A DNA stretch of 64,000 bases, from sequence record NZ_CP110908.1. One strand, written 5' to 3'. Each line of letters begins with the position of its first letter. Position 1 is the first letter of the stretch. The notes beneath the pieces were generated by a model. It did no database searches, was not told the DNA's origin, and worked only from the letters and a program-made list of their open reading frames with translations. This DNA comes from a plasmid. Of the stretch, positions 1 to 64,000 are shown in pieces. The position numbers were made by a program, and so were the translations under genes.

Positions 1-220
1 CGCCCTCAACAAAGTTCTGGCCAATACCATCACGCCAGAGCGAATCACTGTCCGACTCGCCAATGGCGCGCAGTACGGCCTGTGTGTCATCAGCGGTCGG
101 GTTAAACTCCGCCCCCACTTCGCGCACATCGTCTTCACACCAGACGATGACGGCTATCTTTTCGTTGTTCTCGTACACTTTCAGTAAGTCGCAGCAGATG
201 GTGCTGACGGTTCCGTACAT
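1..220 (-). CDS. Hypothetical leading-region protein, N-terminal 73 codons (gene continues beyond window start)
   Basis: Minus-strand ORF starts at ATG 218-220 (MYGTVSTICCDLLKVYENNEKIAVIVWCEDD...) with GGGAGA SD; runs off the window edge, so it is absent from the ORF track. Confidence 0.4.
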   Translation of the reverse strand, partial: MYGTVSTICCDLLKVYENNEKIAVIVWCEDDVREVGAEFNPTADDTQAVLRAIGESDSDSLWRDGIGQNFVEG

Positions 221-285
221 AACAGTCTCCCTTAAATAAATGAATGTCGCTTACAGCGGGGCGGCATCGCCGCCCCGTCGGTTAA

Positions 286-714
286 TCAGTCGAGCGCGGC
301 ATAAATGGCGGTGCATTCAGGGTGAAACGTAATGTGATTCCAGAGCTGGGTATCACGCAGCATGTACAGGCGTGTGAGCGCGGCATTGCCGCAGTCGTGA
401 TGTGTCCAGCAACGGCGGTTAATGGCAAGCGAGGTCAGAATAATCCCGGCGGCGTCGGCGCTGACGGTACGATCAAACCAGTTTTCACCGTTGATCATGT
501 GTACCCGATCGCAGTCGGGCATCATGTACCCGCCGCCTTCCGGCAGACGGATGAAATGCCAGGTAACGCCGCTGTATTCGGGCATCCATTTTTTCGCCAG
601 GGCATACACCTGTAATTCAGCCAGCATAAAATCGGTGCCGAACATGTACGGCAGGAAAGACAGGCGGTCGGATTCTTCGACGTTAAGGGTGTGCTGACGT
701 GTAGCTAACTGCAT
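286..714 (-). CDS. klcA: Antirestriction protein, KlcA/ArdB family
   Basis: 142-aa ORF with [12 protein letters not shown]...[16 protein letters not shown]...[11 protein letters not shown] motifs typical of ArdB/KlcA. Confidence 0.8.
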
Positions 715-753
715 GGTAAACCTCCGTAATCACATGGTCTGCGACACCGGGCG

Positions 754-977
754 GTGCCGTGCATCCAGACCAGTCGGGCGATCGGGCGTGGATACAAGGG
801 CGCAAGGGAAGCCGCAGCCTGACGCGCACGGCAGACTGGAGCTGAAGGGTGAGACCGTGAAACCTGAGCGGTCGAACGACCGGAAGATAACGGCTGACGT
901 GAAGGAAGGACCGGGTGACCGCCGCGTGCACTTTACCCTTGTATCCACGACAGCCCGACTACGATGGATGCACGGCA
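754..977. repeat. Long imperfect inverted repeat (arms ~754-800 and ~935-977) upstream of klcA; candidate single-strand promoter/ssi-type hairpin
   Basis: Arms GCCGTGCATCCAGACCAGTCGGGCG...GGATACAAGGG and CCCTTGTATCCACGACAGCCCGACT...GCACGGCAC are reverse complements; no credible CDS in 715-1130. Confidence 0.45.
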
Positions 978-1131
978 CAGCCCGCACACGGCTCCGGACT
1001 GACAGAGCGGAAAACCACCAGGCCACGTCACACCGGGACGGGGCCGCCATAAAAGCGGAGCCGGCGACATCCTTTTCAGCTTCTGAGTCACCGGCGGATA
1101 AAAGAAGGGGTTTCCCCCTTCCCTCCCTGAC

Positions 1132-1899
1132 TTAATCCCCGATGGGGTCTGTGTTGCGGACCTCGTTCAGCACATCCCGCAACACGCGACGGTCAAACCA
1201 GCGGCGGACCGGTTCCCCCGGGAAACGCAGAAGATCGGTCATCACTCCGGCCGCTTCGATTTCCTCCCGGGACTCATTCACCAGGGTGAGCAGGACCGGA
1301 CAAAACCGCGCACCCCGGACCAGTATGCCGTCCAGCACCTGATCCAGCCGTTCCCCGTCCTCACTGTCCAGCCAGTTGTCGTGCTCGTATTCGTCCGCAA
1401 CCAGTCGCCAGTCTCCGAAACGTTTTTCCATCAGCCGCGGCGCGGCAGACGGCACCAGAGCCGCCGCGATGCGCTTCGCGTCCTGACGAACAATGTCACA
1501 GATCCGGTCAATGAAATCTTTCAGGAAGGCCAGCAGGTCCCCGCATTCGGCTTTTGTCAGCCATTCCTGCGCATACGGCAGACTGATACAGGTAAAATCA
1601 GTCAGGGCTTCGGGCCGGGGATAAGACTGAGCCGGATACAGATGCAGCCGGGCGGGCGTACCTGCCAGCCGTTGCGCGCTGGCGGTCAGCAGTTTCGCCC
1701 GTCCGTCATTCAGGGCCTGGCACAACCGGGTTGTCAGCGCCAGGATCTCGTCTGCATCGAGCACGCCACTGGCGAACAGCCAGCCGGGTACGGTTTCGGG
1801 CGCGACGGGCGTCATACCAACTGAGTCGGGCCAGCCGGACCGGCGCAGCAGATTGTCACCGTGGCGCAGAATGAGGGCGTTCAGGGTATCGTTATTCAT
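1132..1899 (-). CDS. Hypothetical protein (255 aa)
   Basis: ORF 1132-2043 trimmed to ATG 1897-1899 (MNNDTLNALILRHG), which avoids overlap with the upstream gene and has a GAGAG SD. Confidence 0.55.
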   Translation of the reverse strand: MNNDTLNALILRHGDNLLRRSGWPDSVGMTPVAPETVPGWLFASGVLDADEILALTTRLCQALNDGRAKLLTASAQRLAGTPARLHLYPAQSYPRPEALTDFTCISLPYAQEWLTKAECGDLLAFLKDFIDRICDIVRQDAKRIAAALVPSAAPRLMEKRFGDWRLVADEYEHDNWLDSEDGERLDQVLDGILVRGARFCPVLLTLVNESREEIEAAGVMTDLLRFPGEPVRRWFDRRVLRDVLNEVRNTDPIGD

Positions 1900-1966
1900 G
1901 GTTATTCTCTCTGTATACTGTACGGGAAGTGTCGCCCCGTCAGAACGGGCGGGGCGGTCGGTCACA

Positions 1967-2371
1967 TCAGGCGGCCAGGAGCTGCCTGAGCCACGTAATA
2001 TCGGCCTGGGCATCAGCCACGGACGGGTAATGCTGGCTAACAAGCGGCCAGGCCCGGGCGTCCTCTGCGTCCAGCGCCAGCCCCGCGACGTCAGTCAGGC
2101 GGGCCAGCAGATCAGCGGGAACGATGACGGTCGGGATGTCGGCCCGTAATCCGGCATACATCTCCTGGACCGTGCGAAATGTAATACCCTCTTCGGTATG
2201 GCCGGTCACGCTGCCGATTTCCTGCAAAATCGCAGCGGCCTCGCTTTCCGTCATGTTTTCCACCTGGGCCATTACGTCCTGCTTCGTCCAGACCAGCAGG
2301 GCAAAGTGATCATTGTTGCCAAACATACGTTTCAGCTTTTTATTCAGTTCCTTACGGGTGCCGTACATCAT
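1967..2371 (-). CDS. Hypothetical protein, paralog A (MYGT...VPADLL family, DUF1380-like)
   Basis: 134-aa ORF; shares N-terminal MYGT and the VPADLL..L motif with the adjacent 2427-2846 ORF. Confidence 0.55.
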   Translation of the reverse strand: MMYGTRKELNKKLKRMFGNNDHFALLVWTKQDVMAQVENMTESEAAAILQEIGSVTGHTEEGITFRTVQEMYAGLRADIPTVIVPADLLARLTDVAGLALDAEDARAWPLVSQHYPSVADAQADITWLRQLLAA

Positions 2372-2426
2372 GATCTTATGTTCCTCTGAGCAGATTCAGT
2401 CCACGCCGCCGGGGCGGCGTGGGTAT

Positions 2427-2846
2427 TCAGTTTTTCAGTAAGGCGCGCACTTTCGCCGTATCAGCCAGGCGGCGGGTCACGCTGTCCGGGACCGGGTGGT
2501 TGCCGTCGCGGGCGGTCCATTCCCTGTGCCATAACGCCTGTTCGGCGGTCGTCAGCAGGGTTTCAAGCAGGTCAGCCGGCACCATCACCGCCGGAACGGC
2601 CTGTTTCACCTGATCAATCAAATCCATGACCGCACTGGCAGACACGCCCGACTCAAGCCGCTGTTCTTCCGGTATGGCGTCCAGACGCGCCAGAACGTCC
2701 TTTATGTCCTGTTCAGACACGGCACATTCCATGCCGTCGGCCAGCGCTTCGATATCCGCCGGGGACCAGACAACCAGGTTCAGCGGGGTTTCTGCGGGAT
2801 ACTGCTCACTCAGCAACCGGCAGAGGGTTTCACAGGTTCCGTACAT
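2427..2846 (-). CDS. Hypothetical protein, paralog B (MYGT...VPADLL family)
   Basis: ORF 2427-2918 trimmed to MYGTCETLCRLL; paralogous to 1967-2371. Confidence 0.55.
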   Translation of the reverse strand: MYGTCETLCRLLSEQYPAETPLNLVVWSPADIEALADGMECAVSEQDIKDVLARLDAIPEEQRLESGVSASAVMDLIDQVKQAVPAVMVPADLLETLLTTAEQALWHREWTARDGNHPVPDSVTRRLADTAKVRALLKN

Positions 2847-2856
2847 GTTTTTCTCC

Positions 2857-3078
2857 TTAGTCCTTAAAGCAGGTATCCAGCTCAAGCATTTCGTTGTACG
2901 CCGCCATAAACAGGGCATTGATGCGGAAGAGCGTCTGACGAGCCAGGCGTTCGGTCAGCACTTCGGAATCAAAGCGATAGCGGTGCTGCATGTCGTTCAG
3001 CGCGTCCCGCAGGTCACTCATGTTGTTGGCCAGTTCCGCCACGTCTGCGCGGAGTTTTTCGTGTCCGGCATAGTTCAT
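2857..3078 (-). CDS. Small hypothetical protein (73 aa)
   Basis: ORF start overlaps the methylase stop (ATGA-type coupling). Confidence 0.45.
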   Translation of the reverse strand: MNYAGHEKLRADVAELANNMSDLRDALNDMQHRYRFDSEVLTERLARQTLFRINALFMAAYNEMLELDTCFKD

Positions 3079-3758
3079 TACGCGGCCTCCGGATAAAAGA
3101 CGTCGTTGGCTGCCGGGCGCTGCATGGCGCGCTGCACGGATGACAGGCGCTCAATTCCGGCTTTGTGGTACTGCTCCATCAGCTCAATCCCGATATAACG
3201 GCGCCCTGCCTGGACGGCGGCCACACAGGTGGAGCCGGAACCGGCAAACGGATCGAGAACAATGGCGTTCGGGTGTGTGAAGCTCTCGATCAACGGTTGC
3301 AGACTGGTCACGGGTTTTTCGGTCGGATGGTGACGGTTGCCGCTGTATTTCCAGCCCAGAACATCCGGTAACGGGTCCGGCGGCAGCGCCGGACGGCCTT
3401 TCGCCAGGATATAGGCGCATTCATGGCGGTAGCCGACATAGGCCGATTTCGACGAGTAGGTTTTGGTGAAAACCAGATGCCCGACCACGCTGAACCCGGC
3501 GCTTTTCCATGCGGCCATGAAGCGATCGACGCGGTTCCAGCCGTAGAAGCTCACCATCAGCGCGTCTTTTTTGAGGACGCGATACATCTCATTGCAGGCT
3601 GGTTGGAGCCATTCATCGGTTTTGTCACCGGCAATACTGCGGCCGGAACGGTCACGGAACCCGACCAGATACGGGGGATCGGTGAGAATGAAATCAACGG
3701 CACGCTCCGGAAAGCCGGACATAATATCGACGCAGTTACCCAGGATAAAACGGGACAT
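3078..3758 (-). CDS. Orphan site-specific DNA methyltransferase (N6-adenine/N4-cytosine, DPPY motif)
   Basis: 226 aa with ILTDPPYLVGF catalytic motif and FAGSGSTCVAA AdoMet motif; no restriction partner gene adjacent. Confidence 0.85.
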   Translation of the reverse strand: MSRFILGNCVDIMSGFPERAVDFILTDPPYLVGFRDRSGRSIAGDKTDEWLQPACNEMYRVLKKDALMVSFYGWNRVDRFMAAWKSAGFSVVGHLVFTKTYSSKSAYVGYRHECAYILAKGRPALPPDPLPDVLGWKYSGNRHHPTEKPVTSLQPLIESFTHPNAIVLDPFAGSGSTCVAAVQAGRRYIGIELMEQYHKAGIERLSSVQRAMQRPAANDVFYPEAA

Positions 3759-3784
3759 AGGGACACCTCGTGGTTACAGGGGGC

Positions 3785-4028
3785 ACCCAGGAGGACGTCG
3801 GTACGACGTCCGTTCCCTGCTGCCCGGAGCCTGTACGCCGCGACCGGTAACGGGTCAAGCTGACCGTGGAATAACGAGCCGACAGTCCCCATCATCGGCG
3901 AGCTTATGCCGCGAAAGCAGCTTGAAGGGCGCTCCTTAAAGTGCGAGTGGATGGCGTAAAATCACAGCGACGCCGGACAGGAGCGGAAACGCCGCCCGTC
4001 CCGTGTCCGTCCGGGCGCGGCACACTGG
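3785..4028. repeat. Leading-region structured element, copy 1 (Frpo/ssi-like candidate), immediately 5' of the methylase gene
   Basis: About 80 percent identical to 5475-5719; internal hairpins such as GCCGACAGTCCCCATCATCGGC; only short ORFs that break up. Confidence 0.5.
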
Positions 4029-4134
4029 CTCCGGGCAGTGGATATCCCCGCGCCCCGCGCGGCATGGATGCGGAGCAGCGCGACATCATTATTCCGGCCT
4101 GAAGTACCGGGCAGTCGGCCTGCCCGGTCTTCCG

Positions 4135-4483
4135 TCAGCGGGTAATATCCCGCCAGTCGTTCCCCCACTCATCGTGCAGTCGCGGCATATCCGTTGAGCC
4201 GGTCACTGTCCACGCATCGAGGAACTTCAGCCCGCGCAGGATACTGTTTTCCACGTCATCGAGCAGAATAATGCTGTTAAACCAGACCACGCCTTCGGGG
4301 AACTCCCAGCGATGCCGGTCATCCTCGCGTCTCAGCGATGGCCACCAGGTGCGCCCCATTTCCAGAATGCCCGCTTCAGCCTGCGCCAGGTCACTCGCGG
4401 AAACCAGGTAATACACCATCATTTCAGTGCCACCGATGTCGACGCTCAGGCCAACAAGCCAGGTATTCAGATTTAATTCCATG
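4135..4483 (-). CDS. Hypothetical protein (116 aa)
   Basis: ORF 4135-4551 trimmed to MELNLNTWL to avoid overlap with the upstream gene; start uncertain. Confidence 0.4.
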
Positions 4484-4514
4484 TTATTCCGGGCGGTTTC
4501 CCGCCCGCCTCCGG

Positions 4515-5450
4515 TCAGCCGCCAAAATGCGCCACGTTGTTGATAATCCACTCCGGGCCGATCACATCAGGGAAGCTGTCCTCATCGTCCGGGTCAGCCT
4601 CGCCCCATTCCAGCTCGTCAGTGATGTACACGTCCGTTTCGCCGCTGACGTACCGGGCATAACCGCAGTAATTGCAGCCCTGCTCCGCAAACCAATGCTC
4701 CACTTCACCGCCATATCGCTGACTGAGTTCAGCCACAACGACCTCGCCAACCGGACTCCAGGGGGTGTCAAAATCCACCGTCAGCGTGTTCTCTCCGGCG
4801 AAACAGATATTTGACTCATAACCGACCGGCCACTTGCAACCGTACCGGGTCAGATAGTGGTCATATGACGACGGGACACCCGTCAGCAGGCCACCGTTGA
4901 AGCCGTTCACTTCAATATCCAGGCGCGTCGGCAGGACATCACGCAAATCCACTGGCTCTGCGGCAAACAAATCATCACCAGCATCGCACAGGCTGTTCCA
5001 CCATTCCTCCACCGGCGCAGGCCGGAAACTGTTTCCCCAGTCAAAAGATTTTTGCTGGTACAGCTGCCGGATGACTACCTGTTCCGGTTCACTGAGGGTA
5101 GCCCAGCGGGCATGCCCGATATGGCTGTCCAGCCAGCACTGATGCAGCGTCTGGCAGGTTTCCACATCCAGCACAGCTCCGGCCATAAACATCGCCAGCC
5201 AGTCGCTGTATGCCTGGGCTGAAGCCCGGTTGTCTGCGGCCATCCCGTGAGCAACCAGTTGCGGGTATGGCGTGTAACACAGTTCTGTCAGGGGGCGCAG
5301 TATCCCCGCACAGCCTGCCAGGAAAAGCTGAATACCGTCTTTTCTGGCGCGGCGATGCAGGGACAGCCCGCCTCCGGCAATCCACGTTTTGAGGGCATCA
5401 CTGTTTTGAATACCACTGAACATCAGTCGGTTGGCACACCAGTTCGGCAT
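4515..5450 (-). CDS. DUF1281-family protein (MPNWC N-terminus)
   Basis: 311 aa beginning MPNWCANRL, the characteristic start of DUF1281 plasmid proteins. Confidence 0.65.
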   Translation of the reverse strand: MPNWCANRLMFSGIQNSDALKTWIAGGGLSLHRRARKDGIQLFLAGCAGILRPLTELCYTPYPQLVAHGMAADNRASAQAYSDWLAMFMAGAVLDVETCQTLHQCWLDSHIGHARWATLSEPEQVVIRQLYQQKSFDWGNSFRPAPVEEWWNSLCDAGDDLFAAEPVDLRDVLPTRLDIEVNGFNGGLLTGVPSSYDHYLTRYGCKWPVGYESNICFAGENTLTVDFDTPWSPVGEVVVAELSQRYGGEVEHWFAEQGCNYCGYARYVSGETDVYITDELEWGEADPDDEDSFPDVIGPEWIINNVAHFGG

Positions 5451-5474
5451 GGGAAGCTCCTTACACAGTCAGGG

Positions 5475-5719
5475 TGGGCAGGAGGCATCACCGCGATACC
5501 GTTCCCTGCCGCACGCTGCCTGTTCGTCGCGTCCGGTAACGGGTCAACGCCGACCGTGGAATAACGAGCCGACAATTCTCATCGTCGGCGAGCTTATGCC
5601 GCGAAAGCGGCTTGAAGGGCGCGCCTTAAACTGGCGAGGGTATGGCGTAAAATCACAACGACGCCGGGCCTGAGCGATAAAGACGCCCGTCCCGTGACAG
5701 GCCGGACGCGGCACACTGG
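5475..5719. repeat. Leading-region structured element, copy 2 (Frpo/ssi-like candidate), immediately 5' of the DUF1281 gene
   Basis: Collinear homology with 3785-4028 (CCGTTCCCTG...CCGGTAACGGGTCAA...GACCGTGGAATAACGAGCCGACA...GGCGAGCTTATGCCGCGAAAGC...GGCGTAAAATCAC...GGCACACTGG). Confidence 0.5.
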
Positions 5720-5955
5720 CAGCGGGTGGCAGTCAGCAACAGGCGGGCAGGAATGGCCGTGGTGATCAGAGGATTTATGGGAAGGGAAAACACCAGAGAG
5801 GGAGCAGATGACATACCAACAGTTCTGCGCCGGTCCTCCACAGGGTTATTAACCGATTCTGTGGATAACCTGACATCTGTTTTTCCAGGCAGAACAGTTA
5901 CCTGACGGGAAACAGCAAAATTTCACTTGCAGGACAGGAAATATCTTAAATAATA

Positions 5956-5971
5956 CTGTATATGCAAACAG
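5956..5971 (+). promoter_or_regulatory. LexA (SOS) box upstream of umuDC
   Basis: CTGTATATGCAAACAG matches CTGT-N8-ACAG, 20 bp upstream of the umuD start. Confidence 0.7.
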
Positions 5972-5990
5972 GTGTTTTAAGAGGTATGCC

Positions 5991-6413
5991 ATGTTACTTT
6001 TTGTCGCCCCCGAACAGGAGCCGGTGCAGTCCACTGCCCCGCTGTTCACCGAACGTTGCCCGGCGGGTTTTCCGTCGCCGGCCGCCGATTACACCGAAGA
6101 AGAGCTGGACCTGAACACTTACTGTATCCGGCGTCCGGCTGCAACGTTCTTCGTCAGGGCTATCGGGGATTCGATGCGGGATATGGGTCTGCATTCCGGC
6201 GATTTAATGGTGGTCGACAAAGCAGAGAAACCCATGCAGGGGGATATCGTTATCGCGGAAACAAACGGCGAATTCACGGTTAAACGCCTGCAGCTGAAGC
6301 CCCGCATTGCCCTGCTGCCGATGAACCCGGCCTACCCCACGCTCTATCCGGAAGAACTGCAGATTTTTGGGGTGGTGACGGCTTTTATACACAAAACCCG
6401 GAGCACAGACTGA
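5991..6413 (+). CDS. umuD: Translesion DNA polymerase V accessory subunit (UmuD/MucA family)
   Basis: 140 aa; S24 peptidase signature GDSM...K; FPSPAADY region aligns to UmuD. Confidence 0.9.
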
Positions 6414-7687
6414 TGTTTGCGCTCGCGGACGTGAATTCGTTCTATGCCAGCTGCGAAAAGGTCTTTCGCCCTGATCTGCGGAATAAACCCGTTGTCGTTC
6501 TCTCAAATAATGATGGCTGCGTCATTGCGAGAAGCCCTGAAGCGAAGCGGCTGGGCATAAAAATGGGGGTACCGTGGTTTCAGCTGAAGTTGGTGAAATT
6601 TCCGGAGCCGGTCATCGCGTTCTCCAGTAATTACGCGTTGTATGCGAGTCTCAGCAACAGAGTGATGATCCATTTAGAGGAAATGGCGCCACGGGTGGAG
6701 CAGTATTCCATTGATGAGATGTTTCTGGACATTCGCGGCATAGACCGCTGCATTAATTTTGAGGACTTCGGCCGGCAGCTGCGTGAGCACGTCCGGAACG
6801 GAACCGGCCTGACTATCGGCGTGGGTATGGGGCCAACTAAAACGCTGGCGAAGTCAGCTCAATGGGCCTCCAAAGAATGGTCGCAGTTTGGTGGCGTTCT
6901 GGCGTTAACGCCGGGAAATCCCCGCCGCACGGAAAAACTGCTCTCACTGCAGCCGGTGGAGGAAATCTGGGGGGTTGGCCGGAGAATTTCGAAAAAGCTG
7001 AACACAATGGGAGTCACCACGGCACTGCAGCTGGCGCGCGCGAACCCTGTATTTATCAGGAAGAATTTCAGCGTTGTGCTGGAGAGAACCGTCCGGGAAC
7101 TCAACGGAGAAAGCTGTATTTCGCTGGAAGAAGCGCCTCCGCCGAAACAGCAGATTGTCTGCAGCCGATCCTTTGGGGAGCGTGTTACGACGTATGAAGC
7201 CATGCGCCAGGCAGTTTGTCAGTACGCTGAGCGTGCAGCTGAAAAGCTGCGCGGCGAGCGTCAGTTCTGCAGGCATATTGCCGTGTTTGTGAAAACATCG
7301 CCATTCGCCGTAAATGAGCCCTACTACGGTAATCTGGCCAGTGAAAAACTGCTCATCCCCACGCAGGATACACGGGACATCATTGCCGCTGCCGTCAGAG
7401 CTCTGGACAGGATCTGGGTGGATGGTCACCGTTACGCAAAGGCAGGCTGTATGCTGAACGATTTCATGCCAACTGGGGTATCGCAGCTGAATTTGTTTGA
7501 TGAAGTACAGCCGTGGGAACGGAGCGAGCAGTTGATGCAAGTTCTGGATAGTATTAACCATTCCGGTCTGGGGAAAGTGTGGTTTGCGGGACGGGGCATT
7601 GCTCCTGAGTGGCAAATGAAACGAGAAATGCTTTCCCCTGCGTACACAACGCGCTGGAATGATCTCCCGGTGGCAATGATAAGATGA
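6413..7687 (+). CDS. umuC: Y-family DNA polymerase V catalytic subunit (UmuC/MucB family)
   Basis: 424 aa starting [41 protein letters not shown]; start overlaps the umuD stop. Confidence 0.9.
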
Positions 7688-7699
7688 TCTGCCACCGAA

Positions 7700-7719
7700 A
7701 GATTTCGCATGCGAAATCT
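7700..7719. promoter_or_regulatory. 20-bp perfect palindrome AGATTTCGCATGCGAAATCT, copy 1
   Basis: Exact palindrome in the umuC/RES-gene intergenic region. Confidence 0.8.
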
Positions 7720-7735
7720 AGGTTGTATCAACCCG

Positions 7736-9118
7736 TCAGAAATCGTCATCTGAATAGCCAGATTTCGCATGCGAAATCTCTGCTTCAGCGGCAGACAAAC
7801 TTATCTCTTTATGGCCTACCGGGGTTACTAACGATGTATACTTAACGCCCCTGATTTCATGGATCTCAATACTGCCCAACTTCAGTTCAAGTACGTCTTG
7901 CTGAGGTTTGTTTCGGGAGAGAACGGTAAACTCTCGTCTGAAATCACGATTGGTCGTTGTCATCTGAGGGTCAAACTCAGCGTAGTCATCGTCTTCTCTA
8001 TACATTGAAACTTGCGCTTCCAGTCGTCTGAGTTTGGCGTTTTTAACTGCCGATGACTTATGAAACAAGATCACATTACACGCGTTTTCCTCCCCTTGGC
8101 CAGAAGGCATTTGAGCAGACGAAAACTTGATTCCATCCAGTGAATATTTGTCCGTGATAGACAGATAATCAGCAATAGCTTGCGTAAGCAGATAGTTCGA
8201 TTCAGCGAGCTCAGGCACAACCGGCATAACTAGTTTGCGTGATAGTGTTGCTATGAAACGGCTACGCTCATATCTGACCAGATATTCAGGATCAAAACGG
8301 CTTACACCGTTTACAGCCACTCTGCCGAGTACCGTCAAATCGAGGAGACGTACAGGACGCAGTACCCGAAATTCAGAAACTACTACGAAACTACCGACCG
8401 GAGGACGGACTTCCGAAACGGCATTAGTTTTGGATGTTGCTCCATAAAATACAGATATTCCTTTCGCGTTCATCCGACCATAAGGTGCTAAATCGGAAGG
8501 AGGGGGGCCAAGCCTTGATTCTGGCATGTGCAACGCAGACTTAATGTCATCCTCGGACTTAAAAATCCGTCCACGATAAAGAGGCGTATCTGGAGTGAAA
8601 TCGGTAAAGGCTGAAGGGTGATTATCAAAGAGATAACCGAACACTTCATCAAACGTTTCAAGGGCATCATGATTGAAAAAACGATTACTTTCACGAAGCT
8701 TCTTTTCCATTAAAGCCCATTTGTTGGAAAGCTTAGAAGAAATTGATATTGCTGAGATGAAGAGTGGATCTTCACCATATTTATGTTCTTCAGTTCCCCG
8801 TTCGAACCAGCAATCCAACAGTATTTTTGAAAGGTCTTTAATCACATCGATGTTGGATGAAACCTCTTGTTCAAGAATCTCGATAAGAGGAGAACCTTCC
8901 TGAACACCATACTCATGGTCTACTTCGCCAGGAGAATAATATTTTTCTATCAGCCAGTCAGTTTTATTTCCCAATGCATGCATAGACATGGTTCGGTCTT
9001 CATTACCACAGTAGTCGCATGGTCTGTAAGAATCCGGGTCATTAATGATCATGTGAAAGAGAACCGGGTCATTCTTCAAACAGTGACTGCAAACTCTCTT
9101 GTAATTCTCGTCAAGCAT
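7736..9118 (-). CDS. Large HEPN/RES-NTD-like plus RES-domain protein (460 aa), possible NAD-targeting toxin-type effector
   Basis: ORF 7736-9157 trimmed to ATG 9116-9118 (MLDENYKRVCSHC, CAGGAG SD); N-terminal CxxC...CxxC; central PYGRMNAKGISVFYGATSKTNAVSEV resembles RES (Arg-Glu-Ser) domains. Confidence 0.55.
   Translation of the reverse strand: MLDENYKRVCSHCLKNDPVLFHMIINDPDSYRPCDYCGNEDRTMSMHALGNKTDWLIEKYYSPGEVDHEYGVQEGSPLIEILEQEVSSNIDVIKDLSKILLDCWFERGTEEHKYGEDPLFISAISISSKLSNKWALMEKKLRESNRFFNHDALETFDEVFGYLFDNHPSAFTDFTPDTPLYRGRIFKSEDDIKSALHMPESRLGPPPSDLAPYGRMNAKGISVFYGATSKTNAVSEVRPPVGSFVVVSEFRVLRPVRLLDLTVLGRVAVNGVSRFDPEYLVRYERSRFIATLSRKLVMPVVPELAESNYLLTQAIADYLSITDKYSLDGIKFSSAQMPSGQGEENACNVILFHKSSAVKNAKLRRLEAQVSMYREDDDYAEFDPQMTTTNRDFRREFTVLSRNKPQQDVLELKLGSIEIHEIRGVKYTSLVTPVGHKEISLSAAEAEISHAKSGYSDDDF
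7760..7779. promoter_or_regulatory. 20-bp palindrome, copy 2 (inside the 3' end of the RES-domain gene)
   Basis: Exact AGATTTCGCATGCGAAATCT; encodes EISHAKS in frame. Confidence 0.8.
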
Positions 9119-9134
9119 CGTGATGCTCCTGTAA

Positions 9135-9154
9135 AAATTTCGCATGCGAAATCT
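9135..9154. promoter_or_regulatory. Palindrome copy 3 (AAATTTCGCATGCGAAATCT, one arm mismatch), 17-36 bp upstream of the RES-gene start
   Basis: Operator-like position. Confidence 0.7.
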
Positions 9155-9160
9155 CAATAT

Positions 9161-9484
9161 CTAATTTCGCCGATAGAGTTCTTTAACGCTTGCAGATAGC
9201 TGGTAGTGCTGTTTTGCCCACCGCCCGTAGTTATTAACGGACTCATACTGACGCTCGGCAGCACCATCACGGTAATACTGTATATGGATAATCCCATGTA
9301 GCTGCAGATAGCTGGCTACCGTTGTTACATTATTGCGAATGAAGCGCGTGTGGCTCTGGAACACATCAAGATCAACTCCGTCCTGTCCTTCATCAAGCGC
9401 ATCAAGAATAAAAGCGATTAATGCAGAAGCGATAGAACGTCTGCCAGAGCCTGCGATACAAGCATCAAGCTCTTGAAAGGTCAT
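9161..9484 (-). CDS. Hypothetical protein (107 aa), last gene of the par operon
   Basis: 4-bp overlap with the upstream ORF. Confidence 0.5.
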   Translation of the reverse strand: MTFQELDACIAGSGRRSIASALIAFILDALDEGQDGVDLDVFQSHTRFIRNNVTTVASYLQLHGIIHIQYYRDGAAERQYESVNNYGRWAKQHYQLSASVKELYRRN

Positions 9485-9921
9485 GTGGATTTCCTGTTGT
9501 AACGGTAGCTGGCATCCTCTTCAATTGCCGCCACGAACCATCCGGTAGCCGTTTGCCTGTCTATGCTATCAGGCAAGGAAGCGACTAACTGCTCAAGTGG
9601 AAGTGTACGATTAGCTCTGAATATCAGCGCCGACATACCACACCAGTCCTGGTTACTTTCTGGCTTCCAGCCGATGCTGAGCATCAATGTTAACGCTGTC
9701 TGAGCTGCCCACAACGGAGTTTCAGCCGGGTTAGAGGACCATGAAAGTAACGCCGCGCCGGGTACGGGCCTGCTTCTTGTAACATATCCCAGATTGATAG
9801 CCGCTTCTGTTAATGCGGCAGCTGCTTCGGATTGAGTTCCGGGATATCGAAGCGCCCAGAGGCGGACAATTTGGCCACGGAATGCCATGGCCATTTCGGT
9901 GAACGGGGTTGATTTCATCAC
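9481..9921 (-). CDS. Hypothetical protein (146 aa), par operon
   Basis: 4-bp overlaps with both neighbours. Confidence 0.5.
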   Translation of the reverse strand: MMKSTPFTEMAMAFRGQIVRLWALRYPGTQSEAAAALTEAAINLGYVTRSRPVPGAALLSWSSNPAETPLWAAQTALTLMLSIGWKPESNQDWCGMSALIFRANRTLPLEQLVASLPDSIDRQTATGWFVAAIEEDASYRYNRKST

Positions 9922-10949
9922 TGAGAGCGCATCCCTTTGACGCGTAGTTCAGAAGCCTCAACTGAAATCTCACCAATTTCCATTTTCACCCACACATACC
10001 CAGCTTTATCTGGCGCACGGTCAGTCATTATTACCCCTTGCTGACCGTCTATCTCGACAACAACCTGCCATGTTTTTACATCTGAATTACAGTCTAAAAG
10101 CTTGGTTGATTTTTTGTTCTGAGACTTAGATTTCGCATGCGAAATCTCACCTTTGCTTTTGTTCTTAACTGCATCAAGAACAGCTTTAACCTGCGAACGT
10201 GAAATACCAGACTCTCGCGCAGCTGCGACAAGCTTCTCGGCCTCTTCGGGAGACTTTTCATTTACCTGTATCAGTGTGTATGCCAGATCGACATCGGATG
10301 TGATTTTATCCCGGAGAAGGGCGGTAACATTTTCTGGTGCATCAATGAGACGAAGGTGTTTACTGACAAATGAGGTAGGCTTACCCATTGTTTTTGCGAT
10401 CTGCTCACCCGTCATATTGAACTCATGCTTGAGCTCATAGAACGATTTTGCAGTCGCTAATGGTTTCAAACCAGACTGCTGCAGATTTTCAATGAGCTGA
10501 CCGATGATGCGTTCTTTTCTTTCCCGTGGTGGTTTACCGACATAAATATCAATGTGGGTATCACCACGCTTGCGGGCAGTGCGAACACGCGTTTCGCCTA
10601 ACCATATCTGGTAGCCACGTCTGTCACGAGGATAACAACGAGGCGGGGTAAGCATCCCTATCGTTTCGAAGGTATCAGCCATACCATCGATAATATCTTC
10701 CTCGAAGTCTTCTTCAGGTCGCACTTGTTCTTCAGCATAAACCAGATTTATATCGACACGGATTATCTGTCCATCAGGTTCGATATCCGGTCGGGCAATA
10801 TCCGCCATAATCTGGTGCGCAGCTATATCATGGTTCTGCTCATCTGGTTGTTTATTTGCAATGACCTGTTCAATATCAGAAACAACAGATGCATTTTTTT
10901 TCATTTCCTGCTGCGCCTGGAGTCGTCTCATAAACGGTTTCTTGGCCAT
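9918..10949 (-). CDS. parB: ParB/KorB-family partition protein
   Basis: 343 aa; ParB N-terminal-like region (RCYPRDRRGYQIWLGETRVRTARKRG) and HTH (MTGEQIAKTMGKPTSFVSKHLRL); contains palindrome copy 4. Confidence 0.75.
   Translation of the reverse strand: MAKKPFMRRLQAQQEMKKNASVVSDIEQVIANKQPDEQNHDIAAHQIMADIARPDIEPDGQIIRVDINLVYAEEQVRPEEDFEEDIIDGMADTFETIGMLTPPRCYPRDRRGYQIWLGETRVRTARKRGDTHIDIYVGKPPRERKERIIGQLIENLQQSGLKPLATAKSFYELKHEFNMTGEQIAKTMGKPTSFVSKHLRLIDAPENVTALLRDKITSDVDLAYTLIQVNEKSPEEAEKLVAAARESGISRSQVKAVLDAVKNKSKGEISHAKSKSQNKKSTKLLDCNSDVKTWQVVVEIDGQQGVIMTDRAPDKAGYVWVKMEIGEISVEASELRVKGMRSQ
10128..10147. promoter_or_regulatory. Palindrome copy 4 (exact), inside the parB coding sequence
   Basis: AGATTTCGCATGCGAAATCT; encodes EISHAKS in the ParB frame. 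Confidence 0.8.
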
Positions 10950-11815
10950 TACTTACCTCCTGCGAGCAGAATAATTTTCTTAGTAAGTTCTTTATACTGA
11001 ATTGCAGGAAGACATTTGGGGTCATATTCATCAAATGAGAGACCAAGTTCGATCGCTTCCTTTGCAGCAGCAGGTACAAATGATATATAGGCGAGAATGT
11101 ATTCTTCAGAGTAGCCTTTTCCCTGAAGGATCTCGATGAGGAGATTCAGGTTCAGTGTATCAATAGGCCCCAGATATCCTTCTTTAAGTGGCTTTTTATA
11201 ATTTTTGACCTGCGTCTGCGTCACATAAGTCCCCATGAACTGCAGCGAAGGATTGTAGTTCCGCTTAATTTTCTGCATATAAGTAAGCTGTTTACCAACT
11301 GCATTACGGGCCTGCTTCTCCAGCAGGGTAGGGATCAGAAGGTAATCAGCTGACATATGCGCTGCGATCATGACATTTGAATAAGATGGCGCTGAATCAG
11401 CAATAATAAAATCAAACTGTTTCTTCAGTTCTTCAATACGGTCCCTGAAGTCGAACATGCAGTCGCTGTTTCGGTAGTTAATTTCATTAAGTTCACTGGT
11501 AGCACCGATAAAAAAGCGCCCGCCAGGAAGCTCAATCGGTCGAATCTCTGTTTCAGAAAAGAAAAGCTGATATGTATTCGCTTCACCGGGTGTAAAACTG
11601 TTACTTAAAGGTTCGCGTTCTATCTCATAAGGTAAGCCGTCAGGGAATGCCCTCTCCGTCAGACCAGTTGTCCAGTCCATATCAATTTCAAGCACACGGA
11701 AACCAGCTTCACGAAGGTCATGTGCGATTTCACTGGATGACTGCGATTTAACGATTCCGCCCTTCTGACTACATACAACGATCAGTTTTCCGATAGGTCC
11801 AATTTTCAGTGTCAT
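10949..11815 (-). CDS. parA: ParA-family partition ATPase
   Basis: ORF 10949-11839 trimmed to MTLKIGPIGKLIVVCSQKGGIVKS (deviant Walker A); the longer ORF began at the ATG in the palindrome centre. Confidence 0.7.
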   Translation of the reverse strand: MTLKIGPIGKLIVVCSQKGGIVKSQSSSEIAHDLREAGFRVLEIDMDWTTGLTERAFPDGLPYEIEREPLSNSFTPGEANTYQLFFSETEIRPIELPGGRFFIGATSELNEINYRNSDCMFDFRDRIEELKKQFDFIIADSAPSYSNVMIAAHMSADYLLIPTLLEKQARNAVGKQLTYMQKIKRNYNPSLQFMGTYVTQTQVKNYKKPLKEGYLGPIDTLNLNLLIEILQGKGYSEEYILAYISFVPAAAKEAIELGLSFDEYDPKCLPAIQYKELTKKIILLAGGK

Positions 11816-11828
11816 GTAACAATCCTTA

Positions 11829-11846
11829 AGATTTCGCATGCGAAAT
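11829..11846. promoter_or_regulatory. Palindrome copy 5 (AGATTTCGCATGCGAAAT, 3' end degenerate), 14 bp upstream of the parA start
   Basis: Operator-like position. Confidence 0.7.
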
Positions 11847-12046
11847 GTTTGAGAAGGGGCGGCACGGCTTGAAAGAGTATTTCAATAATGAAATGAATTC
11901 ATTGCGGGATTTCATACACACTCCTGTGAGTCAGGCGTTTCGCCAGGTGCAGAAGCAGCTATCTGCCACTGCGTTTGTTGTCGCGCTTTCATGACAACAC
12001 AAACAGTATACAGAGAAAATATAAGATATCAATAATGATACGCAAT

Positions 12047-12065
12047 AGATTTCGCATGCGAAATC
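12047..12065. promoter_or_regulatory. Palindrome copy 6 (AGATTTCGCATGCGAAATC)
   Basis: About 230 bp upstream of parA. Confidence 0.75.
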
Positions 12066-12221
12066 ACATTTTATGTCCGTTAGTAAAAGCCGAACCAGCG
12101 GCTTTTTTACGTCACTGGTTTAATACCCTCGCCATCTGGACACTCCGATAATTCTGTCCAGTTCTGCTGGCAGCGCAGGATCTGGCCTGATAGTCTTGGG
12201 TAATAACTACAGGAGGTAGAG

Positions 12222-12440
12222 ATGACATTTTTCCTTATTATTGCGTTTGCTCTGATAGTCGTCGGTAGGCTTCTGCTGCGAAAGAGCCTAAATAAACTCC
12301 ACAATGAGTATTACCGCCGCGCTGACGAGCGGGGATGCGCGGAACGTTATGAATCGTTCGTTCGCCTTTACAATTCCAGAGATCCCCGCATTTTAGAAAT
12401 TGCTTATCTGGAAGCCATTTCCTGCACTAAGGCCGCTTGA
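12222..12440 (+). CDS. Small hydrophobic protein (72 aa)
   Basis: GGAGGTAGAG SD; N-terminal TM-like FFLIIAFALIVVG; followed by a terminator hairpin. Confidence 0.45.
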   Translation: MTFFLIIAFALIVVGRLLLRKSLNKLHNEYYRRADERGCAERYESFVRLYNSRDPRILEIAYLEAISCTKAA

Positions 12441-12453
12441 GCGGCCTTTTTTA
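12431..12453 (+). terminator. Rho-independent terminator
   Basis: GGCCGCTTGAGCGGCC hairpin followed by TTTTTT. Confidence 0.65.
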
Positions 12454-12515
12454 TATCCCTCGTTTAATTCTCCGCTCGGTTAGACATTCAGGTATTTCTG
12501 TCCACGTCAGTTAGC

Positions 12516-12914
12516 TCAGGTCCATAACGAAAGAATCCAGCCAGCTATCACATCGTTTGAAATTGATGCGAAAACTCCACACGCGCCTCCAAGCCACCAT
12601 TTATGCTTTCCCACAAAACGCTTTAGCTTTTCCCCTCTGGTAAGTGATGCCTCATGCAATTCGATAAGCGTTATCCATTCCTGTATCTTCTGTTTATAAT
12701 AATTCCAGCTATTCTTATCTACCTGTTCCTGAGATAGCGGTTTTATTCTTCTGGAGATCCAGCCGCAGAATTCGGGAGGCATAATTTCCGATAACTCTTT
12801 TACACCAAAATCAAACCGGTGCTGGTTAAGAAGAGATATAATTTCTCTCTGTTCAGCGGTGTTAAGCCCAGCGCGGTCGCGGACTTCAATTAGTTGGTCC
12901 AGTGTCATAAGCAA
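12516..12914 (-). CDS. Hypothetical protein (132 aa, C-terminal hydrophobic segment)
   Basis: ORF in an AT-rich segment. Confidence 0.4.
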   Translation of the reverse strand: MLMTLDQLIEVRDRAGLNTAEQREIISLLNQHRFDFGVKELSEIMPPEFCGWISRRIKPLSQEQVDKNSWNYYKQKIQEWITLIELHEASLTRGEKLKRFVGKHKWWLGGACGVFASISNDVIAGWILSLWT

Positions 12915-13044
12915 GCCCTCTTATGGTTGAAGACCCCTATTTTATCACCTCCGGAACATGGCCGTAGAAGTCGCCCTGTTATGTCCATTTATAATAAATT
13001 TGCGTTCGCCTGGACGTTCAGTTGTTTCAGTTCACTTACTTACC

Positions 13045-13548
13045 TTACCTCCGCCAGAACGCCCACCATGCATGTTGTTTGCCCTGAAGTGCAGCTTTAT
13101 CCTGAAGTAATTCAGCACTAACTACCCCCTGAAGCATAGAAACGGAGTCTCTCGCGGCATTACGGTAGGAATCAATAAGATCACTGGGCTTTCTGAGCAA
13201 AATAAATTGCGATACTTTTGCCTGAGTATCAAACGCATAAACTCGTAATTCAGACGAAGAAGTGAGACTCACAATATTATGCAACCGCATATAATCGGTG
13301 TAGTCCTCGCCACCTGGATCACATGATTCATAAAGATATTTCTGCATTAGCAATTGCGATGAAGAAAGGAAATCTATATAGCGGTCAGTTTTTTTATCTA
13401 TATCACGCAGTCGCTGAGCTACTGCTTCTTTCCTAATTTCATGGAGGTGTGTTAATTTCAGTGTAATCCAGCCGCCAACAATGGTGATTAACGCGCCCAG
13501 ACCGATTTTAACGGCACTGTCAGCCACATCCACCCACTCAAGCGCCAT
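13045..13548 (-). CDS. Hypothetical protein (167 aa, N-terminal TM)
   Basis: ORF in an AT-rich segment. Confidence 0.4.
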   Translation of the reverse strand: MALEWVDVADSAVKIGLGALITIVGGWITLKLTHLHEIRKEAVAQRLRDIDKKTDRYIDFLSSSQLLMQKYLYESCDPGGEDYTDYMRLHNIVSLTSSSELRVYAFDTQAKVSQFILLRKPSDLIDSYRNAARDSVSMLQGVVSAELLQDKAALQGKQHAWWAFWRR

Positions 13549-13785
13549 CTGCTATCCCTTCTATTTCTGTGATGATCATGACTGTCAGTATAAATCCCCG
13601 GCGGATTGGACATACAGCGCTTTCTGTCCAGTTCAATCCATGCCTCGCTCTATCACCTTCAATCATGCACCAAGAATGTACAAAAAATGTTTTCTAACTT
13701 GGACATTTCGGCACTATCGGAAAAAGTGTCCAGAAAATATTTCTGGTGATCGTATTTAATTTTGTTGACCCGCTGCGCAAACCGT

Positions 13786-13850
13786 GAGTCTGTTCAGAAC
13801 TTGCTTCTGAACAGGGGAGGGGTTGGACAAGCCCGCCGGGCGCGTCAGCA
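13786..13850 (+). other. Recombination-site-like module A
   Basis: IR TCTGTTCAGAACTTGCTTCTGAACAG followed by GGTTGGACAAGCCCGCCGGGCGCGTCAG; about 80 percent identical to module B at 23877-23945. Confidence 0.5.
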
Positions 13851-13970
13851 AGTCACATTGGGGTATGCTCTATATATACCATCCGAAAAAATACCGGCTA
13901 ATATTATTGTTACCACATAAGTGATACCATCATAAGCAAGACCACTTAAAAGTTACCAGAAGGACAAAAT

Positions 13971-14612
13971 ATGTTCGTTTTTGGTTACCTCCGGGCATCC
14001 ACTTCAGAGCAGGATGCCAGCCGGGCAAAAAATGCACTGAAGGCATTTGCAAACCAACATGGCCACCGTATTGCTGGCTGGTATATCGACAATGTCTCCG
14101 GTGCGACAATGAACCGTCCTGAACTGATCAGGCTTCTTGGTGATGCGGAACCTGGTGATGTGATTCTCATTGAACAGGTCGACAGGCTTACTCGACTGGA
14201 TGATGCAGGCTGGGAGACACTCAGAAAGCAAATCACCGACAAGCAGTTGGCCATCGTCAGTCTTGATTTACCAACCAGCCATCTGGCGCTATCCAGCACA
14301 GTAAGTGATGACTTCACCCGAAGCATGCTGAAGGCCGTAAATGGCATGATGCTGGATATGCTCGCCGCTATTGCCAGAAAAGACTACGAAGACCGTCGAC
14401 GTCGCCAGGCAGAGGGAATCTGTAAAGCGAAAACTGAAGGAAAATACCGGGGCAGGGTGGCCGATGCACAGAAACATGAACTGATACGTACTCTGCGCCT
14501 GGTCAACGGAAAATCGCTGCGAGAAACAGCCCGCCTGGCTGGCGTTTCCAAAATGACTGTCATCAGAGTCTGCAATGCTCAGAATGTAGAGCCAGAGACG
14601 GCTAATACCTAA
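13971..14612 (+). CDS. Serine recombinase (resolvase/invertase family)
   Basis: 213 aa; N-terminal GYLRASTSEQD catalytic-serine motif; C-terminal HTH. Confidence 0.85.
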   Translation: MFVFGYLRASTSEQDASRAKNALKAFANQHGHRIAGWYIDNVSGATMNRPELIRLLGDAEPGDVILIEQVDRLTRLDDAGWETLRKQITDKQLAIVSLDLPTSHLALSSTVSDDFTRSMLKAVNGMMLDMLAAIARKDYEDRRRRQAEGICKAKTEGKYRGRVADAQKHELIRTLRLVNGKSLRETARLAGVSKMTVIRVCNAQNVEPETANT

Positions 14613-14778
14613 GATGAATAACGTAACCCACACTCTGAAAGGACATAGCATGAATGATATACCATTTGTTACGTTCACCTCTGATCCTAGACTGGCCCCC
14701 TGAATCTCCAGACAACCAATATCACTTAAATAAGTGATAGTCTTAATACTAGTTTTTAGACTAGTCATTGGAGAGCAG

Positions 14779-15144
14779 ATGATTGATGTCTTAGGACCGG
14801 AGAAACGCAGACGGCGTACTACACAGGAAAAGATCGCTATTGTTCAGCAGAGTTTTGAACCGGGAATGACGGTCTCCCTTGTTGCCCGGCAACACGGTGT
14901 GGCAGCCAGCCAGTTATTTCTCTGGCGCAAGCAATACCAGGAGGGAAGTCTTACTGCTGTGGCCGCAGGAGAGCAGGTCGTTCCTGCCTCTGAACTTGCT
15001 GCTGCCATGAAGCAGATTAAAGAACTCCAGCGCCTGCTCGGCAAAAAAACGATGGAAAATGAACTCCTTAAAGAAGCCGTTGAATACGGGCGTGCAAAAA
15101 AGTGGATAGCGCACGCGCCCTTATTGCCCGGGGATGGGGAGTAA
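14779..15144 (+). CDS. insC: IS2 transposase OrfA (InsC)
   Basis: [40 protein letters not shown]... Confidence 0.9.
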
Positions 15145-16007
15145 GCTTAGTCAGCCGTTGTCTCCGGGTGTCGCGTGCGCAGTTGCACGTAATTCTCAGA
15201 CGAACCGATGACTGGAAAGATGGTCGCCGCAGCCGTCACTCAGATGATACGGATGTGCTTCTCCGTATACACCATGTTATCGGAGAGCTGCCCACGTATG
15301 GTTATCGTCGGGTATGGGCGCTGCTTCGCAGACAGGCCGAACTTGATGGTATGCCTGCGATCAATGCCAAACGTGTTTACCGGATCATGCGCCAGAATGC
15401 GCTGTTGCTTGAGCGAAAAACCGCTGTACCGCCATCGAAACGGGCACATACTGGCAAAGTGGCCGTGAAAGAAAGCAATCAACGATGGTGCTCTGACGGG
15501 TTCGAGTTCCGCTGTGATAACGGAGAAAAACTGCGAGTCACGTTCGCGCTGGACTGCTGTGACCGTGAGGCACTGCACTGGGCAGTCACTACGGGCGGCT
15601 TCGACAGTGAAACAGTACAGGACGTAATGCTGGGAGCGGTGGAACGCCGCTTCGGCAACGAGCTTCCGGCGTCTCCAGTAGAGTGGCTGACGGATAATGG
15701 TTCATGCTACCGGGCTAATGAAACACGGCAGTTTGCCCGGATGTTGGGGCTTGAACCGAAGAACACGGCGGTGCGGAGTCCGGAGAGTAACGGCATAGCA
15801 GAGAGCTTCGTGAAAACGATAAAGCGTGACTACATCAGTATCATGCCTAAACCAGACGGGTTAACGGCAGCAAAGAACCTTGCAGAGGCGTTCGAGCATT
15901 ATAACGAATGGCATCCGCATAGTGCACTGGGTTATCGCTCGCCACGGGAATATCTGCGGCAGCGGGCCAGTAATGGGTTAAGTGATAACAGGTGTCTGGA
16001 ACTATAG
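15102..16007 (+). CDS. insD: IS2 transposase OrfB (InsD)
   Basis: 301-aa DDE integrase-type ORF overlapping orfA in the -1 frame. Confidence 0.9.
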
Positions 16008-16322
16008 GGGCAAATCCAGATCCTATTGAAGGTGAAGTGAGTCAGGCTCTTTCTCTTTATAAAATTGCATTGATAAAAACCAATTACCGCAATTTTTGGC
16101 ATCGTCTGTTATGTAAATTAAGGGATAAAGAAGCACTTGAAAACGAATGTATTCTTGTCAAACAGGAAATACGATGTAGAGATGTCATCAATCAGTCCGA
16201 TGCACACAGAGAAATGCTAAAAATTCTTATAAGTCAACAACCCTCGGATATCCGTCAACGAGATCAGTTTAGCCGATTACTTGAACCTTCATCAACCAAT
16301 GCACTCTATAGAGAACATAGTG

Positions 16323-16676
16323 ATGACAAATAAATCAGGGGCCAACGGGCATTACGGCTATCTTTTTGAAGAGCCGGTAGATGAAATATCTGGTGATATC
16401 CTTATCGATTTAGAAAATCTACCGCCAGAGATGAAGCAGACTATTCTCTTGCTCGTGAAAAATGCAGCTGACCGTGATGCGGCGCAGAAAGCGCTGTCCG
16501 ACATAATGAAGCAAATTGAGTTTGATGTAACCGCTGCTGATTTGCAGCATATCTTTTTAAACCAGGTAACGCTTAAAGATCAGCATGGGAAAAAGGGGAC
16601 CGAACCACCCCGGAACGATCCCCTGAAGGAATGGCAATTCCGTTCACCGCCAATATTAGCTTTTTCCGGGCTGTGA
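16323..16676 (+). CDS. Hypothetical protein (117 aa), coupled to the disrupted upstream ORF
   Basis: ATG overlaps the upstream stop (ATGACAAATAA). Confidence 0.45.
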   Translation: MTNKSGANGHYGYLFEEPVDEISGDILIDLENLPPEMKQTILLLVKNAADRDAAQKALSDIMKQIEFDVTAADLQHIFLNQVTLKDQHGKKGTEPPRNDPLKEWQFRSPPILAFSGL

Positions 16677-16712
16677 TAACATATCCGGGTGATTTTTCAG
16701 AGCTCAGGACTG

Positions 16713-17651
16713 ATGAAGAAGAAATCCGGTACACCCACACCCCATGACGCGACATTTCGCCAGTTCCTGGCGAATCCCGATGTCGCCCGTGACTTCATGA
16801 TGTTACATCTCCCGGCTGAATTACGCGCGCTGTGCGATTTGACCACGCTGAAGCTGGAGTCCGGTACCTTCGTTGAGGACGACTTACGTCAGTACGCCAG
16901 CGACATTCTCTGGAGCATGAAAACCACCACCGGCGATGACGGGTACATCCATCTGCTTCTGGAACACCAGAGTTCGGCGGATAAAAATATGGCCTTTCGT
17001 CAGCTCAGATATGCTGTCGCCGCCATGCAACGTCATCTTGAAGCGGGTCATAAAAAACTGCCGCTGGTCATCCCGGTTCTGTTTTACCACGGCAGCCGGA
17101 GTCCGTACCCGTTCTCCACGAACTGGCTGGATTGTTTCAGTAACCCGGAACAGGCCGGAAAAGTATACACGACAGGATTCCCGCTGGTTGATGTCACCGT
17201 CATCGATGATGATGAGATAATGAACCACAGACGGATGGCCGCACTGACCCTGCTGATGAAACATATCCGCCAGCGGGACATGATGGAACTGCTGGACAGG
17301 CTACCCCGGGTGATGGTGGAATGGATTTCCCCCGAACAGGTCCGCGTTCTGATAAACTACATGTTAAATGCAGGCGAAGCGCCTGCACCGGAATTTATGC
17401 GGGCGCTGGCAGAGCGTCTGCCGCAACACGAGGATGAACTGATGACCATCGCACAACAGCTTGAACAGATTGGCATCGAGAAGGGCCTGCAGCAGGGCCT
17501 GCAGTTAGGTGAGCAACGCGGTATTGAAAAAGGCCGCAATGAAGGCAAACTCGAAGTTGCCCGCACCATGCTCCAGAACGGTATCGACCGCAGTACCGTC
17601 ATGAAAATGACCGGTCTGACTGAAGACGATCTGGCGCAGATCCGCCACTAA
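16713..17651 (+). CDS. Rpn-family recombination-promoting nuclease / putative transposase (YhgA-like)
   Basis: MKKKSGTPTPHDATFRQFL...DILW...; C-terminal QQGLQLGEQRGIEKG repeats typical of Rpn/YhgA. Confidence 0.7.
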   Translation: MKKKSGTPTPHDATFRQFLANPDVARDFMMLHLPAELRALCDLTTLKLESGTFVEDDLRQYASDILWSMKTTTGDDGYIHLLLEHQSSADKNMAFRQLRYAVAAMQRHLEAGHKKLPLVIPVLFYHGSRSPYPFSTNWLDCFSNPEQAGKVYTTGFPLVDVTVIDDDEIMNHRRMAALTLLMKHIRQRDMMELLDRLPRVMVEWISPEQVRVLINYMLNAGEAPAPEFMRALAERLPQHEDELMTIAQQLEQIGIEKGLQQGLQLGEQRGIEKGRNEGKLEVARTMLQNGIDRSTVMKMTGLTEDDLAQIRH

Positions 17652-17737
17652 TCCCCCTTTCCCGGCACTCCCTGTCCGGCCATCAGCGAATACTGGTGGG
17701 GCAGGGAGGCACCAGACTCAGGCTCTGCCTGCCAGCC

Positions 17738-18532
17738 TCACGCTGTCCGCAGTGATGTCGGGGGATAATGTGTGCTTACCATCAGAAGCGAAGCCTCCTG
17801 CTTTTCAAGTTCGGCTCTGGCGTTTTCCGACAAACCATCATCTGTAATTATTGTATCAAAGGCGTCCAGCGACAATGCCAGCCAGGTCGCCACCTGGCCA
17901 TATTTTGTGGCGTCACAGACCAGTATCCGTTGCCTGCTGGCGTCGGCTATCGCCCGTTTTACCGTCACCTTATCTTCTGCCGGGGTGGAAATGCCCCGGA
18001 CACTCCACGACGAGGCAGAGATAAATGCCTGATCAATCATCAGCCCACGCAACATGGTTGCCGTGGCTTCCCCCACACATGAACGGTTTTCCCGGCAAAC
18101 AGCCCCCCCGGTGTGAATAATTGTGCAACTGCTGTTATCAAGCAGAAAATCTGCGATGACAAAATCATTGGTGACCACGGTAAGAGGTTCTGTTTTAACC
18201 AGATGCTGAGCGATGGCAAGAGTGGTCGTTCCTGCATCCAGATAGATGCAACTGCCGGGCTGAATGAGACTGGCTGCAAGCTTTCCGATCGCTGTTTTTT
18301 GCTTCATTGCCAGTGCTGTTTTCATCTGATGGGAAGGCTCATGCGCCACTCTCCCGGATAACTGAACACCACCAGACACCAGCGTCACGGCCCCCTGCTG
18401 CTCCAGTTTTTGCAAATCCCGGCGAATGGTCATATGCGACACATTTAACCTGTCTATCAGCTCAGCAATACTGACAACGCTTTTTTCAGCAATCATCCCC
18501 AGGATAATTTGTCGACGTTCTGCGGGTATCAA
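17738..18532 (-). CDS. ygbI: DeoR-family transcriptional regulator (YgbI-like)
   Basis: N-terminal HTH (RRQIILGMIAEKSVVSIAELIDRLNVSHMTIRRDL) plus DeoR C-terminal sugar-binding domain. Confidence 0.8.
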   Translation of the reverse strand: MIPAERRQIILGMIAEKSVVSIAELIDRLNVSHMTIRRDLQKLEQQGAVTLVSGGVQLSGRVAHEPSHQMKTALAMKQKTAIGKLAASLIQPGSCIYLDAGTTTLAIAQHLVKTEPLTVVTNDFVIADFLLDNSSCTIIHTGGAVCRENRSCVGEATATMLRGLMIDQAFISASSWSVRGISTPAEDKVTVKRAIADASRQRILVCDATKYGQVATWLALSLDAFDTIITDDGLSENARAELEKQEASLLMVSTHYPPTSLRTA

Positions 18533-18725
18533 CTTCAGCTCCTTCCTTTTGACCTGCGGTCATTCTACGTTATTTGTTCGTTATACGTGTATGACCCGTA
18601 TTCTGGATTCACATAAATTAACAGCATATGTTAATTTATGTGACGCGATTCACTAACCAGCTTTCGTTAACTGTATATATTAACAATATAGAACAAAATA
18701 ACACTTAAATTAACAAGGAAAGAAG

Positions 18726-19634
18726 ATGAAAACGGGCTCAGAGTATCATGTCGGTGTTGTTGGTTTAGGTTCAATGGGGATGGGAGCGGCACTGTCATGC
18801 GTGCGCGCCGGTCTGTCCACCTGGGGGGCTGATCTGAACGTCAGAGCATGCGAAACCCTCAAAAAATCAGGGGCATGCGGCGTTTCTGATAACGCAGCAG
18901 TGTTTGCAGAAAAACTGGATGCGCTGCTGTTACTGGTGGTCAACGCGGCTCAGGTGAAGCAGATACTGTTTGGCGATAACGGTGTTGCCCGGCATCTGAA
19001 ACCCGGAACCGTTGTGATGGTTTCCTCCACAATTGCCAGTGCTGATGCACAGGAAATTGCTACAGCCCTGGCGGCATTCGATCTGGATATGCTGGATGCA
19101 CCTGTTTCCGGTGGCGCGATCAAAGCGGCTGACGGGGAAATGACCGTCATGGCTTCCGGCAGTGATAACGCTTTCGCCCGTCTCGAACCAGTCCTGGATG
19201 CTATTGCAGGCAAAGTTTACCGCATTGGTAAAGAACCGGGCCTGGGTGCCACGGTGAAAATAATTCACCAGCTTTTAGCGGGTGTACATATTGCCGCAGG
19301 GGCAGAAGCAATGGCACTGGCCGCACGCGCGGGCATTCCACTGGATGTGATGTATGACGTGGTCACCCACGCTGCCGGCAACTCCTGGATGTTCGAAAAC
19401 CGGATGCGCCACGTTGTTGATGGTGATTACACAGCTAAATCTGCCGTTGATATATTCGTAAAAGATTTAGGGTTAGTGGCCGATACCGCTAAATCACTCC
19501 ACTTCCCGCTGCCCCTGGCATCAACCGCATTCAATATGTTCACTGCAGCCAGTAACGCCGGTTACGGCAAAGAAGATGACAGTGCGGTCATCAAAATTTT
19601 CTCCGGTATCACTCTTCCTGGGAGAAAATCATGA
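18726..19634 (+). CDS. ltnD: L-threonate dehydrogenase (3-hydroxyisobutyrate dehydrogenase family, YgbJ/LtnD-like)
   Basis: 302 aa; GVVGLGSMGMGAA NAD-binding motif. Confidence 0.8.
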   Translation: MKTGSEYHVGVVGLGSMGMGAALSCVRAGLSTWGADLNVRACETLKKSGACGVSDNAAVFAEKLDALLLLVVNAAQVKQILFGDNGVARHLKPGTVVMVSSTIASADAQEIATALAAFDLDMLDAPVSGGAIKAADGEMTVMASGSDNAFARLEPVLDAIAGKVYRIGKEPGLGATVKIIHQLLAGVHIAAGAEAMALAARAGIPLDVMYDVVTHAAGNSWMFENRMRHVVDGDYTAKSAVDIFVKDLGLVADTAKSLHFPLPLASTAFNMFTAASNAGYGKEDDSAVIKIFSGITLPGRKS

Positions 19635-20893
19635 TCAAGATTGGTGTTATCGCCGATGACTTTACCGGCGCGACAGACATCGCCAGTTTTCTGGTGGAAA
19701 ACGGGTTATCTGCCGTGCAAATGAACGGGGTGCCAACGGGTGAACTGCCGGAAGACACCGACACGGTGGTTATCAGCCTGAAAACACGTTCCTGTCCAGT
19801 AACCGAAGCCATACAGCAATCGCTTAAGGCTCTTGAGTGGTTACAGCGGCATGGCTGTCGCCAGATCTACTTTAAATACTGCTCCACCTTTGACAGCACA
19901 GCACAGGGTAATATCGGACCGGTTACCGATGCCCTGATGGACGCACTCGAAACACCGTTTACCGTCTTCTCTCCCTCGCTGCCTGTGAATGGTCGCACAG
20001 TGTATCAGGGCTACCTGTTTGTAATGAGTCAGCTGCTGGCTGAATCCGGAATGCGCCACCACCCGGTAAATCCCATGACCGACAGCTATCTTCCCCGGCT
20101 GGCCGAAGCACAGTCAAAAGGGCGCTGTGGCGTGGTTCCGGTCAGCATTCTTGAACAGGGTGCTGACGCCATTCGTCAGGAACTGGCTCGCTTACAGCAG
20201 GCAGGCTGTCGCTATGCCGTTCTTGATGCCCTGACAGAACACCATCTGGAGATCCAGGGCGAAGCCCTGCGTGACGCCCCGCTGGTGACCGGCGGTTCCG
20301 GTCTGGCGATTGGCCTGGCACGACAATGGGCCATACCTGGTCATTCCTCTGTACACGAAACGGTCCGGCCATTCACCGGGCGCGGTGTTGTGCTCTCCGG
20401 CTCCTGCTCGCAGATGACGAACCTGCAGGTGGCTCATTATTGCCGGATAGCCCCATCCCGTGAAGTGGATATTTCCCGTTGTCTCTCCGCAGAAACACTG
20501 GCGCCATACGTTTGTGAACTGGCTGCATGGGTATTACATCAGGAAAGCGATCTTGCCCCACTGGTGTTTGCCACCGCCAGTACCACCGCTCTGGCTGCCA
20601 TCCAACAACAATATGGAGCCCGGAAAGCCAGCCAGGCGGTGGAAGCCCTGTTTTCTCAGCTGGCTGCCCAACTGGCTGCAGACGGTGTCACACGTTTTAT
20701 TGTCGCCGGTGGGGAAACCTCGGGCGTGGTCACGCAGAGCCTCTCAGTCACAGGTTTTCACATCGGCCCGACAATTTCCGCCGGTGTGCCCTGGGTCAAT
20801 GCCCTTGATAAACCGGTTTCACTCGCCCTTAAATCCGGGAATTTCGGGGATGAAGCCTTTTTTTCGCGTGCCCAGAGAGAGTTTCAGCCATGA
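19631..20893 (+). CDS. otnK: Four-carbon acid sugar kinase (DUF1537 family, YgbK/OtnK-like)
   Basis: 420 aa; MIKIGVIADDFTGATD N-terminus. Confidence 0.75.
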   Translation: MIKIGVIADDFTGATDIASFLVENGLSAVQMNGVPTGELPEDTDTVVISLKTRSCPVTEAIQQSLKALEWLQRHGCRQIYFKYCSTFDSTAQGNIGPVTDALMDALETPFTVFSPSLPVNGRTVYQGYLFVMSQLLAESGMRHHPVNPMTDSYLPRLAEAQSKGRCGVVPVSILEQGADAIRQELARLQQAGCRYAVLDALTEHHLEIQGEALRDAPLVTGGSGLAIGLARQWAIPGHSSVHETVRPFTGRGVVLSGSCSQMTNLQVAHYCRIAPSREVDISRCLSAETLAPYVCELAAWVLHQESDLAPLVFATASTTALAAIQQQYGARKASQAVEALFSQLAAQLAADGVTRFIVAGGETSGVVTQSLSVTGFHIGPTISAGVPWVNALDKPVSLALKSGNFGDEAFFSRAQREFQP

Positions 20894-21528
20894 ATGATGC
20901 CGCAAAAAAAGAACAATTCCTGCGGGAGGAAATGATTCGGATCGCCGGCTCTTTCTTTCAGCGCGGCTATGCCACAGGTTCGGCCGGCAATCTGTCCCTG
21001 CTTTTACCCGACGGCAACTTACTGGCAACGCCAACAGGGTCGAGTCTGGGTAATCTTGACCCACAACGGCTTTCCAAAGTGACGCCCGGGGGGGAATGGC
21101 TGAGTGGTGACAAACCGTCCAAAGAGGTGCGCTTCCATCTGGCGCTGTATCAAAACAATCCGGGTTGCAAAGCGGTGGTGCATTTGCACAGCACCTGGTC
21201 AACGGCACTTTCCTGCCTACAGGGGCTGAACAGCAGCAATGTCATCCGCCCTTTTACGCCTTATGTCGTCATGCGGATGGGAAATATCCCACTGATACCC
21301 TATTACCGTCCCGGAGATAAACGCATCGCTCAGGATCTGGCTAAACTGGCCGCCGATCATCAGGCTTTTTTACTGGCAAATCATGGACCGGTTGTCTGTG
21401 GGGAAAGTCTGCAGGAGGCCGCTAACAATATGGAAGAACTGGAGGAAACGGCAAAGTTGATCTTCATCCTCAATGACCGTCCGATCCGGTATCTGACCAC
21501 CGATGAAATTGCTGAGTTAAGGAGCTGA
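20890..21528 (+). CDS. otnC: Class II aldolase/adducin family (YgbL/OtnC-like decarboxylase)
   Basis: 212 aa. Confidence 0.75.
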
Positions 21529-21532
21529 TACC

Positions 21533-22309
21533 ATGCCACGTTTTGCCGCTAATTTGTCCATGATGTTCACTGAGATCCCCTTTATTGAACGTTTTGCTGC
21601 CGCGCGAAATGCAGGATTTAATGCTGTGGAGTTTCTGTTTCCTTATGATCACTCCCCGCATGAAATCCGGCAGCAACTGACACAAAACAATCTGACGCTT
21701 GTCCTGTTTAATACTGCAGCAGGAAATATCCATGCAGGAGAATGGGGATTATCCGCCCTGCCAGGGCGGGAGAAGGAGGCCCGTACGGATATCGATCGGG
21801 CACTGGAATATGCGCTGGCTCTCAATTGCGAGCAGGTCCACGTCATGGCAGGGGTCGTCCCCACCGGTGAAGATGCAGGCCTGTGTCGTGAGGTCTTTAT
21901 CGACAACCTTCGCTATGCTGCCGAACGCTTTGCACCACACGGTAAACGCGTCCTGATCGAAGCGCTCAGCCCTGGTGTGAAACCTGACTATCTTTTCTCC
22001 AGCCAGTATCAGGCACTGGCGATTGTTAAAGAGGTCTCGCGTCCGAACGTCTTTATCCAGCTGGATACTTTCCATGCTCAAAAAGTGGATGGCAATCTGA
22101 CCCGGTTAATCCGCGATTACGCCGGAAAATATGCCCACGTTCAAATTGCCGGACTTCCTGACCGGCATGAACCGGACGACGGAGAAATTAACTATTCATG
22201 GCTTTTCCGCCTGTTCGATGAGGTGGAATACCCGGGCTGGATTGGGTGTGAGTACACCCCCCGAACCCATACCGAAGCTGGGCTTGGCTGGTTTAACGCC
22301 TGGCGATAA
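21533..22309 (+). CDS. otnI: Hydroxypyruvate isomerase family (YgbM/OtnI-like)
   Basis: 258 aa xylose-isomerase-like TIM barrel. Confidence 0.75.
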
Positions 22310-22397
22310 CGCTTAATTCATTATCACAACGACTCTACATTCCCCCCATCTCCGGATGGGGCAGGTTAACTATAACTTTCAGACAGGGTTTCTCATG

Positions 22398-23762
22398 TCC
22401 ACTATCACATTGTTATGCATTGCGTTAGCCGGCGTAATCATGCTGTTACTGCTGGTCATTAAGGCAAAAGTTCAGCCTTTCATTGCACTGTTGCTCGTCA
22501 GTCTGGTCGTTGCACTAGCCGCGGGGATCCCGGCGGGTGACGTCAGCAAAGTCATGATCGCCGGAATGGGAGGTGTTCTCGGCTCCGTCACGATTATTAT
22601 CGGCCTTGGCGCAATGTTAGGGCGGATGATAGAGCATTCTGGCGGTGCTGAATCTCTGGCCAACTATTTCAGCCAAAAACTGGGAAGTAAACGCACCATT
22701 GCTGCACTCACCCTGGCCGCATTTTTCCTGGGTATTCCCGTGTTCTTTGATGTCGGGTTTATTATTCTGGCACCGATTATTTACGGTTTTGCCAAAGTAG
22801 CCAGGCTGTCCCCACTTAAATTTGGTTTGCCGGTCGCCGGGATTATGCTGACCGTTCACGTGGCGGTACCTCCTCATCCAGGCCCGGTAGCCGCCGCAGG
22901 GTTACTCCATGCAGATATTGGCTGGCTGACCATTCTCGGTATCGCCATTTCCATTCCGGTCGGTATTGTCGGCTACATTGCAGCCAGAATGATCAATAAA
23001 CGTCAGTACGCGCTGTCCGTTGACGTGCTGGAACAGATGCAACTGACTCCCGCGGCCAGTTCCGGGGAAACCACGAAAATCAGTGACAAAATGAGCCCCC
23101 CAGGTGTGGCGCTGGTTACCGCTCTGATTGTCATTCCAATTGCCATTATTATGGCCGGAACCGTGTCTGCCACGTTAATGCCGGCATCGCATCCGCTGTT
23201 AGGCACGCTACAACTGCTTGGCTCCCCGATGGTGGCGCTGATGATTGCGCTGATACTGGCATTCTGGTTGCTGGCTTTACGTCGGGGCTGGGGTTTACAA
23301 CATACCAGCGACATTATGGGGTCGGCGCTACCCACTGCAGCAGTTGTCATCCTGGTGACGGGGGCGGGGGGCGTATTTGGTAAGGTTCTGGTGGAGTCCG
23401 GCGTGGGTAAGGCCCTTGCCAGTATGCTCCATATGATGGACCTGCCTCTGTTGCCTGCCGCCTTTATCATTTCACTGGCTCTCAGGGCATCACAGGGCTC
23501 AGCGACAGTGGCTATTCTTACTACCGGTGGGCTACTTTCTGAAGCTGTTGTGGGGCTAAATCCGATCCAGTGCGTGCTGGTTACACTGGCTGCCTGCTTT
23601 GGCGGACTTGGGGCATCACATATCAACGACTCTGGTTTCTGGATCGTGACCCGATACCTGGGATTAAGTGTGGCAGATGGACTGAAAACCTGGACCGTAT
23701 TAACCACGATCCTCGGCTTCACAGGCTTCCTGATTACCTGGGGCATATGGGCAGTGGTTTAG
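22398..23762 (+). CDS. ygbN: GntP-family permease (YgbN-like)
   Basis: ORF 22356-23762 trimmed to MSTITLLCIALAGV; multi-TM. Confidence 0.75.
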   Translation, partial: STITLLCIALAGVIMLLLLVIKAKVQPFIALLLVSLVVALAAGIPAGDVSKVMIAGMGGVLGSVTIIIGLGAMLGRMIEHSGGAESLANYFSQKLGSKRTIAALTLAAFFLGIPVFFDVGFIILAPIIYGFAKVARLSPLKFGLPVAGIMLTVHVAVPPHPGPVAAAGLLHADIGWLTILGIAISIPVGIVGYIAARMINKRQYALSVDVLEQMQLTPAASSGETTKISDKMSPPGVALVTALIVIPIAIIMAGTVSATLMPASHPLLGTLQLLGSPMVALMIALILAFWLLALRRGWGLQHTSDIMGSALPTAAVVILVTGAGGVFGKVLVESGVGKALASMLHMMDLPLLPAAFIISLALRASQGSATVAILTTGGLLSEAVVGLNPIQCVLVTLAACFGGLGASHINDSGFWIVTRYLGLSVADGLKTWTVLTTILGFTGFLITWGIWAVV

Positions 23763-23876
23763 CGTCAGTAAAAATCAGACACCAGTCAGAATTTTCACGC
23801 CCTGACCAGGAATGGTGAGGGGATGGGCATTCCGGTCACAGTCACCGCTGGTGAGCCACATCGCTTTACCTTTGCA

Positions 23877-23945
23877 ACCTGATGTCTGCTCAAAACTTGT
23901 TTTTGAGCAGACGACGGGTTGGGCAAGCCCGCCGGGCGCGTCAGG
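23877..23945 (+). other. Recombination-site-like module B (candidate rfsF-type site) downstream of resD
   Basis: Perfect IR TCTGCTCAAAACTTGTTTTTGAGCAGA followed by GGTTGGGCAAGCCCGCCGGGCGCGTCAG. Confidence 0.5.
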
Positions 23946-23960
23946 CCGTTATCAAAGGAC

Positions 23961-24752
23961 TCACACTGACCCTTTCAGCATGGCCACCGCATCCGTCTCC
24001 GGCATCTGAAACTGCACCCGGTGCCGCGCCGCCACGTCCAGTGCAAACACCTTCGTGTACACCTCTGTCGAACTGACTGACTTGTGGCCCATCAGGCTCT
24101 GCAGCACCTTCAGCGGGATACCGGCGTACAGCATATGCATGGCGTAGCTGTGACGGAACGTATGCGGTGTCACCGGCACGGAGAACATCACGCCGTCGAC
24201 CGCAGCGATTTCAACCGCTTCATTCAGCCAGGTCCGGACCGTCCGGTCGGTGATCTCCCAGATGCGGGCCTTCTCCGTTCTGCCGGTGCGTTTATTCTTC
24301 CGCTCAAGCGGGATCTTCAGCGTGGCAACCATCATCTCCAGCTGGCTGACATACTGCTGATCAGAAAGCGGTACCAGGCGATGCGCCTGACTGCCTGCAG
24401 GGGCACGGCCTGCCGTTCTGGCTGCTTTCTCCGTGCGCTGTTTCAGGGTGGCCAGTTGCACAAACGGATAAGGCGGCGCGAGCGAAAAATCCCCCCTTGT
24501 CAGGGCCAGGGCTTCGTTGATGCGTGCCCCGGTGTTCCACAACGTCGCCAGCAGCATTTTACGGTGCAGGTCCGGCACATAGTGGAGCAGGGCACTCACT
24601 TCCGGGGCCAGCAGGTATTTCGGCAGTTCATCCTGCACCAGCGCCATCTGACGCAGGACCAGCGCGGCCGGATAATCAATGGCCACCGGCAGATGAACGG
24701 GCTGAACCGGCGAATGCAATGCCGGTCGCTGTACCGGCAGGTTACTGTTCAT
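23961..24752 (-). CDS. resD: Tyrosine site-specific recombinase, F-plasmid ResD (D protein) type
   Basis: ORF 23961-24944 trimmed to MNSNLPVQRPALHSP; C-terminal HTFRHSYAMHMLYAGIPLKVLQSLMGHKSVSSTEVYTKV catalytic region; sits beside ccdAB as in F. Confidence 0.8.
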   Translation of the reverse strand: MNSNLPVQRPALHSPVQPVHLPVAIDYPAALVLRQMALVQDELPKYLLAPEVSALLHYVPDLHRKMLLATLWNTGARINEALALTRGDFSLAPPYPFVQLATLKQRTEKAARTAGRAPAGSQAHRLVPLSDQQYVSQLEMMVATLKIPLERKNKRTGRTEKARIWEITDRTVRTWLNEAVEIAAVDGVMFSVPVTPHTFRHSYAMHMLYAGIPLKVLQSLMGHKSVSSTEVYTKVFALDVAARHRVQFQMPETDAVAMLKGSV

Positions 24753-25057
24753 CCCGTTCTCCGTTGCCCTGCACCGGGCCATCAGTATCCGGAGCCATCC
24801 GCCAGACGGCCCCGCCGAACTCGGTTCCCCCGACCACCTGCGACCATTCGTCACTGCAGGCCAGGCTTTTCGCCACCACCGCAAAATCCACATGGCTGAG
24901 CGGGGTGTCGCCACGCTCGCCAGGCGTTTCCAGGACCAGACCATCCGGTACCACCGGGCCGGGCGTGCCGGCCAGTCTGGCAGAGCGGCGCCAGAAACTG
25001 CGGATACAGCCCCCCTGTCTCAGGACACTGAGCAGCACCTGTTCGCTGATCCGCATG

Positions 25058-25363
25058 TCAGATCCCCCGGAACATCAGGTTGATGGCGTTCTGGATGTCA
25101 TTCTCCAGGTGGCTGAGATCGGCCACTTCTTCCCCGATGACAGTGGCCGGCACACTGGCCATATCCGTGGTCATCAGACGATAAGGGTCACCTCCGACTG
25201 ACACCACCGGATAAAGCTCACGCGAGACTTTGTCGGACAGCAGGCGGGCGCTGACCAGCGGGATCACCATCCGGCGTCCCGGGGTGTCAATAATGTCACT
25301 CTGCACGTCGACGAACAGACGGTAGCGGCTTTCTCTTTTATAGGCGTAAACCTTAAACTGCAT
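25058..25363 (-). CDS. ccdB: CcdB toxin (gyrase poison)
   Basis: [35 protein letters not shown]...[10 protein letters not shown], 101 aa. Confidence 0.9.
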
Positions 25364-25364
25364 A

Positions 25365-25583
25365 TCACCAGTCCCTGTTTTCGTCAGCAAACGATCCGTT
25401 AGCCTCGATAAAGCTGGCCACCTCAGCCATACCTTCCCGGTTTTCTTCCTGCCAGCGTTCGGCGCGCAGACGGCGGGCTTCGTTCTGCATGGTCGTACTG
25501 ACCAGACCGGAGATATTTACGTCGTATGCCTTGAGCAACTGATAGCTGTCGCTGTCCACTGTCACTGTAATACGCTGCTTCAC
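25365..25583 (-). CDS. ccdA: CcdA antitoxin (GTG start)
   Basis: [44 protein letters not shown]...; GTG at 25581-25583; 72 codons. Confidence 0.85.
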
Positions 25584-26299
25584 AATGCACCTCTTTTTTA
25601 CATACTTCAGGTATGCCATAAAGTATACATTCTGCTGAAGCAAAAATCTGCTCCGCTCTGTGAATACTGTAAACCGGCTTACAGTGACTGAGTTAACTGT
25701 ACACTGCTGTTATAGACATACCTCGCATATGCATTTTGATGCGCATCTTATTGATGCCGGATTTCGCCTCTTAAAACGCATACTGTTAGCCAGCCACTAG
25801 TAACCTAATCATATTTTACACATAGCAACTTTCACCAGATGCAATTACAACTCAACTTATAAAAACACCCCTGAATTACCGGATGGCAGTTTTCTGGTGA
25901 TCCGATTTCTGGAGTATTTAAGACTTTCCGGAAGTGTACCACGGGCAGGGAATAAGCAAAGCGGTCTTTTCCGGCCCTGTGCGACAGGTCAGGAAAAGAG
26001 AGAGTAACACAACATATAGTAGATAATCCGTCTTACGGAGTAGTGCATTTTGTGTTTCCGGGCCGAAGATCGCCGGAGTGGTACAGGAAGATCCGGGACT
26101 GCCTTTTTTCGGATCTGAGCGGGAAAAGTGAGAAACCAACATAGGTGTAACATATCCATATGCCGGGCATCTGCATAGGCAAAGCATACGCATATACCTA
26201 CCATCTGCATATGTAACACCTATACAAGCCGGGCTTGCAGGCATATACTTCACCTATGCGGGAATACTCCCTGGCACACTCAGCATATGAGGAAAAACC

Positions 26300-26530
26300 A
26301 TGCGCACAGTTTCGATATTTAAAAACGGCAATAACCGCGCCATCCGTCTGCCCCGGGACCTGGATTTTGATGGCGTCAGCGAGCTGGAGATCGTCCGGGA
26401 AGGGGACAGCATCATTCTGCGTCCCGTCCGGCCGACCTGGGGCTCGTTCGCGCAGCTGGACAGGGCCGATCCGGACTTTATGGCGGAGCGGGAAACTGTC
26501 TTCAGTGACCAGGGCCGGGGTGAGCAGTGA
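26300..26530 (+). CDS. vapB: VapB antitoxin (AbrB/SpoVT fold)
   Basis: 76 aa, MRTVSIFKNGNNRAIRLPRDL. Confidence 0.8.
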   Translation: MRTVSIFKNGNNRAIRLPRDLDFDGVSELEIVREGDSIILRPVRPTWGSFAQLDRADPDFMAERETVFSDQGRGEQ

Positions 26531-26937
26531 ACAGGACATATATGCTCGACACCCGTCTCTGCGCGTACATCATGCGCGAGCAGCCGGAAGCGGTACTGAC
26601 ACGCCTGGAGCAGGCGGTGCTGCGCGGCGACCGTATCGTGGTCTCTGCCGTCACCTGGGCCGAACTGTCACAGGCGGCACGGGCGTCCGGTCCCGCCACG
26701 CAGGCACTGGCCGACGCGTTCTGCGCCAGTCTCGATGCCGTGCTGGCCTGGGATCGCGCCGCGGTGGATGCCACCACCGTCATTAAGGCAGCACTGGCCG
26801 CAGACGGCACGCCGATCGGCCCGAATGACACGGCGATCGCTGGGCATGCCATCGCCGCCGGCGCCGTGCTGGTGACGAACAATGTGAGAGAGTTTGCGCG
26901 GGTCCCGGGCCTGGTGCTGGAAGACTGGGTTAAATAG
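26527..26937 (+). CDS. vapC: VapC PIN-domain toxin
   Basis: GTG overlaps the vapB stop (GTGA); ATG at 26542 is an alternative start; PIN residues (LDTRL..., TNNVREF). Confidence 0.8.
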   Translation: MNRTYMLDTRLCAYIMREQPEAVLTRLEQAVLRGDRIVVSAVTWAELSQAARASGPATQALADAFCASLDAVLAWDRAAVDATTVIKAALAADGTPIGPNDTAIAGHAIAAGAVLVTNNVREFARVPGLVLEDWVK

Positions 26938-27154
26938 TACGGCAGAAACACCGTATTAATGGAGGTCCGCTTTGTGCCAAAAGCAGACTTTAAGTTGTCC
27001 AAGAACAGCTCTCATATCTTGGCCTCTTTATGTCGACCACCACTTCAGTGCCTGCAGGATTTAAGGGGACAACGAGCCTGCATGTGGACACAGGTATATC
27101 GGTGAGTTAATGTCTTTAAGGGGTATCATTTGACTGTATCTTGAGGGACTTAGA

Positions 27155-28811
27155 GTGCGGGTTAAATCGATTAAGCTTACCAATTTCAAGAAATTCAAAG
27201 ATGAACATTTTGAATTCAACGATGACGTAAATATCTTTGTAGGTGATAACAACGCCGGTAAAAGTACTATTCTGGAAGCCCTGGAAATCGTACTGAATTA
27301 CAGCTATCGAGGCCGCCCCTTCAACAGCGAGTTTACGCCAGACATTTTTAATAAGGATGCAGTGCAGCTTTTTTTGGCTTCTGATAAATCGGCCTCTATT
27401 GCCTGTCTTGGCAATAGAGGCATTCATTGAGGGGGTGCCTGAATACCGGGGTACAAATAATTTCCTTAAAGCCGATGCTCAAGGGATCACGGTGCTGGTG
27501 CGCTTTGATGACACGCTCAAGGACGTTTACGCCGACCACTTACTGACAAACCCACACATTACGAGTATCCCGATCGAATTCTACAAGCTGGAATGGCTGG
27601 ATTTCGGATGGAATCCTGTTAAAGCCGTAGCGAAGAAATTCAGGGCGTTATACATCGACCCAACTCGTATCCACCCCACTCTGGGTAAGAATCAGTACAT
27701 CTCTACCATACTTAATACCGCTTTAAAGAAAGAGGAACTGGTTAAGCTGACCCTCAATTATCGTGAGAATCAGCAGGTTTTTAACAACTCAGGTGAGGTC
27801 AGGACAGTCAACACCGGTCTGGATACGGACCACTTGATCACAGAAAAAAAGCTGTCCATTGCCGCAAGCACTTTACCAGCGGGATCTATTCATACCAGCC
27901 TTCAACTTGAAGTAGATGATGTCCCTTTCCAGTTCATTGGCAAGGGTGAGCAGAGTAATGTGCAGATCAAGCTCGCGATTCAGAACAAGTCGAAGGATAT
28001 CGATTTGGTGATGATGGAGGAGCCCGAAAATCACCTTTCTCACACTAACCTCAATAAGCTGGTTCACTACATTGAAAATCAGCGGGGCGACAAACAACTC
28101 TTCCTTACCACTCACAGCTCGTATGTGCTCAACAAGCTGAGCATTGATAAAATCTGCCTGGTTCAGTCGGGATACAAACGTCTGCATAAGCTTGCCCCTG
28201 CAGTGGTCAAAACCTTAAAGCGCTTACCGGGCTATGACACATTGCGCGTGGCACTGTCGCACAAAGTCATCCTTGTCGAGGGACCGTCAGACGAGTTAGT
28301 ACTCAAGAAGATTTACCACCGCAAGCACAACCGCCTGCCCGAGCAGGATGGTATTGATATCATCGTCGTGCGCGGAGTCGGGTTTGATACGTTCATCTCT
28401 GTAGGTATGGAAATTGGTACCCGGATAAACGTCCTCAGAGATAACGATGGCGACTATGAAGAAAACGTCGTGAAAGCGCGTGCCGATTATGCGGCCTATC
28501 CCAATATCAAACTTATCTCCTCTGCCAAAAATGAGGAGTTTTCGCTTGAACTCGCGATGATATATGCCAATGCAACCGACTTGGTTACGCTGGACGCTTT
28601 CGCCAAAGTGGTGTTATCGACACAAACGTTTAACCTCTACGATAAAGTAGTCGACTTAGATAAGCGACGCGACTTTCTGATCGACTGGTTTCGAAGCGTC
28701 CAGGGAAACGGTAAGGGCGCTCGCAAGGTCGATTCAGCTATCAAGCTGTTTGATGGCACTCTGAATTTCAGGTATCCACCTTTCCTCGATGAGGTGTTCG
28801 ACTTTGCCTAA
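27155..28811 (+). pseudogene. gajA: OLD-family ATP-dependent endonuclease (GajA-like), frameshifted
   Basis: GTG start with GAGGGA SD; Walker A GDNNAGKST; ...EEPENHLS...LTTHSSYVL ATPase motifs; TOPRIM VILVEGPSDELV; reading frame changes within 27357-27430, where a T7 run sits at 27368-27374. Confidence 0.7.
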
Positions 28812-28964
28812 TGAATTCTGGATTGCCGGTGCAGGATCAGGAAAAACCCAAAAAGTCATTGAGGATGCCATTGAAGTCATAAAGGCGGGCGGACGCGTAT
28901 TGGTCGTCACCTACACCATGAACAACCAGGCAGAGCTCCGTTCTCGCTTTGTGGAATTGTACGG
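28789..28964 (+). pseudogene. gajB: UvrD-like helicase (GajB-like), N-terminal ~59 codons only, truncated by an IS903-like element
   Basis: FWIAGAGSGKTQKVIEDAI...RVLVVTYT Walker A region; the IS end begins at 28965. Confidence 0.65.
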
Positions 28965-30019
28965 GGCTTTGTTGAATAAATCGAACTTTTGCTGAGTTGA
29001 AGGATCAGATCACGCATCCTCCCGACAACACAGACCATTCCGTGGCAAAGCAAAAGTTCATAATCACCAACTGGTCCACCTACAACAAAGCTCTCATCAA
29101 CCGTGGCTCCCTCACTTTCTGGCTGGATGATGAGGCGATTCAGGCCTGGTATGAGTCGGCAACGCCTTCATCACGAGGAAGGCCCCAGCGCTATTCTGAT
29201 CTCGCCATCACCACCGTTCTGGTGATTAAACGCGTATTCCGGCTGACCCAGCGGGCTGCGCAGGGTTTTATTGATCCCATTTTTGCCCTGATGAACGTTC
29301 CGTTGCGCTGCCCGGATTACACCAGTGTCAGTAAGCGGGCAAAGTCGGTTAATGTCAGTTTCAAAACGTCCACCCGGGGTGAAATCGCACACCTGGTGAT
29401 TGATTCCACCGGGCTGAAGGTCTTTGGTGAAGGCGAATGGAAAGTCAGAAAGCACGGCAAAGAGCGCCGTCGTATCTGGCGAAAGTTGCATCTTGCTGTT
29501 GACAGCAACACACATGAAGTTGTCTGTGCAGACCTGTCGCTGAATAACGTCACGGACTCAGAAGCCTTCCCGGGCCTTATCCGGCAGACTCACAGAAAAA
29601 TCAGGGCAGCCGCGGCAGACGGGGCTTACGATACCCGGCTCTGTCACGATGAACTGCGCCGCAAAAAATCAGCGCGCTGATTCCTCCCCGAAAAGGAGCA
29701 GGTTACTGGCCCGGTGAGTACGCAGACCGCAACCGTGCCGTTGCTAATCAGCGGCTGAGCGGAAGCAATGCACGGTGGAAATGGACAACGGAATATAACC
29801 GTCGCTCGATAGCGGAAACGGCAATGTACAGAATGAAGCAGTTGTTGGGAGATTCACTGACGCTGCGTGACTACGATGGTCAGGTAGCGGAAGCTATGGC
29901 CATGGTGCGTGCGTTGAACAGGATGACAAAGGCTGGGATGCCAGAAAGCGTGCGTATTGCCTGAAAATCCAGCCAGCTACAGGGTCGTTCGCACGAAATC
30001 TTATTTATTCAACAAAGCC
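28965..30019 (+). mobile_element. IS903-like element (IS5 family), ~1055 bp, transposase frameshifted
   Basis: Ends GGCTTTGTTGAATAAATCG and its inverted copy; tnp ORF 28997-29680 continues in another frame to ~29964 (A6 run near 29662); no flanking 9-bp TSD. Confidence 0.8.
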
Positions 30020-30247
30020 CATCGGCACCCATCTGGTTTACCTGGTGGCGATCAAAAATATCATCCTGAGCCAAGAGGGACACGGCCTGATTTACTTTAA
30101 GCGCAGATTTCATCCGGTGTTAATTGAACAAGAAATAACCGTTTAATACCCCTTCGCCAGTCGAATTTCGGCTGGCGCTTATTTGTTTTCCACTCTCTGA
30201 AATTGAAACAATCACTATCAGAAACTAATGTCCAATATACGCTTTTG

Positions 30248-30256
30248 CCCCCCCCC
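30248..30256. repeat. Homopolymeric C9 tract upstream of kps region 1
   Basis: TTTTGCCCCCCCCCACCAGAG. Confidence 0.9.
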
Positions 30257-30466
30257 ACCAGAGTTAATAGTCTTTCGGACTTTTCCCCTTTTTCAGAGCT
30301 GATTTCTGAAATTTGAAATGACACAATCTGCAAATTAATGTAATCTTCGCCACACAAAAACACTTTCATGAATAATAAAAAACGATTTAGTTGTTTACTG
30401 AATAGTTTTTTATGGCAGCATCCTAAAGCAAATTGAACACTTTCTAACCGGAATCGTCATTTTCCG

Positions 30467-30478
30467 TGCGGTAGCCTA
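30467..30478 (+). promoter_or_regulatory. ops-like element (TGCGGTAGCCTA; ops consensus GGCGGTAGCGTG) upstream of kps region 1
   Basis: 9 of 12 match including the GCGGTAG core, about 150 bp upstream of the lipoprotein/kpsD operon. Confidence 0.4.
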
Positions 30479-30630
30479 CCTTTTTTTTGCCCTTTATTGC
30501 TTCATTTCCTCAGCTATGCGCCTCTGCTCCCTGGCCTTCGGGTCAACTTTTTGGGCAATATAAACAGTCGGGTACCTACGAATTTTTATATTCACACGCC
30601 AGGTTCCGAATACATGGAAAATATTTACAA

Positions 30631-31005
30631 ATGAAGAACGCAACTCGCCTTCTGGTGATTTCGCTCGCCCTCATCCTGAGTGGCTGTGCATATTCCCCGA
30701 AGCAGGTTGAAGCCTCAAGACCGCTTGTAAATCAAGCCGCTTCGACCGATCTCCACGCTATGGCAGCTAACCTGCAACAACCTCTGAACACCCTGCCGCA
30801 GGGCGCTACTCTTAGCGCCAATGGCACCACCTTTACCCTGGGTCAGCGCTATGTCTCTGCCCTGGGGCTGGAATGCATTGAACTGCTGCGTAACCGTAAC
30901 TACAACCAGTCGCAGTGCGGCGTGACCTGCAAGAACGGTGATACCTGGTATCTGATACCGCAACTGGAACAGGCATCTGCCAGCAACTTGCTTGCCGTTC
31001 AATAA
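30631..31005 (+). CDS. Lipoprotein (124 aa), first gene of kps region 1
   Basis: MKNATRLLVISLALILSGC lipobox signal peptide; ORF 30487-31005 trimmed to this ATG. Confidence 0.6.
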   Translation: MKNATRLLVISLALILSGCAYSPKQVEASRPLVNQAASTDLHAMAANLQQPLNTLPQGATLSANGTTFTLGQRYVSALGLECIELLRNRNYNQSQCGVTCKNGDTWYLIPQLEQASASNLLAVQ

Positions 31006-31007
31006 TT

Positions 31008-32786
31008 TTGAAGAGAAATGTTGTGAAGATAACGAAATTTCGGCAATTGAGTGCCATTCTGCTGCTGGCCTGCGCCTCTTGCGCTGCCATTGCCGCCCCT
31101 TCTAAGGAAGATGCTCAGGCCTTTGGAATGAACACTCCGGCAGATACCGGCGACGGCCGACTGCAACTCGGCGGTGATCAGGCGATGAGCGGTCAGGCGA
31201 ACACCTCCTCTACCACCGGGACTTTTACGCAGCAAAACCGCCAGGGCATGTTACTGCCGGGCGAGTCCGACGTGCGTAAATTACTCCCGCAGTCCGAGTC
31301 CGGTCTGCCCCCTCCTTACGGTGCCAACCTGTTTGCCGGTGGCTATGAAACCGAGCGCAGCGACGGTCTGACTGATAATTACCTGATCGCTCCCGGCGAT
31401 AAGCTGAATATCTGGATCTGGGGCGCAGTCAATTTCTCCAACGTCGTCACCGTTGATAATCAGGGTAATATTTTCATCCCTGATGTCGGGCCGATTAATG
31501 TAAAAAACGTAGCAGCAAGTAAAGTCAATAACTTAGTCACCAGCCACATCAGTGAAGTATTTACCAATAACGTTAATGTTTACGTAAATTTACTTACGGC
31601 AACGCCGGTCAGCGTATTTGTGACCGGCCCGGTGATCCGTCCGGGGCAATATGCCGGCCAGTCTTCCGACAGCGTGCTCTATTTCCTGAAACGCGCAGGC
31701 GGTATCGACTCCGATCGCGGCAGCTACCGTCATATTAAGGTGTTGCGTCAGAACCGGGTCATTCAACAGATCGACCTGTACGAGTTTATGCAGCAGGGCA
31801 AAATGCCGAAGCTGGCGCTGAAGGATCAGGACGTGATCCTGGTTGAACCGCAGGGGCCGATGATCAACGTGGCCGGTAAAGTGCGTAACCCGTTCCGCTT
31901 CGAGTTAAAGAACAGCAGCGCGCTGGGCTCCGAGCTTATCGATTACGCTCTGCCGCTCGCGAAGGTGAGCCACGTGGGCGTGATTGGCGATCGCGCCAGC
32001 GGCCCGTTCTCGGTCTATATGCCATATAAAGATTTTGATCGCATTCAGCTGAGCGACGGCGACAAAGTGCTGTTCAACGACGATATGCATGCCCAGGTTT
32101 ACGACGTTCAGGTGATGGGCAGCTACCGTGGGCCATCTTACTTCACCGTGCGTAAAGAGACCCGACTGCACGATCTGCTTAACCATATTCCGATTGACCC
32201 GAACATGGCAGATTACGGCTCGATCTACATCATGCGTAAGAGCGTGGCCGCGCGGCAGAAAGAGATGCTGGAAGACTCCCTGAACCGCCTGGAGCGCAGC
32301 GTGTTTACCGCGCCAGCAAATTCCGACGGTGAGGCTTCCATTCGTACCAAAGAAGCCGAGCTGGTAATGCGCTTCGTGGAAAAAGCCCGCAAGATCCAGC
32401 CGCTGGGGAAAGTGGTGGTGTCGGATAAGGGCGTGATTGCCAACATCCTGCTGGAACAGGGCGACCAGATTGTGATCCCGAACAAGACCGACCTGATTCA
32501 GGTGGGTGGCGAAGTGATGATGCCGCAGGCGGTGGTCTACAACAAAAGCGCCACCCTGGAAGACTATGTGGCCTGGGCGGGCGGCTTTACCGATCGTGCA
32601 AACGATAAGCGTATTGCCGTGGTACATGCCAACGGGCTGATGGAGTTTAAAGACGGCGGTGATGTGATGGCAGGCGATCAGATTCTGGTCATGCCGAAAG
32701 TGGACAGCAAAATGATGCAGTCCATCAAAGATATTACCCAGGTCATCTATCAGGTTGCCGTGGCGGCCAACGTGGTCCTGAATTAA
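31008..32786 (+). CDS. kpsD: Capsule polysaccharide export protein KpsD
   Basis: 592 aa, collinear similarity to E. coli KpsD (DKLNIWIWGA...NQGNIFIPDVGPINV...RAGGID). Confidence 0.85.
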   Translation: MKRNVVKITKFRQLSAILLLACASCAAIAAPSKEDAQAFGMNTPADTGDGRLQLGGDQAMSGQANTSSTTGTFTQQNRQGMLLPGESDVRKLLPQSESGLPPPYGANLFAGGYETERSDGLTDNYLIAPGDKLNIWIWGAVNFSNVVTVDNQGNIFIPDVGPINVKNVAASKVNNLVTSHISEVFTNNVNVYVNLLTATPVSVFVTGPVIRPGQYAGQSSDSVLYFLKRAGGIDSDRGSYRHIKVLRQNRVIQQIDLYEFMQQGKMPKLALKDQDVILVEPQGPMINVAGKVRNPFRFELKNSSALGSELIDYALPLAKVSHVGVIGDRASGPFSVYMPYKDFDRIQLSDGDKVLFNDDMHAQVYDVQVMGSYRGPSYFTVRKETRLHDLLNHIPIDPNMADYGSIYIMRKSVAARQKEMLEDSLNRLERSVFTAPANSDGEASIRTKEAELVMRFVEKARKIQPLGKVVVSDKGVIANILLEQGDQIVIPNKTDLIQVGGEVMMPQAVVYNKSATLEDYVAWAGGFTDRANDKRIAVVHANGLMEFKDGGDVMAGDQILVMPKVDSKMMQSIKDITQVIYQVAVAANVVLN

Positions 32787-32840
32787 CCCTTATAGCGGGC
32801 TCGCCTCATCGCGGGCCCGTTCTGTTATATCGGCCTTCTC

Positions 32841-33641
32841 ATGCTTAAACCTGTTCTCAATCAAACGCCCCGCAGCTCGTTCCAGGTGCTGCGCGATGTA
32901 ACGTTTGGCCTGCTTATACGTGAACTGAAAACACGATTTGGGAGTTACCGACTGGGGTATGCCTGGGCGCTGTTGGATCCGTTGTTGATGATTGGTCTGT
33001 TTAGTGCGATTTTCGGGATGCGTGGACACAGTGGTTTTGGTGGCGCGCCTGCACCGCTCTTTATTACTGCGGGCTATCTGCCATTTATCTTTTTTAAGAA
33101 TGTGGTAAGCAAGCTGCAATCGGCAGTCAATGCTAACAAAGGGTTGTTTTGCTATCGGCAAGTGACACCTTTCTCCACTTTTATCGCCCGGTTTATCCTT
33201 GAAACCATTGTTGGCATGATCGTCGGCGGCATTCTTATCCTGGGATTATTATGGTTTGGGTTTGATGCCGTACCAGCTGACCCGCTGAAAATCATTCTTA
33301 TCTATATGCTGTTTATGGTTTTTTCGTTCTCATTGGGCGTCGTCTTTTGCATTACGGGCAACTTAGTTAACGAGGCCGAAAAATTCCTCGGTTTGTTAAT
33401 GATGCCGTTAATGTTTATCTCCTGCGTTATGTATCCCCTGGCAAGTATCCCGTCACTGTATCAACACTGGTTTTTATGGAATCCCCTGGTACACGCCCTT
33501 GAGCTAATACGCTCTGGCTGGATTGCCGGCTACGCCAGCCCGAACGCCAGTTGGACTTATCTGTTTGGGGTGACACTGGTACTGCTAACGTTTGCTATGA
33601 GTAGCTATCGCCTGAGCCATCGCCGACTGATTGCCAGCTAA
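32841..33641 (+). CDS. kpsM: Capsule ABC transporter permease KpsM (ABC-2)
   Basis: 266 aa, multi-TM. Confidence 0.85.
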   Translation: MLKPVLNQTPRSSFQVLRDVTFGLLIRELKTRFGSYRLGYAWALLDPLLMIGLFSAIFGMRGHSGFGGAPAPLFITAGYLPFIFFKNVVSKLQSAVNANKGLFCYRQVTPFSTFIARFILETIVGMIVGGILILGLLWFGFDAVPADPLKIILIYMLFMVFSFSLGVVFCITGNLVNEAEKFLGLLMMPLMFISCVMYPLASIPSLYQHWFLWNPLVHALELIRSGWIAGYASPNASWTYLFGVTLVLLTFAMSSYRLSHRRLIAS

Positions 33642-33651
33642 GGGGGATAGC

Positions 33652-34302
33652 ATGATTGTTCTGGAAAACGTCTCTAAATATTACCCCACCAAATTTGGCC
33701 GCAATTATGTTTTGCGTGATGTAAACATTACTCTCCCTCGCGATCGCAACATCGGTATTTTGGGTGTTAACGGGGCAGGAAAATCTACCCTTCTTCGCCT
33801 TCTAGGCGGCATGGATATGCCTAATAAAGGCAAGGTCACCCGCCACTGCCGTGTCTCGTGGCCCCTTGCCTTGAATGGAGGTTTCCAAGGAAGCATGACC
33901 GGACGAGAAAACACCCGCTTTGTTTGCCGTATTCATGGAGTAAGGGATACGCAAGCTATTGAGGAGTGGGTAAAAGAGTTCTCGGAAATCGGCCAGCACT
34001 ATGAGTTGCCGATTAAAGGCTACTCTAGCGGGATGAGATCGAAATTTTCTTTTGCTGTAAGTATGGCCTTTGATTTTGATATCTATCTTACTGACGAAAT
34101 CATGTCTGTTGGCGATGCCCGATTTAAGCAGAAATGTATAGATACTTTTAACCAAAAACGCGAGACAGCCAGCCTGATCATGGTTTCACATGATATGAAG
34201 AACCTGCGCCAACAATGCGATATGGGGATTTTGCTGCGCAACAGTGCTCTTGAGGTGTTCGATAATATCGACGACGCCATCCGCATTTATCAAAGTTTGT
34301 AA
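33652..34302 (+). CDS. kpsT: Capsule ABC transporter ATPase KpsT
   Basis: MIVLENVSKYY...GVNGAGKSTLLRLLGG...YSSGMRSKFSF; GGGGGA SD. Confidence 0.85.
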   Translation: MIVLENVSKYYPTKFGRNYVLRDVNITLPRDRNIGILGVNGAGKSTLLRLLGGMDMPNKGKVTRHCRVSWPLALNGGFQGSMTGRENTRFVCRIHGVRDTQAIEEWVKEFSEIGQHYELPIKGYSSGMRSKFSFAVSMAFDFDIYLTDEIMSVGDARFKQKCIDTFNQKRETASLIMVSHDMKNLRQQCDMGILLRNSALEVFDNIDDAIRIYQSL

Positions 34303-34317
34303 TCAACCGATAAAATC

Positions 34318-35520
34318 ATGACCCAACCAATTCGTTCTAACAAAGCATCAGGAATGATGCGTAAGCTGCGCAAGTTAAAAACTAAACCAAAACATTTTAT
34401 TGTCGACTCCAGTGGATTCCGTCTTGCTCAGCAATCATGGAAACAGAGCCTTAAACTCGGCAGTTTCATGTGGGTAGTAGCCTTTTTTTCCATTGCCGTA
34501 GTCTATTTTGGTTTCATCGCTTCGGATCGTTATGTAAGCCGGGCGCAGCTAGTCATTAAACAAGCTGACCAAATAAAAATGTTGCCTGACGCACTGTCAA
34601 TGCTGGGCATTGGTGGAAGTAATCACGAAGATGTATTGCTGGTTCAAGACTATCTGAACTCTCCAGATATGCTTGCAAAACTGGATAAAGAGTTGGGTCT
34701 GAAAGCACATTATCAAAGTCATGATATAGATTATTTCTCTCGGTTATCAGGTGATGTAAGCCAGGAGGATTTCCTCAAATATTATCGGGATCATTTGTCA
34801 TTGCGTCTCGATGACCTCTCAGGTGTGCTTACAGTGGAACTGCAAGCATTTGATCCTGCTTATGGTCAACGCGTGGTGAACCTGATGCTTAAAGAGTCAG
34901 AGGGTTTCATCAATAAACTCGGACATCAGGTAGCACTGGAACAACTGGCCTTCGTCGAAAAAGAGGTCGATCGTGCTTATCAGCGTGTACAGGATGAAAA
35001 AGCGAAGGTTCTTGATTTTCAGAACCAACATAATCTGATTAGCCCCGAATCGACCAGTACTGCCCGTCTGGGTGTGGTCAGCCAGATCGAAAGCGAACTG
35101 GCAAGCCAGCAGGCGCAGCTGAAACAGCTGCAGAGTTATATGAAGGACACGGCGCCTGCTGTCATTTCTATTAAGGCCAGAGTGGAGGCTTTAACTGAGC
35201 AACTGGCCCAGGAAAAAGCCAGACTTACTGGCACGGATCAAAATGCAATGAATGAAGTGACCGCTCGCTATATGGATATTCAGACTCAGGCTACTCTGGC
35301 CGTCGATCTTTATAAAAGCGGTCTTATCAGCCTGGAACAAGCTCGGGTTGAGGCGTACCGCAAGCTTAAACACTTGCTTGTTGTGAGCCAGCCAACGATT
35401 GCACAAGATGCAGAGTACCCACGACGCCTCTATAACCTTGCAACAATCGGTGTACTTCTTTGTCTACTGTATGGATTAATCGTGATGGGACTCGCGACAC
35501 TTCGTGAACATCAGGATTAA
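34318..35520 (+). CDS. kpsE: Capsule export inner-membrane protein KpsE
   Basis: 400 aa, similar to KpsE (YLNSPDMLAKLDKELGL..., C-terminal TM). Confidence 0.85.
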   Translation: MTQPIRSNKASGMMRKLRKLKTKPKHFIVDSSGFRLAQQSWKQSLKLGSFMWVVAFFSIAVVYFGFIASDRYVSRAQLVIKQADQIKMLPDALSMLGIGGSNHEDVLLVQDYLNSPDMLAKLDKELGLKAHYQSHDIDYFSRLSGDVSQEDFLKYYRDHLSLRLDDLSGVLTVELQAFDPAYGQRVVNLMLKESEGFINKLGHQVALEQLAFVEKEVDRAYQRVQDEKAKVLDFQNQHNLISPESTSTARLGVVSQIESELASQQAQLKQLQSYMKDTAPAVISIKARVEALTEQLAQEKARLTGTDQNAMNEVTARYMDIQTQATLAVDLYKSGLISLEQARVEAYRKLKHLLVVSQPTIAQDAEYPRRLYNLATIGVLLCLLYGLIVMGLATLREHQD

Positions 35521-35579
35521 AAAAATATCTAAAATAATTGTTTCTTTATTTTTTGCATAACAATTGTGTTACAAAGTTA

Positions 35580-36346
35580 GGTAATGACTCCAACTTATTG
35601 ATAGTGTTTTATGTTCAGATAATGCCCGATGACTTTGTCATGCAGCTCCACCGATTTTGAGAACGACAGCGACTTCCGTCCCAGCCGTGCCAGGTGCTGC
35701 CTCAGATTCAGGTTATGCCGCTCAATTCGCTGCGTATATCGCTTGCTGATTACGTGCAGCTTTCCCTTCAGGCGGGATTCATACAGCGGCCAGCCATCCG
35801 TCATCCATATCACCACGTCAAAGGGTGACAGCAGGCTCATAAGACGCCCCAGCGTCGCCATAGTGCGTTCACCGAATACGTGCGCAACAACCGTCTTCCG
35901 GAGACTGTCATACGCGTAAAACAGCCAGCGCTGGCGCGATTTAGCCCCGACATAGCCCCACTGTTCGTCCATTTCCGCGCAGACGATGACGTCACTGCCC
36001 GGCTGTATGCGCGAGGTTACCGACTGCGGCCTGAGTTTTTTAAGTGACGTAAAATCGTGTTGAGGCCAACGCCCATAATGCGGGCAGTTGCCCGGCATCC
36101 AACGCATTCATGGCCATATCAATGATTTTCTGGTGCGTACCGGGTTGAGAAGCGGTGTAAGTGAACTGCAGTTGCCATGTTTTACGGCAGTGAGAGCAGA
36201 GATAGCGCTGATGTCCGGCGGTGCTTTTGCCGTTACGCACCACCCCGTCAGTAGCTGAACAGGAGGGACAGCTGATAGAAACAGAAGCCACTGGAGCACC
36301 TCAAAAACACCATCATACACTAAATCAGTAAGTTGGCAGCATCACC
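35580..36346 (-). mobile_element. IS1 with 8-9-bp TSD (CAAAGTTAG)
   Basis: Ends GGTAATGACTCCAACTTATTGATAGTG and ATCAGTAAGTTGGCAGCATCACC; InsA/InsB ORFs present. Confidence 0.9.
35595..36291 (-). CDS. insAB: IS1 transposase InsA/InsB (programmed -1 frameshift gives InsAB')
   Basis: [32 protein letters not shown] (InsA) and InsB-like ORF 35595-36107. Confidence 0.85.
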
Positions 36347-36456
36347 CAAAGTTAGCTTGGTATATTTTCTAATACCAGCAAAAAGACTTCACATTACAAT
36401 TCGTGGGAGAGTCTTTTTCCCACAATCTCTTCCATCATCCTTAAAATTTTACAGCT

Positions 36457-37563
36457 ATGCGAAAACTAAAAAAATTTTTTAGGCATCCTGGAATTTTTGT
36501 TCGGGATCATTTGAATAAGAAATATCCAGTCATTCGTAATGAGATCGCATGCTCTGCGGATGAAGAACATATTTTAATTCGTCATGACCTCGAAATGGAG
36601 GCTCAGATCAAAATTGACTTCCCTATTGATGTTGTTTTTACTTGGGTAGATGATTCGGATCCAAAATGGCAAAAACGTTATAATTACTTTAAGCATTCAA
36701 CAAATAAAGATAGCTTAGGTGAATATGCAACAGATCCGGCCAGATTTAGTAATCATGATGAGTTAAGGTATTCTCTTCAAAGCGTCTTAAAATTTTTACC
36801 TTGGGTTCGGCGAATCTATATTGTTACTGATAATCAATGTCCGGAATGGCTCAAAGCAAGTGAAAAAATTAAGATAATTGATCACAATGAAATAATTCAA
36901 GAGCAATATTTACCAACATTTAATTCTCATGTAATTGAAGCCCATTTACATAAAATTCCTGATTTAGCTGAACACTTTATCTATTTTAACGACGATGTAT
37001 TCGTTGCAAGACCACTTCCCCCAGGCCATTTTTTTAGGAGCAATGGTATTGCATCTTTGTTTATGTCGAAGAAAAGCCTTGCTGTTATGCAAGAAAAAGG
37101 CAAAAACACTCCTACACTTTCAGCCTCACTAAGATCAGCATCTATTTTAAATAATAAATTTAGTTTAATCATCGATAATCCTTTAGTACATACATATGTA
37201 CCACTTCGAAGAACTATGTTTGAAGAAGCATGGAAGGTTTACGAATCTGAGCTTTCAACGTTTCTATCTAATAAATTCAGGACGAATGATGACATCAATA
37301 TGGCAACGTTTTTTGTACCTTGGTTATGTTATATACGCGGTACGGCTGTACCATCCAGGGATATTTGCTATTACTTCAATGTCAGATCCCCGGCGGCGGC
37401 AACATATTTTAAAGCCCTAGAAGTCGCTAAAAAGAAAGGAACTCTTCCACATTCTTTTTGTGCCAATGATTTTAATACAAAAATAACAGCCAACTCTGAT
37501 TATAAAGGGTTGCTAGAATCCGCACTTAAGCAATATTTCGAACACGGTAATAAAAATGATTAA
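36457..37563 (+). CDS. Stealth-family capsule hexose-1-phosphotransferase (kps region 2)
   Basis: 368 aa with Stealth conserved regions ([34 protein letters not shown]); ~30 percent GC. Confidence 0.75.
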
Positions 37564-40500
37564 AAGAAAAGTTAAGAAACTTGTTAAAAACCCAAAATTA
37601 TTCTTTTCTGATATGGTTATTAAGCATAGTGATAAAGTAAGCTATCTTAAGCCAAAGAAAATGGAAGGCAATTATCAATTTACAGTTATATCTGCGATAT
37701 ATAATGTAGATCGGTATTTGAACGAGTTTATTGAAAGCATAATTAAACAACGCCTCGATTTCAAAAAACACATTCAACTAATACTTGTTGATGACGGATC
37801 TATTGATAATTCTGCAGAGATTATTCAACGCTGGCAAAAAAAATACCCCCTTAATATATCTTATATTTACAAGGAAAATGGGGGGCAAGCATCTGCAAGA
37901 AACATTGGCCTTAAACATGTTAAAACTGAATGGGTTACATTTATTGATCCAGATGATTTTGTCAGTAATGATTACTTCCTTGAAATAGATAGATTTATTT
38001 TTAAAAACAGTAATTTAAGTATGGTTGCATGTAATTTAATTTTTTATTACGAAGATAAAAAACAATTTAGTAACACACATCCATTAAGATTTAGATTTGA
38101 AAACGATGCTGTTTATCCAGTTAACGATTTAAAAAAATCTTTTCAACTATCCGCTAGTTCAGCTTTTTTCTTATCAAAACTAATAAAAGACAACAACGTA
38201 ATTTTTGATGAGAGAATTAAACCAAATTTTGAAGATGCCCATTTTATCGCCTCATACCTTTCGCACCCAATTAAATCATTTGTTGGATTTGCTAAAAAAC
38301 CAATTTATTACTATAGAAAAAGAAGTGATGGTTCTTCGACTCTTGATACATCATGGGAGAAGCCTGGCCGTTATAGTGATGTACTCGAATATGGTTACTT
38401 AAATATCCTCGAAAAATATAAATCTAAATTTAATACAGTCCCTTTACATATACAGCGTAGTGTTTTATATGATATGCTTTGGCATTTTAAACGAATTGTT
38501 AACAATCCTGAAAAGGTAAATTTCCTAACAGCCGAACAAAAAAATAATTACCTAATTTTGATTGATAAAGTTTTTAAATTTATTGACAAAAAGACCATTC
38601 TCGATTTTGAACTAGCAGGTTCTTGGTTTTACCATAAAGTTGGTATTATGGCCTGTTTTAAAAATTTGTCTATCGATAATCAAATAGCATATATAGAAGA
38701 TATTGATCGCGCAAAGAACTTAATCCAAATTCGTTACTTTACGCATGACATTACACTTGAACAATTCTTTGTTAACAGCGATGAAATATATCCATCATTC
38801 GCGAAAACGATTAAACATGATTTTTTAGAAAGAACTTTTGTGCTTGAGAGAAGAGTTTGGGTTAATTTTAAAAATATTAATGATATTTTAACCTTAAAAA
38901 TAAGTGGCAAATTTGCCAGATTGTCAATTGCGGGTAAACAATATAAAACAGGTGTTCCTTTTACTATTATTAAAGATTTCTTTGATAGCCAGATTCCTTC
39001 CTATGTTCAAGATGAAAAATATCAGAATGCATGGCTACTAATGGATCGCGATACACAGGCGGATGATAACGCCGAGCATCTTTATCGATATATATCCAGA
39101 CAACATCCAGACCAACCTATATTTTTTGTTTTAAGTAAAAATTCACACGACTGGATACGATTAGAAAAAGAAGGATTTAATTTAATTGAGTTTGATAGTC
39201 AGCAACACAAAGCAGCGGTTATGAGTTGCAGCAAAATAATTAGCTCTCATGCTGATAAATATGTGACAAATTTACTAGGACCAAAAATGCTTTCAGGAAG
39301 ACATTTTGTTTTCCTTCAACACGGTATAACCAAAGATGACCTTTCAAATTGGCTTAATCAGAAAGAAGCTATAGATTGTTTTGTAACGTCTACAGAAAGT
39401 GAATTCAAATCCATTTGTGACGATTATAGTAGATATAAGTATTCTCAAAAAGAAGTAAAATTAACAGGCTTTCCAAGACATGATCATTTGATTAACTGTA
39501 AAGGTAATACAGAGAAATTAATTGTAATTATGCCTACATGGCGAAGAAGTATCGTTGGCAATGTAATCGGTGATGGAAATAGCAGAATGTTAAATCCTGA
39601 CTTTATGAAAACAACATTTGCTAGTCATTGGTATGATTTATTGCATTCTAAAGAGCTTAAAATACTTTCTGAAAAATCAGGCTATAAGATTGCATTTTAT
39701 CCTCACGCTAATATCCAACCTTATCTAAAGCAATTTGAGACCCCCGAATATATTGATGTGATTAATCATAGCTCAGGGTCAATTCAGGATATTTTCAGCA
39801 GAGCAGCTTTAATGATAACTGATTATTCATCGGTTGCATTTGAAATGGCTATTCAAGACAAACAGAGTATTTACTATCAATTTGATGAACATGAATTATT
39901 CTCTGGCGGGCATGTGTATTCGAAGGGTTATTTTGACTATCGAACGAATGGCTTTGGGCCAGTAGTAACTACACTAAACTCATTAATAGATGAATTAAAG
40001 AAAATAATACATAATAATTGCGTACCTACAGCTGTGATCAAAGAAAGAATCGATCATACTTTTCCTAATAGAGACGGTCGCTCTTGCCAAAAAACATTTG
40101 AAGCAATTACAGAATTGGATAAACCCCTTCCCAATAACTTTATAGATATTGATATTGTAGAATCATATGCAGAACATGCCACAAGACAGCAACACTGGAC
40201 CTTATCTCATGCAAGATGGAAATATCTACTTAGTGTATCAGCAAAAAACAATAATATTATAAAGTTAAAAATTGCGGAAAGTTTGCGTGAACAAGGTAAA
40301 TTTACAGATGCTGATAAAATTTTAACAAATATAAATACTACTAAAAAAGACAATAATGCTTTAGCTGTAGAAAAAGCATTATTAGCTATGCGTAGACAGC
40401 AATGGGAACTTGCAATCTACTATTTCAAATCTAGTGAAATTCGCAACGAAAAAGAAGCTATTAGTTACCTTCGCTGTTTAGCTGAATTAGAAATGGATAA

Positions 40501-41740
40501 TGAGTTCAACATAGTTGATACATCCATATACAATACTTTTAAAAGAAAATATGAAGATTATAAAAACTATTGGAAATTAATCTGCGAAGGAAAAAAAGAG
40601 AAAGCGGCTTTAATTTTAGAAAAAAGGATAGTAACATGTACGCATGATGAGCTTGTAACTATGCAACCGCAACTGTTACTTGCAAATACATATTGCCAGT
40701 TAAAACGTTTAACTGATGCAAATCAGCAATTATCCAATTTCGAAAAACATACTAACAACTCTCCATTCTGTCGAGAAATAATAGCACAGTTAGCTTATCT
40801 TAGAAAAAACTGGAATAAAGTTATAGTTCAAGTCAGAACCGCTTATCCAACAATAAATGATACTCCTGAGCCAGTCGTTGTATTAACAATCAAAGCATTA
40901 CAAAATCAGAAGAAAGAATTATCTGCTGCGTTAAATAAAGTAACGAAGCCAGAGACAATAATAAGCAAGTCAATATATCTTCGCGATAAAGGTTTGCTTA
41001 ACCAAGCGCGGTCGCTATTAACTGATAACCGTAATATATTGATTGAGAATAACAACATTAATAATTATAATATCGAGATAGCTAAAATAGAAATTTTACT
41101 TCACAACTGGCAGAAAGCTCTTTCACATTTAGAGCAGTTAACTAAGCTTGATTATGAAACAGGCATGATGAAATTAAAGTGTCTCGCCGAATTACGTAGA
41201 CCTAAAGCAATTCGCCGCGCCTTAAGTGATAGTGAATGGTTCCAAAGCTTGCCACCTTATCAGTATAATTTTGCGGAGTCGCTATTTGAATATTCCAAGG
41301 GTAACATCCAAAGGGCTACAACATTATTAAGCAAAGCATTAATTGAATACCGCCCCGATCTGTTGATCATGCATAAACCTTATTTATGGCTTGCTCGTTG
41401 TTTACGTGAATTGGGGCAACTCGATGCTGCGCATAATGCTCTTCTGGAGCATGAAAAATTATTAAATAATGATCCTCAATGCAGAGAACAAATTGCTCGC
41501 TTAGCAATTAACAATAATAAGTTGAAAAAAGCCATATTTCAACTTGAAAAGGCATATCCAGATTACTCAAGTTTGCCTTTAGATTTAGCAACTATTTTAA
41601 TATTTGCATTAAGAAGTGAAAATAATCACACTCAAGCTGAAAAAGTTATTAAGTCTCTGCCGATTGATTTTGCTTCGAAAATCCCTATTGATACGGAATA
41701 TTCTTTTGAAAATATGTTAAAAGAACCGGCACATTCCTAA
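37556..41740 (+). CDS. Giant multidomain capsule biosynthesis protein: GT2 glycosyltransferase, then CDP-glycerol glycerophosphotransferase (TagB/TagF-like), then TPR repeats
   Basis: 1394 aa. N-terminal [14 protein letters not shown]...[12 protein letters not shown] (GT2). Central ~520-800 [13 protein letters not shown] and FPRHDHL (TagF-like). C-terminal ~550 aa of repeated TPR-like helices. Confidence 0.7.
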
Positions 41741-41802
41741 ATTATTAAAGTGATGCTAAAAACTTCAACTATTTCAACTCATTACTTAACGGAAATATTT
41801 TA

Positions 41803-43542
41803 ATGTCATCTCTTGACTCTCTTGGCATTGAGTACAATTTAAAACAATCCTCATTAAAAGATGATTACTTATCCTTTTACGAGCGCGAAATATCATACAG
41901 ACTTCCTAATAGTTTTACCCTGCTAATCATAACGAATGAAAAAATAGAAGATGTTGCTTCGGTTTATTCAAAGAAATATCCACTATCAAAAATCATTGTC
42001 GCGTCATATGGATATGAAAGCTATACAACTTCGTTTTTAGATAATGTGGTTTTCCACGCTTTCATAAATCTAGATGCGCTTATCAATCAGATTTCTTTAA
42101 TTTATTTTGATGCGGTTATTGAACATAGCTCTAATCGAAAATCACATAAACTAAAACTGTTTAAGAAACTTTTCTTCAGATTACCAAAAGGAGGGGTTTA
42201 TTTCATCCAAGAATTACATGCTAAGTTTATTTCTGGATTAATCGATTGCGACGGCCCTGACATTCTTGACCTTATAAACGAAGTTTCCCAATTAAAAATA
42301 TCAAATAATGACAGAAGAAAAAACGCTGACCCTTATGCCGTAGCACTTGCTGAATGTTGCGAAAGTATATTTATAAAAAGTAAGTTAGGTGTCTTGGTCA
42401 AAGGTAAAGCTTCTTTCAAAAGTTTAAGAAGCAACGAAGCTAAAAACATGATCAACTCTGGTTCATTGAAAGGGAGTATAATTGTATCAAATGATAATGA
42501 ATTTGAATTTGTACATTCAATAACATCTGTTATAACTCCAACTGGTGAGCCATGGCGAAATCCAGCCAAATTTAAAATACCAGAATCGTTTTTAGCTAAA
42601 TACCAAAGTGTACATTGTGATGTTGGACAGATCGCATATATGGATGGATATTTGTTGCCCGATTCCTTTAGAATGCAGCATCACAAAAAACTTACAAATC
42701 GTAATATAATCTCTTTAGTAGCTGATATTTGTTTATTAAAAGATGAAAAACCAGATCCGATTCATCTTGCAGGTGAATACTTTTATCTTGATTCGGAATA
42801 TCCGGGTCATTTCGGGCATTTTACTTCTGAGGTAGTTTCAAGACTATGGGCATGGGAAGAGATTAAAACAAGATCTCCTAATGCAAAAGTATTAATTGGG
42901 CTTGAAAAAGGAAAATCATTGCCAAGTTTTATTGAAACTATATTATCATGTTATCACATTAGTAGAAATGAAATACAAACCTTCGATAGTAGTATCACTG
43001 TTGATGTTCTTTATGCTGCCACTCCTTACTATGCTATCGGCAATCACATAAATCCAAAAATAAAAGATGTTTGGGAGAGAATTGGTGAGAGTACTAATGA
43101 TGGTATTTCCGGGATTATTGGCAATCGATTATTTATTTCTAGACCTGAAGGCGGGGAAAGAAAATGTCTAAATGCTGAAAAACTAGAACGTATATTCTTT
43201 GAAAGAGGTTTTGAGTTTTACAACCCTGAAAAATATTCCTGGAAAGATCAGGTTAAAACATTTTCCAGTGCTGACGTTATTGCTGGCTATGCGGGAAGCG
43301 GCACTTTCAACACCATGTTTGCTAAAGGTTCTAAAAAAATATTTATCATTGGTTCAGACTCATATACTGCAACAAACGAGCATTATATCTGCGCCATTAA
43401 AGGTTATGATTTAAATTATTACCTTGGTGATTCATTAGTAAAACATGGCAATGTATTTTCACTAAAAGCATTTAAATCTGATTATAACTTTAATTATGAA
43501 CGAGATGAAGAATCACTCATTGATGCATTAAGTAAAATATAA
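41803..43542 (+). CDS. DUF563/GT61-like capsular glycosyltransferase (kps region 2)
   Basis: 579 aa; EYFYLDSEYPGHFGHFTSEVVSRLWAW matches the DUF563 core. Confidence 0.6.
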   Translation: MSSLDSLGIEYNLKQSSLKDDYLSFYEREISYRLPNSFTLLIITNEKIEDVASVYSKKYPLSKIIVASYGYESYTTSFLDNVVFHAFINLDALINQISLIYFDAVIEHSSNRKSHKLKLFKKLFFRLPKGGVYFIQELHAKFISGLIDCDGPDILDLINEVSQLKISNNDRRKNADPYAVALAECCESIFIKSKLGVLVKGKASFKSLRSNEAKNMINSGSLKGSIIVSNDNEFEFVHSITSVITPTGEPWRNPAKFKIPESFLAKYQSVHCDVGQIAYMDGYLLPDSFRMQHHKKLTNRNIISLVADICLLKDEKPDPIHLAGEYFYLDSEYPGHFGHFTSEVVSRLWAWEEIKTRSPNAKVLIGLEKGKSLPSFIETILSCYHISRNEIQTFDSSITVDVLYAATPYYAIGNHINPKIKDVWERIGESTNDGISGIIGNRLFISRPEGGERKCLNAEKLERIFFERGFEFYNPEKYSWKDQVKTFSSADVIAGYAGSGTFNTMFAKGSKKIFIIGSDSYTATNEHYICAIKGYDLNYYLGDSLVKHGNVFSLKAFKSDYNFNYERDEESLIDALSKI

Positions 43543-43650
43543 CCTATATTGGGTTGTTTTTTAAGTGCTATAATCTTCTCAAAGTCTGATGTAGCCCCCT
43601 GAAACACCGGACAGTAGCTGTATCTCCAGATAAGAGACAGGCTTGAATAT

Positions 43651-44046
43651 ATGTCTAACACTAACGCCAATTTTGAGATGACCGGGATCCTGTTAGGGCA
43701 AGAAGTCCGTAAACGTAAAACTCCTCAGGAGAAGATCGCCATTATCCAGCAGACGATGGAGCCGGGTATGAATGTCTCCCATGTCGCCCGCCTGCATGGT
43801 ATCCAGCCCAGCCTGCTGTTTAAGTGGAAGAAGCAATATCAGGAAGGCAGCCTCACCGCCGTTGCGGCTGGAGAGGAAGTCGTTCCTGCTTCTGAGCTTA
43901 CTGCTGCTCTGAAGCAGGTCCGGGAGCTTCAGCGCCTTCTGGGCAAGAAGACGATGGAAGTTGAGATCCTGAAAGAAGCCGTGGAGTACGGTCAGTCGCG
44001 AAAATGGATAGCGCACGCGCCCTTGTTGCCAAAGGACGGGGAATAG
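43651..44046 (+). CDS. IS3-family transposase OrfA
   Basis: Similar to IS2 InsC ([25 protein letters not shown]). Confidence 0.85.
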
Positions 44047-44885
44047 CCATGGTCTGCCGGACCATGGGCGTGTCGCGTGCGCAACTGTCACTGCGGATTA
44101 ACCGTTCTGCCGACTGGCAGGACAGGCGCTGTAACCGGCGTAATGAAGAAGCAGACGCAGAAATACTGTCGGCTATCCTCAACATTATCAGCGATATGCC
44201 GAGTTATGGTTATCGACGCGTGTGGGGCATCCTGCGCAAGCAACGTCGCACAGAGGGACAGCTACCTGTGAATGCCAAACGGCTTTACAGGATAATGCGT
44301 GAGCATAACCTGTTGTTGTTGCATCACAAACCAGAGCGACCGAAGCGTGAACATAAGGGCAAGATAGCGGTGGCAGAAAGCGATATGCGCTGGTGTTCAG
44401 ATGGCTTCGAGTTCGGCTGCGACAACGGCGAAAAACTGCGGGTAACGTTCGCGCTGGACTGCTGCGACCGTGAGGCCATAGACTGGGCAGCAAGCACGGG
44501 AGGCTATGACAGTTCGACCGTGCAGGATGTGATGCTGAGGTCGGTGGAAAAGCGCTTCGGCGACAGGTTGCCCGACACAGCGGTGCAGTGGCTGACGGAT
44601 AACGGTTCAGCGTATACCGCGTATGAAACGCGGAGGTTCGCGAGAGAGCTGAATCTGGAGCCCTGCACAACAGCGGTGAGCAGCCCGCAGAGTAATGGCA
44701 TGGCCGAACGGTTCGTGAAAACGATGAAAGAAGACTATATCGCGTTCATGCCAAAACCGGATGTGAGAACAGCACTGCGAAACCTTGCAGTAGCGTTCAC
44801 GCATTACAATGAAAACCACCCGCACAGCGCGCTGGGATATCACTCCCCGAGGGAATACCGGCGGCAGCGGACATCGTTAACTTAA
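44004..44885 (+). CDS. IS3-family transposase OrfB
   Basis: 293 aa, similar to IS2 InsD. Confidence 0.85.
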
Positions 44886-44949
44886 GATACAAAAGCTGTT
44901 CGGAGATGGAGGGTCAAGATCAAATCTTCTCAAAGTCACTCATTGAAAA

Positions 44950-45272
44950 AAACAATTAGAGCATAGTTCGACGTGGCGGTGGATATCCGTAAAAGCTCCC
45001 CGACCTTTGGTCAGTGGGTGGGCGTGCATCTGTCTGGCGAGAACAAGCGTCAGCTGTGGATCCCGGAAGGTTTCGCCCACGGCTTTATGACCCTGAGCGA
45101 CACCGCAGAGTTCCTGTACAAAACCACCAACTACTATGCGCCGGAGAGCGACCGTGGCATCCGCTGGAACGATGAGACCATTGCGATTACATGGCCGGAA
45201 ATCGACAGCGAGATCCTCACCTCCGCCAAAGACAGCGTTGCCAAATCCTTCCCTGACGCAGAGTACTTCTGA
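44950..45272 (+). pseudogene. rmlC: dTDP-4-dehydrorhamnose 3,5-epimerase (RmlC) 3' fragment
   Basis: ...WIPEGFAHGFMTLSDTAEFLYKTTNYYAPESDRGIRWNDETI... C-terminal RmlC sequence with no N-terminus; followed by hairpin CACGCCCCGCAGTGACGCGGGGCGTTTT. Confidence 0.75.
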
Positions 45273-45307
45273 GTCACACGCCCCGCAGTGACGCGGGGCG
45301 TTTTCTG

Positions 45308-47326
45308 ATGCACAGAGCGCACATGAAATTCTATACAGGTTCAGCCGGGATCCTGGCCCGAAAGGCACAGCTCGAGCCGATGCTGGGTCACCCGTTACAC
45401 GCCTTCAAATCCAGCATGCAGCTGGCGCAGGACGATGTACTGGTCGGCTGGGGCCAAAAAGCTAATACCCGCCAAATAAAACAAAAAGCCCAGGACCTCG
45501 GCCTGCCGTACTGGCAGCTGGAAGATGGCTTTATCGGTTATATTGGCCACCCCGCCAGAGGGGGCAAGGCCGTCTCCCTGATCGCAGATCCTGTGGGCAT
45601 TTACTACGACGCTCGCCAGCCCAGCCGCCTTGAGCAGCTGATCGCCACCCCGTGCGATACCATGCTGCTGGCGCGGGCTGAAGCGCTGACCAGCGAACTG
45701 CTGCGTCTTGGCATCACCAAGTACAATTGCTATGCCGCGGGCAGCGCTCTACCCGACGCGCTGGCCGCCCGCCTGCACAGCGACGCCCGTCCTAAGGTGC
45801 TACTGATCGACCAGGTTGCGGGGGATCTCTCCATTCCCGGCGCGCTCGCCAGCGAGGCGGATTTTGTTGAAATGGTTGCCGCTGCGCGGCGTAACCACCC
45901 CGGCGCCCGCCTGCTGCTGCGTACCCATCCGGATACCCGGCTGGGCAAGAAGCGCGGCGTGCTGGCGCAGATGCAGCTGGATGACGTGGAAAGGGTCACC
46001 GATCACTGCCATCCTCATGCCCTGCTGAATGAGGTGGAAGCAGTCTATACCGTCTCCTCGCAGATGGGGTTTGAAGCCCTGCTGCTGGGCAAAGCGGTCT
46101 GGTGCTTCGGCATGCCGTTTTACGCCGGCTGGGGATTGACCCATGACAGCAAATCCTGCCCGCGTCGCCAGGCGCAGATTAGCCTGCCGCAGCTGGTGGC
46201 AGCGGCGCTGATCCTCTATCCCCGCTATCTGGATCCGGTGCTGGGCCAGCGCTGCGAAGTGGAGCAGGTGCTTGAGGTCATTGCGGATCAGCTGAATCCG
46301 GCCCCGCGCTATCGCCGTCTGTATATGGTGGGCTTCTCGCTGTGGAAACGCGCCTTTATGCGCGCCTTCTGTCAGCCGCTGGCTGAGGAGCTGCGCTTTG
46401 TGCGCACCCCGCCCAAACGGCTGGCCGCTGACGAGCAGGTGCTGGTGTGGGGCAGTCGTTATCCCGAACTGGCAAACGCAATTCGGGTGGAGGATGGTTT
46501 TATCCGCTCCCGGGGACTGGGCTCGAACCTGTGCCGCCCTTCCTCGCTCTCCATCGACCCGGTGGGGATCTACTTCGACAGCCGCCATCCGAGCGGGCTG
46601 GAGCAGTTGCTCAACCAGCAGCAGCTCAGCGAACAGGCGCTGGAACGCGGCGCCGCGCTGGTGGACATGCTCCGCCAGCATGGGGTCAGCAAGTATAACG
46701 TCGGCACCGTGCAGCCGTTCACCGCGCCGGCCGACGGGCGAGCGCTGGTGCTGGTGGTGGGCCAGGTCGATGGCGATGCCTCGATCCTCACCGGCAGCCC
46801 GGTCATTCGCAGCAATGAACAGCTGCTGTGGGCCGTGCGTGCCGCCCGGCCAGAAGCGCATATCCTGTTTAAACCGCATCCGGACGTGGTGGCGGGAAAC
46901 CGGGCCGGTGCCATCTCGGCCGAATGCCTGGCGCGCTGCGTTGACAGCCAGGTGCTGGATCTCGGTCTCACCAGTCTCTATCCCCATGTGGATGAGCTGC
47001 ATACCATGACCTCCCTCAGCGGGTTCGAAGCGCTGGTGCAGGGAGTGAAGGTCGCTACATGGGGCCAGCCGTTCTACAGCGGCTGGGGGCTGACCGAAGA
47101 TATCCACCCGGCGGAGCGCCGTCAGCGCACCCTGCCCCTGGCGGCACTGGTTTACCTGACGCTGGTCGCCTATCCGCGCTATATCGACTGGCAGAGTGGC
47201 CTGTGGATGAGCCCGGAACAACTGATCCGCCAGCTGGCAGCGCAGGGAAACTCCTCATCGCAGAAGGCCAGCCGCTGGCAGCGCTGGCAGATCAAGCTGA
47301 GCTATCTGGCACAAACATTTCGTTAG
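45308..47326 (+). CDS. kpsC: Capsule polysaccharide export protein KpsC (beta-Kdo transferase)
   Basis: 672 aa, duplicated KpsC domains; ~60 percent GC. Confidence 0.85.
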   Translation: MHRAHMKFYTGSAGILARKAQLEPMLGHPLHAFKSSMQLAQDDVLVGWGQKANTRQIKQKAQDLGLPYWQLEDGFIGYIGHPARGGKAVSLIADPVGIYYDARQPSRLEQLIATPCDTMLLARAEALTSELLRLGITKYNCYAAGSALPDALAARLHSDARPKVLLIDQVAGDLSIPGALASEADFVEMVAAARRNHPGARLLLRTHPDTRLGKKRGVLAQMQLDDVERVTDHCHPHALLNEVEAVYTVSSQMGFEALLLGKAVWCFGMPFYAGWGLTHDSKSCPRRQAQISLPQLVAAALILYPRYLDPVLGQRCEVEQVLEVIADQLNPAPRYRRLYMVGFSLWKRAFMRAFCQPLAEELRFVRTPPKRLAADEQVLVWGSRYPELANAIRVEDGFIRSRGLGSNLCRPSSLSIDPVGIYFDSRHPSGLEQLLNQQQLSEQALERGAALVDMLRQHGVSKYNVGTVQPFTAPADGRALVLVVGQVDGDASILTGSPVIRSNEQLLWAVRAARPEAHILFKPHPDVVAGNRAGAISAECLARCVDSQVLDLGLTSLYPHVDELHTMTSLSGFEALVQGVKVATWGQPFYSGWGLTEDIHPAERRQRTLPLAALVYLTLVAYPRYIDWQSGLWMSPEQLIRQLAAQGNSSSQKASRWQRWQIKLSYLAQTFR

Positions 47327-47415
47327 CACACTATTTATCCCGATTTATTAAAGAAAAACGGTCATCAAGCCGTTAACTCACCTGTCTCATCAACGGAACC
47401 GATCTGGGAAAAAAA

Positions 47416-48660
47416 ATGGAAGAGCAAGCTATCCGCCATCTGCTGAATGGCCGCCGATATCTTTTATTACAAGGACCGATGGGCCCCTGCTTTTCACGTC
47501 TGGCAAGCTGGTTGCAGAGCAGCAAGCGTGAAGTGAAGCAGGTCTGCTTTAATGCCGGGGACTCATGGTATGCCGCGAAAGAGACCGCGCTGCACTACAC
47601 CGGCTCAGTAAAAAATTTTGCCTTCTGGCTGCGCGAGTTACATAAAACCTACCCCTTCGACACCATCGTCTGTTTTGGTGACTGTCGCCCGATGCATATC
47701 GAAGCGAAGAAGTGGGCGCGCAGCAAATCCATCGACTTCCTGGCATTTGAAGAGGGCTATTTCCGTCCCTTCTACATCACCCTGGAAAAAGGGGGCGTGA
47801 ATGCCTTCTCCTCGATGCCCATTGATGCGAAGTATTATCGCGAGCAGCCGCTGCCGGAGCTGAAAACCCCAACGCCGTGGAAACCGAGTTCCTTTAACCG
47901 TGCCGCCCATGCCATGCTCTACTATGCGGCGGGCTGGTTTGGCCGCCATCGCTACCGGGGCTACCGCCACCACAAGTCGTTCTCCCCGTGGTATGAGATG
48001 CGCTGCTGGTTCCGCGCCGGTCGCCGTAAGCTGTGGTATCGCTGGCAGCAGCGCCACATGCTGAGCCATATCACTGAAAAACTGGATAACCAGTACTACC
48101 TGGCAATTTTGCAGGTCTACAACGACAGCCAGATTATTCATCACAGCCCGTATAAAGACGTGCGTGACTATATTGAAACCGTGATCCGCTCCTTTGCCCG
48201 CCATGCGTCGAAAGAGCGCTATCTGGTGTTCAAGCATCACCCGATGGATCGTGGTCACCGTTTTTACGGCATCCTGATTAACAAGCTGACCGAAAAGTAT
48301 GACGTCAGCGGCCGGGTGCTCTATGTCCACGATCTCTCCCTGCCCGCCCTACTGACCCACACCCGGGGCGTGATCACCGTGAACAGCACCGCCGGCCTGT
48401 CGGCGCTGATCCATAACAAGCCGCTCAAGGTGATGGGCAAAGCGCTGTACGACATCGAAGGGTTAACCTGGCAGGGGCCGCTGAACCAGTTCTGGCAGGC
48501 GGATTTTGCTCCAGATGCAAAACTGTTCCAGCGTTTTCGTACCCACCTGCTCTATCAAACGCAGATCAACGCCGTCTTTTACGGCAAGTCCGACTGGCTG
48601 AACATCCCGACAGAAATTCCCCTGACGACACCGCTTGCCGATTCCGAGCTCGAACGCTAA
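47416..48660 (+). CDS. kpsS: Capsule polysaccharide export protein KpsS
   Basis: 414 aa (RYLLLQGPMGPCFSRLASWLQ..., CFGDCRPMH). Confidence 0.85.
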   Translation: MEEQAIRHLLNGRRYLLLQGPMGPCFSRLASWLQSSKREVKQVCFNAGDSWYAAKETALHYTGSVKNFAFWLRELHKTYPFDTIVCFGDCRPMHIEAKKWARSKSIDFLAFEEGYFRPFYITLEKGGVNAFSSMPIDAKYYREQPLPELKTPTPWKPSSFNRAAHAMLYYAAGWFGRHRYRGYRHHKSFSPWYEMRCWFRAGRRKLWYRWQQRHMLSHITEKLDNQYYLAILQVYNDSQIIHHSPYKDVRDYIETVIRSFARHASKERYLVFKHHPMDRGHRFYGILINKLTEKYDVSGRVLYVHDLSLPALLTHTRGVITVNSTAGLSALIHNKPLKVMGKALYDIEGLTWQGPLNQFWQADFAPDAKLFQRFRTHLLYQTQINAVFYGKSDWLNIPTEIPLTTPLADSELER

Positions 48661-48772
48661 TTCATCTCCACGCCGGGGAAATTGCCCCGGCGGATCCGAT
48701 CTCTACCGCGCTTTTATCCCGCCGCTGTAAAAATCCCTAATGTTTATCCCAATTCTGGCCGTTATAACCTAA

Positions 48773-51063
<2,291 letters not shown>

Positions 51064-51526
51064 TGTGGGAGGAAAATAAAGTGTCATCCTAACTACAGGA
51101 CCCTGCAACGTAGCAATTCCTGCAAAAATCCATTTAAAACAATGACTTATTTCAATTCTGCCATCTGCAAGCGTTTTGTGGGGATGGAGGCCGGAATCAT
51201 TAAAGTATCATCCTAATTTTCGCTCAACCTTGGAAAATGCTGAGAATCGTAAAAATAAAGTTTCATCCTTTCCGCTACTAGTTCAAGGCTTTCTTCCGGC
51301 CGCCGGCAACAACGCTGCTTGGCTGAGGCGATCCACTTGCGCTACCGCTCACTGATCAGATCGAACTTGAACTCGACGAGCAGCCAACCATCAGGCCGAG
51401 CGTGATCGCCAAAAAAAACGGATCATGCGAAATCCTTCGTTGAGTTTGGCGCGGGTTTTAGCAAATCAGCTGGCCCGCGATCCGGTTGAGAGTGATCCGA
51501 AGCGGTCCTTGACGACCGGCACAAAT
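51064..51526. other. Unassigned 460-bp AT-rich fragment with three direct repeats of TAAAGTNTCATCCT
   Basis: AAAATAAAGTGTCATCCT (51073-51090), ATTAAAGTATCATCCT (51198-51213), AAAAATAAAGTTTCATCCT (51251-51269). Confidence 0.4.
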
Positions 51527-53143
51527 CGGCCGATTCTGTTGAAAAAGTAGCTTTAGCGGCAGCCTGCCGATCAGGTGTGCCTGCTGTCGAAGTGGCTGCA
51601 AGCCACTTCAAGTTGCCTTCCGGCGTTTCACTGAGCGTCCTTGCTCAGGTTTAAGGGTTAATTTGAGGGTTTCTGCTCGTAGCAGGCATACCTATCCCGT
51701 CAGCGGTGGCCCTTGAGGCAAAAGCTTGGCCATGCGGCGCAGGTTCTGCACCATCGCAGCCAAGGTGAATTCGTCAGTGGCACCCGTTAGGCCACGCAGT
51801 CGTAAACGGTCGAGTTTCATGATCCGTTTGAGGTGGGCGAAAAGCATCTCCACCTTCTTTCGTTCGCAGCGAGAGACGAGGTACTCCGGTGTCTTGGCGA
51901 TGCGTCGAGCCACGTCGCGGGCAGCCTCATGGATGCTGCGGACGATCTTCCGATTCGGCGTGTTGGGGCAGCATTTCGCTTTCAACGGGCAGGTGGCGCA
52001 GTCGGTTTGGCTGGAGCGGTAAATGACGGTTTTGGCCTTAGTTACCCGCGACCTTTGCTGGGTGAAGGCGCGCCATTCACTGCGTAGCGGTTTGCCGGCT
52101 GGGCAGCGATATTCATTGGCGTCCTGACTCCAGTGAAAGTCGTTACTGGAGAGGCTGTCGTCCTTGCGCTCGGTCTTGTCCCACACCGGCACATGCGGTT
52201 CGATGTCCTTTTCTTCGACCATCCAGGCCAGCATCGGGGCGGTGCCATAAGCGGTATCGCCGATAAGGCGTTCCGGTGTGAGATCGAACTGCGCCTCGAC
52301 ACGCTCGACCATCGTCCTAGTCGAATCGACTTCGGCGGTACGGTGCGCCGGGGTAGCTTCCACGTCCATGATCACACCGTGCTCAGTGTCGATCAGGTAA
52401 TTCGTGGAGTAGGCAAAAAAGGCCGGGCCACCTGGCGCTGCTGTCCAACGGGACTGAGGATCAGTGAGCGAAATTTTCTTGGGAAGAGCCTCAGCCAGCG
52501 CCTCTTCATCAAGGGCTTCGAGGTACTCGCGCACTGCGCGGCTGCTGAGCTTTGGATCGTTCCAATCGACCTCATCTCCCGCCACCCCACGTTGCCGGCT
52601 GGCATCCGCCTTAATGATGCTGGCGTCGACGGCGAAACCTTCACCCTTGACTAGGCCGGCTGCCATGCAGCGCCGCAGCACCTCATTGAATAACCAGCGG
52701 AATAGATCGCTGTCACGAAAACGCCCATGGCGATTCTTCGAGAAGGTCGAGTGATTGGGGACTTCGTCTTCCAGACCCAACCGGCAGAACCAGCGATAGG
52801 CCAGGTTCAGGTGCACCTCTTCGCACAATCGCCGCTCGGAACGAATGCCATAGCAGTAGCCGACGACCAGCATGCGCACCATCAACTCCGGGTCAATCGA
52901 GGGACGCCCGATGGGGCTATAGAAATCTGCCAGGTAGGCACGTAGATCACTGAGATCCAAGCACTGGTCGATGCTGCGCAGGAGATGTTGGGCCGGGACG
53001 TGATCTTCCAGATTGAACGAGTAGAACAGGCGCTGCTGTCCTCCCGGTAACTGTCCCATCATGCTGTTCGCCCCCACGCTCGCTGACAAAGCAATTTTGC
53101 CAACGGCATGGGGAGGCCGCTACTTTTTCAACAGAATCGGCCG
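51527..53143 (-). mobile_element. IS1182-family element (ISCfr1-like), 1617 bp
   Basis: Perfect 25-bp terminal IRs CGGCCGATTCTGTTGAAAAAGTAGC (51527-51551 and 53119-53143); 465-aa DDE transposase. Confidence 0.75.
51692..53089 (-). CDS. IS1182-family transposase
   Basis: 465 aa. Confidence 0.8.
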   Translation of the reverse strand: MSASVGANSMMGQLPGGQQRLFYSFNLEDHVPAQHLLRSIDQCLDLSDLRAYLADFYSPIGRPSIDPELMVRMLVVGYCYGIRSERRLCEEVHLNLAYRWFCRLGLEDEVPNHSTFSKNRHGRFRDSDLFRWLFNEVLRRCMAAGLVKGEGFAVDASIIKADASRQRGVAGDEVDWNDPKLSSRAVREYLEALDEEALAEALPKKISLTDPQSRWTAAPGGPAFFAYSTNYLIDTEHGVIMDVEATPAHRTAEVDSTRTMVERVEAQFDLTPERLIGDTAYGTAPMLAWMVEEKDIEPHVPVWDKTERKDDSLSSNDFHWSQDANEYRCPAGKPLRSEWRAFTQQRSRVTKAKTVIYRSSQTDCATCPLKAKCCPNTPNRKIVRSIHEAARDVARRIAKTPEYLVSRCERKKVEMLFAHLKRIMKLDRLRLRGLTGATDEFTLAAMVQNLRRMAKLLPQGPPLTG

Positions 53144-53176
53144 CACACAGCCATTCGGCTCAACAGAACCCTGCCT

Positions 53177-54333
53177 TTACCCCACCAAACTCCGGAAACT
53201 CGCCCGGTAGTCCGTCGGCTTGAGATGCACATGTTGGCTGAGGTCGCCGGGTAGCGTGAACAGGCGCGGACCGTCCCGAAACTGGAACACGCGATACAGA
53301 TGGAATTGATCGCCCGCCTCCTTGGAGAATTCGAGTTCGTTGTGGCTGACCAAGAAAGACGAGCCTACCCCGCCATTGGTGGTTTTCACCTCGATGAAGC
53401 GCTCATGGGCGTCCTCTTCGAACGACAGGATGTCGAACCCCGCACCGTCTCCCTGGGTGTCGGACACCCAATCCAGCCGCTGAAAAAGCTCTGGGTGGCC
53501 GAGCTCGGTCAGGCGTTGCTGTTCGTAGCCAATCACCCACTGCTCCCCTGCCCGGCCCAGCTTGCGGTTGGCTTCATCGCGAGCGGCATAATCGAACTTT
53601 CGCGGTAGGCGTTGCCGTAGAGATGCCGGGGTACGCACAAGCACTTCACGGGCGGGTGGTTCTACCAAAGCCGCTCGGTAGGTTTTGTCACCCGGAAGTT
53701 TTACCTCCTCCAGGGCATCGACAAGAGCGCCGACCGTCTGCTGATGTTCCAGAACGTAGGCGTGTACGGATTTACGCAGCAGCAGTTGGCTGTTGCCGCG
53801 TGGCTTGTAGCCGTTGATATAGGGCAGGCCCAGGGCATCGAGTACGGCGCTAATGTTCTGGTGCTTGAGCTCGACTGAAGACTTGCTGCGACCGTTCAGC
53901 AGTTGGCGCAGTGCCTGGTTGTGCTCGGACTTGTGGTACGGCTCCCCAGCCGCCTCGGCACGCAGCATGTCGAAATAGTCTTCGACCGTGGCCAGGACCT
54001 CTTCTTCGGACCAGTCTTCGCCGATGCGAATGATGCGAAACCCGAGCCGCGTCAGCGCCGGAACGACGGTCGTCTCGCCACCGGAGAAGCTGTCAGCAGT
54101 GAGCGGGCCCTGCTCGGGAAATTGCTTGCCGAAGGCCACACCGGCGATGGCCTTGGAATCGCAATCGGTGCCGGTCTTCGGATCACGTACCAGGAAGTCG
54201 CGGGACTTGCCGTAGCCGTGGCGCGCCAGGAATTTCGTGCGGCCCAGTTGCACGAACTCATCGATGGCAGCCTGCACGGCGGCGGGGCTTCGAAGCTGGG
54301 AGAGTTGAGACACAGGGTCCTTCCTTACTGTCA
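53177..54333 (-). CDS. DUF3883-domain protein (C-terminal NO VEIN-like domain), possible defence-related
   Basis: C-terminal WVIGYEQQRLTELGHPELF...GAGFDILSFEEDAHERFIEVKTTNGGV...HLYRVFQF matches DUF3883; start trimmed to MTVRKDPVSQ (uncertain). Confidence 0.55.
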
Positions 54334-54363
54334 TGGTGTGCCGGGAACCGCCGAGCCACGAGA

Positions 54364-54609
54364 TTATGAGTAGCCCCTGAACAGAAACGTCACGATAAAA
54401 GCCGTGAACGCCACCAGGCCCATTAAATCCCTTGCGTATTTGCAGCCCGTGCTGTCCAAACCTGTACCAGGTCCGATCAACACGCTCCAACCATTGAGGT
54501 ACGAAAACACCGCCTGACCGAACAAAAAATGCGTGATAGCCGCCGCAGCCATGACGCCGGAATCGTCAGACAGGCTGTAGCTGTTGACCATTGCCCTGTA
54601 CGCCTGCAT
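54364..54609 (-). CDS. Small hypothetical hydrophobic protein (81 aa)
   Basis: ORF only. Confidence 0.25.
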   Translation of the reverse strand: MQAYRAMVNSYSLSDDSGVMAAAAITHFLFGQAVFSYLNGWSVLIGPGTGLDSTGCKYARDLMGLVAFTAFIVTFLFRGYS

Positions 54610-54895
54610 CTGAAATGGCTATTGCCCTGATGGGAGCCGGCTTTTCAGCCACCGACACCAGCGATGCCGTCAATATTCTTTACCCGATAACCATGACCGT
54701 ACAAGCTAACAAGGCCTGGCAAGCCAGCGGACTTAAAAAGTCTTTTTTTCTACCATCCCACAAAAAAGTTCGTGGTGGAGAAAAGATAAGCTATGCAAGG
54801 CTTTAGGAGACGTGGTTTTTCAGGATGACGAAGAACGATTCGGCGCTAGGTGCAACATAGGTGCATCGCACGAGCGCTAGGAACGGCGAAAAAAG

Positions 54896-55194
54896 GCGGA
54901 CGTGGCGAAATCGGTAGACGCAGCAGACTTTAAAATTGGAGTGCCCGCGGGGAAATCCGCGGAGTAGAACCGCTCAAAGTCGGGGAACGCTAACGGGCAA
55001 TACCCTAAGCCAATCCCGAGCCAAGCCCCTTCGGGGGAAGGTGTAGAGACTGGACGGGCGGCGCCTAAAGCCTTCGGGCAATGGCGAAGGGACAGTCCAG
55101 ACCACGAACGTCATCAGACGGCGGCGAAAGTCGAGGTGGTACGAAAATCTGCTTCTCTGTGAGAGTACGGGTTCGAGTCCCGTCGTCCGCACCA
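54896..55194 (+). tRNA. tRNA-Leu(UAA) interrupted by a group I intron (~213 nt, 54931-55143) in the anticodon loop
   Basis: 5' exon GCGGACGTGGCGAAATCGGTAGACGCAGCAGACTT (acceptor, Leu-type D-arm, anticodon stem GCAGA, C32 U33 U34). 3' exon AAAATCTGC-TTCTCTGTGAGAGT (long variable arm)-ACGGGTTCGAGTCCCGT-CGTCCGC-A-CCA. Intron has P1 (ACUU/GAGU with U.G), core GGTGTAGAGACTGGACGGGC similar to the Azoarcus-type IC3 intron, and ends in G before the 3' exon. Confidence 0.75.
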
Positions 55195-55287
55195 CAAAGC
55201 CAAACATCCCTGCGATGATCGACCTCTGGGCGTTTGGTCGTGAGCCCGCCACCCTCGCGCTACGCTTTGCGCAGGCGTCGAAGGCGA

Positions 55288-55830
55288 TCAGGTGCGCCCA
55301 TCGATTCCGTCGAGCACCATCGCTGCGAGTTCATCGCTGGTGTGTGCACCACTATCGAGAACACGGGTTGTGCATGGAAGCCGTTCCCTTGCGGCCAAGC
55401 ATCGGGCGACATTCGCTAATCGCCACTCTCGAATCTCCGCATTTCGATTCGGGTCAGGATGCATGGTCTGGTTCGCGATCCGGTGACGCAATAGGTCCTC
55501 GTTGAGCGTCAGAAAGATGTGCAGCAGCTGATCGTCGATCCGCCTTACCCCGTCGAGTATCTCAGTCAGATAGTCCGGGTGCACGAGCGTCATTGGGATG
55601 ATGATGTCCTGCGAGTAATTCCTTCGAATCTCCCTGACCGCCGCGATCGTAAGTCCCCTCCACAAGGGGAGATCCTGATAGTCTCCGCTCGCTGGCATGG
55701 GGACCGTTTCTTTCACCACGAACCCGATTTCCTCGGGGTCAAAGATCAGCGATTTGGAACGCCGATCGCGCAGCCGCTTAGCGAGCGTCGTCTTTCCGGC
55801 GCCGAAAGGTCCGTTGATCCAGATTATCAT
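55288..55830 (-). CDS. tmrB: Tunicamycin resistance protein TmrB (ATP-binding)
   Basis: MIIWINGPFGAGKTTLAKRL...; classic partner of aac(3)-II. Confidence 0.9.
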   Translation of the reverse strand: MIIWINGPFGAGKTTLAKRLRDRRSKSLIFDPEEIGFVVKETVPMPASGDYQDLPLWRGLTIAAVREIRRNYSQDIIIPMTLVHPDYLTEILDGVRRIDDQLLHIFLTLNEDLLRHRIANQTMHPDPNRNAEIREWRLANVARCLAARERLPCTTRVLDSGAHTSDELAAMVLDGIDGRT

Positions 55831-55842
55831 TGTCGACGGCCT

Positions 55843-56703
55843 CTAACCTGAAGGCTCGCAAGAGCGCTCGACGGCCTCGTGCGGAGGCACGATCGGAGTG
55901 GTTCCGAAATGCTTCTCAAGATAGGTGACGCCGAACGTCACGATGTCCTGCGCGTCGAACAGGTAGCACTGAGCAAAGCCCACGACACCTTCTCGATGGC
56001 GACCGAGCTTCACGTAAGCATTTGCTATAGTTTCAACCGCATCCGGCTTTCCTTCGATAGCAAAGCAATCGAGAATGCCGTTTGAATCGTAATCCGATGC
56101 CGTTTTCCAGGCGACTTCACCGTCTCTTCCAAGCATCGGCATCTCATACGTCACCCACCGTTTGTTGGGGATATCGGCAACCGCCTCGGCGTAGTGCAAT
56201 GCGGTAACGGAGTTTAGCGGCGCACCCAACAGCAGGGCCTTCCCGCCAAGGCGAACGAACCGCTCGACGGGCGATCCTTCCCCCAAGGCGTGACCGAGTT
56301 CGTGAGGCTCCGTCAGCGTTTCAGCCAGCGGACCAACCGCGACCATCGATGCATCGGGGTGCGCGCTGCGCCGCGCGCCGGGGGCTTGAACCAGAAATTG
56401 ATTCAGCAGGCCGAACCCACGGTAAGTCCCGGCTGTTGCGGGATCGAACGGCAGCCAGGTACGGCGGGCTTCGTCATCCAGCCGAGCGCCATTCAGAGTC
56501 TCCTCGTAGGGTGATCGGTCCCACGACGCGTATCCCATCACAGTGCCAGTCGGCCCAACCGCGGAGCGTAACGCGGCAACGACCGTCTCCGCTCCTCCTT
56601 CGACCGGACCAATCGCTTTAAGTGAGGCATGCACCATCAAGAGGTCACCGGTTTGGACTCCGAGTTTTTGAAGCGCCTCCGTTATTGCCTTCCGCGTATG
56701 CAT
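55843..56703 (-). CDS. aac(3)-II: Aminoglycoside 3-N-acetyltransferase AAC(3)-IIa/IIe (gentamicin/tobramycin resistance)
   Basis: MHTRKAITEALQKLGVQTGDLLMVHASLKAIGPVEGG...; start ATG at 56701-56703; the longer ORF ran into the Tn3 IRR. Confidence 0.95.
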   Translation of the reverse strand: MHTRKAITEALQKLGVQTGDLLMVHASLKAIGPVEGGAETVVAALRSAVGPTGTVMGYASWDRSPYEETLNGARLDDEARRTWLPFDPATAGTYRGFGLLNQFLVQAPGARRSAHPDASMVAVGPLAETLTEPHELGHALGEGSPVERFVRLGGKALLLGAPLNSVTALHYAEAVADIPNKRWVTYEMPMLGRDGEVAWKTASDYDSNGILDCFAIEGKPDAVETIANAYVKLGRHREGVVGFAQCYLFDAQDIVTFGVTYLEKHFGTTPIVPPHEAVERSCEPSG

Positions 56704-56737
56704 CGCGATATCTCCTCTAAACTGCAAAACACTATAC

Positions 56738-56872
56738 GGGGTCTGACGCTCAGTGGAACGAAAACTCACGTTAAGGGATTTTGGTCATGAGATTATCAAA
56801 AAGGATCTTCACCTAGATCCTTTTAAATTAAAAATGAAGTTTTAAATCAATCTAAAGTATATATGAGTAAAC
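56738..56872 (-). mobile_element. Tn2/Tn3 IRR fragment (135 bp) upstream of aac(3)-II, truncated by IS26
   Basis: Identical to 49864-49998 (IRR through ...TATATATGAGTAAAC). Confidence 0.9.
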
Positions 56873-57692
56873 GGCACTGTTGCAAATAGTCGGTGGTGAT
56901 AAACTTATCATCCCCTTTTGCTGATGGAGCTGCACATGAACCCATTCAAAGGCCGGCATTTTCAGCGTGACATCATTCTGTGGGCCGTACGCTGGTACTG
57001 CAAATACGGCATCAGTTACCGTGAGCTGCAGGAGATGCTGGCTGAACGCGGAGTGAATGTCGATCACTCCACGATTTACCGCTGGGTTCAGCGTTATGCG
57101 CCTGAAATGGAAAAACGGCTGCGCTGGTACTGGCGTAACCCTTCCGATCTTTGCCCGTGGCACATGGATGAAACCTACGTGAAGGTCAATGGCCGCTGGG
57201 CGTATCTGTACCGGGCCGTCGACAGCCGGGGCCGCACTGTCGATTTTTATCTCTCCTCCCGTCGTAACAGCAAAGCTGCATACCGGTTTCTGGGTAAAAT
57301 CCTCAACAACGTGAAGAAGTGGCAGATCCCGCGATTCATCAACACGGATAAAGCGCCCGCCTATGGTCGCGCGCTTGCTCTGCTCAAACGCGAAGGCCGG
57401 TGCCCGTCTGACGTTGAACACCGACAGATTAAGTACCGGAACAACGTGATTGAATGCGATCATGGCAAACTGAAACGGATAATCGGCGCCACGCTGGGAT
57501 TTAAATCCATGAAGACGGCTTACGCCACCATCAAAGGTATTGAGGTGATGCGTGCACTACGCAAAGGCCAGGCCTCAGCATTTTATTATGGTGATCCCCT
57601 GGGCGAAATGCGCCTGGTAAGCAGAGTTTTTGAAATGTAAGGCCTTTGAATAAGACAAAAGGCTGCCTCATCGCTAACTTTGCAACAGTGCC
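56873..57692 (+). mobile_element. IS26 (820 bp)
   Basis: 14-bp IRs GGCACTGTTGCAAA at 56873-56886 and 57679-57692. Confidence 0.95.
56936..57640 (+). CDS. tnp26: IS26 transposase Tnp26
   Basis: MNPFKGRHFQRDIILWAVRWYCKYGISYRELQEM..., 234 aa. Confidence 0.95.
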   Translation: MNPFKGRHFQRDIILWAVRWYCKYGISYRELQEMLAERGVNVDHSTIYRWVQRYAPEMEKRLRWYWRNPSDLCPWHMDETYVKVNGRWAYLYRAVDSRGRTVDFYLSSRRNSKAAYRFLGKILNNVKKWQIPRFINTDKAPAYGRALALLKREGRCPSDVEHRQIKYRNNVIECDHGKLKRIIGATLGFKSMKTAYATIKGIEVMRALRKGQASAFYYGDPLGEMRLVSRVFEM

Positions 57693-57761
57693 GGATTGAA
57701 TATAACCGACGTGACTGTTACATTTAGGTGGCTAAACCCGTCAAGCCCTCAGGAGTGAATC

Positions 57762-58667
57762 ATGACCGTAGTCACGACCGCCGATACCTCCCAACTGTAC
57801 GCACTTGCAGCCCGACATGGGCTCAAGCTCCATGGCCCGCTGACTGTCAATGAGCTTGGGCTCGACTATAGGATCGTGATCGCCACCGTCGACGATGGAC
57901 GTCGGTGGGTGCTGCGCATCCCGCGCCGAGCCGAGGTAAGCGCGAAGGTCGAACCAGAGGCGCGGGTGCTGGCAATGCTCAAGAATCGCCTGCCGTTCGC
58001 GGTGCCGGACTGGCGCGTGGCCAACGCCGAGCTCGTTGCCTATCCCATGCTCGAAGACTCGACTGCGATGGTCATCCAGCCTGGTTCGTCCACGCCCGAC
58101 TGGGTCGTGCCGCAGGACTCGGAGGTCTTCGCGGAGAGCTTCGCGACCGCGCTCGCCGCCCTGCATGCCGTCCCCATTTCCGCCGCCGTGGATGCGGGGA
58201 TGCTCATCCGTACACCGACGCAGGCCCGTCAGAAGGTGGCCGACGACGTTGACCGCGTCCGACGCGAGTTCGTGGTGAACGACAAGCGCCTCCACCGGTG
58301 GCAGCGCTGGCTCGACGACGATTCGTCGTGGCCAGATTTCTCCGTGGTGGTGCATGGCGATCTCTACGTGGGCCATGTGCTCATCGACAACACGGAGCGC
58401 GTCAGCGGGATGATCGACTGGAGCGAGGCCCGCGTTGATGACCCTGCCATCGACATGGCCGCGCACCTTATGGTCTTTGGTGAAGAGGGGCTCGCGAAGC
58501 TCCTCCTCACGTATGAAGCGGCCGGTGGCCGGGTGTGGCCGCGGCTCGCCCACCACATCGCGGAGCGCCTTGCGTTCGGGGCGGTCACCTACGCACTCTT
58601 CGCCCTCGACTCGGGTAACGAAGAGTACCTCGCTGCGGCGAAGGCGCAGCTCGCCGCAGCGGAATGA
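57762..58667 (+). CDS. mph(A): Macrolide 2'-phosphotransferase Mph(A)
   Basis: MTVVTTADTSQLYALAARHGLKLHGPLTVNELGLDYRIVIATV..., 301 aa. Confidence 0.95.
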   Translation: MTVVTTADTSQLYALAARHGLKLHGPLTVNELGLDYRIVIATVDDGRRWVLRIPRRAEVSAKVEPEARVLAMLKNRLPFAVPDWRVANAELVAYPMLEDSTAMVIQPGSSTPDWVVPQDSEVFAESFATALAALHAVPISAAVDAGMLIRTPTQARQKVADDVDRVRREFVVNDKRLHRWQRWLDDDSSWPDFSVVVHGDLYVGHVLIDNTERVSGMIDWSEARVDDPAIDMAAHLMVFGEEGLAKLLLTYEAAGGRVWPRLAHHIAERLAFGAVTYALFALDSGNEEYLAAAKAQLAAAE

Positions 58668-59902
58668 GCGAACGTCGATATAGCCCGCTCGCGACGCTGT
58701 TCGCGGCGACCTTTCTCTTCCGGATCGGCAACGCGGTGGCGGCCCTCGCGCTTCCATGGTTCGTCCTGTCTCATACAAAGAGCGCGGCCTGGGCGGGCGC
58801 CACGGCCGCTAGCAGCGTCATCGCGACCATCATCGGCGCGTGGGTTGGTGGTGGCCTCGTCGATCGGTTCGGGCGCGCGCCCGTCGCATTGATCTCGGGT
58901 GTGGTGGGCGGCGTGGCCATGGCGAGCATCCCACTGCTCGATGCCGTTGGCGCCCTCTCGAACACTGGGCTGATCGCTTGCGTGGTGCTCGGTGCCGCGT
59001 TCGACGCACCCGGTATGGCCGCGCAGGACAGTGAGCTGCCCAAACTCGGCCACGTCGCCGGGCTCTCCGTTGAGCGCGTCTCGTCACTGAAAGCGGTGAT
59101 CGGGAACGTCGCGATTCTAGGTGGCCCGGCCCTTGGGGGGGCCGCAATCGGCCTGCTTGGCGCTGCGCCAACGCTCGGGCTGACGGCGTTCTGCTCCGTC
59201 CTTGCAGGTCTGCTCGGCGCGTGGGTGCTTCCCGCGCGTGCCGCTCGGACGATGACCACGACGGCGACTCTCTCCATGCGCGCCGGCGTCGCTTTTCTCT
59301 GGAGCGAACCCCTGCTGCGCCCTCTCTTTGGTATAGTGATGATCTTCGTGGGCATCGTTGGCGCCAACGGCAGCGTCATCATGCCTGCGCTGTTTGTAGA
59401 TGCAGGACGCCAAGTAGCAGAGCTCGGGCTGTTCTCCTCAATGATGGGGGCTGGTGGTCTCCTTGGCATTGCCATTCATGCGTCGGTCGGCGCCCGGATA
59501 TCAGCGCAGAACTGGCTGGCGGTGGCATTTTGTGGCTCTGCGGTGGGCTCGCTTCTGCTTTCACAGTTGCCAGGCGTGCCGGTGCTGATGTTGTTGGGCG
59601 CGCTCGTGGGACTGCTGACCGGCTCAGTCTCTCCCATTCTCAACGCTGCCATCTACAACCGCACGCCGCCAGAACTTCTCGGCCGGGTACTCGGCACGGT
59701 CTCGGCGGTGATGCTGTCAGCCTCGCCCATGGTTATGCTTGCGGCCGGCGCGTTTGTCGACCTTGCTGGTCCGCTCCCTGGCCTCGTTGTATCGGCCGTG
59801 TTTGCGGGGCTCGTGGCTCTACTCTCGCTCCGTCTTCAATTTGCTACAATGGCGGCGGCAGCCACAGCCTCCGCCCCAACCCATACAGAAGGTGAACACT
59901 GA
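58664..59902 (+). CDS. mrx: MFS transporter Mrx(A)
   Basis: 412 aa, multi-TM; overlaps the mphA stop and mphR start. Confidence 0.9.
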   Translation: MSERRYSPLATLFAATFLFRIGNAVAALALPWFVLSHTKSAAWAGATAASSVIATIIGAWVGGGLVDRFGRAPVALISGVVGGVAMASIPLLDAVGALSNTGLIACVVLGAAFDAPGMAAQDSELPKLGHVAGLSVERVSSLKAVIGNVAILGGPALGGAAIGLLGAAPTLGLTAFCSVLAGLLGAWVLPARAARTMTTTATLSMRAGVAFLWSEPLLRPLFGIVMIFVGIVGANGSVIMPALFVDAGRQVAELGLFSSMMGAGGLLGIAIHASVGARISAQNWLAVAFCGSAVGSLLLSQLPGVPVLMLLGALVGLLTGSVSPILNAAIYNRTPPELLGRVLGTVSAVMLSASPMVMLAAGAFVDLAGPLPGLVVSAVFAGLVALLSLRLQFATMAAAATASAPTHTEGEH

Positions 59903-60486
59903 TGCCCCGCCCCAAGCTCAAGTCCGATGACGAGGTACTCGAGGCCGCCACCGTAGTGCTGAAGCGTTGCGGTCCCATAGAGTTCACGCTCAGCGGAGTA
60001 GCAAAGGAGGTGGGGCTCTCCCGCGCAGCGTTAATCCAGCGCTTCACCAACCGCGATACGCTGCTGGTGAGGATGATGGAGCGCGGCGTCGAGCAGGTGC
60101 GGCATTACCTGAATGCGATACCGATAGGCGCAGGGCCGCAAGGGCTCTGGGAATTTTTGCAGGTGCTCGTTCGGAGCATGAACACTCGCAACGACTTCTC
60201 GGTGAACTATCTCATCTCCTGGTACGAGCTCCAGGTGCCGGAGCTACGCACGCTTGCGATCCAGCGGAACCGCGCGGTGGTGGAGGGGATCCGCAAGCGA
60301 CTGCCCCCAGGTGCTCCTGCGGCAGCTGAGTTGCTCCTGCACTCGGTCATCGCTGGCGCGACGATGCAGTGGGCCGTCGATCCGGATGGTGAGCTAGCTG
60401 ATCATGTGCTGGCTCAGATCGCTGCCATCCTGTGTTTAATGTTTCCCGAACACGACGATTTCCAACTCCTCCAGGCACATGCGTAA
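59902..60486 (+). CDS. mphR(A): TetR-family repressor MphR(A)
   Basis: 194 aa, N-terminal HTH (FTLSGVAKEVGLSRAALIQRF). Confidence 0.9.
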   Translation: MPRPKLKSDDEVLEAATVVLKRCGPIEFTLSGVAKEVGLSRAALIQRFTNRDTLLVRMMERGVEQVRHYLNAIPIGAGPQGLWEFLQVLVRSMNTRNDFSVNYLISWYELQVPELRTLAIQRNRAVVEGIRKRLPPGAPAAAELLLHSVIAGATMQWAVDPDGELADHVLAQIAAILCLMFPEHDDFQLLQAHA

Positions 60487-60924
60487 ACGGAGGTGTGCAG
60501 AGTCCCTGCGGCAGGCGACGAACACGACCGTCGTCGATTAGTACCGGTACGGTCGGTGGTATCGAAGTCTTGATCACCACTCAGGTCTACGGCTTACAAA
60601 TGGTGACCATCCCGATACTTGCGTCAGAGCACCGGGCCGATTCTTTGACAGTGAATCACTCCCGTAAGGTTGTGCCGGTGTGGGTGTCCCGGGTCGAGAC
60701 GATACTCCGCCAATGCGCCCAGCAAACAACCTGGCCATCGCAGGTGGTGGGGAGCGGTGTGGCGGATGAGTTGGACAAGTTGGTGTAGCAGCACGAGCAC
60801 GGCGAGATAACATCGCAGGAGTTCGACATGCTCAAGAGACAGCTGATTGCGAATCGCGATGCAGATTCATAACCCGATTGCGGGTTGGCTTCACTCCACC
60901 ATCACCGAGCAGACTAGCACGGCG

Positions 60925-61804
60925 GGCTCTGTTGCAAAGATTGGCGGCAGTCAGAGGTAGGCTGTCGCTCTGCGCCGATCAGGCGGCTGCTGCGAAATGG
61001 TGGTTGAGCATGCCCATGGCCTCCGTCAGCGCCGAGGGCCCAATGCCAAAAGCTCTCTCCACAAGGCGCACCTCGCCCCTGATGCCGGGCTGCAGGCACC
61101 AGGGGCGAGCCTGTCCTTTGCGCAGGGCTCGCATGACTTCGAATCCCTTGATCGTGGCATAGGCCGTGGGGATCGATTTGAAACCGCGCACCGGCTTGAT
61201 CAGTATCTTGAGCTTTCCGTGATCGGCCTCGATCACGTTATTGAGATACTTCACCTGCCGGTGGGCCGTCTCCCGGTCCAGCTTTCCTTCGCGCTTCAAT
61301 TCGGTGATCGCTGCACCATAGCTCGGCGCTTTGTCGGTATTGAGCGTGGCAGGCTTTTCCCAGTGCTTCAGGCCTCGCAGGGCCTTGCCCAGGAACCGCT
61401 TCGCTGCCTTGGCGCTGCGGGTCGGCGACAGGTAGAAATCGATCGTGTCGCCCCGCTTGTCGACTGCCCGGTACAGGTAGGTCCACTTGCCCCGCACCTT
61501 GACGTAGGTTTCATCCAGGCGCCAGCTCGGATCAAAGCCACGCCGCCAGAACCAGCGCAGCCGCTTCTCCATCTCCGGGGCGTAGCACTGGACCCAGCGA
61601 TAGATCGTCGTATGGTCGACCGAAATGCCGCGTTCCGCCAGCATTTCCTCAAGGTCGCGATAGCTGATCGGATAGCGACAATACCAGCGCACCGCCCACA
61701 GGATCACATCACCCTGGAAATGGCGCCACTTGAAATCCGTCATCGTTCCGTCCGTCCAATCTCCGCCAAGCATGCTCAAGCTTCACGATTTTTGCAACAG
61801 AGCC
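60925..61804 (-). mobile_element. IS6100 (IS6 family, 880 bp)
   Basis: IRs GGCTCTGTTGCAAA at 60925-60938 and 61791-61804. Confidence 0.9.
60979..61743 (-). CDS. IS6100 transposase
   Basis: MTDFKWRHFQGDVILWAVRWYCRYPISYRDLEEMLAERGISVDHTTIYRWV..., 254 aa. Confidence 0.9.
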   Translation of the reverse strand: MTDFKWRHFQGDVILWAVRWYCRYPISYRDLEEMLAERGISVDHTTIYRWVQCYAPEMEKRLRWFWRRGFDPSWRLDETYVKVRGKWTYLYRAVDKRGDTIDFYLSPTRSAKAAKRFLGKALRGLKHWEKPATLNTDKAPSYGAAITELKREGKLDRETAHRQVKYLNNVIEADHGKLKILIKPVRGFKSIPTAYATIKGFEVMRALRKGQARPWCLQPGIRGEVRLVERAFGIGPSALTEAMGMLNHHFAAAA

Positions 61805-61969
61805 CACACGAGTATTGAGCATAGTCGAGATTGGTGCAGATCACTTCTGATATTGAACTGTCAGGAGCTGGCTGCACAACAGCCATTACGCCCAATCAAC
61901 TGGTGCAGTCGTCTTCTGAAAATGACAATCCAGTTAGGGTATAGCTCAACCTGACATAGAAGCAAAAAC

Positions 61970-62275
61970 TCAACCACCTTCTACCAACTCTCCGAACAGC
62001 TCCTTGACCTTTGTTTTCGCATCAGCAAGTGCAGTTCTGCCTTGTTCAGTGATGTCATAAACACGCCGTTCACGTCGCCCGGTGCGTTCGTGGCGTGAGG
62101 TCAGATAGCCTTTTTTTTCCAGGCCGTGCAGCATCGGGTACACGGTGCCAGCGCTCATCTCGTAGCCGTGTCGGCGTAGCTCTTCGATGATCCCCAGCCC
62201 AAAGACAGGTTCCTCGGCTGCATGGTGAAGGATGTGCAGGCGGATCAAACCGCCGTAGAGGTCTTTGTCAGTCAT
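61970..62275 (-). CDS. padR: PadR-family transcriptional regulator
   Basis: 101 aa (LHILHHAAEEPVFGLGIIEEL...GTVYPMLHGLEKKGYL). Confidence 0.8.
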   Translation of the reverse strand: MTDKDLYGGLIRLHILHHAAEEPVFGLGIIEELRRHGYEMSAGTVYPMLHGLEKKGYLTSRHERTGRRERRVYDITEQGRTALADAKTKVKELFGELVEGG

Positions 62276-62285
62276 TTTTTGTGCC

Positions 62286-63491
62286 TCACAGAGCGACGCT
62301 CAACAGCCACCCAGCTGCACCGCTACCGAGGACAACCAGCCACGGCGGGAGCTTCCAGAACATAAGTGCGACAAGGGCAACTAATGCCAAGCCGAAGTCT
62401 TGCGGCTGAAAGATGGCGCTAGTCCATACAGGCTGATACAGCGCGGCCAGCAGCAAGCCGACTACAGCGGCATTGATCCCGGCCAGCGCAGCTTGGATGC
62501 CTGTATTGCGGCGCAAACGCTCCCAAAATGGCATTGATCCGACGACCAGCAAGAACGAGGGCGCGAAGATAGCCAGCAGACACACAATGCCGCCGATCCA
62601 GCCCGACGGGGCGGTGTTCATCGAGGCACCAAGAAACGCGGCGAACGTGAACAAAGGGCCGGGCACCGCTTGAGCTGCCCCGTACCCCGCGAGAAAGGAT
62701 TCATTGTTGACCCAGCCGGAGGGCACCACTTCGGCTTGCAGTAATGGCAGCACAACGTGACCACCGCCGAACACCAGTGATCCGACACGATAGAAGGAAT
62801 CCACCATTGCCATGGTTTGACTTGGCATCAGTTCGGCCAACACCGGCAGGCCAATCAGCAAGACAAAGAACAGCGAGAGCCAAAGCACGCCGGCCCGGTG
62901 ACTGACCGTGATAGGTAGGGGGTCATGCTCAACAACTTTCGCTGGCTTGAACAATAACCGGCCTGCGATGCCTGCGATAGCAATCACGCCAACCTGTCCC
63001 CACGCGGACGGCACAAGTAAAACGACGCAGGTAGCAATTGCCATGATGGTGACTCGCAGCCCATCCGTGCATAGGTTACGCGCCATGCCCCATACTGCTT
63101 GAGCGACCACGGCCACAGCCACCACTTTTAAGCCATGCAACGCGCCCTGCGAGACGTAATCGCCATAGCTGGAGATGCCGAGCGCAAAAAGGATCAAGGC
63201 TATGGCAGACGGCAGCGTGAAGCCAGCCCAAGCAGCCAGCGCCCCGCTGTATCCAGCCCGAGACAGTCCTACCGCTATGCCGACCTGGCTGCTTGCAGGC
63301 CCTGGCAAGAACTGACAAAGCGCGACCAAGTCAGCATAGCTCCGTTCGGAGAGCCAGCGCCGCCGTGTGACAAATTCGGCGCGGAAGTAGCCCAAGTGCG
63401 CAATGGGGCCGCCAAAAGATGTCAATCCAAGCCGCAGAAAAATAAGAAAGACCGACCATGGTCTGCTGTCATCGGTAGGGTTATTCGTCAT
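62286..63491 (-). CDS. chrA: Chromate efflux transporter ChrA
   Basis: 401 aa, two CHR domains (FLRLGLTSFGGPIAHLGY..., VGSLVFGGGHVVLPLL). Confidence 0.9.
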   Translation of the reverse strand: MTNNPTDDSRPWSVFLIFLRLGLTSFGGPIAHLGYFRAEFVTRRRWLSERSYADLVALCQFLPGPASSQVGIAVGLSRAGYSGALAAWAGFTLPSAIALILFALGISSYGDYVSQGALHGLKVVAVAVVAQAVWGMARNLCTDGLRVTIMAIATCVVLLVPSAWGQVGVIAIAGIAGRLLFKPAKVVEHDPLPITVSHRAGVLWLSLFFVLLIGLPVLAELMPSQTMAMVDSFYRVGSLVFGGGHVVLPLLQAEVVPSGWVNNESFLAGYGAAQAVPGPLFTFAAFLGASMNTAPSGWIGGIVCLLAIFAPSFLLVVGSMPFWERLRRNTGIQAALAGINAAVVGLLLAALYQPVWTSAIFQPQDFGLALVALVALMFWKLPPWLVVLGSGAAGWLLSVAL

Positions 63492-63719
63492 ACTTTCGCC
63501 TTCATGATCTGCAACGAGTTGATCAATAATAAGCGAAATTCGATAACGAAATTCGATATAAATCTAGAAAAAAATACCTCTATGTGTACTACGCAGTTTT
63601 AGCTGTGGCTTTCACAGGAGCACGCTTACTTACGGCTTAGCGTGCTTTATTTAATGAGATGGTCACTCCCTCCTTCCCGGTACTATGCTGAGGACAGGCT
63701 TTCATTCGGAGAACTATCA

Positions 63720-64000
63720 TGGAAAACATTGCGCTCATTGGTATCGATCTGGGTAAAAACTCTTTCCATATTCATTGCCAGGATCGTCGCGGGAAGGCTG
63801 TTTACCGTAAAAAATTTACCCGGCCAAAGTTGATCGAATTTTTGGCGACATGCCCCGCTACAACCATCGCAATGGAAGCCTGTGGCGGTTCTCACTTTAT
63901 GGCACGCAAGTTGGAAGAGTTGGGGCATTCCCCAAAGCTGATATCACCACAATTTGTCCGCCCGTTCGTTAAAAGCAATAAAAACGACTTTGTCGACGCC
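63720..64000 (+). CDS. IS110-family transposase, N-terminal part (continues beyond window end)
   Basis: MENIALIGIDLGKNSFHIHCQD...AMEACGGSHFMARKL resembles the DEDD N-terminal domain of IS110-family transposases. Confidence 0.6.

Follow-up and report, generated by a model that had tools for sequence, protein, structure and literature searches.

The multidrug-resistance plasmid pCF1807-2 of Citrobacter freundii carries a reading frame of 1,394 codons (37556..41740, + strand) that joins two transferase domains to a long TPR array. Which polymer this protein would make, and what its TPR array would contribute, are the questions raised by the locus. They were examined over the window, i.e. the whole 64,000-nt stretch of plasmid DNA analysed here. 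With good confidence, and by analogy with characterised enzymes, we consider the protein to be the serotype-specific polymerase of an ABC-transporter-dependent, group-3B-type kps capsule locus carried on the plasmid, belonging to the GT-A/TagF-like class and making a poly(oligosaccharide phosphate).

Gene context of the polymerase

The gene order of the locus is kpsD-M-T-E, region 2 (Stealth, polymerase, GT61) and kpsC-S, all on the + strand. Region 1 contains a kpsD-like gene for an outer-membrane polysaccharide export protein (31185..32786; Pfam Poly_export and SLBB, RefSeq limits), kpsM for the ABC-2 permease (32841..33641; ABC2_membrane), kpsT for the ABC transporter ATPase (33652..34302; ABC_tran, RefSeq limits) and kpsE for an inner-membrane export protein of the BexC/CtrB/KpsE family (34318..35520; 451.6 bits to NCBIfam TIGR01010, whose cut-off is 437.5). 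Upstream of kpsD lies a small conserved lipoprotein-like ORF with an LSGC lipobox (30631..31005, +; 124 aa in RefSeq), which was found at the same position in the related loci L004-L007. Region 3 comprises kpsC, of the beta-Kdo transferase family (45323..47326; Capsule_synth, E 1e-72, RefSeq limits), and kpsS (47416..48660; Capsule_synth, E 2e-89). The GC content of region 2 was 32-35%, compared to 46-63% in the flanks. An earlier note on this DNA had proposed a capsule polymerase that may dock to KpsMT/KpsE; the Pfam and NCBIfam searches placed these three genes beside the polymerase, and its position within a kps locus bears out the candidate.

In region 2, the polymerase gene is preceded by a gene for a Stealth-family protein of 368 aa, a predicted hexose-1-phosphate transferase (36457..37563, +; Pfam Stealth CR1, CR2 and CR3), the last 8 nt of which overlap the start of the polymerase gene. 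In L003-L011 and in 23 of 78 species loci the polymerase gene is likewise immediately preceded by the Stealth gene, and in Yersinia bercovieri these two genes are all that region 2 contains. The third gene encodes a GT61-family glycosyltransferase of 579 aa (41803..43542, +; PF04577). It accompanies the 92%-identical polymerase in L010 and L011, while an unrelated Asp2-like protein takes its place in L004-L008.

The arrangement kpsDMTE, region 2, kpsCS is shared with the group 3B kps clusters described in E. coli and further Enterobacteriaceae (Hong 2023, PMC10433991; 2026 Nat Microbiol typing papers). Like this locus, such clusters reside on large multidrug-resistance plasmids and have a low-GC region 2, and several are flanked by IS1; they also occur in Citrobacter, Leclercia and Enterobacter. 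The kpsC gene showed 95-98% identity to the copies in E. coli loci. This exact region 2 had zero matches among 5,426 complete E. coli genomes, and its single match in PLSDB was the source plasmid itself.

An IS1 transposase remnant (35595..36107, - strand; DDE_Tnp_IS1, E 6e-78) lies between regions 1 and 2, and an IS3-family element with two overlapping transposase ORFs (43651..44885, +; HTH_Tnp_1, rve; RefSeq) between regions 2 and 3. Expression of the locus is not guaranteed, because these elements interrupt it between its regions. They set region 2 apart from both neighbouring regions, as might be expected if the locus were a decaying plasmid passenger whose intact polymerase makes no capsule in the host, and clearly degraded versions of the locus do occur on related plasmids: a TPR-only fragment is present on pKOX_NDM1-type plasmids and a polymerase is split by ISEc33. 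However, none of the ten kps and region-2 ORFs in the window is truncated and the Stealth-polymerase overlap has been kept. A cassette of the three genes that is 92% identical, and in which every ORF is intact, was found in independent samples. [quoted passage not shown] We therefore regard decay as unlikely.

Reading frame and domain structure

The polymerase ORF has an ATG start and zero internal stops, and RefSeq calls the same CDS (WP_265969917.1) under the product name 'CDP-glycerol glycerophosphotransferase family protein', so the single ORF described earlier stands. Four full-length colinear homologues of 1,394, 1,394, 1,370 and 1,389 aa (92, 89, 69 and ~51% identity, respectively) aligned over 98-100% of the protein. 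Their existence, together with the RefSeq call, argues against the frameshift artefact that the earlier note had considered. The same note had called the fusion uncommon, which was wrong: GT-A/TagF-like polymerases, mostly bearing TPR at one end, are numerous and have been described as a family (PMC5974469, PMC11666461). More than 2,000 homologues were retrieved by database search, and at least 570 matches were found in a one-genome-per-species collection.

Pfam domain search and AlphaFold2 confirmed the proposed three-part build of GT2, TagF-like and TPR parts. The protein begins with a basic segment (aa 1-40; 37556..37675, +) of net charge +9, recognised by conservation, with the motif K-x-x-K-L-x-x-x-P-x-L-F-F-x-D spanning aa 1-25; its residues K5, K8, L9, P13, L15, F16 and D19 were at least 90% conserved among homologues. 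A similar motif is contained in the Stealth protein and in KpsE. The GT-A (GT2) domain with its helical extension follows at aa 41-370 (37676..38665, +) and includes the DxD-type motif D131-P-D133-D134. Pfam detected PF00535 at aa 43-181 (E 3.5e-25), the PDB matches were GalT1, TarS, TarP and RmlT, and Foldseek on the model matched the WTA beta-glycosyltransferases RmlT, TarS and TarP. The motif quoted earlier, [12 protein letters not shown], was located in the protein, with DDGS at aa 79.

A small beta-strand domain (aa 377-463; 38684..38944, +), seen in the AlphaFold2 secondary structure at pLDDT ~90, joins the two catalytic domains. The TagF-like GT-B phosphotransferase domain (aa 487-855; 39014..40120, +) carries Q588-H589-G590 and H717 and was matched by Glyphos_transf, PF04464, at aa 487-852 (E 4.7e-35). 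Profile search matched TagF (3L7I-M) and TarL (8VA1), with TagF H584 aligned to H717, and Foldseek found TagF and TarL at E ~1e-15. The AlphaFold2 model of aa 1-880 had a pLDDT of 89.1 and a pTM of 0.80. D131, D133, D134, Q588, H589, G590 and H717 were invariant across 24-30 homologues.

The C-terminal part is a TPR superhelix of ~34 helices (aa 865-1375; 40148..41680, +). It was matched by the Pfam TPR families ANAPC3, TPR_19 and TPR_14 at about aa 890-1335, was modelled entirely as alpha-hairpins (aa 861-1394, pLDDT 89.6), and resembled TPR proteins of the APC/C, IFT-A and OGT in Foldseek. The earlier description of a TPR array was thus correct; its extent is about 510 aa. Internal BLASTP aligned module 1 (aa 950-1118; 40403..40909, +) with module 2 (aa 1185-1355; 41108..41620, +) at 26% identity (E 2e-15), and invariant TPR residues repeat every 237 aa in alignment A3. 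Judged from these repeats, the region is an internal tandem duplication of two ~235-aa modules. Homologues of ~1,260 aa covered only ~80% of the query.

Predicted chemistry and role of the TPR superhelix

The earlier note had named the enzyme a CDP-glycerol glycerophosphotransferase, which is probably the wrong chemistry. Hexose-phosphate transferases have been reported to carry the motif QHG, and Gro3P enzymes WHG (PMC5974469, figure legend); the TagF-like domain here has the QHG variant, not WHG. No glycerol-3-phosphate cytidylyltransferase (tagD/gct-like) gene was detected in the window by Pfam scans or tblastn (best E 0.1), and none was found in the related loci L004-L011; such a gene was present in 2 of 78 species loci. 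Two related loci do have a tagD-like gene nearby, L050 with QHG and L034 with PHG. An unusual donor could in principle come from elsewhere in the host genome.

If the TagF-like domain were nevertheless a true CDP-glycerol glycerophosphotransferase, the capsule would be a poly(glycosyl-glycerol-phosphate), as it is in E. coli K2 and in serotypes 3 and 7 of Actinobacillus pleuropneumoniae. The top Pfam match (PF04464), the RefSeq product name and the resemblance of the fold to TagF and TarL agree with this, TagF-like polymerases making glycerol-phosphate capsules exist, and the QHG-bearing L050 has its tagD-like neighbour. However, the characterised Gro3P polymerases Cps3D and Cps7D are TagF-like/GT-B rather than GT-A/TagF-like enzymes and are of the type reported with WHG, no cytidylyltransferase gene was found in the window or close loci, and the active-site peptides are near-identical to those of Cps1B, a UDP-sugar user. 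Glycerol-phosphate transfer is thus very improbable.

The GT-A/TagF-like class was defined for the group 2 capsule polymerases CslB, Cps12B, Cps1B and Ccs2 (Litschko 2018, PMC5974469). It produces polymers of beta-linked hexose and hexose-phosphate in a Mg2+-dependent manner (PMC5974469), and the TagF-like domain of its characterised members uses a UDP-sugar as donor of the hexose-1-phosphate that it transfers. Given this class chemistry, the QHG motif and the absence of a cytidylyltransferase gene, an assay with CDP-glycerol would probably be negative. Most likely the polymerase adds sugar-phosphate and not glycerol-phosphate, and its product is likely a poly(oligosaccharide phosphate) built from UDP-sugars instead of a glycerol teichoic-acid-like polymer. 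The intact reading frame, the folds of the domains, the conserved catalytic residues, the gene context and the wide distribution are shown by the present data, while donor substrates, product and TPR role are what we infer by analogy; the sequence does not reveal the donor sugars.

[quoted passage not shown] The GT-A domain (D131-P-D133-D134), which depends on Mg2+, would add a sugar from a UDP-sugar via a beta-glycosidic bond, and the GT-B domain (H589 in QHG, H717) would transfer hexose-1-phosphate from UDP-hexose, forming a phosphodiester bond and releasing UMP, so that the polymer would be a poly(oligosaccharide phosphate) without glycerol-phosphate. The non-catalytic TPR superhelix most likely drives oligomerisation and aids processive elongation or use of a lipid-linked primer. 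Priming or decoration of the polymer is probably the work of the Stealth protein, encoded upstream and translationally coupled, and of the GT61 enzyme, encoded downstream; KpsMTED would then export the polymer.

The main task of the TPR superhelix might instead be to dock the polymerase to the export machinery, KpsMT/KpsE, or else to KpsC/S, since protein-protein contacts are a common TPR role; docking to export machinery was raised as a speculation in 2018 by the discoverers of the family (PMC5974469). The C-terminal extension is strongly tied to kps context, which was found for 33 of 37 loci with the extension and 11 of 39 without it (Fisher p 5e-8, phylogeny ignored). This association fits any kps-specific role, including recognition of a Kdo-linked primer, and 11 kps-linked loci manage without the extension. 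Published experiments point to oligomerisation, processivity and primer use. Deletion of the Cps1B TPR left activity and product unchanged and the protein monomeric (PMC5974469), the TPR forms the dimer interface in the Cps3D crystal structure (Litschko 2024, PMC11666461), and processivity and primer elongation of Cps3D/Cps7D require it (PMC11666461). The Cps3D/Cps7D data may not transfer to the present polymerase because of the other architecture (N-terminal TPR, TagF-like/GT-B). The conserved basic N-terminal motif could also serve as an alternative targeting element. Docking as the main task is therefore rather doubtful; it would be compatible with sugar-phosphate polymerisation.

Comparison with characterised polymerases

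TagF of S. epidermidis and TarL of S. aureus, the wall teichoic acid polyol-phosphate polymerases of Gram-positive bacteria, resemble the polymerase in the TagF-like GT-B fold and in both catalytic histidines, at ~13-16% identity in structural alignments. Deposited TagF residues 3-194 align with the GT-A part, and no TPR match to TagF or TarL was obtained in the profile alignment. These enzymes use CDP-glycerol or CDP-ribitol, and WHG has been reported for TagF. Cps3D and Cps7D of A. pleuropneumoniae serotypes 3 and 7 also combine TPR and two catalytic domains, one TagF-like, in one chain, but in reversed order: an N-terminal TPR is followed by the TagF-like domain (WHG, Gro3P from CDP-glycerol) and a GT-B galactosyltransferase. 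Their loci encode the CDP-glycerol-dependent primer enzymes CpsA and CpsC, whereas the present locus lacks such genes and has a Stealth neighbour instead.

CslB of N. meningitidis serogroup L, Cps12B and Ccs2 of H. influenzae type c belong to the same GT-A/TagF-like class and make poly(oligosaccharide phosphate) from UDP-sugars. They come from Neisseria and Pasteurellaceae and are encoded in the chromosome, in contrast to the plasmid-borne polymerase. CslB has 877 aa (2,634 bp) and is therefore too short for a TPR array of the size seen here. The 1,107-bp Stealth gene matches cslA, a 1,101-bp capsule phosphotransferase gene listed just before cslB, in position and annotated role. CslA and its counterpart Cps1A have been tested as transition-transferase candidates in their loci.

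Cps1B of A. pleuropneumoniae serotype 1 (1,246 aa) has the same order of GT-A, TagF-like and C-terminal TPR parts, and its gene likewise belongs to region 2 of a capsule locus with an ABC transporter. In both proteins the boundary between catalytic and TPR parts lies near residue 858, and Cps1B has been studied as the constructs Cps1B32-858 and Cps1B32-1246 (PMC5974469). The mutations D133A/D135A, H587A and H717A abolished Cps1B activity (PMC5974469), and the corresponding residues here, D131/D133, H589 and H717, have nearly the same numbering. In three short Cps1B peptides decoded from the mutagenesis primers of PMC5974469, to which the identity figures are confined, 16/19 residues around D133/D135, 12/14 around H587 and 10/19 around H717 were identical to the polymerase, with [11 protein letters not shown] common to both. 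Duplication of the TPR module makes the polymerase ~150 aa longer than Cps1B. Host and locus type also differ, the polymerase being encoded on an enterobacterial plasmid within a group 3B kps cluster, as do the accessory genes, with a GT61 gene accompanying the polymerase. The polymerase thus adds a new member to the capsule polymerases already published as GT-A/TagF-like, and its three-part build is the standard design of that family.

Domain anatomy and family membership of the polymerase

The ORF at 37556-41740 of the window (+ strand) starts with ATG and runs for 4,185 bp, or 1,394 codons, without an internal stop. Pfam placed a GT2 domain (PF00535, E 3.5e-25) at aa 43-181, a domain of the CDP-glycerol glycerophosphotransferase type (PF04464, E 4.7e-35) at aa 487-852 and several TPR families at approximately aa 890-1335. 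Two AlphaFold2 models, with homologue alignments as input, covered aa 1-880 (pLDDT 89.1, pTM 0.80) and aa 861-1394 (pLDDT 89.6), the latter folding into alpha-hairpins throughout. In these models, aa 1-25 form a pair of basic N-terminal helices; aa 40-370 are a GT-A domain that includes a helical extension; aa 377-463 make up a small beta domain; aa 487-855 adopt a GT-B, TagF-like fold; and aa 865-1375 comprise about 34 helices arranged as TPR-type hairpins. An earlier note on this DNA had read GT2, TagF-like and TPR parts in a single ORF and had proposed a domain search and an AlphaFold model as checks; the Pfam matches, the confident models with their three-part anatomy, the uninterrupted codons and full-length homologues all bore this out. 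Colinear homologues of 1,394, 1,394, 1,370 and 1,389 aa, with 92, 89, 69 and 51% identity and 98-100% coverage, ruled out a frameshift or two-gene artefact.

With Foldseek, the catalytic model matched the WTA glycosyltransferases RmlT, TarS and TarP (GT-A fold) as well as the TagF and TarL polymerases (E about 1e-15), and entries for capsule polymerases (Cps3D or Bcs3, for example) were absent from its best 50 matches. The C-terminal model retrieved generic TPR superhelices only (APC/C, IFT-A, OGT). When the PDB was searched with the single target sequence, only GT2 matches were returned; TagF and TarL surfaced with a profile alone.

The fusion had been described as uncommon in the earlier note. 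It is a published family architecture, and more than 2,000 homologues were found in a database search at E <= 1e-5, together with at least 570 confirmed matches in a one-genome-per-species scan, including Neisseria, Pasteurellaceae, Campylobacter, Helicobacter and Actinobacteria. The best 120 of the more than 2,000 homologues, from Aeromonas, Cronobacter, Yersinia, E. coli, Enterobacter, Rahnella and others, were all 1,230-2,000 aa long with GT2 and PF04464, and TPR matches were usual. The fusion itself is no discovery.

[quoted passage not shown] Cps1B of A. pleuropneumoniae serotype 1, a protein of 1,246 aa, consists of GT-A, then TagF-like, then TPR domains, with the catalytic part extending to residue 858 (PMC5974469), and the target has the same domain order. 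The TPR-rich terminal domain, found in most family members and not obligatory, was present in the target, as was another family feature, an ORF above 2.5 kb in the serotype-specific region of an ABC-transporter-dependent locus, here between kpsDMTE and kpsCS. D131, D133, D134, Q588, H589, G590 and H717 showed no variation in either of two alignments, of 24 and of 30 homologues. H589 and H717 are the counterparts of TagF H444 and H584 and of Cps1B H587 and H717; in the profile alignment, TagF 'RMHYLI' stood opposite 'FPHANI' of the target, indicating that H717 corresponds to the second catalytic histidine of TagF. This check covered the two histidine-containing motifs of the five active-site motifs of TagF.

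Cps1B was compared by means of peptides decoded from the published mutagenesis primers only. Identical residues numbered 16 of 19 in the peptide GLKYVQTEWVTFI(D)P(D)DFL, 12 of 14 in the peptide around LQ(H) and 10 of 19 in VIFAP(H)PNIEPYLNEFNIP. The stretch TFIDPDDF, with the GT-A DxD motif (D133/D135 of Cps1B), was the same in both proteins, and the numbers of the catalytic residues differed by at most 2. Activity of Cps1B was abolished in the D133A/D135A, H587A and H717A mutants (PMC5974469). The testable defining features of the GT-A/TagF-like capsule polymerases (Litschko 2018) were thus found in the target, and its sequence and predicted structure place it in this family. Within this well-described enzyme family it is an ordinary member, previously uncharacterised, and its cluster is of a known plasmid-borne type.

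Donor chemistry

Characterised enzymes of the GT-A/TagF-like class use the TagF-like domain to transfer hexose-1-phosphate, with a UDP-sugar as donor, and the GT-A domain to form a beta-glycosidic bond (PMC5974469). The motif WHG is reported for TagF and Gro3P polymerases, and QHG for hexose-phosphate transferases (Litschko 2024, PMC11666461). In the target (Q588-H589-G590), as in 86 of 87 related loci, the motif was QHG and not the WHG of strict glycerophosphotransferases. Glycerol-phosphate capsule loci carry their own glycerol-3-phosphate cytidylyltransferase gene. No such gene was detected in the 64-kb window (Pfam; tblastn best E 0.1) or in the close loci L004-L011 from Aeromonas, E. coli, Cronobacter and Yersinia, and a tagD-like gene occurred in only 2 of 78 species loci. 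The TagD query detected clear homologues in these two, L034 (a Hydromonas MAG) and L050 (Photobacterium lutimaris), the only related loci with a tagD-like gene nearby. Their first catalytic histidine motif was PHG in L034 and QHG in L050, so that in these two loci, the only ones available for this comparison, neither was WHG.

By its motif and by analogy with the characterised enzymes, the target very probably makes a sugar-phosphate polymer. A glycerol-phosphate polymer would agree with the Pfam and RefSeq name, CDP-glycerol glycerophosphotransferase, and with the QHG-bearing L050 adjoining a tagD-like gene, but with QHG instead of WHG in the target and no cytidylyltransferase gene in the window or in L004-L011 we consider this product improbable. 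On the same grounds, and since the characterised GT-A/TagF-like enzymes use UDP-sugars, the CDP-glycerol chemistry assumed in the earlier note is probably wrong, and the database name is corrected towards sugar-phosphate polymerase. In Yersinia bercovieri, region 2 (the serotype-specific part of the locus) consists of the Stealth gene and the polymerase alone; therefore, the donors must be housekeeping nucleotide sugars.

Capsule locus and plasmid

The window was 100% identical to a conjugative IncC/IncFIC plasmid of 211 kb, pCF1807-2 of Citrobacter freundii CF1807, whose source was human urine. The gene order was a small lipoprotein-like ORF, kpsD, kpsM, kpsT, kpsE, an IS1 remnant, Stealth, polymerase, GT61, IS3, kpsC and kpsS, with further IS elements, TEM-1 and AAC(3)-IId downstream of kpsS. 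The GC content was 32-35% for the region-2 genes, 46-55% for kpsDMTE (kpsD 55%, kpsMTE 46-48%) and 56-63% for kpsCS (kpsC 63%, kpsS 56%). This plasmid-borne arrangement of kpsD-M-T-E, a low-GC region 2 and kpsC-S, without kpsF or kpsU, is that of a group 3, subgroup 3B kps cluster. Group 3B clusters have been described as plasmid-borne, some of them IS1-flanked, and common to E. coli, Citrobacter, Leclercia and Enterobacter (PMC10433991, PMC13171598, PMC13171606). A non-capsule role of the polymerase, in LPS or ECA, was rejected, given that kpsE and kpsC enclose the gene in the target locus and in L004-L009.

Region 2 gave no megablast match among 5,426 complete E. coli genomes, nor did region 2 of the E. 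coli relative match any complete E. coli genome; therefore, the cassette could not be linked to a named K type. The polymerase might conceivably be that of K11. In PLSDB, region 2 matched only its own plasmid. An uncharacterised serotype cassette of Stealth, polymerase and GT61 genes is added to the group 3B repertoire.

The composition of 31008-48660 was mosaic, and IS1 and IS3 were located exactly at the region boundaries, a pattern consistent with a cluster put together through recombination at IS elements. Directly upstream of kpsD, at 30631-31005, a small ORF with an LSGC lipobox and no family assignment was found; a 124-aa ORF occupies the same site in the group-3B-type loci L004-L007. 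Further upstream of the capsule locus, beside IS fragments, 27357-28811 encodes a 484-aa OLD-family protein (AAA ATPase and TOPRIM nuclease), a candidate anti-phage defence gene. Immediately 3' of kpsS, 48920-50871 contains an IS element and blaTEM-1 (100% match, 286 aa), and AAC(3)-IId and IS26 lie further along the plasmid record. On this conjugative plasmid, resistance genes are thus in physical linkage with the capsule genes.

Degraded loci were observed on related plasmids. In L002 (E. coli pEC4-NDM-6), 7028-8392 is an IS-truncated polymerase remnant comprising the TPR part only (38% identity) and annotated 'hypothetical protein'. The same remnant was present in about 40 similar plasmids of about 100-119 kb, most of them 110 kb (pKOX_NDM1/pEC4-NDM-6-type IncFII/FIB), where it adjoins an Asp2-like gene and kpsC/kpsS. 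On a sister plasmid from Citrobacter sp. CRE-46 (L003, 10857-17292), the Stealth gene was kept and the polymerase was split by ISEc33. From the TPR remnant and this Stealth gene with its split polymerase, it follows that plasmids of the pKOX_NDM1/pEC4-NDM-6 type once carried a related capsule locus.

The practical value of these findings is modest. A conjugative multidrug-resistance plasmid, with TEM-1 and AAC(3)-IId nearby, bears a complete capsule cluster, and clusters of this type have supplied vaccine-antigen polymerases. Capsule genes moving with resistance genes could alter the serum resistance and phage susceptibility of the recipient. The real interest lies in what the Stealth partner, which is widely conserved, and the TPR domain do; this locus could help to test both.

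TPR domain, Stealth partner and a possible priming role

Docking of the TPR part to KpsMT/KpsE, as put forward in the earlier note, is an old idea that the discoverers of the family had already offered as speculation in 2018 (PMC5974469), and speculation it stays. Without its TPR domain, Cps1B retained its activity and product and changed from dimer/trimer to monomer (PMC5974469). Partial TPR truncations of Cps3D and Cps7D, polymerases of another architecture, made the enzymes more distributive, and a poly(Gro3P) primer was no longer extended (PMC11666461). Among the related loci, a kps context was found for 33 of 37 with a C-terminal extension vs 11 of 39 without (Fisher p 5e-8, a statistic that ignores phylogeny), which argues for a kps-specific role of the extension, leaving unspecified which one.

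The TPR region of the target contains an internal tandem duplication (aa 950-1118 vs aa 1185-1355, 26% identity, E 2e-15). This two-module form is a minority: a C-terminal region that long or longer occurred in 5 of 76 species loci, and the common homologue form of about 1,260 aa gave only about 80% query coverage. The Aeromonas, E. coli and Citrobacter group likewise has a C-terminal region of this size. The region is basic (net +11, pI 9.0; repeat 1 net +10), a charge that might suit contact with an anionic polymer or the membrane.

A basic N-terminal motif, (R/K)KLxKxP..FFxD, was observed in the polymerase (aa 5-19, 37568-37612), the Stealth protein (aa 2-17, 36460-36507) and KpsE (aa 15-30, 34360-34407). 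The polymerase, Stealth protein and group-3B KpsE have it in common both in this locus and in Aeromonas; in Cronobacter and Yersinia it recurs in the polymerase and the Stealth protein, and the polymerase alignment showed at least 90% conservation of the motif. Judged from sequence, the motif may be a shared element for membrane or complex targeting, which would make it a docking alternative to the TPR domain.

The third region-2 gene varies. It encodes a GT61 protein here (41803-43542), with an uncharacterised N-terminal half of about 330 aa, and beside the 92%-identical polymerase; an Asp2-like alpha/beta protein takes its place in L004 (12191-13831), L005 (14223-15878), L006 (14438-16075) and L008 (13849-15078). 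The two proteins gave no BLASTP match to each other. A swapped third gene fits serotype-specific decoration.

The Stealth gene is retained. In every close locus, a Stealth gene encoding 365-370 aa was located directly upstream of the polymerase, often overlapping it; here, the gene at 36457-37563 overlaps by 8 nt and is translationally coupled. Of 78 species loci, 23 had it directly before the polymerase in the same orientation, each of these 23 in a kps context, and the pairing is kept from Enterobacterales to Neisseria and Pasteurellaceae. The order mirrors cslA-cslB of N. meningitidis serogroup L, in which a capsule phosphotransferase is encoded by the 1,101-bp cslA. Going by UniProt names and a 2013 nomenclature paper, we take CslA to be a Stealth-family protein. 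That 2013 paper calls CslA a capsule phosphotransferase and gives CsxA as 40% identical to the LcbA protein of N. mucosa, which is itself 73% identical to CslA. As transition transferases on Kdo2/Kdo3 acceptors, CslA and Cps1A had no activity.

A reading that we hold only tentatively, and consider rather unlikely, is that the Stealth-polymerase pair and the TPR domain form a priming system for hexose-phosphate capsules. The Stealth enzyme would extend the poly-Kdo glycolipid by a short hexose-1-phosphate linker, which the TPR domain, duplicated here, would recognise in order to start processive polymerisation. If true, this would account for how poly(oligosaccharide phosphate) capsules begin, after the negative tests of CslA and Cps1A on short Kdo acceptors, and the duplicated TPR of the approximately 1,390-aa subfamily would be a variant tuned to another primer or chain length. 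The Stealth-polymerase pair would then be the hexose-phosphate counterpart of the CpsA/CpsC-CpsD system.

Follow-up and report, generated by a model that had tools for sequence, protein, structure and literature searches.

An intron-split tRNA-Leu(UAA) gene beside tmrB

The plus strand of the window, i.e., the whole 64,000-nt stretch of the plasmid record NZ_CP110908.1 that we analyzed, almost certainly carries, at 54896-55194, a gene for tRNA-Leu(UAA) into which a still intact group I intron is inserted. We further consider it highly probable that this is an intact, intron-split tRNA-Leu(UAA) of the Leu.3Ug/IC3 class and of alphaproteobacterial type, which rides along with the aac(3)-II/tmrB resistance module as a passenger and resembles a replacement tRNA borne by genomic islands. 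Exon 1 (54896-54930, plus strand) supplies the 5′ strand of the acceptor stem, the D arm, the 5′ strand of the anticodon stem and C32, U33 and U34, its final base being the U of the 5′ splice-site U.G pair. Exon 2 (55144-55194, plus strand) opens with A35 and A36 and runs through the 3′ strand of the anticodon stem, the long variable arm, the T arm and the 3′ strand of the acceptor stem to a discriminator A (55191) and an encoded CCA (55192-55194). Homology to every relative ends at the 3′ end of this exon (at 55194-55196).

The exons had been predicted to be those of a tRNA-Leu(UAA) and to join into a clean tRNA, and they do so: when joined, 54896-54930 and 55144-55194 give an 86-nt product that ARAGORN names tRNA-Leu(taa). 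Its acceptor stem has 7 bp (GCGGACG/CGTCCGC) and its D stem 3 bp, the anticodon loop reads CUUAAAA, and the long variable arm, T arm, discriminator A and encoded CCA are all present. After joining, the gene therefore shows the anticodon UAA, the long variable arm and the A73 of a type II tRNA-Leu(UAA). The exon borders (..GACTT | AAAATCTGC..) are identical in all 38 relatives described below, and the ligated junction is predicted to read GACUU|AAAAUCUGC.

Between the exons lies a 213-nt, IC3-like group I intron (54931-55143, plus strand), as judged from a match to the Rfam group I intron model RF00028, a drawn fold and covariation. It is inserted between U34 and A35 (CUU/...g/AAAA, anticodon positions 34/35, as in Leu.3Ug), with a U preceding it and a G (55143) as its last base. 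In the P1 hairpin (54927-54942, plus strand), the exon's ACUU and the intron's UA pair with the guide UGGAGU, all pairs forming, and G 54939 is the partner of the splice-site U (54930). The original prediction of a U.G pair in P1 and of a terminal G was borne out in full, both being present in 39/39 aligned sequences, and the intron-side pair beside the U.G covaries.

We drew a model of the tRNA and of P1-P9 by hand, guided by a permissive RF00028 alignment; it comprises 85 base pairs, and all 85 form in the plasmid copy with zero mismatches. The drawn fold places, on the plus strand, P2 at 54945-54962, P3 at 54970-54975 with 55056-55061, P4 at 54980-54985 with 55014-55019, P5/P5a at 54989-55010, P6 at 55020-55042, P7 at 55050-55055 with 55095-55100 (pseudoknotted with P3), P8 at 55062-55086 and the two hairpins of P9 at 55102-55139. 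An unconstrained minimum free energy fold recovers most of these helices independently. The fold energy is ordinary for the base composition (z=-1.31) and not informative as support; support for the fold therefore comes from covariation, not from energy.

Relatives were retrieved with two stretches of the core, CCGAGCCAAGC...GGTGTAGAGACT, as queries against species-representative genomes. At least 120 loci matched, cyanobacteria among them (L076, Nostoc, and L058, Oscillatoria); several rhizobial loci matched in the intron part only and hence sit in a different tRNA. Thirty-eight full-length relatives, comprising 37 of the scanned loci and a copy on a Bradyrhizobium plasmid (L002), share the exon ends of the window copy and were aligned with it to give 39 sequences. 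In this alignment, standard pairs occupy 91.9% of the cells, versus 35-44% when the partners are slid by 1-3 columns, changes on both sides are seen in 44 of the 85 pairs, and none of 500 shuffles matched the observed covariation values. The covarying helices are P2, P3, P5, P8, P9a, P9b and every tRNA stem (all four of them, together with the variable arm). P6 too has changes on both sides, and covariation supports the P3-P8 core, including the P3/P7 pseudoknot. P4, four of the six P7 pairs and the joining segments are invariant across the 39 sequences, and the predicted core GGUGUAGAGACU..GACGG is likewise present and invariant. Because 38 full-length relatives carry compensatory changes, chance resemblance is excluded, and with the P1-P9 fold forming and its helices covarying, the claim of a 213-nt group I intron in the anticodon loop stands.

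The plasmid copy shows no sign of decay. Where the 38 relatives do not vary at all (131 columns), it matches them throughout, and of the 165 columns on which 36 or more of them agree it deviates at a single one. The substitutions that separate it from the three nearest sequences affect paired sites 3-5 times less often than unpaired ones and keep the pairs.

A tRNA-Leu(UAA) split at 34/35 is one of the four classical bacterial cases, known as 'Leu.3Ug' and placed in subgroup IC3 (10.1101/2020.01.27.920355); the class is described both there and in a 2026 survey, which reports 34/35 tRNA-Leu introns in Pseudomonadota and Cyanobacteriota and notes that standard tools miss such genes (PMC13011429). 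From this placement of the class and from the helix set, we infer that the plasmid intron belongs to IC3. Like the Leu.3Ug introns of Nostoc/Anabaena and of chloroplast trnL, it sits in the same tRNA at the same insertion point, has the U.G and the terminal G, and comes with no homing endonuclease gene. Unlike them, it is shorter, at 213 nt, has its relatives in Alphaproteobacteria and Acidobacteriota rather than in cyanobacteria, and is carried on IS26/ISCfr1-mobilized modules in Enterobacterales, Acinetobacter, Aeromonas, Vibrio and Pseudomonas. It also resembles the introns of Azoarcus tRNA-Ile and Agrobacterium tRNA-Arg in being a small IC3-type ribozyme in an anticodon loop, and presumably has the core CCGAGCCAAGC...GGUGUAGAGACU in common with the former. 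Those proteobacterial introns have been described as chromosomal, whereas the window copy is plasmid-borne.

Detection, annotation and spread

Default ARAGORN called no tRNA in the whole window, and a whole-window Rfam scan at gathering thresholds returned no match. A permissive Rfam search of 54700-55400 did match RF00028, at 54921-55113 (36.8 bits, E=1e-07), a score short of the curated gathering value of 50 bits. The original prediction had proposed this very check and had counted the lack of an RF00028 hit against itself; such a lack is formally seen, at the gathering threshold only, and the natural relatives fail in the same way, as 0/18 reach the gathering score. Default ARAGORN misses 6/6 of those tried. 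Since the RF00028 model has no bacterial seed sequences (10.1101/2020.01.27.920355), the sub-threshold score reflects a limit of the model, and since none of the 18 relatives pass, it reflects a poor fit of the model to this clade and not the absence of an intron. We thus rejected the silence of the default detectors as a sign that the gene is absent; it is a sensitivity limit of ARAGORN and of the Rfam cut-off, and annotation is blind to this clade as a whole. The gene had also been expected to escape annotation, and in 28/30 sampled rows of PGAP-annotated E. coli there was indeed no feature under the match; of the remaining two rows, one had only a 'hypothetical protein' and one only the downstream flank.

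In PLSDB, a 401-nt stretch spanning the gene is found in 1,316 plasmids, in 1,312 of them at an identity of at least 99%, and among their hosts are Escherichia, Klebsiella, Salmonella, Acinetobacter, Enterobacter, Shigella, Citrobacter, Aeromonas, Pseudomonas, Vibrio and Proteus. It is present in 646 of 5,426 complete E. coli genomes (~12%), in 601 places on a plasmid and in 82 on a chromosome. The exact neighbouring TmrB protein was found in 25,365 blocks of a public assembly collection, and the identical tRNA gene, uncalled, lies in 10/10 of the TmrB contexts shown from these blocks. The near-100% identity between plasmids is a sign of recent spread, not of selection. Plasmid records with aac(3)-II number 2,339, versus the ~1,316 with the tRNA; given that about 1,000 aac(3)-II plasmids are without it, the tRNA has often been trimmed away and is dispensable for the module.

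A mosaic module and integrase-linked relatives

As predicted, the gene lies inside the aac(3)-II/tmrB module: tmrB (55288-55830, minus strand) adjoins its 3′ side, followed by the module's resistance gene aac(3)-IId (55843-56703, minus strand). The segment corresponds to the aacC2-tmrB module of Tn2-derived resistance regions, known as aacC2-tmrB-orf192-orf228-orf1182-ISCfr1 (PMC7096625; reference JX101693). Those published descriptions of this module that the analysis covered, PMC7096625 included, list no tRNA or intron. A search of the literature on tmrB, ISCfr1 and resistance plasmids together with tRNA or group I introns yielded no prior description; subscription journals lay mostly outside its coverage, and an earlier mention is possible.

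The module is a mosaic, since its ISCfr1-DUF3883 flank is Stutzerimonas-like. ISCfr1 and the DUF3883 gene (orf1182), at 51528-54312, match a Stutzerimonas kunmingensis contig (L141) at 89.6% in one contiguous block, and the relatives of the DUF3883 protein are from Stutzerimonas/Pseudomonas (86-89%). The next stretch (54313-54728), holding orf228 (54364-54591) and part of orf192 (54615-54806), is without a match. Relatives of orf228 occur only within the module, and orf192 overlaps the tRNA scar described below, so that both are probably not genes; a candidate distant relative of orf228 (L148) was rejected as a frameshifted assembly of the same module. From 54729 to 55196, the spacer and the tRNA-Leu/intron gene align contiguously with a Bradyrhizobiaceae chromosome (L035, CP078014.1), the upstream leader (54760-54895, plus strand) aligning with the two nearest relatives. 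The 95-nt junction from the tRNA 3′ end to the tmrB stop (55195-55289, assigned to no strand) matches relatives of neither side; 93 nt of it (55197-55289) fall outside both BLAST alignments, and homology on the tmrB side starts at 55290. From there to 56737 (minus strand), the tmrB and aac(3)-II segment shows 86.3% DNA identity to metagenome contigs (L133-L135).

Over its 299 nt, the gene diverges by 14 nt from the Bradyrhizobiaceae copy, by 20 from a Novosphingobium copy (L057) and by 26 from a Rhodovulum copy (L007), and the nearest relatives among the matches listed are alphaproteobacterial, at 91-95% identity; judged by its sequence, the tRNA gene is of alphaproteobacterial type. TmrB has its nearest homologues in a Rhizobiaceae-like source (88%), Sinorhizobium (81%) and Paracoccus (70%). 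In the metagenome contigs mentioned above, an aac(3)-family gene overlaps tmrB in a chromosomal neighbourhood syntenic with that of Sinorhizobium meliloti, which has tmrB alone (81% identity). No tRNA adjoins tmrB in this native, Rhizobiaceae-like aac(3)-tmrB locus, and the tRNA and the resistance genes may therefore have been joined secondarily.

The suggestion that the segment came from a non-enteric donor, to which the gene would point, thus survives in part. Both the tRNA and tmrB/aac(3)-II have alphaproteobacterial nearest relatives and point to Alphaproteobacteria, but the lineages differ, the left flank resembles Stutzerimonas, and no donor at an identity of at least 99% was found among the matches listed in the scan of species-representative genomes. 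All contexts shown in a donor search via the exact TmrB were of the IS-bounded enteric module, and the neighbouring proteins had no match in any relative locus.

At the left limit of its homology to the Bradyrhizobiaceae chromosome, the window carries the tail of an orphan tRNA-Leu(UAA) 5′ half (..GGACTTAAAA) and a junction, AGTCTTTTTTTCTACCATCCC (54729-54759, plus strand); 54729-54770 is 85.7% identical to L035:3552-3592 (E=3.5e-06). In both L035 and L057, a full intronless tRNA-Leu(UAA) 5′ half lies ~170 nt upstream of the gene and ends after the anticodon loop. In other relatives, the gap is filled by a tyrosine recombinase of 420-470 aa (Pfam Phage_integrase/SAM-like), and these integrases are mutually 50-52% identical across three orders. 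An integrase homologue lies directly upstream and on the same strand in 11/38 relatives, as full copies or C-terminal remnants; among these 11 are Acidobacteriota, a Binatia MAG and the plasmid copy from Bradyrhizobium.

In the reciprocal test, we fetched 80 metagenome loci by integrase homology alone, 69 of which had room downstream. An intron-containing tRNA-Leu lies within 400 nt downstream of the integrase in 46 of these 69 loci, and at 1-1.6 kb in six further integrase-anchored loci; a few have an apparently intronless tRNA-Leu instead, the single one checked (L169) being a tRNA-Leu(CAA). An orphan half is found ~150 nt upstream of the integrase in at least 33 integrase-anchored loci, and the orphan halves all terminate at ..GACTTAAAA, directly after the anticodon loop. 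The orphan acceptor strands are host-specific (GCCCGGA, GCCGGGA, GCGGACG and others), and the intact genes in integrase loci almost always have GCGGGCG/CGCCCGC. In 25 of 27 comparable loci, exon 2 pairs 7/7 with its own exon 1 and 3-6/7 with the orphan where the two differ. Because exon 2 matches its own exon 1, the intact gene appears to have been imported whole, the orphan being a resident remnant cut in the anticodon loop; on the same grounds, we rejected a chimeric gene made of an island exon 1 and intron and a resident exon 2.

The DNA past the CCA varies by locus and is of mobile-element type (a C5 methylase with Vsr, AbiEii/AbiEi, ArdC and similar), and tmrB/aac(3)-II occupy the place where this variable cargo begins in the natural relatives. 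As for partial tRNA repeats, there is a left scar in the relatives and its tail in the window, and no right-end half within ~9.6 kb: the displaced resident 3′ half was not found over this distance at any locus, with both imported-type and resident-type acceptor queries. In the scheme we propose, the gene would belong to a family of genomic islands as their replacement tRNA, placed at the integrase end, with the variable cargo starting directly after the CCA, and in the plasmid module tmrB/aac(3)-II would sit in the island's cargo slot.

The integrase-linked relatives resemble tRNA-targeting tyrosine-recombinase islands in having the integrase beside the tRNA and the crossover inside the anticodon loop, in their variable defence and mobile-element cargo from the tRNA 3′ end, and in the decayed integrase remnants of many loci. 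Usual tRNA islands, however, supply the 3′ part of the tRNA and leave a 3′ fragment, whereas here the leftover is a 5′ half upstream of the integrase. Also unlike them, the intact gene is complete, self-consistent, imported and intron-bearing, and the far end was not found within ~9.6 kb.

The window itself has no integrase next to the gene and no integrase remnant at 54250-54950, resembling in this the integrase-less form of L035 and L057. Its spacer has no similarity to integrase flanks or remnants, and we rejected the possibility that it arose by deletion of the integrase region. Given the shared orphan-half scar, descent of the plasmid copy from islands of the integrase-linked type is plausible, and we lean toward it. 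We can also speculate, with considerable doubt, that the intron shields the island's own tRNA copy from its integrase by interrupting, in the DNA, the stretch of the anticodon loop on which this integrase would act. Equally tentative is the broader idea of an undescribed island family, extending over Alphaproteobacteria, Acidobacteriota and other phyla and having the intron-bearing tRNA-Leu(UAA) as its hallmark, which would wreck the resident anticodon loop and import an intron-protected replacement.

Splicing, expression and significance

From the class membership and the intact core, we infer that the intron is self-splicing, by the two-step, guanosine-initiated reaction. In the folded precursor, the exon's ACUU would pair with the intron's guide sequence (P1, with the U.G at the splice site), a guanosine bound in P7 would attack the 5′ splice site, and the terminal G (55143) would then replace this guanosine, whereupon the exons would be ligated. 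RNase P and 3′ trimming would next release a CCA-ended tRNA reading UUA/UUG, which may be expressed and charged in enteric hosts. The gene probably entered enterobacterial plasmids as a passenger of the IS26/ISCfr1-mobilized aacC2-tmrB module, with which it has spread unchanged.

It is quite possible, if somewhat short of probable, that this intact passenger is silent, i.e., that enteric hosts do not transcribe it or fail to process or charge its product correctly, in which case it would have no effect whatever on these plasmids. A strict scan found no sigma-70 promoter in the 600 nt upstream, the upstream genes are all on the opposite strand, the tRNA has been lost from many aac(3)-II plasmids (2,339 vs ~1,316 records), and recent spread accounts for the identity between plasmids. 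Within the 54760-54895 leader, however, a block at 54837-54865, GATTCGGCGCTAGGTGCAACATAGGTGCA, is conserved in the alignment with the two nearest relatives; lying 30-60 nt upstream of the gene, it is a candidate native promoter region that the strict scan may have missed. No -35/-10 boxes could be assigned in this block by eye. Silence is further opposed by the D arm and the discriminator A73, which are of the usual bacterial tRNA-Leu type and are identity elements by which LeuRS recognizes bacterial tRNA-Leu, and by the fact that group I splicing requires no host protein.

That the tRNA-Leu(UAA) is not only expressed but also selected because more UUA/UUG decoding helps the host or the plasmid, like some phage-borne and plasmid-borne tRNAs, we regard as improbable. 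The gene is intact and kept in most aac(3)-IId-type modules, yet it is frequently lost from aac(3)-II plasmids, and E. coli has a resident tRNA-Leu(UAA) of its own, leuZ. Moreover, the neighbouring resistance genes contain one TTA codon each, and for this reason we also dropped a bldA-like service to the rare TTA codons of these genes.

Considerably less credible is a role for the opposite strand, in which the structured complement would act as the 3′ end or stabilizer of the aac(3)-II-tmrB transcript. The gene order and strands do put the stretch just downstream of tmrB, and its helix content is high, but no terminator-like site was found on the minus strand at 54896-55289, the pattern of conservation is that of a plus-strand tRNA and ribozyme, and truncated modules without the stretch still carry aac(3)-II. 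Least credible of all is a decayed pseudogene with a non-working intron or exons, for which the sub-threshold Rfam score and the oversight by default ARAGORN might speak, as the natural relatives likewise score under the Rfam threshold and the plasmid copy has its 131 invariant columns unchanged, 1/165 near-invariant columns changed and every helix intact.

The class of this intron was already known, and what is new is its location on an enterobacterial resistance module. Plasmids and enteric genera go unmentioned in the 2026 survey of tRNA introns, which inferred from the missing homing endonucleases that horizontal transfer is probably infrequent (PMC13011429). Against this recent inference of rarity, the presence of such an intron on plasmids, and beside an integrase, shows that endonuclease-less group I introns do move horizontally. 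Roughly every eighth complete E. coli genome and over 1,000 clinical plasmids contain a catalytic RNA gene that standard annotation does not see and that is missing from accounts of one of the best-studied resistance modules. Together with tmrB, the tRNA gene is a phylogenetic marker that points to an alphaproteobacterial source of aac(3)-II, and the plasmids that carry it offer a natural experiment on the expression, splicing and charging of a foreign intron-bearing tRNA in enteric bacteria. The layout of integrase and orphan half is a lead to a new use of tRNA genes by islands. If the proposed island family is real, it would provide a horizontal route for endonuclease-less tRNA introns and would explain why a ribozyme gene lies beside aac(3)-II/tmrB on clinical plasmids.

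An integrase-linked tRNA-Leu(UAA) unit

When we compared the loci related to the plasmid's intron-containing tRNA-Leu(UAA) gene (window 54896-55194, + strand), a recurrent unit emerged, in which an orphan, intronless 5' half of tRNA-Leu(UAA), broken directly after the anticodon loop, is followed by a tyrosine integrase, a complete tRNA-Leu(UAA) interrupted by a group I intron and, 3' of it, variable cargo of defence or mobile-element type. This arrangement was found in Alphaproteobacteria, Acidobacteriota and other phyla (relative loci L006, L018, L035, L057, L073 and L115, and loci among the metagenome set fetched by integrase homology, L149-L228), and its counterpart in the window, at 54729-54759, consists of the tail of the orphan half and junction sequence. 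The orphan is what remains of the resident gene, and the complete, intron-containing copy is the imported one. A far end of the unit was sought in the relatives, and none was found within ~10 kb.

In L169, which we inspected, the tRNA behind an integrase of the same family is an intronless tRNA-Leu(CAA) (11234-11320); therefore, integrase and tRNA can be associated without an intron. Partial matches in seven further metagenome loci (L155, L157, L171, L180, L190, L206 and L224), mostly a tRNA-type 3' end close behind the integrase, suggest that an intronless tRNA follows the integrase there as well.

Further copies and intron-core matches

An unannotated unit, comprising an integrase remnant and an intron-containing tRNA-Leu(UAA), was observed on the Bradyrhizobium sp. 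ISRA443 plasmid (L002; NZ_CP094524.1, 4522-5290). A trb transfer operon lies ~750 nt away, and the replicon that hosts the unit is a natural alphaproteobacterial conjugative plasmid. A metagenome-assembled contig (L023) carries two copies in opposite orientation, ~300 nt apart (5517-5826, +, and 6103-6285, -), one full and one truncated; the truncated copy has an exon 1 100% identical to that of the window and 90% identity to the window over its first 172 nt. In Gordonia phage Daredevil (NC_048021.1, 41862-42116), a stretch without annotated features matches positions 16-247 of the plasmid's tRNA and intron at 68%, and may be a tRNA gene with an intron, here carried by an actinophage. When species-representative genomes were scanned with two stretches of the intron core, the matches listed also included contigs assigned to an archaeon (L069, Methanosarcinaceae MAG), a firmicute (L054, Lachnospiraceae MAG) and a Vibrio (L094, Vibrio agarilyticus), which may represent either additional hosts of the intron or sequences binned to the wrong organism.

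Origins of the resistance module

Two small ORFs of the module listed in the literature and in RefSeq, orf228 (window 54364-54591) and orf192 (54615-54806), are probably not genes, because no relatives of orf228 were found beyond copies of the module, and orf192 spans the orphan-half scar and spacer.

By sequence comparison, the left part of the module has a gammaproteobacterial source. In a contig of Stutzerimonas kunmingensis (L141; GCA_032109055.1), ISCfr1 and the DUF3883 gene (domains ScoMcrA_N and NOV_C) are contiguous, with 89.6% identity over 2,786 bp to window 51528-54312. In this contig and in related ones, a 1,729-aa DEAD/UvrD helicase, absent from the plasmid module, precedes the DUF3883 gene.

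As for aac(3)-II and tmrB (window 55290-56737), a native aac(3)-family and tmrB pair free of IS elements was found in JGI/Logan metagenome contigs (L133-L135), sharing 86% DNA identity, and 88% TmrB identity, with the plasmid genes. Its chromosomal surroundings are syntenic with those of Sinorhizobium meliloti (L137-L140), which has tmrB alone. This native pair, in such a neighbourhood, points to a Rhizobiaceae-like origin of aac(3)-II/tmrB.
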